DNA of 64,000 nucleotides, taken from NCBI GenBank assembly GCA_964016885.1, contig OZ024744.1, positions 125,426,001 to 125,490,000 of the forward strand. The letters are read 5' to 3'. Source of the stretch: Eledone cirrhosa (taxonomy: Eukaryota). The notes beneath the pieces were generated by a model. It saw nothing but the letters and a program-made list of their open reading frames with translations. It did not search any database and was not told where the DNA came from. A program made the translations under genes and the position numbers. Within the stretch, counting starts at the first letter, position 1. Each line of letters starts with the position of its first letter. Below are positions 1-64,000 of this stretch, piece by piece.

Positions 1-448
1 ATGAATAATATAAACATTTGTTTATAATTAAAGCCTTAAGATGTCCCTCCCTCCCTCCCTTCCTCCCTTCCTTCCTTCCTTCCTTCCTTCCTTACGATAT
101 ACACTTTAATAACATTGAAACTTATTTAATAAGTTTAAATTTTAAACACTTTTTATTCAGACGTACCGCGATAAGTAACTAGATATGTTCTAACGAATAA
201 TCCGCGATGTGGCGAGGATTACCGCGATAGGAAATTAGATACGTTCCAAAGAAATATCCGCGAAAAGTGAACCGCGATATAGCGGGTTCACCAGCCAGTG
301 TATTACTGGTACTTTATTTTATCGACCCCCATAAGGATGAAAGGCAAAGTTAACTGTGCAATAACAAAGGGAGATAACCTCGTCTTTTTTTTTTTACGGA
401 GTTATTTCCCTTTAAATTTTATCTATTACTTATGATGATACAATTTAA

Positions 449-580
449 TCAGTTCTTAGCTGTCGAGACACTGCATCCTTTAAAACCTCCATGGAACAAG
501 CTACCTGCAACAGTTGTTAGCTGTCGAGACACTGCATCTTTTAAAACCTCCATGGAACAAACTACCTGCATCAGTTGTTA
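449..580 (+). mobile_element. Two ~61-bp tandem copies of a CR1-type LINE 3'-terminal ORF2 fragment (also 32450-32581)
   Basis: catggaacaa...cagttgttagctgtcgagacactgcatc matches the WNKLPASIVSCRDTASFK end of the 921-aa ORF. Confidence 0.8.
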
Positions 581-581
581 G

Positions 582-640
582 GGTCTGAGTTCAAATCACG
601 CCGAGGAGGTTAACTTTGCCTTTCATCCTTACGGGGTCGG
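582..640 (+). mobile_element. SINE fragment; related pieces at ~296-352(-), 5900-5970(-), 21945-22020(+), 25350-25440(+)
   Basis: Recurring core gttcaaatc...ttaactttgcctttcatccttacggggtcgataaaataaag with a B-box-like GTTCAAATC. Confidence 0.75.
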
Positions 641-849
641 TCGGAAAACGAACCATTCCCGGTTCGCTTTCGAAGCGGGTTTCCGAAAACAGCGCTTCTC
701 TCGACCGGGCCCGTCGTCCGCTCGGCGGTGGTTTTCATCGTCCCAGGCACGGCTAACAGGCGGAGACGGGACAAACGCGCGTGTTCCTTTTTTTATCAGC
801 CGCAGCGCCGTTCGTATATATGCTTAGGTTGTTTTTTTTTTAAATATCC

Positions 850-1080
850 TAAGTTAAGTTGGGGCTAAGTTAAGTTGGGGCTAAGTTAAGTTGAGGTTAA
901 GTTGAGTTGGGGTTAAGTTAAGTGGGGGTTAAGTTAAGCTGGGGTTAAGTTAAGTTGAGGTTAAGTTAAGTTGGGGTTAAGTCAAGTTGGGGTTAAGTTA
1001 AGTTGGGGTTAAGTTAGGTTGGGGTTAAGTTAGGTTGGGGTTAAGTTAAGTTGGGGTTAAGTTAGGTTGCGGTTAAGTTA
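850..1080 (+). repeat. 16-bp G-rich minisatellite (TTAAGTTAAGTTGGGG)n, ~14 copies (also 32851-33081)
   Basis: Direct reading. Confidence 0.9.
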
Positions 1081-4000
1081 CATTCGCCGCCGGACTTCAG
1101 CTTCCTCATTTAGCATGGGCAGTTTTTCTTGAAAATCACACCACACACAGCAAATGTGTGTCCGCACATGTACCAGTAATTACAGATCGATTCCGGTGAA
1201 AATTCACTGAAAACGGGCCATCCGGCCCTGTGCGTCGATCGTGGGCCGGCCGGATGTTGACGGATCGATGTGTAATTAGAAGTACATGTGCGGACACTCA
1301 TTGGCTGTGCGTGGTATGCATTTCAGCAAGATATCTCCGTAACATCAAGAGTTATGGCTGTGGAGGCACACCTAGTCAAACGTAAACAAGGTCTGGAGCG
1401 TTTACGCTTCGCGATTTTGTTTACGTTTGACTAGGTGTGCCTCCACAGCCACAACTCTTGATGTTACGGAGATATCTTGCTGAAATGCATACCGCGCACA
1501 GCCAATGAGTGTCCGCACATGTACTTCTAATTACACATCGATCCGTCAACATCCGGCCGGCCCACGATCGACGCACAGGGCCGGATGGCCCGTTTTCAGT
1601 GAATTTTCACCGGAATCTATCTGTAATTACTGGTACATGTGCGGAGACACATTTGCTGTGTGTGGTGTGATTTTCAAGAAAAACTGCCCATGCTAAATGA
1701 GGAAGCTGAAGTCCGCCGGCGAATGGTGTGCTTCGAAGAAAACTAATTCGAAAATGACCGTTTGCAGGCGGAGTAACCTTTTCGATCGTGGGCCAGCCGC
1801 CCGTGGTGGGATCCATCTGTAATTACTGGTACATGTGCGGACATACATTTGCTGTGTGTGGTGTGATTTTCAAGAAGAACTGCCCATGCTAAATGAGGAA
1901 GCTGAAGTCCGCCGGCGAATGGTGTGCTTCGAAGAAAACTAATTCGAAAATGACCGTTTGCAGGCGGAGTAACCTTTTCGATCGTGGGCCAGCCGCCCGT
2001 GGTGGGATCCATCTGTAATTACTGGTACATGTGCGGACATACATTTGCTGTGTGTGGTGTGATTTTCAAGAAGAACTGCCCATGCTAAATGAGGAAGCTG
2101 AAGTCCGCCGGCGAATGGTGTGCTTCGAAGAAAACTAATTCGAAAATGACCGTTTGCAGGCGGGGTAACCTTTTCGATCGTGGGCCAGCCGCCCGTGGTG
2201 GGATCCATCTGTAATTACTGGTACATGTGCGGACACACATTTGCTGTGTGTGGTGTGATTTTCGAGAAAGACTGCCCATGCTAAATGAGGAAGCTGAAGT
2301 CCGCCGGCGAATGGTGTGCTTCGAAGAAAACTAATTCGAAAATGACTATTTGCCGGCGGAATCACCTTTTCGGTCCTGGTCCGGCCGGATCTTGCCGGAT
2401 CGATCGGAAATTTGTGGACCATGTTCGGAAGGCCATTGTGCATGTGTGGTGAAAAAAATTTGTGTCGAAATCTTCTCGGAAAATAACGGATCGCCGGCGG
2501 AGATTGCCATTTCGATCGTGGGCCGGCCGGATCTTGTCGGATCGATTCGGACATATGTGCATCGTGTTCGCAAGGCCCTTGTCTATGTGTGGTGTGATTT
2601 TCATAAAGAAATTCCGAAAAACCCAGTTTTAAATCTGATTTCGCCAAAGAATTTTGGGTATCAGATCGGGTTGAAAGGTATGGTTTCAGGTCGATCTGAA
2701 AGTCTAAAATGGAATTCACTCGGTTAGCTAACTTTTGATATATCGGAGATATCTTTCTGAAAATCACACCACACACTCCCAATGAGTGTCTGCACATGTA
2801 CCAGTAATTACAGATGGATCCCACCACGGGCGGCCGGCCCACGATCGAAAAGGTTACTCCGAAGCACACCATTCGCCGGCGGAATTCATTTAGCATGGGC
2901 AGTTTTTCTCGAAAATCACACCACACACAGCCAATGAGTGTCCGCACATGTACCAGTAATTACAGATGGATCCCACCACGGGCGGCTGGCCCACGATCGA
3001 AAAGGTTACTCCGCCTGCAAACGGTCATTTTCGAATTAGTTTTCTTCGAAGCACACCATTCGCCGGCGGACTTCAGCTTCCTCATTTAGCATGGGCAGTT
3101 TTTCTCGAAAATCACACCACACACAGCAAATGTGTGTCCGCACATGTACCAGTAATTACAGATCGATTCCGGTGAAAATTCACTGAAAACGGGCCATTCT
3201 GCCCTGTGCGTCGATCGTGGGCCGGCCGGATGTTGACGGATCGATGTGTAATTAGAAGTACATGTGCGGACACTCATTGGCTGTGCGTGGTATGCATTTC
3301 AGCAAGATATCTCCGTAACATCAAGAGTTATGGCTGTGGAGGCACACCTAGTCAAACGTAAACAAGCTCTGGAGCGTATACGCTTCGCGATTTTGTTTAC
3401 GTTTGACTAGGTGTGCCTCCACAGCCACAACTCTTGATGTTACGGAGATATCTTGCTGAAATGCATACCACGCACAGCCAATGAGTGTCCGCACATGTAC
3501 TTCTAATTACACATCGATCCGTCAACATCCGGCCGGCCCACGATCGACGCACAGGGCCGGATGGCCCGTTTTCAGTGAATTTTCACCGGAATCGATCTGT
3601 AATTACTGGTACATGTGCGGACACACATTTGCTGTGTGTGGTGTGATTTTCACGAAAAACTGCCCATGCTAAATGAGGAAGCTGAAGTCCGCCGGCGAAT
3701 GGTGTGCTTCGAAGAAAACTAATTCGAAAATGACCGTTTGCAGGCGGAGTAACCTTTTCGATCGTGGGCCAGCCGCCCGTGGTGGGATACATCTGTAATT
3801 ACTGGTACATGTGCGGACACACATTTGCTGTGTGTGGTGTGATTTTCGAGAAAGACTGCCCATGCTAAATGAGGAAGCTGAAGTCCGCCGGCGAATGGTG
3901 TGCTTCGAAGAAAACTAATTCGAAAATGACTATTTGCCGGCGGAATCACCTTTTCGGTCCTGGTCCGGCCGGATCTTGCCGGATCGATCGGAAATTTGTG

Positions 4001-5248
4001 GACCATGTTCGGAAGGCCATTGTGCATGTGTGGTGAAAAAAATTTGTGTCGAAATCTTCTCGGAAAATAACGGATCGCCGGCGGAGATTGCCATTTCGAT
4101 CGTGGGCCGGCCGGATCTTGTCGGATCGATTCGGACATATGTGCATCGTGTTCGCAAGGCCCTTGTCTATGTGTGGTGTGATTTTCATAAAGAAATTCCG
4201 AAAAACCCAGTTTTAAATCTGATTTCGCCAAAGAATTTTGGCTATCAGATCGGGTTGAAAGGTATGGTTTCAGGTCGATCTGAAAGTCTAAAATGGAATT
4301 CACTCGGTTAGCTAACTATTGATATATCGGAGATATCTTTCTGAAAATCACACCACACACTCCCAATGAGTGTCTGCACATGTACCAGTAATTACAGATG
4401 GATCCCACCACGGGCGGCCGGCCCACGATCGAAAAAGTTACTCCGAAGCACACCATTCGCCGGCGGAATTCATTTAGCATGGGCAGTTTTTCTCGAAAAT
4501 CACACCACACACAGCCAATGAGTGTCCGCACATGTACCAGTAATTACAGATGGATCCCACCACGGGCGGCTGGCCCACGATCGAAAAGGTTACTCCGCCT
4601 GCAAACGGTCATTTTCGAATTAGTTTTCTTCGAAGCACACCATTCGCCGGCGGACTTCAGCTTCCTCATTTAGCATGGGCAGTTTTTCTTGAAAATCACA
4701 CCACACACAGCAAATGTGTGTCCGCACATGTACCAGTAATTACAGATCGATTCCGGTGAAAATTCACTGAAAACGGGCCATTCGGCCCTGTGCGTCGATC
4801 GTGGGCCGGCCGGATGTTGACGGATCGATGTGTAATTAGAAGTACATGTGCGGACACTCATTGGCTGTGCGTGGTATGCATTTCACTAAGATATCTCCGT
4901 AACATCAAGAGTTATGGCTGTGGAGGCACACCTAGTCAAACGTAAACAAGGTCTGGAGCGTTTACGCTTCGCGATTTTGTTTACGTTTGACTAGGTGTGC
5001 CTCCACAGCGACAACTCTTGATGTTACGGAGATATCTTGCTGAAATTCATACCACGCACAGCCAATGAGTGTCCGCACATGTACCTGTAATTACACATCG
5101 ATCCGACGACGGACAGAGTATTCGGTTTATTTTCTTGACATATTTCTTTACATATTGTCCAGGCATGCACTTTTTCCATGATTAGTTCTGTTGACGGCCC
5201 GCTTTCCAAAATACCTTATCCTGTGCAACGCCGGGTACCACTGCTAGT
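1081..5248. repeat. Complex palindromic satellite: 196-bp monomers in both orientations with three hairpin centres (~1403, ~3379, ~4963), ending in a Helitron-like 3' terminus
   Basis: Mirror-image ORF pairs 1110-1301(-)/1505-1696(+) and 3086-3277(-)/3481-3672(+). 196-bp period in 1607-2330. Ends cctgtgcaacgccgggtaccactgCTAG|T. Confidence 0.85.
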
Positions 5249-5647
5249 ATATATATGTGTATGTATATATATATATATATATTGGTAAACGGAATAGAAA
5301 ATTGTGACAAATTGTTCACAGTGAAAAATAGTTTAATTAGGAATAAGTGATAATTAGTAATAGTATTGGTTAGTATTAAGTTTTGGTTTTAAGTTTTACC
5401 GGTTGCGCATTTCTAATGCTTTTCAAAAATAATTTTGAGATAGAGCGTCCGTGATGTTTGCTCTGATCTGTATATATATATATATATATATAGACAAACA
5501 GTAGAAAGGAAAAAGATTTTTTCAGTAGAAATTGCTGAAGAGATTCTTTCAGTGTAATTTCAAAACATTAATTTATTTATAAAGTGGATATTTCCACATT
5601 TAATAATGGCACTGGGTTCAGCATTATATACATTGTCAATTGTGGAT

Positions 5648-5915
5648 TCTACTTTTGGCACAAGGGCTGCAATTATCCAGTACATTACTGGTACTTTATT
5701 ATTTATACAAATAATAATTGTTTCTACTTTTGGCACAAGGGCAGCAATTACCCAGTACATTACTGGTACTTTATTATTTATACAAATAATAATTGTTTCT
5801 ACTTTAGGCACAAGGTCAGCAATTACCCAGTACATTACTGGTACTTTATTATTTATACAAATAATAATTGTTTCTACTTTAGGCACAAGGTCAGCAATTA
5901 CCCCAGTACTTTATT
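5648..5915. repeat. 75-bp tandem repeat (~3.5 copies) built from SINE-associated sequence (also 37649-37916)
   Basis: 25-aa periodicity in the spurious ORFs. Runs into a SINE at ~5900. Confidence 0.85.
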
Positions 5916-6061
5916 TTATCGACCCCGTAAGGATGAAAGAAAAGTTAACCTCAACGGGATTTGAACTCAGTCTGTAAAGGGAGGTAACTGCTGGATTAAT
6001 TTGGTTAATTAAGTTAACAGAAATTATGAACCGGTTTCTACAGAGCCTTCTGGACATTTAA

Positions 6062-6282
6062 CCCTTTAGCATTTAAACCAGCCATACCTAGCCAGAATAC
6101 TCTCACATCTTTCTGTTCAAACCAGCCATAACTGGCCACTCATACTGACGTTAAGGTATTGTTCTCAATATAAATAATATCAAAATCTCATAGATTCGAT
6201 ATTATATGAGATAATTATGTAAGATAAAGCCTTTACCACAAAAATACAATAGTATATATAGAGTAATAAAAATGCTAAAGGG
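6062..6282. mobile_element. piggyBac-type MITE (also 38063-38283)
   Basis: 13-bp TIRs CCCTTTAGCATTT / AAATGCTAAAGGG, with TTAA on the left and TAAA on the right. Confidence 0.75.
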
Positions 6283-6589
6283 TAAAAGTAGCTTATTATT
6301 TTGTGAGCTCTTGCTACTTATTGCTCTTGTGCATCAAGAACATACACAGCTTACATTTTGTTGCTAATCTCACTGAGATCCAACTACATCTCTTGTTTAT
6401 CCATAGTTTGGAATTTCTACCTACTCCTTTCCTTTAGAATGATCAAGGCCATTTTCTTGTGGGGATCTAGGCCCTGTTTTCCTTTCTATTTTGCCAAGTT
6501 ATCTTACATCACTTTCATTCTAGACCATGCTTCCAGGTTTGGAATTTCTCCTCTAATTTTACCACAGATTAAGTGACAAGGGTTCAATC

Positions 6590-8250
6590 ATGTGCATACA
6601 GGAGTTCCCATGGACAGCCAGTAATATGTAATAGCCTGCAGGATGATAATAAACAGAAGAGGGTTAATTACAGAGCCCTGATAGAGGGTTAATAACAGAG
6701 CCCTGATAGACTTGTTCACTCAACTCCTCACTATAGCCATCATTACTTTTAACCTTACTGACTGCTCCTCCATACATGGCTTTTACTGCTCTCACAAGCC
6801 ACTCATATACCCCTAGTTTTCTAAGTTATACACCAGATTAGGGAAGGGGGAAGTCTCACAGAAGCTCTCTCTGGGTCAACAAATGCCAAGTAGAGGGGCT
6901 TATTTTAGCTAGGTACTACTCTTGCAGTTGCCACACAAGGAAGAGGACATCAGTGGTACTTTTACCTGGCACAAATCCAAACTTCATCTCATCTAGGTTA
7001 ACTTGGTCCCTAATCAGCTGTGTTATAAATCTAACACCTTCATGAAGTGGTCCATCTAATATCTCTATAGTTTTCTAGCTCTAGTACATCTCCTTTGCCC
7101 TTGTAGCAGTTGATGATGATGATACTACACCATTTATTTGGTATGACACCATTTTGTATTACATGCTGTACGATACCAGTGGTTAAGATGTGACCCACCA
7201 TCCCAGATACTTTCAGTATCTCAGCAACTATCACCAATGGACAAGATACTTTCTCTGTCTTCATATCCTTAATTACCTTACTTCATATCCTTAATTACCT
7301 TACTGCTTACTTGTATGGCTGGACCCTCTGTTGGGCCCACTTTCCGTAGACTATCTTCCTCCCATGCATTCTCCTCATTCAGTAATCTTTCATAAAGGCA
7401 TTTCCATGTTACAAAGGTTGGCTGAAAAGTTCATAGACTATCAATGATAGCATGATGCTAGAGCTGTGAAATCTTGCCTGCATTAATTTCAACTCTTCTT
7501 ATTAATAACTGCATTGTTTCCTTCCAGGGACTATGTTGAAAAATAAACCTCATTTGGTCATTCCATGAGTGTATCTTGGTATGCCTATGAACTTTTCAGC
7601 TGACCCTATTCAGCATCAGTGAGCCCAAATGCCCCATTATCATCCTGGACACACTTTACCCCAACATCACAATTTGCCCTCACACACTGCCTCACAATCC
7701 TGAACATCTCATGTATTTCATCCTCACATCATAAAACCAACTGAAATTATATATTCTCTGCTTCCCTCCTTGCAAAGAATACTTCTTGCCTAGCTTCCTG
7801 TAGTGTACCCTCCAGCTGCCTCCATTCTGCCATTATTCCATGCCTGTCTCTTGGCCTTAACTGTCTCATCTACCCTAGTGTTTCACCACCAAGATACTCT
7901 CCTCTCTGAAGCCCTGCTCCAGCCACAGATCTAGTTTGACACCTTCAGCAAAGGTTCTTTAAGGAACTCCCACTGTTCCCCTATATTGTATGTTTCTATT
8001 TGTTCTTCCTTACTGTTGTAAAGATCAAACAAAATATCTCTAAATTTGGAACTGGCTGAGGGGTCCTTTAACTTCCATATCCTTCTCCTCCAAGTTGCCC
8101 TCAGTCTTCAAGTTCATCTAAGTCTATGAAATCACTAACTACTGGGTTATGTTGGGAGGTGCATTCTTCCCCAGGGGGTGGGGATTGTGTGTTTACAAAT
8201 GTCAATATCTCATCTTCTGGTGAGGATAAAAATCTGACTGGCATGCTCCT
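6590..8250 (-). mobile_element. Decayed RTE-clade LINE fragment (also ~38591-40251)
   Basis: Minus-strand remnants such as IPNKWCSIIIINCYKGKGDVLELENYRDI plus FGFVPGKST- and AFVD-like RT motifs, with many stops and frameshifts. Confidence 0.8.
7412..7610. mobile_element. Mariner-like MITE nested in the RTE fragment (also ~39413-39611)
   Basis: Imperfect TIRs ggttggctgaaaagttcatag / ctatgaacttttcagctgacc, preceded by TA. Confidence 0.65.
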
Positions 8251-8321
8251 CTGACCAATAGGTGTTGAAGTGGTTGTCGGGTAAACGTTAAGACCCTCTG
8301 ATATACATATATATATATATA

Positions 8322-8400
8322 TACTAGCAGTGGTACCCGGCGTTGCACGGGATAACGTATTTCGGAACGCGGGCCGCCATCTTCCACTTCAGCCGGTCGC
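8322..8400 (-). mobile_element. Helitron-like 3' terminus on the minus strand (also ~40323-40401)
   Basis: Near-exact reverse complement of 5215-5249: short GC hairpin then CTAG|T, abutting (TA)n. Confidence 0.65.
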
Positions 8401-8679
8401 CCTAAAGTGTTGGCTATTCAGTCTACTTGAGGCCAGTTGGTGAGGGGGGGTAAAGCTTTCAGTGTGCTACTACCCTCACGGTCAAATAGAAAGGGAGAGG
8501 AAGAAAAGTCAGCGTTAATATCGTGCTACACGTTTGAAAGGTTGGATGACCTTAGAGTTCACCAGGGTGGGGGGTTCTAAAAGTATCTATCTTGGTATTT
8601 TATCTTAGAAGTAATCATTACAGAGTGTACTGGGTGTATTTTAGTGGGCAGTAATTCCATAAAGAACACAGTATAATCT

Positions 8680-9440
8680 GTGGACACAAGCCTTGCAGTG
8701 TGATTACAGGCAGGTTAATGGGAAAGATAGATTATATATGTGACATGATGTACATGAGAAGTGAGGACACAGACCACACATGAAATAGATTCCTACAACT
8801 GTCAGGGAGGCTCCCTAGAATTACAGATGACATATTTCAATATCTCGGTGATCAAGTTAGCAGTGGAGGAAGAATCTCTAAAAGTGTAATACCCAGGATA
8901 AGGACAGGCTGGAAGAAGTTTAGAGTACTGTTCCATCTGTTGACAACAAAGGGCTTCTCTCTCAGAATGGAGGCTAGACTGCTTGATACTTATGTGTGGT
9001 CTGCAATCTACACCCCAGCCATGCCCCTTCCACTACCACTCCTTAGCTATTTCTCTCCATTAATACTCCTCACATTTCAAGCAGTTTTCTCATCTCAATG
9101 AAAGAAAAATATTGGGCTCAAGAGAAGTCTTCAGTTATGCCATGGTGTGGCAACCTCCCTAGGGTTGGGCAGAGTGTAAATGAGAGTGAAATTAGGTATG
9201 AGAGGGATCATATGCAGTATACAAGAGAGTAGATTACATTGGTATGGTCATGTGATGGGTATAAAGGATGACAGCTGTATAAAAATGTGCTGGGCAATCA
9301 AAGTTGATGGAAGTTATGAAGGCGGAAGACCCAGGATGACCTGGGATGAGGTGATAAAAGATGACTTTGCACAATTGCAACTCTCAAAGACAATGACACA
9401 GGATAGAGATCTTGAGATGTATGCAGCAATACAGAAGGCC
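8680..9440 (+). mobile_element. Decayed RTE-clade LINE 3' region (also ~40681-41441)
   Basis: RLHWYGHVM...GGRPRMTWDEVIKDD is the typical RTE C-terminus. Upstream are YLGDQ and RIRTGWKKFR remnants. Confidence 0.8.
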
Positions 9441-9544
9441 TGCTTTCCAATGTGCACGGACTCAAACATACATCTAGTAGGCCCCTCCTAACCACTATAC
9501 TCCTTTCCAAACTCCCACACTCCCACTTCTGTACACACCACCTT

Positions 9545-10256
9545 TAGACTGTAAAGTGGTAGTGTACAAGTCACAACAAAAGCACCCAGTCCACTCTGTA
9601 AAGTTGATGTGTTGGTGTCATAACAAAAGGCACTCAGTCCACTCTGTAAAGAGGTTGTGTAAGTGTCACAACAAAGACATCTAGTCCACACTGTAAAGTG
9701 GTCATGTAGGTGTCACAACAAAAAGTACCAGTCATTATTGTAAAGTGGTTGTATAGGTGTCATAACAAAAAGCACCCAGTCGACACTGTAAAGTGGTTGT
9801 GTAGGTGTCAGAACCAAAAGCACCCAGTCCACACTGTAAAGTGGTTGTGTAGGTGTCATGACAAAAAGCACCTAGTCCACACTGTAAAGTGGTCATGCAG
9901 GTGTCATGACAAAAAGCACCCAGTCCTCACTGTAAAGTGGTCATGTAGGTGTCATGTCAAAAAGCACCCAGTCCACCCTGTAAAGTGGTTGTGTAGGTGT
10001 CATGATAAAAAGCACCCAGTCCACACAGTAAAGTGGTCATGTAGGTGTCACTAAAAAAGCACCCAGTCTACTCTGTAAAGTGGTCATGTAGGTGTCATGA
10101 CAAATAGCACCCAGTCCACCCTGTAAAGTGTTCATGTAGGTGTCATGACGGAGAGTAACCAGTCCACAATGTAAAGTAGCCATGTAGCTGTCACAACAAA
10201 GCACCCAGTCCACACTGTAAAGTGGTCATGTAGGTGTCATTTCAAAAAGCACCCAG
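9545..10256 (+). repeat. 48-bp minisatellite, ~15 diverged copies (also 41546-42257)
   Basis: Unit ctgtaaagtggttgtgtaggtgtcatgacaaaaagcacccagtccaca; 16-aa periodicity in ORF 9710-10054. Confidence 0.9.
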
Positions 10257-10335
10257 GTCCATGGCTTGGCCTGCTAACCGACGCTATACCCAAGTCGGTC
10301 GCCATGCTTTCCAGCATAGAGTTACGTCTCTTTAT

Positions 10336-10445
10336 GGTCTGAGTTCAAATCACGCCGAGGTTAACTTTGCCTTTCATCCTTACGGGGTCGATAAAATAAA
10401 GCACCAGTAATGTACTGGGGTCGATTTAATCGACTTTCCCCTCCT
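10336..10445 (+). mobile_element. SINE, longest copy of the family in the unit (also 42337-42446)
   Basis: ggtctgagttcaaatcacgccgaggttaactttgcctttcatccttacggggtcgataaaataaagcaccagt...ctggggtcgatttaatcgac. Confidence 0.8.
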
Positions 10446-10486
10446 CTGCCAAATGACACACACATGCATGGTTCGGGGGAACCTAC

Positions 10487-10546
<60 letters not shown>

Positions 10547-11425
10547 GTAGGTCACTGGTTGAGTCGGTATTAACCACAGTAACTAAGGTACTCAATACAT
10601 ATTAGATATAGGTGTCTTTCTAATTGCTGGCCTTGTTCATAAGGTATACACAAGTATGATGTGTGTCTGTTTAACTGTACGTGTGAAAACATCGCGAAAT
10701 TGCGCCTTTTAATATTTGAATATAAACAGTTAAAAAATAATTATTTTAGTAATTTTTAAATATCGATAATGTGTATATAAATATTAGAAATCAATTTAAT
10801 TAGTTCAGTAACATTACTCGGAGTTAAGATAAACCTTCATTTGAAGAAATTCGAGATTTGACCAAATAAATAGATTATGTGATCAATAAAAAAAATATGT
10901 ATACCCGCTTGAACGACGGGTTGCAGACAGTCAGGCATACAGACACATATTTTAAAGCGTGCGACGTTAAAAGTCTTACTCTCTCTCTTTTTAGATAGAT
11001 AGACTTAATTAAAGCAGTTTCACTCTCTCTATATTTCATCAGCTCCCTCTCTCTTAAATTGAAAGATTCATTAAGGCTGAAATAATCTAAACAGTAACAT
11101 CATTTTTCGCCAGCTCTAGCTTGCGTCCAGAGATATACACACACATATATATATATTTTTTTTGTTATCGAGTTGAGCTTTGCCAAGCATAGAATTCCAA
11201 ATTTGACCATCTCCACTGAAAATGTTCGTGAAATAGTCTTTAAGAAGCAATTTAATTTTTTCCAACTGAAACTGTAAGTATTTTAAAATTTATTTCAACA
11301 TGGTCTTAAAAGATTGTTGGCTTTTTTTAAATTCATAACTATTTACTATGAAATATAAATTATTAAATCCAATTTATTTGATAACCATGATTTGATTTTA
11401 TAATTACCTGAATCACGTTAACATG

Positions 11426-11466
<41 letters not shown>

Positions 11467-11724
11467 GTGTGTGTATATATATATATATATAATAATTGTT
11501 TCTACGTTACGCAGTGTATTACTGGTACTGTATTTTACGATATTAAATATTAAATATTAACTATTAGATATTAAATATTAAATATTAGATATTAGATATT
11601 AAATATTAAATATTAAATATGATATCCCTGAAATATATATAATGAAATAAATATGGTTTTATAAATGTAATTTCCATTTGTTTAATATCAAATATATATA
11701 TATATATATATGTATTTATGTATA

Positions 11725-11834
<110 letters not shown>

Positions 11835-12059
11835 GCAGACACAGACACAGAATATCGTATATATCACACACACACAATTAAGACTTGACGTGTTGCAGAC
11901 AGCCAGACATACAGAGAGATATTTTAAAGCGTGCGACCTTACATTTCTTACTCTTTCTCTTATCAAAAGAGAAAGAGTAATGCTAACACTTACGTCTACT
12001 TCACGCTCTCTTGAACCGTTACAGAAATTGCATCACATCTAATTATAACTTTGTACGTT

Positions 12060-12061
12060 TG

Positions 12062-12100
<39 letters not shown>

Positions 12101-12159
12101 GTGTGTGTGTATATATATATATATACGTGTGTGTGTGTATATATATACACACACACGTG

Positions 12160-12221
<62 letters not shown>

Positions 12222-12274
12222 AATACACACACACGTGTGTGTGTATATATATATATATATACACACACACACGG

Positions 12275-12355
<81 letters not shown>

Positions 12356-12445
12356 CACACACACGTGTGTGTGTATATATATATATACACACACACACGT
12401 GTGTGTGTATATATTTATATATATATATATACACACGTGTGTGTG

Positions 12446-12490
<45 letters not shown>

Positions 12491-12494
12491 GTGA

Positions 12495-12525
<31 letters not shown>

Positions 12526-12622
12526 CACGTGTGTGTGTGTATATATATATATATACACACACACGTGTGTATATATATATATATACATATATATATATAC
12601 ACACACACGTGTGTGTGTATAT
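12060..12622. repeat. Compound palindromic microsatellite (TA)n(CA)nCG(TG)n; continues at 15878-16150 on the other side of the LINE
   Basis: Direct reading. Confidence 0.95.
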
Positions 12623-15600
12623 AATAATAATAATAATAATGAAATGATTGTGTACAGTGCTCAGGTGCACTACAACTCATCAAAGGTGCATGTATAGTAC
12701 ATAGAATAATGTACAAATGTCAGGAAAATAAACAGTGTATGAGTCATGATATAATAACAATAACAATAATGAAATATTGTGCACTGTGCCCAGGTGCACC
12801 ACAACCCATCAAAAAAGTGCATGTACAGTACATAGGGCAATGCACAAACATCAGTAAAATGAACAGTGCACACATGTGTGCATGTGTATGGAAGGGGCAC
12901 ATCAGGTGTAGTTTTGGCGTATTTCGGGAAGCATGAGTGTCTTAAAGGATGCAGTGTCTCGGCAGCTAACAATTGACGCAGGCAGTTTGTTCCATGTTTC
13001 AGCAACTCTGAGCGTGAAAAAATGTCTGCGAAAGTCATGGGAGCTGTGCTGTTTTCTTATCTTGTAGGCATGTCCACGTGTGTTAGACACATGGAGATCA
13101 AAGAGGCGCTCAGGGTTGCAGTTGGCGAGATGGTTAAAAACTTTGTGGGTATTCACCAAGTCCACTGCCAGATGTCGGAGCTTCAATGAATCCATGCCCA
13201 GGGAAGCAAGGCGTTCAGAGTATGGTAGGTGTCTGATGGAGGGTATGCGCTTGGTTGCACGTCTCTGAACAGCTTCCAGGAGGTCAATGTTCCGAGCAAG
13301 ATAGGGGTTCCAGACTGATGATGCGAATTCCAAGTGTGGTCGCACCATAGCTGTATACAGTTTTAAATAGATGGCTAGAGAGCGGCTAACAAAGGTCTTG
13401 CTGAGTGATGCCAAGACACCCTCGGCCTTCTTGACAATCTTAGAGACATGCTTTGTCCAACGCAAATCGTTGCCGACAGTAATGCCCAGGTCACGTTCAC
13501 AAGAGGACTTTTTGATGTCAGTGTTGTGGAGGGAGTATGTGGACGCTGGATTTTTCCTTCCAAAATGCATGGTGGTACACTTGTCCACAGCCAGCTTCAG
13601 TTGCCAGTCTGTGATCCATTGCTGCATTGTGTCCAGGTCTGATTTTAGGAAAGAGTTGTAAATTTCAGGATCAGTCCTTTTGATTTCAAGGTACAGCTTG
13701 ATGTCATCTGCATATTTTAGTACCGTGGCATTCTGTAAGTTGGCATCTATGTCATTAATATATGCCACAAACAAAAGAGGACCAAGAACAGATCCCTGTG
13801 GTACACCAGATGACATCTCATATGGTGAAGAATGCTGTCCTAGAACCGTGACTACTTTCCTTCGGCTGAGAATGAAGGATTTCAGCCAGTCGAAAAGATC
13901 ATCCCTCACACCCATTGCAGAGAGTTTTGCCATAAGTCTTTTGTGTGGCACAGAATTAAAAGCCTTAGCAAAGTCAAGGTAAACAACATCCACCCATGAG
14001 CCGCTGTCAGTGATCCGGGTGATGTCCTCAAGGAACTCGATAAGCTGATCACAGCAGCTGGAGTTAGGGATAAATCCAAACTGTGAGGGCCGGATGAGGC
14101 TGTGAGAGCTCCAGAAGTTCCAAAGTGTTTCTCTGACACAGGATTCCATCAGTTTGGCCATACAGCTAGTAAGACTGACTGGACGATAGTTGACAGGTGA
14201 CATGCGGTTGCCCTTTTTGAACAGGGGAATGACACTGGCAGTTTTCCACTGCTCCGGAGTAGCACCATTGCTGAGACAGTATTGAAAGAAAAAAGAAAGC
14301 TGGCGCAAAAGGAAATCCCCGCCACGTTTGAGAAGCAGGTATGTCACACCATCAAGACCAGGGGAGGCATAGTTGCGCTTATTCTTAAGGTGACGTCGCA
14401 ACATTGCAGGTGTAAATTCCATAGTTGTTATGGAATTTGATGTTAGAGATGGTGGAGATGGTACATTCTGGTTTTCAACAGTAAAAATACTTGCATAGCA
14501 CTCAGCAATGAGTTCTGCGCATTCCTTGGGATCGTCAGTGATCTGGCTTGTGTGGGGATTGCGAAGAGGACCAACTGGAGAGTGAGGTCTCTGCTTTGAA
14601 TGAACATATTTCCAGAACACCTTACTGTCAGGATTGGTTGCGATGCACTGTTCAAATTCAAGCACTGCCTTCTTTGTCACTTGCTTGAGATGGTTAGAAG
14701 ATTTATTCCGCTTTTTTCTGTTGGCATCTGATCTATGCAGTTTATATTCCCGTTCAGCGTTCCGACGTTCTTTCCTGGCAAGTCGGACTGCTGAAGTTTC
14801 CCAGATTGCACTTTTGGGGTGGTTATTTTTCCGCTTCCGTGGCACTGATGCTGCACACGCTATCCATATTGAGTCCAGGATGCTCTGGAGTATAGAGTTC
14901 ACATCTCCAGAGTTATACATCTCATGCCAGTTTGGGCGCTGTAGCTCAGTGCAGTACAAGTTCCAATCCGCCCTCTTCCAATCAAAGCAAGCAGATTGGA
15001 GATGGCTCTGGTTTTTGTTGCTGCCCTCAAGTGCCAGATTGGCAATGATCATAGCATGATCAGAGTCGCCTAGAGGTTCCTCAGTAGTACAACTGATAAC
15101 CACTTCAGGAGTAGTGGTGAAGATCAGGTCCAAAGTGTTGTCACCTCTTGTTGGAGAGGTGACTACTTGTGACCAGTTTGAGTCCAGCACTAGTTCAAGG
15201 AAATCGTTTGCACCCTGTGGCCAACGAAAGGTTTCCCAATCGATCTCAGGATGATTGAAGTCACCTGCAATAAACACATAAGTGGCTGTTTTCTTGGCAG
15301 CAACTCTGAGGATATCGCAAAGCTGTGTGTCCTGATGGTAGTTTGGGGGGCGATAAACAACACCAAGCAGAAGTGTTGACATGGTCATACGTATGTCACA
15401 GAAAAAAACTTCTTCCTGTGATTCGTTCAAATCAACGCAAGGAATTACCGAAAAGTTTGAACGAACGTAGACCATCACACCACCACCACGGCGGTTAATG
15501 CGGTCCTTGCGGAAAAGGTTGTACCCAGTAATGGTGAAAACCCCATCACAGAGTAAGGAATGTGCCCATGTTTCCGTGACTGTGATGAAGTCAGGGTCGA

Positions 15601-15878
15601 TGCTTCTGACGTAGGATTCGAACAGATGTATCTTGTTGCATAAACTGCGAGCATTTAAGGACAACAATTTGTACCCTGCTCGCAGTCTATGATGGTGTGT
15701 AGAGGGTGGCAGGTTGTTCTGGTTTAGTTTCCCAGAGTTGTAGCAGTTTTTACATTGCCAGTTATTGTGGGTAGATCACACTCAGACCAGCTGGTATCTC
15801 TCTTCCACGTTTCACCCGCCTTGACAAACCTCCAGATCTGCCCATCATCACGCAGACTGAAACTTTCATCTTGTGCTG
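12620..15878 (-). mobile_element. 5'-truncated CR1/Jockey-group LINE with 3' UTR and (ATT)n tail, inserted in a microsatellite
   Basis: ORF2 at 12902-15667, ~260-bp 3' UTR, (TAA)n on + at 12622-12642, and the same microsatellite on both flanks. Confidence 0.9.
12902..15667 (-). CDS. LINE ORF2: APE-type endonuclease plus reverse transcriptase, 921 aa (CR1-like)
   Basis: EN motifs LNARSL, TETW, YRPP, GDFN, SDH. RT motifs NYRPVSL, QFGF, YLDFAKAF, GVPQGSVLGP, YADD. The called start is TTG, so the true start is uncertain. Confidence 0.93.
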   Translation of the reverse strand: MLSLNARSLCNKIHLFESYVRSIDPDFITVTETWAHSLLCDGVFTITGYNLFRKDRINRRGGGVMVYVRSNFSVIPCVDLNESQEEVFFCDIRMTMSTLLLGVVYRPPNYHQDTQLCDILRVAAKKTATYVFIAGDFNHPEIDWETFRWPQGANDFLELVLDSNWSQVVTSPTRGDNTLDLIFTTTPEVVISCTTEEPLGDSDHAMIIANLALEGSNKNQSHLQSACFDWKRADWNLYCTELQRPNWHEMYNSGDVNSILQSILDSIWIACAASVPRKRKNNHPKSAIWETSAVRLARKERRNAEREYKLHRSDANRKKRNKSSNHLKQVTKKAVLEFEQCIATNPDSKVFWKYVHSKQRPHSPVGPLRNPHTSQITDDPKECAELIAECYASIFTVENQNVPSPPSLTSNSITTMEFTPAMLRRHLKNKRNYASPGLDGVTYLLLKRGGDFLLRQLSFFFQYCLSNGATPEQWKTASVIPLFKKGNRMSPVNYRPVSLTSCMAKLMESCVRETLWNFWSSHSLIRPSQFGFIPNSSCCDQLIEFLEDITRITDSGSWVDVVYLDFAKAFNSVPHKRLMAKLSAMGVRDDLFDWLKSFILSRRKVVTVLGQHSSPYEMSSGVPQGSVLGPLLFVAYINDIDANLQNATVLKYADDIKLYLEIKRTDPEIYNSFLKSDLDTMQQWITDWQLKLAVDKCTTMHFGRKNPASTYSLHNTDIKKSSCERDLGITVGNDLRWTKHVSKIVKKAEGVLASLSKTFVSRSLAIYLKLYTAMVRPHLEFASSVWNPYLARNIDLLEAVQRRATKRIPSIRHLPYSERLASLGMDSLKLRHLAVDLVNTHKVFNHLANCNPERLFDLHVSNTRGHAYKIRKQHSSHDFRRHFFTLRVAETWNKLPASIVSCRDTASFKTLMLPEIRQNYT

Positions 15879-15941
15879 TATATATATATATATACACACG
15901 TGTGTGTGTATTTATGTATATATATATATATACACACACAC

Positions 15942-15983
<42 letters not shown>

Positions 15984-16098
15984 GTGTGTGTGTGTATATA
16001 TATTTATATATATATACACACACGTGTGTGTATATATATATATATATATACACGTGTGTGTGTATTTATATATATATATATATACACACACACGTGTG

Positions 16099-16129
<31 letters not shown>

Positions 16130-16199
16130 GTGTGTGTATATATATATATCTGTCTCTCTCCCTGTCTCTCACTCTCCCTCTATCCCCCCTCTCTCTCTC

Positions 16200-16507
16200 T
16201 GTCTCTCTCACCCCCCCCCCTCTCTCTCTCTAGTAGTAGAGAGAGACAAAGAGAGAGAGATATAAACGTATAACCCTAACCAAACCCTAACCCCAACCCT
16301 AACCCTAACCTAACCCTAACCCATCTCTCTCTCTCTCTCACCCCCTCTCTCTCTCTCTAGTAGTAGAGAGAGAGACAAAGAGAGAGAGAGATATAAACGT
16401 ATAACCCTAACCCAACCCTAACCTCTCTCTCTCTTCTCTCTCTCTCTCTCCCCTCTCTCTCTCTATTCCCCCCTCTCTATTTCCCCCCCCCCTCTCTCTC
16501 TAGTAGT

Positions 16508-16538
<31 letters not shown>

Positions 16539-16622
16539 TATAAACGTATAACCCTAACCCAACCCTAACCCTAACCCAACCCCAACCCTAACCCATCTCT
16601 CTCTCTCTCTCTCTCTCTCTCT
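16200..16622. repeat. Three tandem modules of (CT)n-TAGTAGTA-(GA)n-TATAAACGTATA-(CCCTAA)n with interstitial telomere-type repeats (also ~48213-48634)
   Basis: (CCCTAA)-type tracts at ~16273-16322, 16403-16423 and 16550-16593. Confidence 0.85.
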
Positions 16623-16759
16623 TTGTTTTTAACATTGTTTTGTTTTTCTTTTCTTTTCTTATTCAGATGACAAACGGCAGAGGATACAACAGAAGAAAAG
16701 AACAAAGATAATTATTATTATTATTACTATTATTATTTGTTTTATTATAATCAAAATAT

Positions 16760-17350
16760 GCTGTTAGTTAGATCTGCATTGCGTACATTTTATATAATTT
16801 ATGCCAGTTCCTTTTCTGCATATCGAACATGGCCATTTCCCTGACGGAATAGAGTTTTGTCCTCTTTCGTGACACAAAGTACAGCCAGCGGCATCATTGC
16901 GGACAGACTTAATCCCGAATTGCACTGACACACTGCCTCGCAATACGGAACACCGCACGTCTTTGATCTTCTTCCCGTCGATCAGCCTCCTTGCCATGCT
17001 AAGTACACCTGACGTCTAGCTTCTCTCTTAGCGGCGGCTTTATATTCTTCTCTACTCCCACTAATTTTCCAAGCATTCCATGCTAGCCTTTAGTCTCCAA
17101 TGGCCCGATCTACCGTGCTGTCCCACCACCATGTCACTCTCTGTCTGGTTGGAACTCTGATCCAGCCACAAGTTTAATCAGTAGCCTGCAATAAGTTGTC
17201 ACATAAGAAAATCGAGTTCTCATGTATGTCATACGACTGTGAATCGTCTTCTTTTTCGTCATACACATATTGAAGGGCTTTCCTAAATTTCTATTTTAGT
17301 GAAATCTCTTTTAGCTTCCAGACCTTTCTTTTTTCCACATCTTCCTGTAT
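16760..17350 (-). mobile_element. Rearranged RTE fragments, partly duplicated at 18665-19190
   Basis: PSGKWPCSICRKG, REARRQVYL and VFRIARQCV remnants. The second copy continues with AMLHGSET...RRLERNEASMLRWMCNV. Confidence 0.7.
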
Positions 17351-18174
17351 GTCTCAATCATACCTGGAGCTGTCCAACATGACCATTGAAATCCCCTGCT
17401 AGCATAACGATGTCTCCGTCCTGTCATTGTGGCTGTTTGTAAAAATTGCTTGTAAATGAAGTCTTTCTTTTCTTTACCTAGCAGAAGCAATTAACACTAA
17501 CCCAACTGTAACACTAACCCTAACACTAACTTATGCAGGCCTAGGTAAAGACAAGAAAGATAAAACAAGGAGTGATGCTTCTTGAATTTTGTGATGCAAG
17601 TGTTTTAACCATTTGCAAAACCAACTTCCACAAACCTGCCTCACTGCCGCCTAATAACCTACAAATCAGGCAAGCACAGAAGCCGGATTTCTCGGTAGTT
17701 AGGCAGCGAGACAGACAGATGGGGTGTGAAGTACCAGGGTGTGCCCCGGGGAGGAATGTTTCCCACAGCGTGGGTTGGTTGTTGGTGATGTCTCGGTTAT
17801 CTTGAGACGGAGTGAGACGTGCAGGAATACTCTCACGGAATCGCCAAATGAGGTTTATTTTTCAACATAGTCCCTGGAATGAAACAATGTGGTTATTAAG
17901 AAGAATTGAAATTAATGTAAGATTTCACAGATCTATGATCAATCCTTCACAGTCAGCTTACAAAGTTTTCAGCCAAACCTTGTGTATTTCCAACATTTCA
18001 AACCCTATCTAGGACTACATTATCTAATGTACAGTACAGTAGTTAGTATTAGTGGCTATCAGACATAGTGTATCTAAATGCAACATTTTTAACATTGTTT
18101 TTTTTTTCTTTTCTTTTCTTTTCTTATTCAGATGACAGACGGCAGAGGATACAATAGAAGAAAAGAACAATGAT

Positions 18175-18596
18175 AATTATTATTATTATTATTGTTGTTA
18201 TTCCTTGAATCTCAGTCATTGATGTTGGTTAACTGGAAAGTCCGTTGGAATGAATATCAAGCCACTACCTGCAGCCTCAGATATTCAGGACGTATCGGAG
18301 GGTTCTTGCTGTTCCAAGCAAGCATGCCTTTTGAAGCGTTCCAAAAAGCGTGAAGGGGCCGATTTTCTTTAACCATCCCTGGAAACTTTTGGAGATGGAC
18401 AAAAAACTGGAACACAATAGACCTGACCTGGTGGTTGTGGACAAAGAAAAAAGATCGTGTCTGATTGTGGATGTGGCCTGCCCGTTCAACACGAGAGTGC
18501 AAGAGAAGGAGAGGGAGAAAATTAACCGATACCAGGACCTAAAGTGGGAGGTGAAAAGGATTTGGAACTGCCATGAAGTCAAAGTGATCCCGATTG

Positions 18597-18640
<44 letters not shown>
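18175..18640 (-). mobile_element. R4/Dong-like (restriction-like endonuclease) non-LTR 3' fragment with an inverted 5' part, in (TTA)n (also ~50187-50649)
   Basis: Plus strand reads HNRPDLVVVDK..IVDVACP..EKINRYQDL. Minus strand reads the C-terminus LQKACLLGTARTLRYVLNI* followed by a (TAA)n tail. Confidence 0.8.
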
Positions 18641-19235
18641 TATTATTTGTTTTATTATAATCAAAATATGCTGTTAGTTAGATCTGCATTGTGTACATTT
18701 TATATAATTTATGCCAGTTCCTTTTCTACATATCGAACATGGCCATTTCCCTGACGGAATAGAGTTTTGTCCTCTTTTCTACTCATCAACACTCATTCGT
18801 GACACAAAGTACAGCCAGCGGCATCATTGCGGACAGACTTAATCCTGATTTGCACTGACACACTGCCTCGCAATACGGAACACCGCACGTCTTTGATCTT
18901 CTTCCCGTCGATCAGCCTCCTTGCCATGCAAAGTACACCTGACGTCTAGCTTCTCTCTTAGCGGCGGCTGTATATTCTTCTCTACTCCCACTAATTTTCC
19001 AAGCATTCCATGCTAGTCTTTAGTCTCCAATGGCCCGATCTACAGTTTCTGTCTCAACTCGTCTATGCTTGGTCGTTCCTGCACATTGACATTGCACATC
19101 CAACGGAGCATGCTTGCTTCATTTCTCTCCAGCCGTCGCATGTCCTCTGCAGTTGCTGCCCGTGTCTCACTACCATGCAGCATCGCGCATCTAAACCTGG
19201 CCCTTACCCTAACCCCAACCTCTTTGGTTTTCGTT

Positions 19236-20062
19236 TTCTCGACGGCTAGCCGCATTTCGTGATCCGCCTTTCGATTGCGCTTCCGTCGCGGCAAAAGAAT
19301 TGCCTTTCCAGACCGGACCGGACCCATGATAGAAGACGTTCGTTACCGTTGGAGCAACGCAAATTACTCCTCGGTTGACGCCAAAAACGAACGCCTTCCC
19401 GCCTCGCGCCGCCTTCTCCTCGCCGACCCTCGGCCTCGACGATTAGCCACTTTCCGTCACAGCAGTAGATACGCGTCCGTCGTAATAGCCGTCATTTTAA
19501 CGCAGGAGAAACGCCTAATTGCCCTGCACCGCGTTTGACGGCGATCTACGACGGCGACGATGCGCGCACTCTTCCTTGCTGCGACGAAGGTTTCGGCTTT
19601 TCGTCGTGGACCCGGTCAGGTCATGCCGCTGACCTCGCGTTACGGCGACGCGAGAAGACGTTCGTTACCGCTGGAGCAACGCAAATTACTCCTCGGTTGA
19701 CGCCAAAAACGAACGCCTCGCGCCGCCGCTTCCTCCTCGGCCTCGACGATTAGCCGCTTTCCGTCACAGCAGTAGATACGCGTCCATCGTAATAGCCGTC
19801 ATTTTAACGCAGGAGAAACGCCTTGACGACGATATACGACGGGTCGACGACGCGCGCACTCTTTCTGCTGCGACGAAGGTTTTGGCTTTTCGTTGTGGAC
19901 CCGGTCGGGTCATGCCTCTGACCTCGCGTTGCGTCGCCACCGCCGCGGCGGGCTTGGGTTTAGCCGTAGCTACCCTCGTTTTGCCAACGGCGACGCGAGA
20001 AGACGTTCGTTACCGCTGGAGCAACGCAAATTACTCCTCGGATGAGGCCAAAAACGAACGCT
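19236..20062 (+). repeat. Diverged upstream duplicate of the 172-bp repeat and ETS-like leader (also ~51248-52083)
   Basis: Three copies of the core agaagacgttcgttaccgctggagcaacgcaaattactcctcgg plus two copies of sequence matching 27180-27365. Confidence 0.85.
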
Positions 20063-20140
20063 GAAGAGATATTGTCCATGGATATCGGGAATTTTACCCG
20101 CCCTAGATAGATAGATAGATAGGGATGTATGTATGTATGT

Positions 20141-20180
<40 letters not shown>

Positions 20181-20559
20181 GTATGTATCTTTCTCATTCT
20201 CTCTGTATGTATGTATGTATGTATATATATATAATTATATATTTATAGACATCCTGAAAGCTTTTTAAATGTCTGAGAGATTGGCTAAATATGTTTTGCA
20301 GGTATGACCAGTAAGAGAGAGGTAAGTTATTTCAAAACAATTCTTTGACCATTATTTTAAGGTACTATCTCAGTGTATTTTTAAATTGACCTCTTGATAG
20401 GATGAAATGACCTGTATAATTTTTTTCATATTTAGATGGAATAGAAGAAAAACAAGAAAAATGAAATGAATTCAAACAGAAAATATACACCAATGCCAAT
20501 GGAGGTATGATTTCAGTTTAATCTTAACCTAATGACCACTTTACAGAGTGTACTGGATA

Positions 20560-20642
<83 letters not shown>

Positions 20643-21039
20643 AGGAAGCTCCAACCGTTAAGGTTGTCTTTCCATTTATTAATATATTGTGTATTTACTC
20701 CACTAAACTGTTGAGTGCTTTATATCAGTTATAAAAAAATTTCAGCTTGTTGAATCCCAAAATAGTTGTTGAAACAGCCACAGCTCAGCCGTCGGGGTCC
20801 TGAATATTTATCATATATATATACGTATGAGTGTGTGTGTTTTGAGAATTAATAATTATATAAACAAGTTTGTAATGAACAATTTATTTCTTATCAAAAC
20901 TGTATAAACATGATATTATTTACAGTAAGAATAACAATAATAATGATGGTTTCTAGTAAAGGTGGAAGGCCAGTAATTTGGGGGAGGGGAAAGTTGATTA
21001 AATCGAAGAGAGAAAGAAAGAAAAAACAGAACGGGAAGG

Positions 21040-21590
21040 AGAGGGGATGGCAAGAGGTCCGGTGTCGCAGGAGAGAGGGGAGGGTGGTTGAGCTTTGAGT
21101 CTAGGGCAAGAGGGCAGAAATGCTGCGCCCCACGGATAAGACGGCAAAAATATTCTCGCGGACGATGGCCAGAGATACCCAATGCAACAACCACCCAACC
21201 TCGCGGTGTTCCCTCCTCAGATGGGCTGCTGACTCTCCGATCTTTTGGAGGAGCTCGGCAGTACAAGGTCCAAGTACTCCTGGGGTCTCGACGTTGACTG
21301 GTGCAGAGAGGAAGTGGCCGGACAATCCTCGGTATTTGTTTATTTTACGTTCTTCTGCGAGGTGGGCTGCGATGCCGGGGTTTGTGACCGAAACGACTTG
21401 GAAACGAAGTTGTAGGCGGAGATTGTGTCGTAGCTGGTGGTGTCCCAGATGAGGGACCTACGTCCTTCGAATGGGAAGAGAGTGATTCCGTCGGGGCGCT
21501 TGCCATCTCCGGGACCTGTTGGCCCCAGTTGTGATGGGAAGCCAGCTGCGTCCAGGCTTCTTCTCAATATGTCGTTGACAACGACGTGTA
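21040..21590 (-). mobile_element. Frameshifted CRE-like non-LTR retrotransposon C-terminal RLE fragment (also ~53053-53603)
   Basis: GDGKRPDGITLFPFEGRRSLIWDTT, VETPGVLGP and SLAIVRENIFAVL lie in different frames. Confidence 0.7.
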
Positions 21591-22134
21591 TCTATTCAAT
21601 AATTATTTGAATATTGAAATTTTAGGTTTAACTACCTTTTAAACCAAATACATTAAGAAAGGCATGACCAACACCACATCATTTTTATTTCTATTTTGAA
21701 AGTAGGTTTATAAGTATTAAATTTCAGTAGATTCTTATATCCTTCATGGTGGTCTGGTGGGAGATACGAGAGATGGTGGAGGTTCTGGTCTGGGGTTCAA
21801 TCCTGCTCAGGAGATACTCTAAGGGGGTTCATACTAAACTTCTTCAGTGTTTCTTATCTCTAGAGACAAATATATATACATAAGGTAATCTGGTAAAGTT
21901 GTTAGAACATCACATAGAATTCTTTGTAGTATTTTTTCCAGTTCTTCAATCTGAGTTCAACTTTACTTTTCTTCCATTCGGGGTTGATAATAACGTACCA
22001 GTCAAATACTAGGGGTTAATTCTTCCTCTATATCTCTTTCTCACTCTCTGTCTGTTTTATTAAGACCTGGAGAGGTGATGTACTCTACCAGGTTTTATAA
22101 TGAGTGATGGGGTCATACCTGCCTGCTACACCTC

Positions 22135-22455
22135 TGTGTACTAAGTGTAGCATATTATATCCTTGTTCAGGGCCTTCCTGACATTACTGTGTACTAAGGG
22201 TAGCATTTTATATCCTTGTTCAGGGCCATCTTAACATTGCTGTGTACTAAGTGTAGCATATTATATCCTTGTTCGGGGCCTTCCTGACATTAGTGTGTAC
22301 TGAGTGTAGATTTTAACATCCTTGTTCTGGGCCTTCCTAACATTACTGTGTACTGAGTGTAGATTTTAACATCTTTGTTCAGAGCCTTCCTTACATTACT
22401 GTGTACTAAGTGTAGCATTTCATATACTTGTTCTGGGCCTTCCTAACGTTACTGT
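22135..22455. repeat. 53-bp minisatellite, ~6 copies (also ~54148-54468)
   Basis: Unit tgtgtactaagtgtagcatattatatccttgttcagggccttcctgacattac. Confidence 0.9.
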
Positions 22456-23235
22456 GGAAATAGTAGTTTATATCCAATATGTAATATAGATATGGATTCT
22501 ACAGGACTAAAACTCATTAATATGAGGGGTATTAGTAGATTATATGCCATATTTAATAGAGAAATGGCTTCTACAAGACTAAAACTCATTAATATGAGGG
22601 GTATTACAGTTTATATTCCATATTTAATACAGAAATGGCTTCTAAAGGACTAGAACTCTTTAAATTGAATAAAATAGTAGTATATATCCTATGTTTAATA
22701 CAGAAATGCCTTCTAAAGGACTCATTAATATGAGGGTATTAGTAGATTATATAACATATTTAATACAGAAATGGCTTTTAAATTCAGGGACTCGTTAATT
22801 TGATGGAAATAGTAGTGTCTATGCAATATTTAATACAGAAATAGCTTCTACAGGACTAAAACTAATTAATATGAGGGGTATTAGTAGTATATGTGCCATA
22901 TTTAATACAGAGATGGCTTCTAAATGGAGGTATCTCATTAATTCGATTGAAATGGTAGTGTATATGCAATATTTAATACAGAAATAGCTTCTACAAGAAT
23001 AAAACTCATTAATATGAAGGTTATTATTACATTATATGCCATATTTAATACAGAAATCGGTTCTAAAGGACTAGAACTCTTTAATTCAAATCAAATAGTA
23101 GTATAAAGCAATATTTACTACAGAAATGGCTTCTACAAGACTAAAAATCCTTAATATGAGGGGTATTGTTAGATTATATACCATATTTAATACAGAAATG
23201 GCTTCTAAATGAAGAAATCTCTTTAATTCGATAGT
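22456..23235. repeat. ~72-bp AT-rich minisatellite, ~11 diverged copies (also ~54469-55248)
   Basis: atatttaatacagaaatggcttcta recurs every ~72 bp. Confidence 0.85.
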
Positions 23236-23882
23236 AATAGTAATAATAATAATAGTAATAGTAATAATACAGCCAATTTTCCACGCAATACTTTTAGTTA
23301 GCACCCCGAACGCATAATTGGGAATATAATCACTTATTTCCTAATGTTTGTTGAGTGAGTTGGGAAAAAAAACTTGGGAAATATATTTTCAGGGTCTCAA
23401 AATCTTAAAGAGAAAAAAAAGTCCTGTGGAAGGTAGCAAAACAATTAGGAAGAAAATGGTTTGAAGTTGGTTGGTGAGTATAAGATTACAGTATCTTGTT
23501 GATTTCTATAAAGTTTACTTTTAACTGAATTGGTAAAAATGGATAAATTAGAAGACACAATATAATAACTAATATTGTCTTCTAAAACAGGGAATAAAAA
23601 TATGTTGGTGTATTGGGGGGGGGTAAACATGTGAGTTAATGGGAATGTTTTTGTTTGTTTTTATTGAAACATATTCAATCTACAGATAGGTTGTTATAGT
23701 TATTTAGTCTCGGGTCTGCCATTATCTGCAGATTTATAATTGAGGGGTGTTCCAGGTGTGACCACCCTACATTATTCCTAGAGATTGTTACTCCTTCATT
23801 CTTCAGTCATCTTGGTCTTCTTATGAGATGGTGGTGTAGTCTTATTTATTGTTAAGGTTATGGTCTTCCTTTGTCCACACTC

Positions 23883-23924
<42 letters not shown>

Positions 23925-24199
23925 AAAGGCTTCCTTCTCTGGAAAAAGATGATTTAATATTCACAACCATCTGTCTAATTGTTTTCTGATGAGAATAAAG
24001 TTAATCTTGCTTGTATGTCTACCTGATCAAATGACTGGCTGATATCTTGAAGTCATTTACACCACAGAACTGTAGGAGTCTTGATCCCTCAAGCCATACC
24101 TCTAGCCATCATGTACTCCAAAAGAGTCTCACCTTGGTGCTACTCAACATGTCCATTAAATTTAGCAGCAAGGATGCCCTCTTCTTAGTGAGAGACAAC

Positions 24200-24940
24200 T
24201 ACAAGAGAGGTTCTTAGAGAAGAATAAGCCACTATAGTTAACTTTTGTTGACATAGAGAACCCCGATCTGTCATCTGGTGGTCCTTAAGGAAACTAGGTG
24301 TAGGGGAATGGCTTGTGAGGACAGTGCAAGCTATGTACAAGGGTGCTGTCAGTAAAGTGAGAGGAGGAATTCCAGAAACAAAGTAGGTGTACATCAGGGT
24401 TCGGTCCTCAGTCCGCTCTTGTTCATTATAGTCCTCCCTCCCTCCCTCCCTCCAAGCCATAACAGAGGAGGAGTAGTTTAAGACTGGATGCCCATGGGAA
24501 CTTCTCTATGCTGACGATCTGGTTCTTATAGCAGAATCAGTAGAGGAGCTAGCTAGAGAATAAATTCTGGCTATGGAAACAGCAGTAGTTGGAATCAAGA
24601 AGACTGAGAGTGAACCTAGCTAAGACAAAAGTGTTTATAAGTAGAAGAGAGGACAAAACTCTGATTCTGTCAGGGAAATGGCCATGTTCGATATGTAGGA
24701 AAGGAGTTGGCATAAATTCTATGAAATGTAGTACGCAATGCAGATCTTGGCTACACAAGAGATGTAGTGGGATAGCAGGAAAACTGACTGACAGGTAGGG
24801 AGAAATACGTATGCAGTAGATGTACAGGGAAATTTGACAGAGATTGCAGTGATAGACACATTTTTCAAATGCAGGTGGGATCTATAGAGGGAGTTGATAG
24901 CTTCTGATACCTAGGTGATCAGATTAGTAAGGGAGGAGGG
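24200..24940 (+). mobile_element. Decayed RTE RT core with a Cys-rich insert (also ~56220-56968)
   Basis: VHQGSVLSPLLF, LLYADDL, LRVNLAKTKV and KWPCSICRKG...CRSWLHKRCSG, interrupted by stops. Confidence 0.85.
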
Positions 24941-25471
24941 TGATATAAAATATATTGTTATCATGACTGTCTTTATTATTTAAATTACCTCTGTCTATTT
25001 ACAGATTTTACAGAGTGTACTGGGTGCTTTTATGATGGGAGCAGCAACTCTATACGATTTTACAGAGTGTACTTGGTGCTTTTATCATGGCACATGGCAG
25101 CAGCAGAAGCAGCAACTACGATTTTACAGAGTGTACTTGGTGCTTTTTACTCTGACATCAGCACTGAGGAAGTTGTCATATTTTCAGCTAAATTAATGAG
25201 TAGAAAAACCAAGTTTCTGCTACAAAAAATTCTCAGATTCAAGGGAGACATTCAGTTTAAGTATGGTATACTGTCACTAAGGCAGCAAATTGGCAGAGTC
25301 GCTAGAATATCAGATAGCATTCTTTACATTATTTGTTTCAGCTCTCTGTTCTCTCAATTCAAATCCTGCTCAGGTCAACTTTGCCTTTCATCCATACAAA
25401 ATAGATTAATAAAAGTACCAGTGTATTACTGGGGTCAATTCTTCTTCTAACTCTTCTGCACTTCCATTCTC

Positions 25472-25512
<41 letters not shown>

Positions 25513-25759
25513 GCTTCTTTAGAACACATCTGCTGTATTCAGACCTGGAGCGGAGATGGGCTCCACCAAGTTTTAAAAATTGCCCTTTAAGCGCTGTATG
25601 TCAATATGGTGCCCCTATGATTCCCTCCCTCAGGAGTTATGGGACCATAGATACTGTCAATTGTAAAGAATAACAGAGATATTCAGTGCTAGTGTGGTGT
25701 TCTGTCAGTTGTGGAGATTGATGAATCTAAACAGAAATATCAACAGCACTTTTCATTTC

Positions 25760-25935
25760 TGAGTAACACATTTGTTACCAAGTGCTGCATGGCTGGAATG
25801 AAAATCAGTGCTGTGAAAACCAAGACATTCATCCTCTCAAGGAAGCTTGTGCAGTGCACTCTACATGTAAATGGAGTCCCACTGAAGCAGGTAGAAAAGT
25901 TCATGTATCTCGAAGCTGTGTTCACGAGTGATGAC
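25760..25935 (+). mobile_element. Short LINE RT thumb-region fragment (also ~57828-58003)
   Basis: GMKISAVKTKT...LKQVEKFMYLEAVFTSD. Confidence 0.6.
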
Positions 25936-25982
25936 AGAGACGGCAAAGGCACAACACACAACAGAAGAAAAGAACAATGACA

Positions 25983-26015
<33 letters not shown>

Positions 26016-26077
26016 TGTTTTATTAGTTTTATTATAATAAAAATTGTGCTGTTAGTTTGCTTGCTATACCATCATGT

Positions 26078-26170
26078 ACCCTAACCCTAAACCTAACCCC
26101 AACTCCAACTCTGACCCTAAACCTAACCCCAACCCCAACCCCAACCCTAACCCTAACCCTAACCCTAACC
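26078..26170. repeat. Interstitial telomere-type (CCCTAA)n tract abutting the 172-bp array (shorter in copy 2, 58144-58205)
   Basis: Direct reading. Confidence 0.9.
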
Positions 26171-27101
26171 CACGATAGAAGACGTTCGTTACCGCTGGAG
26201 CAACGCAAATTACTCCTCGGTTGACGCCAAAAACGAACGCCTTCTCGACGGCTAGCCGCATTTCGTGATCCGCCTTTCGATTGCGCTTCCGTCGCGGAAA
26301 AAGAATTGCCTTTATAGGCCGCCGCCGCCGCCCGACCGGACCCACGATAGAAGACGTTCGTTACCGCTGGAGCAACGCAAATTACTCCTCGGTTGACGCC
26401 AAAAACGAACGCCTTCTCGACGGCTAGCCGCATTTCGTGATCCGCCTTTCGATTGCGCTTCCGTCGCGGAAAAAGAATTGCCTTTATAGGCCGCCGCCGC
26501 CGCCCGACCGGACCCACGATAGAAGACGTTCGTTACCGCTGGAGCAACGCAAATTACTCCTCGGTTGACGCCAAAAACGAACGCCTTCTCGACGGCTAGC
26601 CGCATTTCGTGATCCGCCTTTCGATTGCGCTTCCGTCGCGGAAAAAGAATTGCCTTTATAGGCCGCCGCCGCCGCCCGACCGGACCCACGATAGAAGACG
26701 TTCGTTACCGCTGGAGCAACGCAAATTACTCCTCGGTTGACGCCAAAAACGAACGCCTTCTCGACGGCTAGCCGCATTTCGTGATCCGCCTTTCGATTGC
26801 GCTTCCGTCGCGGAAAAAGAATTGCCTTTATAGGCCGCCGCCGCCGCCCGACCGGACCCACGATAGAAGACGTTCGTTACCGCTGGAGCAACGCAAATTA
26901 CTCCTCGGTTGACGCCAAAAACGAACGCCTTCTCGACGGCTAGCCGCATTTCGTGATCCGCCTTTCGATTGCGCTTCCGTCGCGGAAAAAGAATTGCCTT
27001 TATAGGCCGCCGCCGCCGCCCGACCGGACCCACGATAGAAGACGTTCGTTACCGCTGGAGCAACGCAAATTACTCCTCGGTTGACGCCAAAAACGAACGC
27101 C
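26169..27101 (+). promoter_or_regulatory. 172-bp GC-rich tandem repeats (5 full plus 1 partial); putative Pol I spacer-promoter/enhancer array
   Basis: Exact 172-bp period directly upstream of the 18S start. TATAGG occurs at 26313, 26485, 26657, 26829 and 27001. The repeat is certain; the promoter role is inferred. Confidence 0.55.
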
Positions 27102-27461
27102 TTCCGGTTCGGGCGACGTAAAAGTCTGTAGCCTTTTCGCCGATCCTCGACGATTATCCGCCTTCCGAACAACCGCCTTTCCGCCGTCACAGCAGTAGGT
27201 ACTCGTCCGTCGTAATAGCCGTCATTTTAATGCAGGAGAAACGCCTAAATGCACTGCGATTGACGACGATCTACGACGCGCTTACTCTTCCTTGCTGCGA
27301 CGAAGGTTTCGTTCGGCTTTTCGTCGTGGACCCGGTCAGGTCATGCCGCTGATCTCGCGTTGCGTCGTTACCGCTGGAGCAACGCAAATTACTCCTCGTT
27401 TAACGCCAACATCGAACGCGCTTCGGTTCTCGGTCGTCGTTGTTTTGTTTCGTGCGGAAGA
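27102..27461 (+). other. Putative 5' external transcribed spacer (also 59125-59484)
   Basis: CpG-rich segment between the repeats and the 18S 5' end; positional inference. Confidence 0.55.
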
Positions 27462-27646
27462 TACCTGGGTGATCCTGCCAGTAGTCATATGCTTGTCTCA
27501 AAGCTTAAGCCATGCAAGTGGAAGTTCATGCCGTAAACGAAAATGGTGAAACCGCGAATGGCTCAGGAACCGGATCTAATCCTCGGGACCGTATTCCTCA
27601 CCGCGAGGAGAGGATAACTGTGGCAATTCTAGAGCTAATACATGCA
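27462..27646 (+). rRNA. 18S rRNA 5' end only (~185 nt; truncated, diverged)
   Basis: TACCTGGgTGATCCTGCCAGTAGTCATATGCTTGTCTCAAAG..TAAGCCATGCA, GGTGAAACCGCGAATGGCTCA and GGATAACTGTGGCAATTCTAGAGCTAATACATGC occur in canonical order and spacing. Confidence 0.93.
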
Positions 27647-27650
27647 ATTG

Positions 27651-30600
27651 AGATCGGAGAGGGAGCGATCCGTCTGCTTGATTCCGATAACGAACGAGAC
27701 ATTCGTATCCGAAAGAACGTTTGTCTGGAAACTGGTGCAGTCAGTGAGTCGAAAAAAAAATATCTCGGTGGTAGTAGCAAATATTCGAACGAGACATTCG
27801 TATGCGAAAGAACGTTTGTCGGTGGTAGTAGCAAATATTCGAACGAGACATTCGTATGCGAAAGAACGTTTGTCTGGAAGTGGCGATCCATGCCCGGTGG
27901 ATAGTTGGTTCCGGGTTTTACTATGATTGTTGCAAAACAGAAACTTAAAGGGATTGACAGAATTTGCGATTCCGGAGAGAGGGCGATCCGTCTGCTTGAT
28001 TCCGATAACGAACGAGACATTCGTATCCGAAAGAACGTTTGTCTGGAAACTGGTGAGTCAGTGAGTCGAAAAAAAAATATCTCGGTGGTAGTAGCAAATA
28101 TTCGAACGAGACATTCGTAGGCGAAAGAAAAATATCTCGGTGGTAGTAGCAAATATTCGAACGAGACATTCGTATGCGAAAGAACGTTTGTCGGTGGTAG
28201 TAGCAAATATTCGAACGAGACATTCGTATGCGAAAGAACGTTTGTCGGTGGTAGTAGCAAATATTCGAACGAGACATTCGTATGCGAAAGAACGTTTGTC
28301 TGGAAGTGGCGATCCATGCCCGGTGGATAGTTGGTTCCGGGTTTTACTATGATTGTTGCAAAACAAAAACTTAAAGGGATTGACAGAATTTGCGATTCCG
28401 GAGAGAGGGCGATCCGTCTGCTTGATTCCGATAACGAACGAGACATTCGTATCCGAAAGAACGTTTGTCTGGAAACTGGTGAGTCAGTGAGTCGAAAAAA
28501 AAATATCTCGGTGGTAGTAGCAAATATTCGAACGAGACATTCGTATGCGAAAGAACGTTTGTCGGTGGTAGTAGCAAATATTCGAACGAGACATTCGTAT
28601 GCGAAAGAACGTTTGTCTGGAAGTGGCGATCCATGCCCGGTGGATAGTTGGTTCCGGGTTTTACTATGATTGTTGCAAAACAGAAACTTAAAGGGATTGA
28701 CAGAATTTGCGATTACGGAGAGGGGGCGATCCGTCTGCTTGATTCCGATAACGAACGAGACATTCGTATCCGAAAGAACGTTTGTCTGGAAACTGGTGAG
28801 TCAGTGAGTCGAAAAAAAAATATCTCGGTGGTAGTGGCAAATATTCGAACGAGACATTCGTATGCGAAAGAACGTTTGTCGGTGGTAGTAGCAAATATTC
28901 GAACGAGACATTCGTATGCGAAAGAACGTTTGTCTGGAAGTGGCGATCCATGCCCGGTGGATAGTTGGTTCCGGGTTTTACTATGATTGTTGCAAAACAG
29001 AAACTTAAAGGGATTGACAGAATTTGCGATTACGGAGAGGGGGCGATCCGTCTGCTTGATTCCGATAACGAACGAGACATTCGTATCCGAAAGAACGTTT
29101 GTCTGGAAACTGGTGAGTCAGTGAGTCGAAAAAAAAATATCTCGGTGGTAGTGGCAAATATTCGAACGAGACATTCGTATGCGAAAGAACGTTTGTCGGT
29201 GGTAGTAGCAAATATTCGAACGAGACATTCGTATGCGAAAGAACGTTTGTCTGGAAGTGGCGATCCATGCCCGGTGGATAGTTGGTTCCGGGTTTTACTA
29301 TGATTGTTGCAAAACAGAAACTTAAAGGGATTGACAGAATTTGCGATTACGGAGAGGGGGCGATCCGTCTGCTTGATTCCGATAACGAACGAGACATTCG
29401 TATCCGAAAGAACGTTTGTCTGGAAACTGGTGAGTCAGTGAGTCGAAAAAAAAATATCTCGGTGGTAGTAGCAAATATTCGAACGAGACATTCGTATGCG
29501 AAAGAACGTTTGTCGGTGGTAGTAGCAAATATTCGAACGAGACATTCGTATGCGAAAGAACGTTTGTCTGGAAGTGGCGATCCATGCCCGGTGGATAGTT
29601 GGTTCCGGGTTTTACTATGATTGTTGCAAAACAGAAACTTAAAGGGATTGACAGAATTTGCGATTACGGAGAGGGGGCGATCCGTCTGCTTGATTCCGAT
29701 AACGAACGAGACATTCGTATCCGAAAGAACGTTTGTCTGGAAACTGGTGAGTCAGTGAGTCGAAAAAAAAATATCTCGGTGGTAGTAGCAAATATTCGAA
29801 CGAGACATTCGTATGCGAAAGAACGTTTGTCGGTGGTAGTAGCAAATATTCGAACGAGACATTCGTATGCGAAAGAACGTTTGTCTGGAAGTGGCGATCC
29901 ATGCCCGGTGGATAGTTGGTTCCGGGTTTTACTATGATTGTTGCAAAACAGAAACTTAAAGGGATTGACAGAATTTGCGATTCCGGAGAGGGGGCGATCC
30001 GTCTGCTTGATTCCGATAACGAACGAGACATTCGTATCCGAAAGAACGTTTGTCTGGAAACTGGTGAGTCGAAAAAAAAATATCTCGGTGGTAGTAGCAA
30101 ATATTCGTATGCGAAAGAAAAGATCTCGGTGGTAGTAGCAAATATTCGAACGAGACATTCGTAGGCGAAAGAAAAATATCTCGGTGGTAGTAGCAAATAT
30201 TCGAACGAGACATTCGTATGCGAAAGAACGTTTGTCGGTGGTAGTAGCAAATATTCGAACGAGACATTCGTATGCGAAAGAACGTTTGTCTGGAAGTGGC
30301 GATCCATGCCCGGTGGATAGTTGGTTCCGGGTTTTACTATGATTGTTGCAAAACAGAAACTTAAAGGGATTGACAGAATTTGCGATTCCGGAGAAGGGGC
30401 GATCCGTCTGCTTGATTCCGATAACGAACGAGACATTCGTATCCGAAAGAACGTTTGTCTGGAAACTGGTGAGTCAGTGAGTCGAAAAAAAAATATCTCG
30501 GTGGTAGTAGCAAATATTCGAACGAGACATTCGTATGCGAAAGAAAAATATCTCGGTGGTAGTAGCAAATATTCGAACGAGACATTCGTATGCGAAAGAA

Positions 30601-31058
30601 CGTTTGTCTGGAAGTGGCGATCCATGCTCGGTGGATAGTTGGTTCCGGGTTTTACTATGATTGTTGCAAAACAGAAACTTAAAGGGATTGACAGAATTTG
30701 CGATTCCGGAGAGGGGGCGATCCGTCTGCTTGATTCCGATAACGAACGAGACATTCGTATCCGAAAGAACGTTTGTCTGGAAACTGGTGAGTCAGTGAGT
30801 CGAAAAAAAAATATCTCGGTGGTAGTAGCAAATATTCGTATGCGAAAGAAAAGATCTCGGTGGTAGTAGCAAATATTCGAACGAGACATTCGTATGCGAA
30901 AGAAAAATATCTCGGTGGTAGTAGCAAATATTCGAACGAGACATTCGTATTCGAAAGAACGTTTGTCTGGAAGTTGCGATCCATGCCCGGTGGATAGTTG
31001 GTTCCGGGCTTTACTATGATTGTTGCAAAACAGAAACTTAAAGGAATTGACAGAATTT
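27651..31058 (+). repeat. rRNA-mosaic tandem array: 10 monomers (mostly 317 bp; others 318-426 bp) built from 18S and 28S motifs
   Basis: Each monomer has 18S-like GATTCCGGAGAGGG, GATTCCGATAACGAACGAGAC, CATTCGTAT, GCGAAAG and GGTTCCGGG..GTTGCAAA..GAAACTTAAAGG.ATTGAC, plus 28S-like ATCTcGGTGGTAGTAGCAAATATTCgAACGAGA. Confidence 0.93.
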
Positions 31059-31084
31059 TCGAATCGACATCAACTCGGCTACGG

Positions 31085-31440
31085 CTATCCCGTCGAGTAC
31101 GAGAGTATCGCGGGATCAGAGCAACGGTTTGCTAGGCTGCCTCTGAGCGATAACGGCTGAACGCCTCCTCTAAGCCGGAACCCTAGCCGGACCCGAGTTG
31201 TTTTTCGACAAGCGTCTCGACCTTCTTAAGGCCCATGCCTTAGTTTGGCGATTGCCGTCCGTTCGCCGACGGCGGCAGCGTCAGCGGAAATGCCATTCTG
31301 TGACGACTACGACGATTCGTCGTCGTCGTCGTCCATTCGATTTCCTGAAAGAGATAGAGACTAAAGTGATCAAATTGTTCGGAGTTACGTGCTTAGTAGA
31401 GCAGCTACCACACTGCAATCTATTGAGAGTTTTCTGACGA
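31085..31440 (+). rRNA. 28S rRNA 3'-terminal remnant (domain VI: sarcin-ricin helix to 3' end), diverged
   Basis: AGTACGAGAG (31096), GATAACGGCTGAACGCCTC..TAAG (31149), CCATTCTGTGACGAC (31293) and GTAGAGCAGCT...CTGCAATCTATTGA (31397) occur in canonical order. Confidence 0.85.
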
Positions 31441-33081
31441 ACGATACAATCCGCCCACGTGGCGCCAGAAAGGGAGAAGAAAAGAAAAGTTAGACGCCGC
31501 CGATCGATCGGTTCGTTGTTTTACGTGTACACAGCTTGTGTGTGTGTCTGTATGTGATACAAGCCGCCTATCCGTCTTCCAAGTAAGTTTTGTGTGTAGA
31601 CTGCGGAAAGAAATCCAATCCGCCGTCTAGGCGGTTCTGCCGCCGACCCATACTTTTGCGAGTCGCTCCCGGGAAAGACAGGCGGCAAGACGGCGTGTAT
31701 ACACGACGCCTTCCGTCTTCCGCCTCGAACCCGGCAAACGTTCCTTTATTCGTCCACGCCTTCCCGCTTCGATCGCGAGAAAGTAATCAATCTGTTTTGT
31801 GTGTGATACAAATTTGTTTTCTTAATTTGATAACCATGAATTGTTTCAACACCGGCCCTTTTAAGGGCCACTTATATTTTCAATAATCAGTTTAAATGGG
31901 TTGCACCGTAGCCACTTGGTAATACACTGCAAATCTCCCGTCAATCTATGAAGGTTTTGTAGTAGATTAGATCAAAACACAATCAGCAAGACAGTAATGG
32001 AATGAATAATATAAACATTTGTTTATAATTAAAGCCTTAAGATGTCCCTCCCTCCCTCCCTTCCTCCCTTCCTTCCTTCCTTCCTTCCTTCCTTACGATA
32101 TACACTTTAATAACATTGAAACTTATTTAATAAGTTTAAATTTTAAACACTTTTTATTCAGACGTACCGCGATAAGTAACTAGATATGTTCTAACGAATA
32201 ATCCGCGATGTGGCGAGGATTACCGCGATAGGAAATTAGATACGTTCCAAAGAAATATCCGCGAAAAGTGAACCGCGATATAGCGGGTTCACCAGCCAGT
32301 GTATTACTGGTACTTTATTTTATCGACCCCCATAAGGATGAAAGGCAAAGTTAACTGTGCAATAACAAAGGGAGATAACCTCGTCTTTTTTTTTTTACGG
32401 AGTTATTTCCCTTTAAATTTTATCTATTACTTATGATGATACAATTTAATCAGTTCTTAGCTGTCGAGACACTGCATCCTTTAAAACCTCCATGGAACAA
32501 GCTACCTGCAACAGTTGTTAGCTGTCGAGACACTGCATCTTTTAAAACCTCCATGGAACAAACTACCTGCATCAGTTGTTAGGGTCTGAGTTCAAATCAC
32601 GCCGAGGAGGTTAACTTTGCCTTTCATCCTTACGGGGTCGGTCGGAAAACGAACCATTCCCGGTTCGCTTTCGAAGCGGGTTTCCGAAAACAGCGCTTCT
32701 CTCGACCGGGCCCGTCGTCCGCTCGGCGGTGGTTTTCATCGTCCCAGGCACGGCTAACAGGCGGAGACGGGACAAACGCGCGTGTTCCTTTTTTTATCAG
32801 CCGCAGCGCCGTTCGTATATATGCTTAGGTTGTTTTTTTTTTAAATATCCTAAGTTAAGTTGGGGCTAAGTTAAGTTGGGGCTAAGTTAAGTTGAGGTTA
32901 AGTTGAGTTGGGGTTAAGTTAAGTGGGGGTTAAGTTAAGCTGGGGTTAAGTTAAGTTGAGGTTAAGTTAAGTTGGGGTTAAGTCAAGTTGGGGTTAAGTT
33001 AAGTTGGGGTTAAGTTAGGTTGGGGTTAAGTTAGGTTGGGGTTAAGTTAAGTTGGGGTTAAGTTAGGTTGCGGTTAAGTTA

Positions 33082-36000
33082 CATTCGCCGCCGGACTTCA
33101 GCTTCCTCATTTAGCATGGGCAGTTTTTCTTGAAAATCACACCACACACAGCAAATGTGTGTCCGCACATGTACCAGTAATTACAGATCGATTCCGGTGA
33201 AAATTCACTGAAAACGGGCCATCCGGCCCTGTGCGTCGATCGTGGGCCGGCCGGATGTTGACGGATCGATGTGTAATTAGAAGTACATGTGCGGACACTC
33301 ATTGGCTGTGCGTGGTATGCATTTCAGCAAGATATCTCCGTAACATCAAGAGTTATGGCTGTGGAGGCACACCTAGTCAAACGTAAACAAGGTCTGGAGC
33401 GTTTACGCTTCGCGATTTTGTTTACGTTTGACTAGGTGTGCCTCCACAGCCACAACTCTTGATGTTACGGAGATATCTTGCTGAAATGCATACCGCGCAC
33501 AGCCAATGAGTGTCCGCACATGTACTTCTAATTACACATCGATCCGTCAACATCCGGCCGGCCCACGATCGACGCACAGGGCCGGATGGCCCGTTTTCAG
33601 TGAATTTTCACCGGAATCTATCTGTAATTACTGGTACATGTGCGGAGACACATTTGCTGTGTGTGGTGTGATTTTCAAGAAAAACTGCCCATGCTAAATG
33701 AGGAAGCTGAAGTCCGCCGGCGAATGGTGTGCTTCGAAGAAAACTAATTCGAAAATGACCGTTTGCAGGCGGAGTAACCTTTTCGATCGTGGGCCAGCCG
33801 CCCGTGGTGGGATCCATCTGTAATTACTGGTACATGTGCGGACATACATTTGCTGTGTGTGGTGTGATTTTCAAGAAGAACTGCCCATGCTAAATGAGGA
33901 AGCTGAAGTCCGCCGGCGAATGGTGTGCTTCGAAGAAAACTAATTCGAAAATGACCGTTTGCAGGCGGAGTAACCTTTTCGATCGTGGGCCAGCCGCCCG
34001 TGGTGGGATCCATCTGTAATTACTGGTACATGTGCGGACATACATTTGCTGTGTGTGGTGTGATTTTCAAGAAGAACTGCCCATGCTAAATGAGGAAGCT
34101 GAAGTCCGCCGGCGAATGGTGTGCTTCGAAGAAAACTAATTCGAAAATGACCGTTTGCAGGCGGGGTAACCTTTTCGATCGTGGGCCAGCCGCCCGTGGT
34201 GGGATCCATCTGTAATTACTGGTACATGTGCGGACACACATTTGCTGTGTGTGGTGTGATTTTCGAGAAAGACTGCCCATGCTAAATGAGGAAGCTGAAG
34301 TCCGCCGGCGAATGGTGTGCTTCGAAGAAAACTAATTCGAAAATGACTATTTGCCGGCGGAATCACCTTTTCGGTCCTGGTCCGGCCGGATCTTGCCGGA
34401 TCGATCGGAAATTTGTGGACCATGTTCGGAAGGCCATTGTGCATGTGTGGTGAAAAAAATTTGTGTCGAAATCTTCTCGGAAAATAACGGATCGCCGGCG
34501 GAGATTGCCATTTCGATCGTGGGCCGGCCGGATCTTGTCGGATCGATTCGGACATATGTGCATCGTGTTCGCAAGGCCCTTGTCTATGTGTGGTGTGATT
34601 TTCATAAAGAAATTCCGAAAAACCCAGTTTTAAATCTGATTTCGCCAAAGAATTTTGGGTATCAGATCGGGTTGAAAGGTATGGTTTCAGGTCGATCTGA
34701 AAGTCTAAAATGGAATTCACTCGGTTAGCTAACTTTTGATATATCGGAGATATCTTTCTGAAAATCACACCACACACTCCCAATGAGTGTCTGCACATGT
34801 ACCAGTAATTACAGATGGATCCCACCACGGGCGGCCGGCCCACGATCGAAAAGGTTACTCCGAAGCACACCATTCGCCGGCGGAATTCATTTAGCATGGG
34901 CAGTTTTTCTCGAAAATCACACCACACACAGCCAATGAGTGTCCGCACATGTACCAGTAATTACAGATGGATCCCACCACGGGCGGCTGGCCCACGATCG
35001 AAAAGGTTACTCCGCCTGCAAACGGTCATTTTCGAATTAGTTTTCTTCGAAGCACACCATTCGCCGGCGGACTTCAGCTTCCTCATTTAGCATGGGCAGT
35101 TTTTCTCGAAAATCACACCACACACAGCAAATGTGTGTCCGCACATGTACCAGTAATTACAGATCGATTCCGGTGAAAATTCACTGAAAACGGGCCATTC
35201 TGCCCTGTGCGTCGATCGTGGGCCGGCCGGATGTTGACGGATCGATGTGTAATTAGAAGTACATGTGCGGACACTCATTGGCTGTGCGTGGTATGCATTT
35301 CAGCAAGATATCTCCGTAACATCAAGAGTTATGGCTGTGGAGGCACACCTAGTCAAACGTAAACAAGCTCTGGAGCGTATACGCTTCGCGATTTTGTTTA
35401 CGTTTGACTAGGTGTGCCTCCACAGCCACAACTCTTGATGTTACGGAGATATCTTGCTGAAATGCATACCACGCACAGCCAATGAGTGTCCGCACATGTA
35501 CTTCTAATTACACATCGATCCGTCAACATCCGGCCGGCCCACGATCGACGCACAGGGCCGGATGGCCCGTTTTCAGTGAATTTTCACCGGAATCGATCTG
35601 TAATTACTGGTACATGTGCGGACACACATTTGCTGTGTGTGGTGTGATTTTCACGAAAAACTGCCCATGCTAAATGAGGAAGCTGAAGTCCGCCGGCGAA
35701 TGGTGTGCTTCGAAGAAAACTAATTCGAAAATGACCGTTTGCAGGCGGAGTAACCTTTTCGATCGTGGGCCAGCCGCCCGTGGTGGGATACATCTGTAAT
35801 TACTGGTACATGTGCGGACACACATTTGCTGTGTGTGGTGTGATTTTCGAGAAAGACTGCCCATGCTAAATGAGGAAGCTGAAGTCCGCCGGCGAATGGT
35901 GTGCTTCGAAGAAAACTAATTCGAAAATGACTATTTGCCGGCGGAATCACCTTTTCGGTCCTGGTCCGGCCGGATCTTGCCGGATCGATCGGAAATTTGT

Positions 36001-37249
36001 GGACCATGTTCGGAAGGCCATTGTGCATGTGTGGTGAAAAAAATTTGTGTCGAAATCTTCTCGGAAAATAACGGATCGCCGGCGGAGATTGCCATTTCGA
36101 TCGTGGGCCGGCCGGATCTTGTCGGATCGATTCGGACATATGTGCATCGTGTTCGCAAGGCCCTTGTCTATGTGTGGTGTGATTTTCATAAAGAAATTCC
36201 GAAAAACCCAGTTTTAAATCTGATTTCGCCAAAGAATTTTGGCTATCAGATCGGGTTGAAAGGTATGGTTTCAGGTCGATCTGAAAGTCTAAAATGGAAT
36301 TCACTCGGTTAGCTAACTATTGATATATCGGAGATATCTTTCTGAAAATCACACCACACACTCCCAATGAGTGTCTGCACATGTACCAGTAATTACAGAT
36401 GGATCCCACCACGGGCGGCCGGCCCACGATCGAAAAAGTTACTCCGAAGCACACCATTCGCCGGCGGAATTCATTTAGCATGGGCAGTTTTTCTCGAAAA
36501 TCACACCACACACAGCCAATGAGTGTCCGCACATGTACCAGTAATTACAGATGGATCCCACCACGGGCGGCTGGCCCACGATCGAAAAGGTTACTCCGCC
36601 TGCAAACGGTCATTTTCGAATTAGTTTTCTTCGAAGCACACCATTCGCCGGCGGACTTCAGCTTCCTCATTTAGCATGGGCAGTTTTTCTTGAAAATCAC
36701 ACCACACACAGCAAATGTGTGTCCGCACATGTACCAGTAATTACAGATCGATTCCGGTGAAAATTCACTGAAAACGGGCCATTCGGCCCTGTGCGTCGAT
36801 CGTGGGCCGGCCGGATGTTGACGGATCGATGTGTAATTAGAAGTACATGTGCGGACACTCATTGGCTGTGCGTGGTATGCATTTCACTAAGATATCTCCG
36901 TAACATCAAGAGTTATGGCTGTGGAGGCACACCTAGTCAAACGTAAACAAGGTCTGGAGCGTTTACGCTTCGCGATTTTGTTTACGTTTGACTAGGTGTG
37001 CCTCCACAGCGACAACTCTTGATGTTACGGAGATATCTTGCTGAAATTCATACCACGCACAGCCAATGAGTGTCCGCACATGTACCTGTAATTACACATC
37101 GATCCGACGACGGACAGAGTATTCGGTTTATTTTCTTGACATATTTCTTTACATATTGTCCAGGCATGCACTTTTTCCATGATTAGTTCTGTTGACGGCC
37201 CGCTTTCCAAAATACCTTATCCTGTGCAACGCCGGGTACCACTGCTAGT
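33082..37249. repeat. Complex palindromic satellite / Helitron-like element, copy 2
   Basis: Same as 1081-5248 at offset 32001. Confidence 0.85.
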
Positions 37250-40200
37250 ATATATATGTGTATGTATATATATATATATATATTGGTAAACGGAATAGAA
37301 AATTGTGACAAATTGTTCACAGTGAAAAATAGTTTAATTAGGAATAAGTGATAATTAGTAATAGTATTGGTTAGTATTAAGTTTTGGTTTTAAGTTTTAC
37401 CGGTTGCGCATTTCTAATGCTTTTCAAAAATAATTTTGAGATAGAGCGTCCGTGATGTTTGCTCTGATCTGTATATATATATATATATATATAGACAAAC
37501 AGTAGAAAGGAAAAAGATTTTTTCAGTAGAAATTGCTGAAGAGATTCTTTCAGTGTAATTTCAAAACATTAATTTATTTATAAAGTGGATATTTCCACAT
37601 TTAATAATGGCACTGGGTTCAGCATTATATACATTGTCAATTGTGGATTCTACTTTTGGCACAAGGGCTGCAATTATCCAGTACATTACTGGTACTTTAT
37701 TATTTATACAAATAATAATTGTTTCTACTTTTGGCACAAGGGCAGCAATTACCCAGTACATTACTGGTACTTTATTATTTATACAAATAATAATTGTTTC
37801 TACTTTAGGCACAAGGTCAGCAATTACCCAGTACATTACTGGTACTTTATTATTTATACAAATAATAATTGTTTCTACTTTAGGCACAAGGTCAGCAATT
37901 ACCCCAGTACTTTATTTTATCGACCCCGTAAGGATGAAAGAAAAGTTAACCTCAACGGGATTTGAACTCAGTCTGTAAAGGGAGGTAACTGCTGGATTAA
38001 TTTGGTTAATTAAGTTAACAGAAATTATGAACCGGTTTCTACAGAGCCTTCTGGACATTTAACCCTTTAGCATTTAAACCAGCCATACCTAGCCAGAATA
38101 CTCTCACATCTTTCTGTTCAAACCAGCCATAACTGGCCACTCATACTGACGTTAAGGTATTGTTCTCAATATAAATAATATCAAAATCTCATAGATTCGA
38201 TATTATATGAGATAATTATGTAAGATAAAGCCTTTACCACAAAAATACAATAGTATATATAGAGTAATAAAAATGCTAAAGGGTAAAAGTAGCTTATTAT
38301 TTTGTGAGCTCTTGCTACTTATTGCTCTTGTGCATCAAGAACATACACAGCTTACATTTTGTTGCTAATCTCACTGAGATCCAACTACATCTCTTGTTTA
38401 TCCATAGTTTGGAATTTCTACCTACTCCTTTCCTTTAGAATGATCAAGGCCATTTTCTTGTGGGGATCTAGGCCCTGTTTTCCTTTCTATTTTGCCAAGT
38501 TATCTTACATCACTTTCATTCTAGACCATGCTTCCAGGTTTGGAATTTCTCCTCTAATTTTACCACAGATTAAGTGACAAGGGTTCAATCATGTGCATAC
38601 AGGAGTTCCCATGGACAGCCAGTAATATGTAATAGCCTGCAGGATGATAATAAACAGAAGAGGGTTAATTACAGAGCCCTGATAGAGGGTTAATAACAGA
38701 GCCCTGATAGACTTGTTCACTCAACTCCTCACTATAGCCATCATTACTTTTAACCTTACTGACTGCTCCTCCATACATGGCTTTTACTGCTCTCACAAGC
38801 CACTCATATACCCCTAGTTTTCTAAGTTATACACCAGATTAGGGAAGGGGGAAGTCTCACAGAAGCTCTCTCTGGGTCAACAAATGCCAAGTAGAGGGGC
38901 TTATTTTAGCTAGGTACTACTCTTGCAGTTGCCACACAAGGAAGAGGACATCAGTGGTACTTTTACCTGGCACAAATCCAAACTTCATCTCATCTAGGTT
39001 AACTTGGTCCCTAATCAGCTGTGTTATAAATCTAACACCTTCATGAAGTGGTCCATCTAATATCTCTATAGTTTTCTAGCTCTAGTACATCTCCTTTGCC
39101 CTTGTAGCAGTTGATGATGATGATACTACACCATTTATTTGGTATGACACCATTTTGTATTACATGCTGTACGATACCAGTGGTTAAGATGTGACCCACC
39201 ATCCCAGATACTTTCAGTATCTCAGCAACTATCACCAATGGACAAGATACTTTCTCTGTCTTCATATCCTTAATTACCTTACTTCATATCCTTAATTACC
39301 TTACTGCTTACTTGTATGGCTGGACCCTCTGTTGGGCCCACTTTCCGTAGACTATCTTCCTCCCATGCATTCTCCTCATTCAGTAATCTTTCATAAAGGC
39401 ATTTCCATGTTACAAAGGTTGGCTGAAAAGTTCATAGACTATCAATGATAGCATGATGCTAGAGCTGTGAAATCTTGCCTGCATTAATTTCAACTCTTCT
39501 TATTAATAACTGCATTGTTTCCTTCCAGGGACTATGTTGAAAAATAAACCTCATTTGGTCATTCCATGAGTGTATCTTGGTATGCCTATGAACTTTTCAG
39601 CTGACCCTATTCAGCATCAGTGAGCCCAAATGCCCCATTATCATCCTGGACACACTTTACCCCAACATCACAATTTGCCCTCACACACTGCCTCACAATC
39701 CTGAACATCTCATGTATTTCATCCTCACATCATAAAACCAACTGAAATTATATATTCTCTGCTTCCCTCCTTGCAAAGAATACTTCTTGCCTAGCTTCCT
39801 GTAGTGTACCCTCCAGCTGCCTCCATTCTGCCATTATTCCATGCCTGTCTCTTGGCCTTAACTGTCTCATCTACCCTAGTGTTTCACCACCAAGATACTC
39901 TCCTCTCTGAAGCCCTGCTCCAGCCACAGATCTAGTTTGACACCTTCAGCAAAGGTTCTTTAAGGAACTCCCACTGTTCCCCTATATTGTATGTTTCTAT
40001 TTGTTCTTCCTTACTGTTGTAAAGATCAAACAAAATATCTCTAAATTTGGAACTGGCTGAGGGGTCCTTTAACTTCCATATCCTTCTCCTCCAAGTTGCC
40101 CTCAGTCTTCAAGTTCATCTAAGTCTATGAAATCACTAACTACTGGGTTATGTTGGGAGGTGCATTCTTCCCCAGGGGGTGGGGATTGTGTGTTTACAAA

Positions 40201-42487
40201 TGTCAATATCTCATCTTCTGGTGAGGATAAAAATCTGACTGGCATGCTCCTCTGACCAATAGGTGTTGAAGTGGTTGTCGGGTAAACGTTAAGACCCTCT
40301 GATATACATATATATATATATATACTAGCAGTGGTACCCGGCGTTGCACGGGATAACGTATTTCGGAACGCGGGCCGCCATCTTCCACTTCAGCCGGTCG
40401 CCCTAAAGTGTTGGCTATTCAGTCTACTTGAGGCCAGTTGGTGAGGGGGGGTAAAGCTTTCAGTGTGCTACTACCCTCACGGTCAAATAGAAAGGGAGAG
40501 GAAGAAAAGTCAGCGTTAATATCGTGCTACACGTTTGAAAGGTTGGATGACCTTAGAGTTCACCAGGGTGGGGGGTTCTAAAAGTATCTATCTTGGTATT
40601 TTATCTTAGAAGTAATCATTACAGAGTGTACTGGGTGTATTTTAGTGGGCAGTAATTCCATAAAGAACACAGTATAATCTGTGGACACAAGCCTTGCAGT
40701 GTGATTACAGGCAGGTTAATGGGAAAGATAGATTATATATGTGACATGATGTACATGAGAAGTGAGGACACAGACCACACATGAAATAGATTCCTACAAC
40801 TGTCAGGGAGGCTCCCTAGAATTACAGATGACATATTTCAATATCTCGGTGATCAAGTTAGCAGTGGAGGAAGAATCTCTAAAAGTGTAATACCCAGGAT
40901 AAGGACAGGCTGGAAGAAGTTTAGAGTACTGTTCCATCTGTTGACAACAAAGGGCTTCTCTCTCAGAATGGAGGCTAGACTGCTTGATACTTATGTGTGG
41001 TCTGCAATCTACACCCCAGCCATGCCCCTTCCACTACCACTCCTTAGCTATTTCTCTCCATTAATACTCCTCACATTTCAAGCAGTTTTCTCATCTCAAT
41101 GAAAGAAAAATATTGGGCTCAAGAGAAGTCTTCAGTTATGCCATGGTGTGGCAACCTCCCTAGGGTTGGGCAGAGTGTAAATGAGAGTGAAATTAGGTAT
41201 GAGAGGGATCATATGCAGTATACAAGAGAGTAGATTACATTGGTATGGTCATGTGATGGGTATAAAGGATGACAGCTGTATAAAAATGTGCTGGGCAATC
41301 AAAGTTGATGGAAGTTATGAAGGCGGAAGACCCAGGATGACCTGGGATGAGGTGATAAAAGATGACTTTGCACAATTGCAACTCTCAAAGACAATGACAC
41401 AGGATAGAGATCTTGAGATGTATGCAGCAATACAGAAGGCCTGCTTTCCAATGTGCACGGACTCAAACATACATCTAGTAGGCCCCTCCTAACCACTATA
41501 CTCCTTTCCAAACTCCCACACTCCCACTTCTGTACACACCACCTTTAGACTGTAAAGTGGTAGTGTACAAGTCACAACAAAAGCACCCAGTCCACTCTGT
41601 AAAGTTGATGTGTTGGTGTCATAACAAAAGGCACTCAGTCCACTCTGTAAAGAGGTTGTGTAAGTGTCACAACAAAGACATCTAGTCCACACTGTAAAGT
41701 GGTCATGTAGGTGTCACAACAAAAAGTACCAGTCATTATTGTAAAGTGGTTGTATAGGTGTCATAACAAAAAGCACCCAGTCGACACTGTAAAGTGGTTG
41801 TGTAGGTGTCAGAACCAAAAGCACCCAGTCCACACTGTAAAGTGGTTGTGTAGGTGTCATGACAAAAAGCACCTAGTCCACACTGTAAAGTGGTCATGCA
41901 GGTGTCATGACAAAAAGCACCCAGTCCTCACTGTAAAGTGGTCATGTAGGTGTCATGTCAAAAAGCACCCAGTCCACCCTGTAAAGTGGTTGTGTAGGTG
42001 TCATGATAAAAAGCACCCAGTCCACACAGTAAAGTGGTCATGTAGGTGTCACTAAAAAAGCACCCAGTCTACTCTGTAAAGTGGTCATGTAGGTGTCATG
42101 ACAAATAGCACCCAGTCCACCCTGTAAAGTGTTCATGTAGGTGTCATGACGGAGAGTAACCAGTCCACAATGTAAAGTAGCCATGTAGCTGTCACAACAA
42201 AGCACCCAGTCCACACTGTAAAGTGGTCATGTAGGTGTCATTTCAAAAAGCACCCAGGTCCATGGCTTGGCCTGCTAACCGACGCTATACCCAAGTCGGT
42301 CGCCATGCTTTCCAGCATAGAGTTACGTCTCTTTATGGTCTGAGTTCAAATCACGCCGAGGTTAACTTTGCCTTTCATCCTTACGGGGTCGATAAAATAA
42401 AGCACCAGTAATGTACTGGGGTCGATTTAATCGACTTTCCCCTCCTCTGCCAAATGACACACACATGCATGGTTCGGGGGAACCTAC

Positions 42488-42553
<66 letters not shown>

Positions 42554-43432
42554 GTAGGTCACTGGTTGAGTCGGTATTAACCACAGTAACTAAGGTACTC
42601 AATACATATTAGATATAGGTGTCTTTCTAATTGCTGGCCTTGTTCATAAGGTATACACAAGTATGATGTGTGTCTGTTTAACTGTACGTGTGAAAACATC
42701 GCGAAATTGCGCCTTTTAATATTTGAATATAAACAGTTAAAAAATAATTATTTTAGTAATTTTTAAATATCGATAATGTGTATATAAATATTAGAAATCA
42801 ATTTAATTAGTTCAGTAACATTACTCGGAGTTAAGATAAACCTTCATTTGAAGAAATTCGAGATTTGACCAAATAAATAGATTATGTGATCAATAAAAAA
42901 AATATGTATACGCGCTTGAACGACGGGTTGCAGACAGTCAGGCATACAGACACATATTTTAAAGCGTGCGACGTTAAAAGTCTTACTCTCTCTCTTTTTA
43001 GATAGATAGACTTAATTAAAGCAGTTTCACTCTCTCTATATTTCATCAGCTCTCTCTCTCTTAAATTGAAAGATTCATTAAGGCTGAAATAATCTAAACA
43101 GTAACATCATTTTTCGCCAGCTCTAGCTTGCGTCCAGAGATATACACACACATATATATATATTTTTTTTGTTATCGAGTTGAGCTTTGCCAAGCATAGA
43201 ATTCCAAATTTGACCATCTCCACTGAAAATGTTCGTGAAATAGTCTTTAAGAAGCAATTTAATTTTTTCCAACTGAAACTGTAAGTATTTTAAAATTTAT
43301 TTCAACATGGTCTTAAAAGATTGTTGGCTTTTTTTAAATTCATAACTATTTACTATGAAATATAAATTATTAAATCCAATTTATTTGATAACCATGATTT
43401 GATTTTATAATTACCTGAATCACGTTAACATG

Positions 43433-43473
<41 letters not shown>

Positions 43474-43731
43474 GTGTGTGTATATATATATATATATAAT
43501 AATTGTTTCTACGTTACGCAGTGTATTACTGGTACTGTATTTTACGATATTAAATATTAAATATTAACTATTAGATATTAAATATTAAATATTAGATATT
43601 AGATATTAAATATTAAATATTAAATATGATATCCCTGAAATATATATAATGAAATAAATATGGTTTTATAAATGTAATTTCCATTTGTTTAATATCAAAT
43701 ATATATATATATATATATGTATTTATGTATA

Positions 43732-43837
<106 letters not shown>

Positions 43838-44064
43838 GCAGACACAGACACAGAATATCGTATATATCACACACACACAATTAAGACTTGACGTGTTGCA
43901 GACAGCCAGACATACAGAGAGATATTTTAAAGCGTGCGACCTTACATTTCTTACTCTTTCTCTTATCAAAAGAGAAAGAGTAATGCTAACACTTACGTCT
44001 ACTTCACGCTCTCTTGAACCGTTACAGAAATTGCATCACATCTAATTATAACTTTGTACGTTTG

Positions 44065-44103
<39 letters not shown>

Positions 44104-44162
44104 GTGTGTGTGTATATATATATATATACGTGTGTGTGTGTATATATATACACACACACGTG

Positions 44163-44224
<62 letters not shown>

Positions 44225-44277
44225 AATACACACACACGTGTGTGTGTATATATATATATATATACACACACACACGG

Positions 44278-44358
<81 letters not shown>

Positions 44359-44448
44359 CACACACACGTGTGTGTGTATATATATATATACACACACACA
44401 CGTGTGTGTGTATATATTTATATATATATATATACACACGTGTGTGTG

Positions 44449-44493
<45 letters not shown>

Positions 44494-44497
44494 GTGA

Positions 44498-44528
<31 letters not shown>

Positions 44529-44904
44529 CACGTGTGTGTGTGTATATATATATATATACACACACACGTGTGTATATATATATATATACATATATATATA
44601 TACACACACACGTGTGTGTGTATATAATAATAATAATAATAATGAAATGATTGTGTACAGTGCTCAGGTGCACTACAACTCATCAAAGGTGCATGTATAG
44701 TACATAGAATAATGTACAAATGTCAGGAAAATAAACAGTGTATGAGTCATGATATAATAACAATAACAATAATGAAATATTGTGCACTGTGCCCAGGTGC
44801 ACCACAACCCATCAAAAAAGTGCATGTACAGTACATAGGGCAATGCACAAACATCAGTAAAATGAACAGTGCACACATGTGTGCATGTGTATGGAAGGGG
44901 CACA

Positions 44905-47670
44905 TCAGGTGTAGTTTTGGCGTATTTCGGGAAGCATGAGTGTCTTAAAGGATGCAGTGTCTCGGCAGCTAACAATTGACGCAGGCAGTTTGTTCCATGT
45001 TTCAGCAACTCTGAGCGTGAAAAAATGTCTGCGAAAGTCATGGGAGCTGTGCTGTTTTCTTATCTTGTAGGCATGTCCACGTGTGTTAGACACATGGAGA
45101 TCAAAGAGGCGCTCAGGGTTGCAGTTGGCGAGATGGTTAAAAACTTTGTGGGTATTCACCAAGTCCACTGCCAGATGTCGGAGCTTCAATGAATCCATGC
45201 CCAGGGAAGCAAGGCGTTCAGAGTATGGTAGGTGTCTGATGGAGGGTATGCGCTTGGTTGCACGTCTCTGAACAGCTTCCAGGAGGTCAATGTTCCGAGC
45301 AAGATAGGGGTTCCAGACTGATGATGCGAATTCCAAGTGTGGTCGCACCATAGCTGTATACAGTTTTAAATAGATGGCTAGAGAGCGGCTAACAAAGGTC
45401 TTGCTGAGTGATGCCAAGACACCCTCGGCCTTCTTGACAATCTTAGAGACATGCTTTGTCCAACGCAAATCGTTGCCGACAGTAATGCCCAGGTCACGTT
45501 CACAAGAGGACTTTTTGATGTCAGTGTTGTGGAGGGAGTATGTGGACGCTGGATTTTTCCTTCCAAAATGCATGGTGGTACACTTGTCCACAGCCAGCTT
45601 CAGTTGCCAGTCTGTGATCCATTGCTGCATTGTGTCCAGGTCTGATTTTAGGAAAGAGTTGTAAATTTCAGGATCAGTCCTTTTGATTTCAAGGTACAGC
45701 TTGATGTCATCTGCATATTTTAGTACCGTGGCATTCTGTAAGTTGGCATCTATGTCATTAATATATGCCACAAACAAAAGAGGACCAAGAACAGATCCCT
45801 GTGGTACACCAGATGACATCTCATATGGTGAAGAATGCTGTCCTAGAACCGTGACTACTTTCCTTCGGCTGAGAATGAAGGATTTCAGCCAGTCGAAAAG
45901 ATCATCCCTCACACCCATTGCAGAGAGTTTTGCCATAAGTCTTTTGTGTGGCACAGAATTAAAAGCCTTAGCAAAGTCAAGGTAAACAACATCCACCCAT
46001 GAGCCGCTGTCAGTGATCCGGGTGATGTCCTCAAGGAACTCGATAAGCTGATCACAGCAGCTGGAGTTAGGGATAAATCCAAACTGTGAGGGCCGGATGA
46101 GGCTGTGAGAGCTCCAGAAGTTCCAAAGTGTTTCTCTGACACAGGATTCCATCAGTTTGGCCATACAGCTAGTAAGACTGACTGGACGATAGTTGACAGG
46201 TGACATGCGGTTGCCCTTTTTGAACAGGGGAATGACACTGGCAGTTTTCCACTGCTCCGGAGTAGCACCATTGCTGAGACAGTATTGAAAGAAAAAAGAA
46301 AGCTGGCGCAAAAGGAAATCCCCGCCACGTTTGAGAAGCAGGTATGTCACACCATCAAGACCAGGGGAGGCATAGTTGCGCTTATTCTTAAGGTGACGTC
46401 GCAACATTGCAGGTGTAAATTCCATAGTTGTTATGGAATTTGATGTTAGAGATGGTGGAGATGGTACATTCTGGTTTTCAACAGTAAAAATACTTGCATA
46501 GCACTCAGCAATGAGTTCTGCGCATTCCTTGGGATCGTCAGTGATCTGGCTTGTGTGGGGATTGCGAAGAGGACCAACTGGAGAGTGAGGTCTCTGCTTT
46601 GAATGAACATATTTCCAGAACACCTTACTGTCAGGATTGGTTGCGATGCACTGTTCAAATTCAAGCACTGCCTTCTTTGTCACTTGCTTGAGATGGTTAG
46701 AAGATTTATTCCGCTTTTTTCTGTTGGCATCTGATCTATGCAGTTTATATTCCCGTTCAGCGTTCCGACGTTCTTTCCTGGCAAGTCGGACTGCTGAAGT
46801 TTCCCAGATTGCACTTTTGGGGTGGTTATTTTTCCGCTTCCGTGGCACTGATGCTGCACACGCTATCCATATTGAGTCCAGGATGCTCTGGAGTATAGAG
46901 TTCACATCTCCAGAGTTATACATCTCATGCCAGTTTGGGCGCTGTAGCTCAGTGCAGTACAAGTTCCAATCCGCCCTCTTCCAATCAAAGCAAGCAGATT
47001 GGAGATGGCTCTGGTTTTTGTTGCTGCCCTCAAGTGCCAGATTGGCAATGATCATAGCATGATCAGAGTCGCCTAGAGGTTCCTCAGTAGTACAACTGAT
47101 AACCACTTCAGGAGTAGTGGTGAAGATCAGGTCCAAAGTGTTGTCACCTCTTGTTGGAGAGGTGACTACTTGTGACCAGTTTGAGTCCAGCACTAGTTCA
47201 AGGAAATCGTTTGCACCCTGTGGCCAACGAAAGGTTTCCCAATCGATCTCAGGATGATTGAAGTCACCTGCAATAAACACATAAGTGGCTGTTTTCTTGG
47301 CAGCAACTCTGAGGATATCGCAAAGCTGTGTGTCCTGATGGTAGTTTGGGGGGCGATAAACAACACCAAGCAGAAGTGTTGACATGGTCATACGTATGTC
47401 ACAGAAAAAAACTTCTTCCTGTGATTCGTTCAAATCAACGCAAGGAATTACCGAAAAGTTTGAACGAACGTAGACCATCACACCACCACCACGGCGGTTA
47501 ATGCGGTCCTTGCGGAAAAGGTTGTACCCAGTAATGGTGAAAACCCCATCACAGAGTAAGGAATGTGCCCATGTTTCCGTGACTGTGATGAAGTCAGGGT
47601 CGATGCTTCTGACGTAGGATTCGAACAGATGTATCTTGTTGCATAAACTGCGAGCATTTAAGGACAACAA
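44905..47670 (-). CDS. LINE ORF2 (APE + RT), 921 aa, copy 2
   Basis: Translation appears identical to 12902-15667. Confidence 0.93.
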   Translation of the reverse strand: MLSLNARSLCNKIHLFESYVRSIDPDFITVTETWAHSLLCDGVFTITGYNLFRKDRINRRGGGVMVYVRSNFSVIPCVDLNESQEEVFFCDIRMTMSTLLLGVVYRPPNYHQDTQLCDILRVAAKKTATYVFIAGDFNHPEIDWETFRWPQGANDFLELVLDSNWSQVVTSPTRGDNTLDLIFTTTPEVVISCTTEEPLGDSDHAMIIANLALEGSNKNQSHLQSACFDWKRADWNLYCTELQRPNWHEMYNSGDVNSILQSILDSIWIACAASVPRKRKNNHPKSAIWETSAVRLARKERRNAEREYKLHRSDANRKKRNKSSNHLKQVTKKAVLEFEQCIATNPDSKVFWKYVHSKQRPHSPVGPLRNPHTSQITDDPKECAELIAECYASIFTVENQNVPSPPSLTSNSITTMEFTPAMLRRHLKNKRNYASPGLDGVTYLLLKRGGDFLLRQLSFFFQYCLSNGATPEQWKTASVIPLFKKGNRMSPVNYRPVSLTSCMAKLMESCVRETLWNFWSSHSLIRPSQFGFIPNSSCCDQLIEFLEDITRITDSGSWVDVVYLDFAKAFNSVPHKRLMAKLSAMGVRDDLFDWLKSFILSRRKVVTVLGQHSSPYEMSSGVPQGSVLGPLLFVAYINDIDANLQNATVLKYADDIKLYLEIKRTDPEIYNSFLKSDLDTMQQWITDWQLKLAVDKCTTMHFGRKNPASTYSLHNTDIKKSSCERDLGITVGNDLRWTKHVSKIVKKAEGVLASLSKTFVSRSLAIYLKLYTAMVRPHLEFASSVWNPYLARNIDLLEAVQRRATKRIPSIRHLPYSERLASLGMDSLKLRHLAVDLVNTHKVFNHLANCNPERLFDLHVSNTRGHAYKIRKQHSSHDFRRHFFTLRVAETWNKLPASIVSCRDTASFKTLMLPEIRQNYT

Positions 47671-47948
47671 TTTGTACCCTGCTCGCAGTCTATGATGGTG
47701 TGTAGAGGGTGGCAGGTTGTTCTGGTTTAGTTTCCCAGAGTTGTAGCAGTTTTTACATTGCCAGTTATTGTGGGTAGATCACACTCAGACCAGCTGGTAT
47801 CTCTCTTCCACGTTTCACCCGCCTTGACAAACCTCCAGATCTGCCCATCATCACGCAGACTGAAACTTTCATCTTGTGCTGTATATATATATATATACAC
47901 ACGTGTGTGTGTATTTATGTATATATATATATATATATACACACACAC

Positions 47949-47990
<42 letters not shown>

Positions 47991-48107
47991 GTGTGTGTGT
48001 GTATATATATTTATATATATATACACACACGTGTGTGTGTATATATATATATATATATACACGTGTGTGTGTATTTATATATATATATATATACACACAC
48101 ACGTGTG

Positions 48108-48138
<31 letters not shown>

Positions 48139-48519
48139 GTGTGTGTATATATATATATCTGTCTCTCTCCCTGTCTCTCACTCTCCCTCTATCCCCCCTC
48201 TCTCTCTCTCTCTGTCTCTCTCTCCCCCCCCCCCCTCTCTCTCTAGTAGTAGAGAGAGACAAAGAGAGAGAGATATAAACGTATAACCCTAACCAAACCC
48301 TAACCCCAACCCTAACCCTAACCTAACCCTAACCCATCTCTCTCTCTCTCTCACCCCCTCTCTCTCTCTCTAGTAGTAGAGAGAGAGACAAAGAGAGAGA
48401 GAGATATAAACGTATAACCCTAACCCAACCCTAACCTCTCTCTCTCTTCTCTCTCTCTCTCTCCCCTCTCTCTCTCTATTCCCCCCTCTCTATTCCCCCC
48501 CCCCTCTCTCTCTAGTAGT

Positions 48520-48550
<31 letters not shown>

Positions 48551-50608
48551 TATAAACGTATAACCCTAACCCAACCCTAACCCTAACCCAACCCCAACCC
48601 TAACCCATCTCTCTCTCTCTCTCTCTCTCTCTCTTTGTTTTTAACATTGTTTTGTTTTTCTTTTCTTTTCTTATTCAGATGACAAACGGCAGAGGATACA
48701 ACAGAAGAAAAGAACAAAGATAATTATTATTATTATTACTATTATTATTTGTTTTATTATAATCAAAATATGCTGTTAGTTAGATCTGCATTGCGTACAT
48801 TTTATATAATTTATGCCAGTTCCTTTTCTGCATATCGAACATGGCCATTTCCCTGACGGAATAGAGTTTTGTCCTCTTTCGTGACACAAAGTACAGCCAG
48901 CGGCATCATTGCGGACAGACTTAATCCCGAATTGCACTGACACACTGCCTCGCAATACGGAACACCGCACGTCTTTGATCTTCTTCCCGTCGATCAGCCT
49001 CCTTGCCATGCTAAGTACACCTGACGTCTAGCTTCTCTCTTAGCGGCGGCTTTATATTCTTCTCTACTCCCACTAATTTTCCAAGCATTCCATGCTAGCC
49101 TTTAGTCTCCAATGGCCCGATCTACCGTGCTGTCCCACCACCATGTCACTCTCTGTCTGGTTGGAACTCTGATCCAGCCACAAGTTTAATCAGTAGCCTG
49201 CAATAAGTTGTCACATAAGAAAATCGAGTTCTCATGTATGTCATACGACTGTGAATCGTCTTCTTTTTCGTCATACACATATTGAAGGGCTTTCCTAAAT
49301 TTCTATTTTAGTGAAATCTCTTTTAGCTTCCAGACCTTTCTTTTTTCCACATCTTCCTGTATGTCTCAATCATACCTGGAGCTGTCCAACATGACCATTG
49401 AAATCCCCTGCTAGCATAACGATGTCTCCGTCCTGTCATTGTGGCTGTTTGTAAAAATTGCTTGTAAATGAAGTCTTTCTTTTCTTTACCTAGCAGAAGC
49501 AATTAACACTAACCCAACTGTAACACTAACCCTAACACTAACTTATGCAGGCCTAGGTAAAGACAAGAAAGATAAAACAAGGAGTGATGCTTCTTGAATT
49601 TTGTGATGCAAGTGTTTTAACCATTTGCAAAACCAACTTCCACAAACCTGCCTCACTGCCGCCTAATAACCTACAAATCAGGCAAGCACAGAAGCCGGAT
49701 TTCTCGGTAGTTAGGCAGCGAGACAGACAGATGGGGTGTGAAGTACCAGGGTGTGCCCCGGGGAGGAATGTTTCCCACAGCGTGGGTTGGTTGTTGGTGA
49801 TGTCTCGGTTATCTTGAGACGGAGTGAGACGTGCAGGAATACTCTCACGGAATCGCCAAATGAGGTTTATTTTTCAACATAGTCCCTGGAATGAAACAAT
49901 GTGGTTATTAAGAAGAATTGAAATTAATGTAAGATTTCACAGATCTATGATCAATCCTTCACAGTCAGCTTACAAAGTTTTCAGCCAAACCTTGTGTATT
50001 TCCAACATTTCAAACCCTATCTAGGACTACATTATCTAATGTACAGTACAGTAGTTAGTATTAGTGGCTATCAGACATAGTGTATCTAAATGCAACATTT
50101 TTAACATTGTTTTTTTTTTCTTTTCTTTTCTTTTCTTATTCAGATGACAGACGGCAGAGGATACAATAGAAGAAAAGAACAATGATAATTATTATTATTA
50201 TTATTGTTGTTATTCCTTGAATCTCAGTCATTGATGTTGGTTAACTGGAAAGTCCGTTGGAATGAATATCAAGCCACTACCTGCAGCCTCAGATATTCAG
50301 GACGTATCGGAGGGTTCTTGCTGTTCCAAGCAAGCATGCCTTTTGAAGCGTTCCAAAAAGCGTGAAGGGGCCGATTTTCTTTAACCATCCCTGGAAACTT
50401 TTGGAGATGGACAAAAAACTGGAACACAATAGACCTGACCTGGTGGTTGTGGACAAAGAAAAAAGATCGTGTCTGATTGTGGATGTGGCCTGCCCGTTCA
50501 ACACGAGAGTGCAAGAGAAGGAGAGGGAGAAAATTAACCGATACCAGGACCTAAAGTGGGAGGTGAAAAGGATTTGGAACTTCCATGAAGTCAAAGTGAT
50601 CCCGATTG

Positions 50609-50649
<41 letters not shown>

Positions 50650-52161
50650 TATTATTTGTTTTATTATAATCAAAATATGCTGTTAGTTAGATCTGCATTG
50701 TGTACATTTTATATAATTTATGCCAGTTCCTTTTCTACATATCGAACATGGCCATTTCCCTGACGGAATAGAGTTTTGTCCTCTTTTCTACTCATCAACA
50801 CTCATTCGTGACACAAAGTACAGCCAGCGGCATCATTGCGGACAGACTTAATCCTGATTTGCACTGACACACTGCCTCGCAATACGGAACACCGCACGTC
50901 TTTGATCTTCTTCCCGTCGATCAGCCTCCTTGCCATGCAAAGTACACCTGACGTCTAGCTTCTCTCTTAGCGGCGGCGGCTGTATATTCTTCTCTACTCC
51001 CACTAATTTTCCAAGCATTCCATGCTAGTCTTTAGTCTCCAATGGCCCGATCTACAGTTTCTGTCTCAACTCGTCTATGCTTGGTCGTTCCCGCACATTG
51101 ACATTGCACATCCAACGGAGCATGCTTGCTTCATTTCTCTCCAGCCGTCGCATGTCCTCTGCAGTTGCTGCCCGTGTCTCACTACCATGCAGCATCGCGC
51201 ATCTAAACCTGGCCCTTACCCTAACCCCAACCTCTTTGGTTTTCGTTTTCTCGACGGCTAGCCGCATTTCGTGATCCGCCTTTCGATTGCGCTTCCGTCG
51301 CGGCAAAAGAATTGCCTTTCCAGACCGCCGTCGCCCGACCGGACCCATGATAGAAGACGTTCGTTACCGTTGGAGCAACGCAAATTACTCCTCGGTTGAC
51401 GCCAAAAACGAACGCCTTCCCGCCTCGCGCCGCCTTCTCCTCGCCGACCCTCGGCCTCGACGATTAGCCACTTTCCGTCACAGCAGTAGATACGCGTCCG
51501 TCGTAATAGCCGTCATTTTAACGCAGGAGAAACGCCTAATTGCCCTGCACCGCGTTTGACGGCGATCTACGACGGCGACGATGCGCGCACTCTTCCTTGC
51601 TGCGACGAAGGTTTCGGCTTTTCGTCGTGGACCCGGTCAGGTCATGCCGCTGACCTCGCGTTACGGCGACGCGAGAAGACGTTCGTTACCGCTGGAGCAA
51701 CGCAAATTACTCCTCGGTTGACGCCAAAAACGAACGCCTCGCGCCGCCGCTTCCTCCTCGGCCTCGACGATTAGCCGCTTTCCGTCACAGCAGTAGATAC
51801 GCGTCCATCGTAATAGCCGTCATTTTAACGCAGGAGAAACGCCTTGACGACGATATACGACGGGTCGACGACGCGCGCACTCTTTCTGCTGCGACGAAGG
51901 TTTTGGCTTTTCGTTGTGGACCCGGTCGGGTCATGCCTCTGACCTCGCGTTGCGTCGCCACCGCCGCGGCGGGCTTGGGTTTAGCCGTAGCTACCCTCGT
52001 TTTGCCAACGGCGACGCGAGAAGACGTTCGTTACCGCTGGAGCAACGCAAATTACTCTTCGGATGAGGCCAAAAACGAACGCTGAAGAGATATTGTCCAT
52101 GGATATCGGGAATTTTACCCGCCCTAGATAGATAGATAGATAGGGATGTATGTATGTATGT

Positions 52162-52201
<40 letters not shown>

Positions 52202-52580
52202 GTATGTATCTTTCTCATTCTCTCTGTATGTATGTATGTATGTATATATATATAATTATATATTTATAGACATCCTGAAAGCTTTTTAAATGTCTGAGAG
52301 ATTGGCTAAATATGTTTTGCAGGTATGACCAGTAAGAGAGAGGTAAGTTATTTCAAAACAATTCTTTGACCATTATTTTAAGGTACTATCTCAGTGTATT
52401 TTTAAATTGACCTCTTGATAGGATGAAATGACCTGTATAATTTTTTTCATATTTAGATGGAATAGAAGAAAAACAAGAAAAATGAAATGAATTCAAACAG
52501 AAAATATACACCAATGCCAATGGAGGTATGATTTCAGTTTAATCTTAACCTAATGACCACTTTACAGAGTGTACTGGATA

Positions 52581-52655
<75 letters not shown>

Positions 52656-55600
52656 AGGAAGCTCCAACCGTTAAGGTTGTCTTTCCATTTATTAATATAT
52701 TGTGTATTTACTCCACTAAACTGTTGAGTGCTTTATATCAGTTATAAAAAAATTTCAGCTTGTTGAATCCCAAAATAGTTGTTGAAACAGCCACAGCTCA
52801 GCCGTCGGGGTCCTGAATATTTATCATATATATATACGTATGAGTGTGTGTGTTTTGAGAATTAATAATTATATAAACAAGTTTGTAATGAACAATTTAT
52901 TTCTTATCAAAACTGTATAAACATGATATTATTTACAGTAAGAATAACAATAATAATGATGGTTTCTAGTAAAGGTGGAAGGCCAGTAATTTGGGGGAGG
53001 GGAAAGTTGATTAAATCGAAGAGAGAAAGAAAGAAAAAACAGAACGGGAAGGAGAGGGGATGGCAAGAGGTCCGGTGTCGCAGGAGAGAGGGGAGGGTGG
53101 TTGAGCTTTGAGTCTAGGGCAAGAGGGCAGAAATGCTGCGCCCCACGGATAAGACGGCAAAAATATTCTCGCGGACGATGGCCAGAGATACCCAATGCAA
53201 CAACCACCCAACCTCGCGGTGTTCCCTCCTCAGATGGGCTGCTGACTCTCCGATCTTTTGGAGGAGCTCGGCAGTACAAGGTCCAAGTACTCCTGGGGTC
53301 TCGACGTTGACTGGTGCAGAGAGGAAGTGGCCGGACAATCCTCGGTATTTGTTTATTTTACGTTCTTCTGCGAGGTGGGCTGCGATGCCGGGGTTTGTGA
53401 CCGAAACGACTTGGAAACGAAGTTGTAGGCGGAGATTGTGTCGTAGCTGGTGGTGTCCCAGATGAGGGACCTACGTCCTTCGAATGGGAAGAGAGTGATT
53501 CCGTCGGGGCGCTTGCCATCTCCGGGACCTGTTGGCCCCAGTTGTGATGGGAAGCCAGCTGCGTCCAGGCTTCTTCTCAATATGTCGTTGACAACGACGT
53601 GTATCTATTCAATAATTATTTGAATATTGAAATTTTAGGTTTAACTACCTTTTAAACCAAATACATTAAGAAAGGCATGACCAACACCACATCATTTTTA
53701 TTTCTATTTTGAAAGTAGGTTTATAAGTATTAAATTTCAGTAGATTCTTATATCCTTCATGGTGGTCTGGTGGGAGATACGAGAGATGGTGGAGGTTCTG
53801 GTCTGGGGTTCAATCCTGCTCAGGAGATACTCTAAGGGGGTTCATACTAAACTTCTTCAGTGTTTCTTATCTCTAGAGACAAATATATATACATAAGGTA
53901 ATCTGGTAAAGTTGTTAGAACATCACATAGAATTCTTTGTAGTATTTTTTCCAGTTCTTCAATCTGAGTTCAACTTTACTTTTCTTCCATTCGGGGTTGA
54001 TAATAACGTACCAGTCAAATACTAGGGGTTAATTCTTCCTCTATATCTCTTTCTCACTCTCTGTCTGTTTTATTAAGACCTGGAGAGGTGATGTACTCTA
54101 CCAGGTTTTATAATGAGTGATGGGGTCATACCTGCCTGCTACACCTCTGTGTACTAAGTGTAGCATATTATATCCTTGTTCAGGGCCTTCCTGACATTAC
54201 TGTGTACTAAGGGTAGCATTTTATATCCTTGTTCAGGGCCATCTTAACATTGCTGTGTACTAAGTGTAGCATATTATATCCTTGTTCGGGGCCTTCCTGA
54301 CATTAGTGTGTACTGAGTGTAGATTTTAACATCCTTGTTCTGGGCCTTCCTAACATTACTGTGTACTGAGTGTAGATTTTAACATCTTTGTTCAGAGCCT
54401 TCCTTACATTACTGTGTACTAAGTGTAGCATTTCATATACTTGTTCTGGGCCTTCCTAACGTTACTGTGGAAATAGTAGTTTATATCCAATATGTAATAT
54501 AGATATGGATTCTACAGGACTAAAACTCATTAATATGAGGGGTATTAGTAGATTATATGCCATATTTAATAGAGAAATGGCTTCTACAAGACTAAAACTC
54601 ATTAATATGAGGGGTATTACAGTTTATATGCCATATTTAATACAGAAATGGCTTCTAAAGGACTAGAACTCTTTAAATTGAATAAAATAGTAGTATATAT
54701 CCTATGTTTAATACAGAAATGCCTTCTAAAGGACTCATTAATATGAGGGTATTAGTAGATTATATAACATATTTAATACAGAAATGGCTTTTAAATTCAG
54801 GGACTCGTTAATTTGATGGAAATAGTAGTGTCTATGCAATATTTAATACAGAAATAGCTTCTACAGGACTAAAACTAATTAATATGAGGGGTATTAGTAG
54901 TATATGTGCCATATTTAATACAGAGATGGCTTCTAAATGGAGGTATCTCATTAATTCGATTGAAATGGTAGTGTATATGCAATATTTAATACAGAAATAG
55001 CTTCTACAAGAATAAAACTCATTAATATGAAGGTTATTATTACATTATATGCCATATTTAATACAGAAATCGGTTCTAAAGGACTAGAACTCTTTAATTC
55101 AAATCAAATAGTAGTATAAAGCAATATTTACTACAGAAATGGCTTCTACAAGACTAAAAATCCTTAATATGAGGGGTATTGTTAGATTATATACCATATT
55201 TAATACAGAAATGGCTTCTAAATGAAGAAATCTCTTTAATTCGATAGTAATAGTAATAATAATAATAGTAATAGTAATAATACAGCCAATTTTCCACGCA
55301 ATACTTTTAGTTAGCACCCCGAACGCATAATTGGGAATATAATCACTTATTTCCTAATGTTTGTTGAGTGAGTTGGGAAAAAAAACTTGGGAAATATATT
55401 TTCAGGGTCTCAAAATCTTAAAGAGAAAAAAAAGTCCTGTGGAAGGTAGCAAAACAATTAGGAAGAAAATGGTTTGAAGTTGGTTGGTGAGTATAAGATT
55501 ACAGTATCTTGTTGATTTCTATAAAGTTTACTTTTAACTGAATTGGTAAAAATGGATAAATTAGAAGACACAATATAATAACTAATATTGTCTTCTAAAA

Positions 55601-55906
55601 CAGGGAATAAAAATATGTTGGTGTATTGGGGGGGGGGGGGGGGGGGGTAAACATGTGAGTTAATGGGAATGTTTTTGTTTGTTTTTATTGAAACATATTC
55701 AATCTACAGATAGGTTGTTATAGTTATTTAGTCTCGGGTCTGCCATTATCTGCAGATTTATAATTGAGGGGTGTTCCAGGTGTGACCACCCTACATTATT
55801 CCTAGAGATTGTTACTCCTTCATTCTTCAGTCATCTTGGTCTTCTTATGAGATGGTGGTGTAGTCTTATTTATTGTTAAGGTTATGGTCTTCCTTTGTCC
55901 ACACTC

Positions 55907-55944
<38 letters not shown>

Positions 55945-57499
55945 AAAGGCTTCCTTCTCTGGAAAAAGATGATTTAATATTCACAACCATCTGTCTAATT
56001 GTTTTCTGATGAGAATAAAGTTAATCTTGCTTGTATGTCTACCTGATCAAATGACTGGCTGATATCTTGAAGTCATTTACACCACAGAACTGTAGGAGTC
56101 TTGATCCCTCAAGCCATACCTCTAGCCATCATGTACTCCAAAAGAGTCTCACCTTGGTGCTACTCAACATGTCCATTAAATTTAGCAGCAAGGATGCCCT
56201 CTTCTTAGTGAGAGACAACTACAAGAGAGGTTCTTAGAGAAGAATAAGCCACTATAGTTAACTTTTGTTGACATAGAGAACCCCGATCTGTCATCTGGTG
56301 GTCCTTAAGGAAACTAGGTGTAGGGGAATGGCTTGTGAGGACAGTGCAAGCTATGTACAAGGGTGCTGTCAGTAAAGTGAGAGGAGGAATTCCAGAAACA
56401 AAGTAGGTGTACATCAGGGTTCGGTCCTCAGTCCGCTCTTGTTCATTATAGTCCTCCCTCCCTCCCTCCCTCCCTCCCTCCAAGCCATAACAGAGGAGGA
56501 GTAGTTTAAGACTGGATGCCCATGGGAACTTCTCTATGCTGACGATCTGGTTCTTATAGCAGAATCAGTAGAGGAGCTAGCTAGAGAATAAATTCTGGCT
56601 ATGGAAACAGCAGTAGTTGGAATCAAGAAGACTGAGAGTGAACCTAGCTAAGACAAAAGTGTTTATAAGTAGAAGAGAGGACAAAACTCTGATTCTGTCA
56701 GGGAAATGGCCATGTTCGATATGTAGGAAAGGAGTTGGCATAAATTCTATGAAATGTAGTACGCAATGCAGATCTTGGCTACACAAGAGATGTAGTGGGA
56801 TAGCAGGAAAACTGACTGACAGGTAGGGAGAAATACGTATGCAGTAGATGTACAGGGAAATTTGACAGAGATTGCAGTGATAGACACATTTTTCAAATGC
56901 AGGTGGGATCTATAGAGGGAGTTGATAGCTTCTGATACCTAGGTGATCAGATTAGTAAGGGAGGAGGGTGATATAAAATATATTGTTATCATGACTGTCT
57001 TTATTATTTAAATTACCTCTGTCTATTTACAGATTTTACAGAGTGTACTGGGTGCTTTTATGATGGGAGCAGCAACTCTATACGATTTTACAGAGTGTAC
57101 TTGGTGCTTTTATCATGGCACATGGCAGCAGCAGCAGCAGCAACTACGATTTTACAGAGTGTACTTGGTGCTTTTTACTCTGACATCAGCACTGAGGAAG
57201 TTGTCATATTTTCAGCTAAATTAATGAGTAGAAAAACCAAGTTTCTGCTACAAAAAATTCTCAGATTCAAGGGAGACATTCAGTTTAAGTATGGTATACT
57301 GTCACTAAGGCAGCAAATTGGCAGAGTCGCTAGAATATCAGATAGCATTCTTTACATTATTTGTTTCAGCTCTCTGTTCTCTCAATTCAAATCCTGCTCA
57401 GGTCAACTTTGCCTTTCATCCATACAAAATAGATTAATAAAAGTACCAGTGTATTACTGGGGTCAATTCTTCTTCTAACTCTTCTGCACTTCCATTCTC

Positions 57500-57580
<81 letters not shown>

Positions 57581-58203
57581 GCTTCTTTAGAACACATCTG
57601 CTGTATTCAGACCTGGAGCGGAGATGGGCTCCACCAAGTTTTAAAAATTGCCCTTTAAGCGCTGTATGTCAATATGGTGCCCCTATGATTCCCTCCCTCA
57701 GGAGTTATGGGACCATAGATACTGTCAATTGTAAAGAATAACAGAGATATTCAGTGCTAGTGTGGTGTTCTGTCAGTTGTGGAGATTGATGAATCTAAAC
57801 AGAAATATCAACAGCACTTTTCATTTCTGAGTAACACATTTGTTACCAAGTGCTGCATGGCTGGAATGAAAATCAGTGCTGTGAAAACCAAGACATTCAT
57901 CCTCTCAAGGAAGCTTGTGCAGTGCACTCTACATGTAAATGGAGTCCCACTGAAGCAGGTAGAAAAGTTCATGTATCTCGAAGCTGTGTTCACGAGTGAT
58001 GACAGAGACGGCAAAGGCACAACACACAACAGAAGAAAAGAACAATGACAATTATTATTATTATTATTATTATTATTATTTGTTTTATTAGTTTTATTAT
58101 AATAAAAATTGTGCTGTTAGTTTGCTTGCTATACCATCATGTACCCTAACCCTAAACCTAACCCCAACTCCAACTCTGACCCTAACCCTAACCCTAACCC
58201 TAA

Positions 58204-59124
58204 CCCACGATAGAAGACGTTCGTTACCGCTGGAGCAACGCAAATTACTCCTCGGTTGACGCCAAAAACGAACGCCTTCTCGACGGCTAGCCGCATTTCG
58301 TGATCCGCCTTTCGATTGCGCTTCCGTCGCGGAAAAAGAATTGCCTTTATAGGCCGCCGCCGCCCGACCGGACCCACGATAGAAGACGTTCGTTACCGCT
58401 GGAGCAACGCAAATTACTCCTCGGTTGACGCCAAAAACGAACGCCTTCTCGACGGCTAGCCGCATTTCGTGATCCGCCTTTCGATTGCGCTTCCGTCGCG
58501 GAAAAAGAATTGCCTTTATAGGCCGCCGCCGCCCGACCGGACCCACGATAGAAGACGTTCGTTACCGCTGGAGCAACGCAAATTACTCCTCGGTTGACGC
58601 CAAAAACGAACGCCTTCTCGACGGCTAGCCGCATTTCGTGATCCGCCTTTCGATTGCGCTTCCGTCGCGGAAAAAGAATTGCCTTTATAGGCCGCCGCCG
58701 CCGCCCGACCGGACCCACGATAGAAGACGTTCGTTACCGCTGGAGCAACGCAAATTACTCCTCGGTTGACGCCAAAAACGAACGCCTTCTCGACGGCTAG
58801 CCGCATTTCGTGATCCGCCTTTCGATTGCGCTTCCGTCGCGGAAAAAGAATTGCCTTTATAGGCCGCCTCCGCCCGACCGGACCCACGATAGAAGACGTT
58901 CGTTACCGCTGGAGCAACGCAAATTACTCCTCGGTTGACGCCAAAAACGAACGCCTTCTCGACGGCTAGCCGCATTTCGTGATCCGCCTTTCGATTGCGC
59001 TTCCGTCGCGGAAAAAGAATTGCCTTTATAGGCCGCCGCCGCCCGACCGGACCCACGATAGAAGACGTTCGTTACCGCTGGAGCAACGCAAATTACTCCT
59101 CGGTTGACGCCAAAAACGAACGCC
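58204..59124 (+). promoter_or_regulatory. 169/172-bp tandem repeats, copy 2 (putative Pol I promoter/enhancer array)
   Basis: As in copy 1; most units have one fewer GCC. Confidence 0.55.
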
Positions 59125-59484
59125 TTCCGGTTCGGGCGACGTAAAAGTCTGTAGCCTTTTCGCCGATCCTCGACGATTATCCGCCTTCCGAACAACCGCC
59201 TTTCCGCCGTCACAGCAGTAGGTACTCGTCCGTCGTAATAGCCGTCATTTTAATGCAGGAGAAACGCCTAAATGCACTGCGATTGACGACGATCTACGAC
59301 GCGCTTACTCTTCCTTGCTGCGACGAAGGTTTCGTTCGGCTTTTCGTCGTGGACCCGGTCAGGTCATGCCGCTGATCTCGCGTTGCGTCGTTACCGCTGG
59401 AGCAACGCAAATTACTCCTCGTTTAACGCCAACATCGAACGCGCTTCGGTTCTCGGTCGTCGTTGTTTTGTTTCGTGCGGAAGA

Positions 59485-59669
59485 TACCTGGGTGATCCTG
59501 CCAGTAGTCATATGCTTGTCTCAAAGCTTAAGCCATGCAAGTGGAAGTTCATGCCGTAAACGAAAATGGTGAAACCGCGAATGGCTCAGGAACCGGATCT
59601 AATCCTCGGGACCGTATTCCTCACCGCGAGGAGAGGATAACTGTGGCAATTCTAGAGCTAATACATGCA
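59485..59669 (+). rRNA. 18S rRNA 5' end only, copy 2
   Basis: Same as 27462-27646. Confidence 0.93.
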
Positions 59670-59673
59670 ATTG

Positions 59674-62600
59674 AGATCGGAGAGGGAGCGATCCGTCTGC
59701 TTGATTCCGATAACGAACGAGACATTCGTATCCGAAAGAACGTTTGTCTGGAAACTGGTGCAGTCAGTGAGTCGAAAAAAAAATATCTCGGTGGTAGTAG
59801 CAAATATTCGAACGAGACATTCGTATGCGAAAGAACGTTTGTCGGTGGTAGTAGCAAATATTCGAACGAGACATTCGTATGCGAAAGAACGTTTGTCTGG
59901 AAGTGGCGATCCATGCCCGGTGGATAGTTGGTTCCGGGTTTTACTATGATTGTTGCAAAACAGAAACTTAAAGGGATTGACAGAATTTGCGATTCCGGAG
60001 AGAGGGCGATCCGTCTGCTTGATTCCGATAACGAACGAGACATTCGTATCCGAAAGAACGTTTGTCTGGAAACTGGTGAGTCAGTGAGTCGAAAAAAAAA
60101 TATCTCGGTGGTAGTAGCAAATATTCGTATGCGAAAGAAAAGATCTCGGTGGTAGTAGCAAATATTCGAACGAGACATTCGTAGGCGAAAGAAAAATATC
60201 TCGGTGGTAGTAGCAAATATTCGAACGAGACATTCGTATGCGAAAGAACGTTTGTCGGTGGTAGTAGCAAATATTCGAACGAGACATTCGTATGCGAAAG
60301 AACGTTTGTCGGTGGTAGTAGCAAATATTCGAACGAGACATTCGTATGCGAAAGAACGTTTGTCTGGAAGTGGCGATCCATGCCCGGTGGATAGTTGGTT
60401 CCGGGTTTTACTATGATTGTTGCAAAACAAAAACTTAAAGGGATTGACAGAATTTGCGATTCCGGAGAGAGGGCGATCCGTCTGCTTGATTCCGATAACG
60501 AACGAGACATTCGTATCCGAAAGAACGTTTGTCTGGAAACTGGTGAGTCAGTGAGTCGAAAAAAAAATATCTCGGTGGTAGTAGCAAATATTCGAACGAG
60601 ACATTCGTATGCGAAAGAACGTTTGTCGGTGGTAGTAGCAAATATTCGAACGAGACATTCGTATGCGAAAGAACGTTTGTCGGTGGTAGTAGCAAATATT
60701 CGAACGAGACATTCGTATGCGAAAGAACGTTTGTCTGGAAGTGGCGATCCATGCCCGGTGGATAGTTGGTTCCGGGTTTTACTATGATTGTTGCAAAACA
60801 AAAACTTAAAGGGATTGACAGAATTTGCGATTCCGGAGAGAGGGCGATCCGTCTGCTTGATTCCGATAACGAACGAGACATTCGTATCCGAAAGAACGTT
60901 TGTCTGGAAACTGGTGAGTCAGTGAGTCGAAAAAAAAATATCTCGGTGGTAGTAGCAAATATTCGAACGAGACATTCGTATGCGAAAGAACGTTTGTCGG
61001 TGGTAGTAGCAAATATTCGAACGAGACATTCGTATGCGAAAGAACGTTTGTCTGGAAGTGGCGATCCATGCCCGGTGGATAGTTGGTTCCGGGTTTTACT
61101 ATGATTGTTGCAAAACAGAAACTTAAAGGGATTGACAGAATTTGCGATTACGGAGAGGGGGCGATCCGTCTGCTTGATTCCGATAACGAACGAGACATTC
61201 GTATCCGAAAGAACGTTTGTCTGGAAACTGGTGAGTCAGTGAGTCGAAAAAAAAATATCTCGGTGGTAGTGGCAAATATTCGAACGAGACATTCGTATGC
61301 GAAAGAACGTTTGTCGGTGGTAGTAGCAAATATTCGAACGAGACATTCGTATGCGAAAGAACGTTTGTCTGGAAGTGGCGATCCATGCCCGGTGGATAGT
61401 TGGTTCCGGGTTTTACTATGATTGTTGCAAAACAGAAACTTAAAGGGATTGACAGAATTTGCGATTACGGAGAGGGGGCGATCCGTCTGCTTGATTCCGA
61501 TAACGAACGAGACATTCGTATCCGAAAGAACGTTTGTCTGGAAACTGGTGAGTCAGTGAGTCGAAAAAAAAATATCTCGGTGGTAGTAGCAAATATTCGA
61601 ACGAGACATTCGTATGCGAAAGAACGTTTGTCGGTGGTAGTAGCAAATATTCGAACGAGACATTCGTATGCGAAAGAACGTTTGTCTGGAAGTGGCGATC
61701 CATGCCCGGTGGATAGTTGGTTCCGGGTTTTACTATGATTGTTGCAAAACAGAAACTTAAAGGGATTGACAGAATTTGCGATTCCGGAGAGGGGGCGATC
61801 CGTCTGCTTGATTCCGATAACGAACGAGACATTCGTATCCGAAAGAACGTTTGTCTGGAAACTGGTGAGTCAGTGAGTCGAAAAAAAAAATATCTCGGTG
61901 GTAGTAGCAAATATTCGAACGAGACATTCGTATGCGAAAGAACGTTTGTCGGTGGTAGTAGCAAATATTCGAACGAGACATTCGTATGCGAAAGAACGTT
62001 TGTCTGGAAGTGGCGATCCATGCTCGGTGGATAGTTGGTTCCGGGTTTTACTATGATTGTTGCAAAACAGAAACTTAAAGGGATTGACAGAATTTGCGAT
62101 TCCGGAGAGGGGGCGATCCGTCTGCTTGATTCCGATAACGAACGAGACATTCGTATCCGAAAGAACGTTTGTCTGGAAACTGGTGAGTCAGTGAGTCGAA
62201 AAAAAAATATCTCGGTGGTAGTAGCAAATATTCGAACGAGACATTCGTATGCGAAAGAACGTTTGTCTGGAAGTGGCGATCCATGCCCGGTGGATAGTTG
62301 GTTCCGGGTTTTACTATGATTGTTGCAAAACAGAAACTTAAAGGGATTGACAGAATTTGCGATTCCGGAGAGGGGGCGATCCGTCTGCTTGATTCCGATA
62401 ACGAACGAGACATTCGTATCCGAAAGAACGTTTGTCTGGAAACTGGTGAGTCGAAAAAAAAATATCTCGGTGGTAGTAGCAAATATTCGTATGCGAAAGA
62501 AAAGATCTCGGTGGTAGTAGCAAATATTCGAACGAGACATTCGTAGGCGAAAGAAAAATATCTCGGTGGTAGTAGCAAATATTCGAACGAGACATTCGTA

Positions 62601-64000
62601 TGCGAAAGAACGTTTGTCGGTGGTAGTAGCAAATATTCGAACGAGACATTCGTATGCGAAAGAACGTTTGTCTGGAAGTGGCGATCCATGCCCGGTGGAT
62701 AGTTGGTTCCGGGTTTTACTATGATTGTTGCAAAACAGAAACTTAAAGGGATTGACAGAATTTGCGATTCCGGAGAGAGGGCGATCCGTCTGCTTGATTC
62801 CGATAACGAACGAGACATTCGTATCCGAAAGAACGTTTGTCTGGAAACTGGTGAGTCAGTGAGTCGAAAAAAAAATATCTCGGTGGTAGTAGCAAATATT
62901 CGAACGAGACATTCGTATGCGAAAGAACGTTTGTCGGTGGTAGTAGCAAATATTCGAACGAGACATTCGTATGCGAAAGAACGTTTGTCTGGAAGTGGCG
63001 ATCCATGCTCGGTGGATAGTTGGTTCCGGGTTTTACTATGATTGTTGCAAAACAGAAACTTAAAGGGATTGACAGAATTTGCGATTCCGGAGAGGGGGCG
63101 ATCCGTCTGCTTGATTCCGATAACGAACGAGACATTCGTATCCGAAAGAACGTTTGTCTGGAAACTGGTGAGTCAGTGAGTCGAAAAAAAAATATCTCGG
63201 TGGTAGTAGCAAATATTCGAACGAGACATTCGTATGCGAAAGAACGTTTGTCTGGAAGTGGCGATCCATGCCCGGTGGATAGTTGGTTCCGGGTTTTACT
63301 ATGATTGTTGCAAAACAGAAACTTAAAGGGATTGACAGAATTTGCGATTCCGGAGAGGGGGCGATCCGTCTGCTTGATTCCGATAACGAACGAGACATTC
63401 GTATCCGAAAGAACGTTTGTCTGGAAACTGGTGAGTCGAAAAAAAAATATCTCGGTGGTAGTAGCAAATATTCGTATGCGAAAGAAAAGATCTCGGTGGT
63501 AGTAGCAAATATTCGAACGAGACATTCGTAGGCGAAAGAAAAATATCTCGGTGGTAGTAGCAAATATTCGAACGAGACATTCGTATGCGAAAGAACGTTT
63601 GTCGGTGGTAGTAGCAAATATTCGAACGAGACATTCGTATGCGAAAGAACGTTTGTCTGGAAGTGGCGATCCATGCCCGGTGGATAGTTGGTTCCGGGTT
63701 TTACTATGATTGTTGCAAAACAGAAACTTAAAGGGATTGACAGAATTTGCGATTCCGGAGAGAGGGCGATCCGTCTGCTTGATTCCGATAACGAACGAGA
63801 CATTCGTATCCGAAAGAACGTTTGTCTGGAAACTGGTGAGTCAGTGAGTCGAAAAAAAAATATCTCGGTGGTAGTAGCAAATATTCGAACGAGACATTCG
63901 TATGCGAAAGAACGTTTGTCGGTGGTAGTAGCAAATATTCGAACGAGACATTCGTATGCGAAAGAACGTTTGTCTGGAAGTGGCGATCCATGCTCGGTGG
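59674..64000 (+). repeat. rRNA-mosaic tandem array, copy 2: at least 13 monomers (263-467 bp), truncated by the window end
   Basis: Same monomer with a different copy number and sub-repeat composition. Confidence 0.93.

Follow-up and report, generated by a model that had tools for sequence, protein, structure and literature searches.

Introduction

Broken rDNA units are expected to be removed by concerted evolution. On the Y chromosome of Drosophila simulans, Lohe and Roberts reportedly found, in 1990, amplified spacer without rRNA genes (cited in PMC7919458). Amplified rDNA pseudogenes are described from Cycas revoluta (~50% of the 45S copies), Podisma (18S), and Gnetum and Ephedra (5S), and in the account of Ephedra, concerted evolution can homogenize such pseudogenes (PMC10462631, PMC6526317). 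As described there, these are mutated or lightly deleted copies, which in Cycas are heterogeneous. IGS-derived satellites are also on record (PMC10257491), as is the Drosophila SCLR region, which is described as comprising Stellate, Copia-like, LINE, and rDNA fragments (PMC6325706).

In a 64,000 nt stretch of the Eledone cirrhosa assembly (hereafter, the window), an earlier note had proposed that a hollowed-out rDNA unit encodes a new lncRNA. Here, we report that such units are a large tandem family in which both ends are kept, and the interior is a repeated rRNA patchwork. Like the amplified pseudogenes reported, the family is non-functional rDNA at copy numbers similar to those of functional genes. 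In contrast to them, it is one homogeneous class in which >90% of the interior is lost and a mosaic, rearranged and amplified, has been gained. It shows decay at conserved positions, as an orphon would, but comprises 59 units with a pi of <0.001 in the rDNA-derived parts, and its interior is permuted rather than colinear. With the rDNA-derived satellites and spacer arrays on record, it shares an rDNA origin and the tandem amplification of rDNA pieces apart from canonical units, outside working NORs; those arrays, as portrayed in the source, stem from spacer sub-repeats, whereas the hollow monomer derives from 18S and 28S coding-core and ITS1 scraps within a framed unit, rather than from an IGS sub-repeat without a coding frame. 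SCLR resembles it as a repeated block that combines a LINE with rDNA fragments, but is present in few copies, and the portion of its description cited here includes neither a framed hollow unit nor an internal mosaic array. rRNA-derived SINEs, such as SINE28, are likewise reported to reuse rRNA fragments in a repeat family (PMC10946416), whereas the hollow family is tandem and DNA-level, has upstream repeats and a spacer, and does not consist of short, dispersed, retroposed copies. Finally, engineered pseudo-NORs, neo-NORs, and SSU-only or LSU-only rDNA plasmids are, as reported, also arrays of Pol I cis-elements with partial or no pre-rRNA (PMC4973289, PMC11463421); those systems are synthetic, whereas the hollow array is natural.

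Anatomy of the hollow unit

Intact rDNA of the same genome served as the reference for unit anatomy, and the promoter-like repeats, ETS-like leader, 18S start, 10 monomers, and 28S end listed in the earlier note were all confirmed against it. The rDNA transcription unit is embedded in ordinary repeat-rich DNA, and all of its parts lie on the + strand. A telomere-like hexamer run (26078..26171) directly abuts the first of 5.4 copies of a 172-bp repeat (26168..27104) that is 92–95% identical to repeats found upstream of the canonical 18S, where 2–3 copies lie 1.3–1.9 kb from the gene. Hollow units have at least 3–7 copies in the ~1.5 kb taken, compared to the canonical 2–3. They are probably promoter or spacer-promoter repeats. 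The leader (27105..27461) is shortened. A 5′ETS remnant at 27145–27376 (9 substitutions in 220 nt relative to the canonical sequence) is separated from the final 44 nt of the 5′ETS (27418–27461) by a deletion of about 800 nt, at which a piece of the upstream repeat (27365–27424) has been re-inserted. A 76-nt stretch with a T-run, adjoining the last upstream repeat, is also deleted and, given these two losses, the promoter may be damaged. The 18S sequence (nt 1 to ~190; 27462..27652) begins at the mature first base, 27462, with 4 substitutions in 186 aligned nt and 2 indels; the conserved positions that are changed lie in helix 1 and the stem before helix 8.

The internal array (27655..31066) comprises 10 monomers, mostly of 317–318 bp, but up to 426 bp, in which pieces of 18–58 nt from 18S, ITS1, and 28S are joined. 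The monomer consists of 18S 575–592, 18S 2042–2080, ITS1 289–307, ~40 nt of no assigned source, 28S 2076–2121 with an ITS1 piece (a 54-bp sub-repeat), 28S 1392–1413, and 18S 1843–1900. Six exact matches to rDNA of at least 14 nt cover 129 of the 317 monomer bases, and no such match occurred in any of 30 shuffles, or on the opposite strand of the monomer. The ITS1 piece, nt 289–307, is exact at 19/19 positions and scored best against 60 shuffles. The absence of the 18S 3′ end, 5.8S, ITS, and peptidyl-transferase center had been claimed previously; an exact 13-mer test returned 1, 0, 0, and 3 stray matches to the 18S 3′ half, 5.8S, ITS2, and central 28S, respectively, so that the claim stands for these four regions, but not for ITS1. 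Nowhere in the hollow unit are complete 18S, 5.8S, and 28S present in order. A candidate 5.8S remnant at 27721–27761 was dropped, having p = 0.037 against 5.8S alone and not being the best of 130 windows.

Since the pieces meet at shared words (5 nt at 18S 592/2042, 4 nt at 28S 2121/ITS1 289, and a 10-nt word common to 18S 2071–2080 and 28S 2107–2116), the joints look like products of microhomology repair. The Rfam-matched core makes up at most ~57% of these long rRNAs and is the source of all 5 coding scraps that could be placed securely (p about 0.06, with ascertainment bias; core and expansion segments were assigned from Rfam alignments of 7 slices). Low GC content was not significantly favored among the retained scraps (p = 0.11). 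A 30-mer across the monomer joint had no match in metagenome contigs, and a search with an 18S motif for an outgroup sequence had none in viral contigs.

The 28S 3′ end (31067..31460; Rfam LSU model 3005–3399, 61.6 bits) had correctly been recognized, but its ~390 nt, which correspond to ~460 canonical nt, exceed the ~350 nt first estimated. Over 383 nt, it carries 29–31 substitutions, with 8 gaps. Internally, three segments of 26, 33, and ~15–18 nt have been deleted, and two of these deletions remove whole hairpins. The sarcin-ricin loop is canonical in 0/38 units and mutated in 32. With 4/186 substitutions against 29/383, the 18S end is less diverged than the 28S one (p = 0.007). The counts of changed CpG sites (5/93 in the 28S end; 0–1 of 58–63 in the ETS) are uninformative on CpG decay. 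The GC-rich tail reported after the 28S is a 3′ETS/3′ spacer remnant (31461..31791; 27 substitutions in 273 aligned nt), matching canonical rDNA over 31517–31791. Just downstream lies a 73-bp piece (31810..31882) of a dispersed fold-back repeat that originated from the 3′ end of a histone H4; the piece carries a sense-strand histone stem-loop at 31854–31869 that is intact in 31/31 units. A search for U7 gave no match, and its control was equally blank.

The spacer contains other rDNA scraps that differ in age. A separate and younger 28S fragment at 32645..32851 (+ strand) corresponds to nt ~684–878, has 3 substitutions in 195 nt, and precedes a 16-bp telomere-like satellite. The upstream repeat and 5′ETS start are found a second time, rearranged and 5–7% substituted from the canonical sequence, at 19228..20061 (+ strand); promoter-type sequence thus occurs twice per unit. 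An open LINE endonuclease/reverse-transcriptase ORF of 857 aa is located at 12902..15475 on the − strand. Dispersed repeats are the only sequence that the hollow-unit spacer shares with the canonical spacer examined, and no tRNA genes were found in the window. A passenger protein gene driving amplification was rejected: of 76 frames scanned (including 66 of one 103-frame set, with LINE-internal, repeat-duplicate, and second-promoter frames left out), the LINE alone passed a Pfam cut-off.

Copy number and organization

The locus had been taken to be single, but belongs to a macro-repeat with 59 assembled units. Within the window, one period (1..32001, unstranded) is repeated at +32001 in a copy that differs by 15 substitutions in ~27.7 kb, so that the ~32-kb tandem unit is present twice; the second hollow unit (58203..64000, + strand) has the repeats, the leader, and an 18S start at 59485, and its array is cut by the window end. 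Forty-three of the 59 units are inside one ~1.8-Mb array. They are arranged head-to-tail as homogeneous copies, with common flanks and a macro-repeat size of 28–91 kb. By comparison, the canonical 18S allele has 22 matches in the assembly, none of which is on a contig bearing hollow units. Read depth in one short-read run, X1, was 3947–4030 for hollow-specific contigs and 3571–3703 for canonical-allele contigs at the same sites (~1.1×), and the hollow units look about as abundant as real ribosomal genes. The earlier statement that this is not an ordinary pseudogene is therefore upheld, by both the number of assembled units and the X1 depth.

As rDNA is hard to assemble and adjacent units are near identical, an assembly artefact had to be considered. 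It is extremely improbable, given that the monomer–28S joint is bridged without differences by short-read contigs from X1 (record 1) and, in a different study, X4 (record 13), that a further X4 contig (record 14) continuously covers the 28S end, spacer, and flank, that hollow depth is ~1.1× canonical, and that monomer order differs among units. The structure is real. Hollow-type contigs from X4, X5, and X6 were rejected as orthologs; although they carry other organism codes, they are identical to the window unit, and we therefore read them as same-species traces, most of them being near the depth floor or ragged.

About 8% of the 18S–28S span is retained in the unit. The distance from 18S start to 28S end, previously put at ~4–5 kb, does have a median of 5.0 kb (33/38 units seen end to end), but ranges from 1.3 to >9 kb, or ~sevenfold. 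Units contain 2 to 25+ monomers of 263–587 bp. The last monomer is 336–337 bp in 28/32 units having a 3′ end; such near-fixed end monomers, alongside so variable a number, are the pattern expected of unequal crossing-over. Variants between monomers lie within the rRNA-derived pieces. That the array encodes a repetitive peptide, as ORFs of 94–416 aa on both of its strands might suggest, is very improbable, given that the 3 array ORFs tested had no Pfam match and the monomer lengths shift the frame freely. Some units are decayed: L069 is without leader and 18S, and a C18 copy is without its 3′ end. Nearly all units examined still have the two mature rRNA termini, whereas the spacers are rearranged.

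Tests for selection and RNA function

Across units, pi is 0.0002–0.0009 inside the gene-like part and 0–0.004 in the flanks, a comparison of low power among units so young and alike. Homogeneity extends over the whole 32-kb unit, including flanks that are not rDNA. The monomer folds no better than its shuffles (z = −0.18), and substitutions spare folding energy no more than random ones do (p = 0.10, 0.24, and 0.43, at low power). With a broken sarcin-ricin loop, shuffle-level folding, and equally homogeneous flanks, the RNA sequence is not visibly selected. The U3 box A site in the 18S start is kept, and a change at 18S position 8 lengthens the predicted duplex with the genome's own U3 box A (−17.0 vs. 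−14.9 kcal/mol), which could be chance.

These data bear on the proposal that the units are a functional family of Pol I lncRNAs, acting as a decoy or as the seed of their own nucleolus-like body. U3 and the small-subunit processome would be recruited by the leader and 18S start, while the array would present rRNA core sites in many copies to snoRNPs or assembly factors; the end of the RNA would be set by either the 28S end or the histone stem-loop. Consistent with this are upstream repeats that are not only retained, but more numerous than canonical, exactly retained mature 5′ and 3′ ends, the longer U3 box A duplex (one change), the core bias among scraps, the intact sense-strand stem-loop, and a report that partial rDNA constructs build nucleoli de novo in human cells (PMC11463421). 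Even so, we consider the proposal unlikely: no structural or sequence constraint was found, unit length varies about sevenfold, U3 hinge-site matches in the leader are at chance level (p 0.45–0.68), the ETS and T-run deletions may have damaged the promoter, and the stem-loop belongs to a repeat that is common right next to the array. The step taken in the earlier note, from a reorganized, amplified, and homogenized locus to a functional lncRNA, is thus not supported, since homogeneity includes the non-rDNA flanks and the retained ends are mutated at conserved positions.

Discussion

Our preferred reading, which we hold to be somewhat probable, is that a defective rDNA unit became a multicopy locus of its own, spreading as an rDNA-like array. 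Microhomology-mediated deletion and template switching would have removed the interior stepwise, leaving scraps of the rRNA core in a patchwork of ~260 bp; this patchwork would then have grown as a VNTR, and the whole 30–45-kb block as the macro-repeat, through unequal crossing-over. Less surely, the retained cis-acting ends may have let the array use the machinery that amplifies and homogenizes rDNA, in the manner of mitochondrial genomes that have suffered deletions but retain their origins. The chances of some Pol I transcription of the array seem about even, and any RNA would be a by-product, unable to become rRNA.

In weighing the defective-unit reading, we counted the decayed units, the spacer scraps of various ages, and the broken sarcin-ricin loop in its favor, and the survival of the termini, the core origin of the scraps, and the lower divergence of the 18S end against it. 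A depth on par with canonical rDNA is also much to carry for nothing, which likewise weighs against this reading.

It may instead be the DNA, rather than an RNA, that matters, with the array serving as a natural pseudo-NOR-like block that would bind Pol I factors, buffer rDNA dosage, or act as a pairing or segregation site. A megabase array of promoter-type repeats, two such sequences per unit, set apart from assembled canonical units, would suit such a role; factor-binding arrays are reported to form pseudo-NORs (PMC4973289), and Drosophila spacer repeats to affect chromatid segregation in cis (PMC9031259). However, this leaves the coding-derived monomer array and the 28S end unexplained, and we regard it as quite unlikely. 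A bolder possibility, tentative and on balance rather doubtful, is a natural second NOR in which the hollow units, about half of those bearing an rDNA promoter, would be active, making from multimerized rRNA core motifs a non-ribosomal Pol I RNA of variable length that engages U3 at an 18S start that cannot mature, and maybe ends at the captured histone stem-loop.

A radically gutted class of rDNA thus fills a megabase array of its own and, in one run, matches the real genes in depth. If silent, the array would be a clean natural experiment on whether amplification and homogenization can be driven by rDNA cis elements alone, and a pitfall in this lineage for studies that use rDNA copy number, 18S probes, or barcodes. 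If transcribed, it would be a natural counterpart of engineered partial-rDNA nucleoli, and would show which pieces of rRNA are sufficient to recruit processing factors. Were the active second NOR to prove true, rDNA would have given rise to a new class of gene.

Results

Anatomy of the hollow unit

Mapped onto intact (canonical) rDNA units from other contigs of the same 3.0 Gb genome, in which the rRNAs are long (18S, 2,876 nt; 28S, about 6,340 nt), the hollow unit retains about 8% of the 18S–28S span. Such rRNA lengths, like the repeat content of this genome, would suit an octopod cephalopod. Its first element is a telomere-like run (26078–26171), followed by 5.4 copies of a 172-bp repeat matching repeats upstream of the canonical 18S, a leader of 5′ETS remnants that lacks about 800 nt, 18S nt 1–190, an array of ten monomers, a 28S 3′ end of ~390 nt representing the last ~460 nt of the canonical 28S, a remnant of the 3′ spacer, and a 73-bp histone-H4-derived fold-back repeat carrying a sense stem-loop. 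At curated Rfam cut-offs, the histone stem-loop is the sole match in the whole window; a relaxed scan of 26000–33500 additionally picked up the 28S 3′ end, at 61.6 bits, and, weakly, the 5′ part of 18S.

The hollow 172-bp repeats each carry a TATA-like word (for one, at 26997–27006), where canonical repeats are 1–2 bases different; this candidate start-site motif resembles those of plant and insect Pol I. Telomere-like repeats adjoin rDNA-derived pieces at both sides (26078–26171 and 32851–33081), the left joint having 4 letters in common with the repeat, and these junctions could be healed breaks. Elsewhere, a dispersed fold-back repeat consists of two inverted histone H4 3′ ends, each with a good stem-loop, ~90 bp apart (C18, ~4.9–12.7 Mb; C28, 126.58–126.91 Mb; loci L051, L052, L054, L056, L058, and L059). 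Dozens of 75 matches are of this paired kind; among 10 loci read, three are real H4 genes with a similar stem-loop and most others are the fold-back repeat.

The mostly ~317-bp monomer comprises, in order, 18S 575–592, 18S 2042–2080, ITS1 289–307, about 40 nt without assignment, 28S 2076–2121, 28S 1392–1413, and 18S 1843–1900. A second occurrence of the ITS1 piece together with 28S 2076–2121 makes up a 54-bp sub-repeat. The earlier note was mistaken in finding no ITS. Six exact matches to rDNA of at least 14 nt cover 129 of the 317 bases, and none arose in 30 shuffles. In the first pass through the hollow unit the pieces are colinear with pre-rRNA, and their joints coincide with stretches of 4–10 nt that both sides have in common. 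The interior is VNTR-like and the edge monomers are nearly fixed. Of the 38 units examined, 33 were seen end to end and carry 2–24 monomers (median 13), four had already reached 23–25 where the examined stretch ended, and one ran off the end of its contig. Across the genome, a 27-mer from the monomer matches at 932 places.

A tandemly amplified block

The window (C28:125,426,001–125,490,000) covers two copies of a tandem unit of 32,001 bp, with 15 substitutions between them in about 27.7 kb. A joint-specific 25-mer has 59 exact matches (43 on C28, one on C18, and 15 across five small contigs) and the corresponding canonical 25-mer has 22, neither figure being a copy number, since rDNA is usually collapsed in assemblies. 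On C28 the array occupies roughly 124.69–126.47 Mb, with units spaced at a median of 37.8 kb (range 28–91 kb). The rDNA-derived, framed structure proposed from the sequence was confirmed on intact rDNA and enlarged to a tandem macro-repeat with 59 assembled joints. Mis-assembly, which the earlier note had raised as grounds for refutation, is made very unlikely by short-read contigs of two studies (runs X1 and X4), which bridge the monomer–28S joint without differences. Run X1, which may come from the assembled animal and has no stated library type, behaves as DNA because the non-rDNA flank is covered like the remaining parts. Its six hollow-specific contigs have depths of 3947–4030 versus 3571–3703 for canonical-allele contigs at three 28S sites, a ratio near 1.1 from paralogous sites of like composition, contig depth not being copy number.

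Canonical rDNA forms short clusters on C4, C12, and C25, with neighbors about 20 to 40 kb apart (L017–L029 and 18S-allele matches), and many single copies on further contigs; in a copy on C2, the 28S is interrupted by ~5 kb.

The block's spacer and the canonical spacer examined have only dispersed repeats in common. The former contains a LINE, whose ORF2 (12902–15775, − strand) has an open frame and was amplified along with the macro-repeat, as well as additional rDNA scraps that differ in age (1.5% to 7%). In unit L090, some of the spacer upstream of the LINE is missing. A 196-bp satellite (1081–5105) is organized in inverted blocks and in higher-order repeats of 1.58 kb, which vary in number among units, and at the left array end (L063:1–6500) lie about 6.5 kb of a 16-bp satellite in both orientations.

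Tests for constraint and function

Homogenization had been taken as a sign of a lncRNA gene. The homogeneity holds among 19–37 units, but it is not special to the gene-like part: diversity is as low in the flanks, and homogeneity therefore belongs to the whole block. Monomers show no more folding than shuffled sequences do (z = −0.18). The 28S end has kept its ability to fold (z = −4.1), but substitutions are no gentler on folding than random ones (28S, p = 0.105; 18S, 0.24; ETS, 0.43). Frequent monomer variants lie within rRNA-derived pieces. The change at 18S position 8 disrupts a base pair of helix 1, and the stem before helix 8 has lost 2 nt. Wherever the 3′ end of a unit could be read, the sarcin-ricin loop is altered: 32 units carry the mutated form and none the canonical one. 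At 31095–31109, three substitutions and a 1-nt deletion change this loop into a near Watson–Crick hairpin (−17.1 kcal/mol, versus −12.6 for a similar canonical stretch), which looks like quasi-palindrome correction. Any RNA made would be unable to mature into rRNA.

Some observations point to a function of some kind, without being decisive. Both mature rRNA termini persist across units while spacers are rearranged; all five securely placed coding scraps (5/5) lie in the model-matched rRNA core; the 18S end differs less from the canonical sequence than the 28S end does (4/186 versus 29/383 differences, p = 0.007); and the position-8 change gives a longer predicted duplex with U3 box A. Constraint would account for the closer 18S end, but so would a more recent renewal of the 5′ module, given that the ETS is only 4.1% different over two lineages. 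We regard a selected lncRNA as unlikely, and a role at the DNA level as slightly less likely still. U3 snoRNA itself has a 7-copy gene cluster at C7 44.21–44.23 Mb, among 15 genome matches.

Discussion

By the features tested, the hollow unit falls outside functional rDNA, dispersed pseudogenes, spacer-derived satellites, and rRNA SINEs. As far as the parts of the sources compared go, it bears a partial likeness to amplified rDNA pseudogenes (PMC10462631, PMC6526317), spacer-derived satellites (PMC10257491, PMC7919458), the Drosophila SCLR block (PMC6325706), and engineered pseudo-NORs and neo-NORs (PMC4973289, PMC11463421); passages on rRNA-derived SINEs (PMC10946416) and Drosophila rDNA spacer repeats (PMC9031259) served as further comparisons. 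Passages of an octopus ribosome preprint (PMC13321053) mention rDNA once and no hollow unit. In a search of mainly open-access literature, we found no account of a homogeneous rDNA class that retains both ends around a multimerized coding mosaic, though supplements of genome notes could contain one.

The hollow unit derives from rDNA. Its interior was probably lost stepwise at microhomologies, and the block carrying it was amplified in tandem. Through the retained cis elements, the block would be coupled to amplification of the rDNA type and perhaps also be transcribed by Pol I; an active second NOR producing non-ribosomal RNA seems rather doubtful to us. We think it probable that this is a defective rDNA unit that became amplified with its cis elements, and the hollow array behaves like a defective rDNA array that maintains itself.

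Follow-up and report, generated by a model that had tools for sequence, protein, structure and literature searches.

Anatomy of a gutted rDNA unit

The window, by which is meant the whole 64-kb stretch of DNA that was analysed, consists of two copies of a 32-kb unit that are 99.7% identical, each carrying an element derived from ribosomal DNA (rDNA). A 5.8S search located intact rDNA in the same genome, with 29 of the 40 scored candidates matching, and intact units with an 18S of ~2,870 nt and a 28S of 6,200-6,350 nt were confirmed on contigs C25, C12 and C4. The element runs in the order of telomere-type hexamers, 5.4 copies of block A, block B, a partial block A, the last 44 nt before the 18S, 18S 1-191, a monomer array, the 28S 3' end and downstream spacer remnants. 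The monomers are composed of tiles of the genome's own rDNA, which are set in scrambled order and match the intact rDNA at 94-100%. The features are as follows.

26078..26171, + strand: degenerate telomere-type hexamer repeat, abutting the rDNA-derived part
26168..27104, + strand: block A, a 172-bp repeat in 5.4 copies, derived from the spacer of intact rDNA
27145..27367, + strand: block B, the intact upstream region from -1119 to -881 relative to the 18S start, with 9 substitutions
27365..27424, + strand: partial block A, joined to position -44
27418..27652, + strand: last 44 nt before the 18S plus 18S 1-191, with 4 substitutions in the 18S part
27655..31069, + strand: array of 10 mosaic monomers of 317-426 bp, with tiles T1-T6 and a possible T7
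27762..27800, + strand: T4, own 28S 2091-2129, 38 of 39 bases identical
27765..27872, + strand: two copies of the 54-bp sub-repeat, matching 28S and ITS1
28463..28505, + strand: linker (example from the third monomer), probably a deleted inverted copy of ITS1 304-379
31070..31487, + strand: 28S 3' end, from own 28S 5889 to its end (3005-3399 of the Rfam model), internally deleted and carrying 30 substitutions
31517..31792, + strand: remnant of the downstream spacer repeats of intact rDNA
31810..31882, + strand: histone-H4-type 3' stem-loop, an orphan with no histone ORF upstream, belonging to a dispersed repeat
58203..64000, + strand: second element copy, in the next 32-kb unit, with 13 monomers and incomplete at the window end
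Monomer tile T1, + strand: 18S 575-592
Monomer tile T2, + strand: 18S 2026-2064
Monomer tile T3, + strand: ITS1 288-306
Monomer tile T5, + strand: 28S 1404-1421
Monomer tile T6, + strand: 18S 1827-1884, middle remodelled
Possible monomer tile T7: 18S 1960-1970, 11 nt, not significant alone

A functional rRNA is impossible, as the element is without 5.8S and is collinear with only 191 nt of the 18S and ~390 nt of the 28S. The 836 bases that precede the 18S in intact rDNA at -880 to -45 are absent. What is left of the upstream region is blocks A and B, both of them repeated in the intact spacer, with block A present in 4-7 copies per unit. Spacer repeats can be promoter duplications, as described for Drosophila (PMC1215480), and by analogy the repeats retained here could be of this kind. 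A second, more diverged A/B set, together with 62 of the 65 bases that follow B in intact units, is found at 19228-20061, 7.4 kb upstream in the same unit.

The mature-rRNA tiles (five or six) all stem from the conserved core and are all in sense orientation; expansion segments make up a large part of the 2.9-kb 18S and the 6.3-kb 28S of this genome. The monomer is weakly structured, its predicted folding being no better than that of shuffled sequences (z -0.24), and a coding role was rejected, since the open reading frames across the array are repeat read-throughs. The middle of T6 (27901-27928) differs from intact 18S 1827-1850 far more than does the rest of the tile, and its changed bases are complementary to the tile start (ATAGT/ACTAT), which may reflect a short fold-back copy.

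Several features accompany the element. Each unit includes a LINE-type open frame of 957 codons with endonuclease and reverse transcriptase domains (12902-15775, - strand), and the 196-bp and 1,584-bp filler repeats of the window (1081-5105) also flank the element copy on contig C18. The repeat with the H4-type stem-loop occurs at C18 4.9-12.7 Mb and C28 126.58-126.91 Mb, in many cases in inverted pairs that lie back to back at a distance of 90 bp; of eight stem-loop loci examined, three are real H3/H4 gene pairs, and the other five have no histone ORF among their longest frames. One stem-loop copy caps the element on C28, and the C18 element copy ends before the stem-loop. Histone-type 3' processing was ruled out, as the stem-loop of the orphan repeat is without the downstream word common to the three real H4 genes. 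Elsewhere in the genome, a locus on C6 has two hammerhead HH9 matches (locus positions 1424-1494 and 1739-1814, - strand) that are weak, scoring 21.7 and 24.6 bits and thereby falling below the cut-off; they sit in a 317-bp tandem and inverted repeat.

The 54-bp sub-repeat and the homogeneity of the array

The 20-mer GGTGGTAGTAGCAAATATTC occurs in the 64-kb window in 54 exact copies (57 with at most two mismatches), all on the + strand, and is present 1-5 times in each of the 23 monomers, among which sizes of 263, 317 and 371 bp are all found. These counts bear out the first-pass annotation, which had described a 54-bp sub-repeat present one to five times per monomer and monomers of these three sizes. 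Its 54-bp step stands in so far as Tandem Repeats Finder reports a perfect 54-bp period at 27765-27874, but sub-repeats of 55 and 41 bp also exist. Exact matches to own 28S 2094-2124 account for 31 of the 54 bases, and the remainder is largely ITS1: the 28S part is joined via a TTCG overlap to the 19 nt of ITS1 288-306 (one change), and the few linker bases at the end are the start of the probable inverted ITS1 piece. Across nine array copies (two from the window and seven from elsewhere in the genome, two of the nine being incomplete at the sequence end), the motif reaches up to 7 copies per anchor-to-anchor interval. It had been regarded as the most amplified module, which does not hold, as the neighbouring 28S-tail/ITS1 piece is commoner (530 copies vs 411 of the T4 core in the nine arrays).

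DNA searches returned 99 and 110 candidate units, and the best 40 scored of each were all 100% identical. About 100 units are assembled, on C28 (124.7-126.5 Mb), C18 and C178, most of them on one chromosome-scale contig; complete units contain 8-39 monomers, and a junction 30-mer has 2,755 copies. Read depth in three DNA runs of one sample was 3,600-4,200 on element-only contigs vs 3,000-4,500 on intact-type contigs, so that element and intact rDNA stand at roughly one to one, although depth is no copy number. For an inert element, a depth so close to that of intact rDNA is high. An assembly artefact was ruled out, as short-read contigs bridge the junctions exactly; the three deep runs represent one sample, which may be the source of the assembly. 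The monomer was also detected in three further runs at low depth and with 0-1 differences, and may stem there either from trace DNA of this species or from a relative. At 136 Mb, C28 breaks the size order by coming after C18 (44 Mb) and C25 (29 Mb), which is common for sex chromosomes in assemblies, and C28 may be such a case. The intact 28S of C25 is 94.4% identical to that of C4 (115 substitutions) and 99.0% identical to that of C12, possibly reflecting two rDNA classes.

The near-invariance of the motif reported by the first-pass annotation was confirmed as such (396 of 411 copies are exact in the nine arrays), but it is a property common to much of the unit, linkers included. Over 25.5 kb of non-rDNA filler, 9 substitutions separate neighbouring units, and 7-8 of 8 other copies carry the same upstream blocks and 18S end without any change. 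Per-site diversity among the copies is 0 in the 3' half of T2, 0.005-0.007 in T6 and 0.033 in T5; the guide targets are not better preserved within this genome than the linkers, with 0.0031 in the T4 core and 0.060 in T1 vs 0-0.0017. T1, the most variable and least protected tile, carries two human methylation equivalents; the measure is one within a genome, and selection between species is outside its reach. As linkers, upstream blocks and filler are also near-uniform, the invariance is attributed to recent homogenisation. Compared with intact rDNA, every part of the element, the spacer among them, carries about 2-8% substitutions, and the tiles are therefore not unusually conserved. An origin from the genome's own 45S, a head-to-tail, high-copy and homogenised array and a variable sub-repeat number together characterize the element as an rDNA-derived satellite.

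Methylation-site content and guide searches

In yeast, U24 guides methylation at Cm1437, Am1449 and Gm1450 (PMC5699541 Table 1). The assignment of the T4 segment to U24 is thus correct for yeast, and the C..A,G spacing fits own 28S 2093/2105/2106. Yeast sites from that table and human sites from PMC6182160 Table 1 served as stand-ins for the species' own sites. With regard to reference rRNA for a conservation-matched control, a metagenome scan yielded 2 loci, neither with the 18S or the T4 region, and viral-contig scans yielded 3 short LSU fragments and then 0 and 0 matches. Because no reference sequence was found, sites were placed by spacing and base identity, with 9 of 9 matches for T1 (at offset 151), 7 of 7 for T2, 6 of 6 for T6 (at the same offset as T2, tied with one other) and 7 of 8 for T4 (tied with three others, the Rfam model position helping to fix it). 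The T4 offset so chosen is taken by us to be the right one; the T5 placement is likewise presumed to be correct, with 4 of 5 nearby yeast sites matching. The global 28S map is partly unreliable and was left out of the P values, and T3, which is ITS1 and contains no known site, was left out of the enrichment test.

The human equivalents number four in T4 (Cm2338/Am2350/Gm2351/Cm2352, with Cm1437/Am1449/Gm1450 in yeast), two in T1 (Um428/Gm436), one in T2 (Am1383), one in T5, at which the base differs here, and none in T6, while the possible T7 would add Um1288; both T5 and T6 are without the modified base in this species. Three 18S tiles had been said to overlap methylation-guide targets, which is the case for the two at Um428/Gm436 and Am1383 but not for GTTGCAAA, where there is no human 2'-O-methyl site and the position of yeast Gm1126 is an A in the own 18S. 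Within T4 itself, the C1437-equivalent base is replaced in the 54-bp type (156 of 411 T4 copies), is retained with a mismatch three bases upstream in 216 and lies in a full site in 39, and the T4 core is retained in all three sub-repeat types.

Over the five tiles, 8 human-equivalent Nm sites were counted vs 3.4 expected on whole molecules (P 0.046), or vs 4.0 when large expansion segments were masked at approximate limits (P 0.082), and four of the five tiles have such a site (P 0.05 and 0.12). The yeast sites number 5 vs 1.8 expected (P 0.056), two of the five having another base here. Adding T7 post hoc gives P 0.014-0.054, dropping T4 gives P 0.35-0.40, and a random 39-mer of human 28S holds at least 4 Nm in 3-5% of placements. 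The proposed enrichment over comparable rRNA therefore survives as an about twofold lean of borderline significance (P 0.046-0.12) that is gone without T4; the Nm content is a borderline lean rather than a clear enrichment, and it rests on the tile singled out by the first-pass annotation.

No convincing U24-like guide was found by an Rfam model or by four sequence patterns, these searches being without a positive control. Rfam RF00069 (SNORD24) gave no match in this genome nor in control genomes, and two patterns gave 0 matches in the genome. The third gave 2 matches, both in a dispersed repeat without a C box, and the fourth gave 26 (the reversed control gave 7), of which not one combines a second antisense element with a fitting box D; the matches to both patterns were rejected. 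At the RNA level, the RNA runs listed in the read search contain 7-8% of the query words, which is about what intact 18S shares with the query, and two runs of other species (one RNA, one guessed to be RNA) cover only pieces shared with intact rRNA and continue into intact 28S.

Origin of the mosaic and alternative readings

Ten junction rows were measured, two of which are versions of one junction, leaving 9 distinct junctions with overlaps of 10, 5, 4, 3, 3, 2 and 1 nt (or none, in the last copy) and none at two. Overlaps of at least 4 nt occur at 3 of the 9 vs 2.1% of random pairs, and overlaps of at most 2 nt at 4 of the 9; the 10-nt overlap joins 18S and 28S tiles, and one 3-nt overlap presupposes a tile of 7 nt that was assumed. 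The linker after T3 was compared with 11,924 windows from both strands, and it aligns best to antisense ITS1 304-379, which immediately adjoins the stretch that gave rise to T3. The score margin is small (32.5 vs 30.5 for the next locus), and the window and gap costs were set post hoc; the linker is a probable inverted ITS1 piece. Template-switch rearrangement models include FoSTeS and MMBIR. Rearrangements of this kind are also described in the ODIRA account (PMC10766183). From the junction microhomologies together with the probable inverted ITS1 piece, we infer that DNA template switching took place.

The 54-bp unit is thus likely to be the variable sub-repeat of an rDNA-derived mosaic satellite that arose by template switching and unequal exchange, and probably not a selected snoRNP decoy. 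In the proposed course of events, a repair or replication event in the rDNA would have jumped between short shared words (10, 5 and 4 nt), with one jump to the opposite strand in ITS1, and the 28S-tail/ITS1 module would have been duplicated inside the monomer. Short overlaps may then have seeded the 54- and 55-bp duplications and a 13-bp deletion (the 41-bp type), after which the monomers and subsequently the whole 32-45 kb unit would have been amplified and homogenised recently, the sub-repeat number likely changing by slippage and unequal exchange. Methylation sites would have been carried along as passengers, because the conserved rRNA core is rich in them. Counting against this reading are the borderline Nm lean, the restriction of the mature-rRNA tiles to the core, the presence of the T4 core in all sub-repeat types, the 39 T4 copies with a full site, the high depth, the four junctions with at most 2 nt of overlap and the spacer repeats, which could be promoter duplications.

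On the other hand, the array could be transcribed and its repeated tiles could bind box C/D snoRNPs multivalently, as a decoy or a nucleolar landing array. T4 is the densest small Nm cluster, T1, T2 and possibly T7 lie on human Um428/Gm436, Am1383 and Um1288, the sense tiles, at 11-39 nt, offer sufficient length for guides of 10-21 nt (PMC5699541), the monomer has little structure and the copy number is high. Nevertheless, such binding appears very improbable from the sequence, as the enrichment is borderline and driven by one tile, T5 and T6 are without a modified base here, ITS1 lies within the most amplified module, the C1437-equivalent site is cut in the 54-bp type, T1 is the most variable tile, the 836 upstream bases are deleted and the guide searches, which lacked a positive control, were empty. 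We likewise hold it to be very improbable that the gutted unit would act as a pre-rRNA mimic, giving a kilobase-scale guide-target RNA that titrates box C/D snoRNPs or nucleates nucleolar material. It is unlikely that the array acts as DNA, with a mosaic that is filler and with spacer repeats that bind Pol I factors (as a pseudo-NOR or enhancer sink) or help chromosomes to pair. Such a role would be in keeping with the 4-7 copies of block A per unit, the two further A/B copies at 19.2-20.1 kb, a depth about equal to that of intact rDNA and the location of most assembled units on one chromosome-scale contig, but amplification of spacer repeats is also typical of neutral rDNA-derived satellites (PMC2679016).

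Another source for the tiles would be (pre-)rRNA itself, copied by a reverse transcriptase or in RNA-templated repair that stalled and jumped near modified bases, which would yield the lean towards the core without selection. The unit carries a LINE-type endonuclease/reverse transcriptase frame, the mature-rRNA tiles are all sense and the 54-bp type starts one base 3' of the C1437 equivalent; however, the 5' ends of the other tiles do not adjoin Nm equivalents, and DNA templates are indicated both by the probable antisense ITS1 piece and by the spacer repeats kept upstream and downstream. An RNA source is distinctly unlikely. If the element is inert, it shows that rDNA can shatter into tiles of tens of bases and re-amplify to about the copy number of the real genes; rDNA copy numbers estimated for this species would then come out too high, and 18S/28S probes and primers would be confused by the element. 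Were the element instead transcribed and bound, it would represent a natural substrate-mimic sponge for snoRNPs.

In the literature searched, which covered few subscription papers, no cephalopod mosaic of this kind was found described, nor any natural snoRNA-substrate sponge, and an octopus ribosome preprint (PMC13321053) mentions rDNA once in its accessible text, for a contiguous locus. The nucleolar lncRNA LoNA, described in PMC5928123 as lowering fibrillarin activity on rRNA, would be a functional analogue if the snoRNP-binding model were true; LoNA mimics the snoRNA side, whereas the element would mimic the substrate side. Like the element, lamprey Germ1 is a highly amplified repeat with truncated rDNA; in the portion of PMC9734144 devoted to it, however, Germ1 comprises an R2-derived region and one truncated 28S piece and is germline-restricted, and that portion describes no scrambled micro-tiles. 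Template-switch rearrangements such as ODIRA (PMC10766183) resemble the element in the short homologies at their junctions and in the change of strand, but they give kb-scale duplications or inverted triplications, whereas here pieces of tens of bases were later amplified thousands of times. The rDNA satellite of tomato, on the part of PMC2679016 that describes it, is likewise 45S-derived and amplified by recombination, with spacer sub-repeats expanded and coding parts lost; there, the amplified unit is spacer and the coding sequence was eliminated, whereas the monomer here is put together from pieces of 18S, ITS1 and 28S that are 11-58 nt long, with the two rRNA ends on either side as a frame. 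What is odd about the element is its micro-tiling and its abundance.
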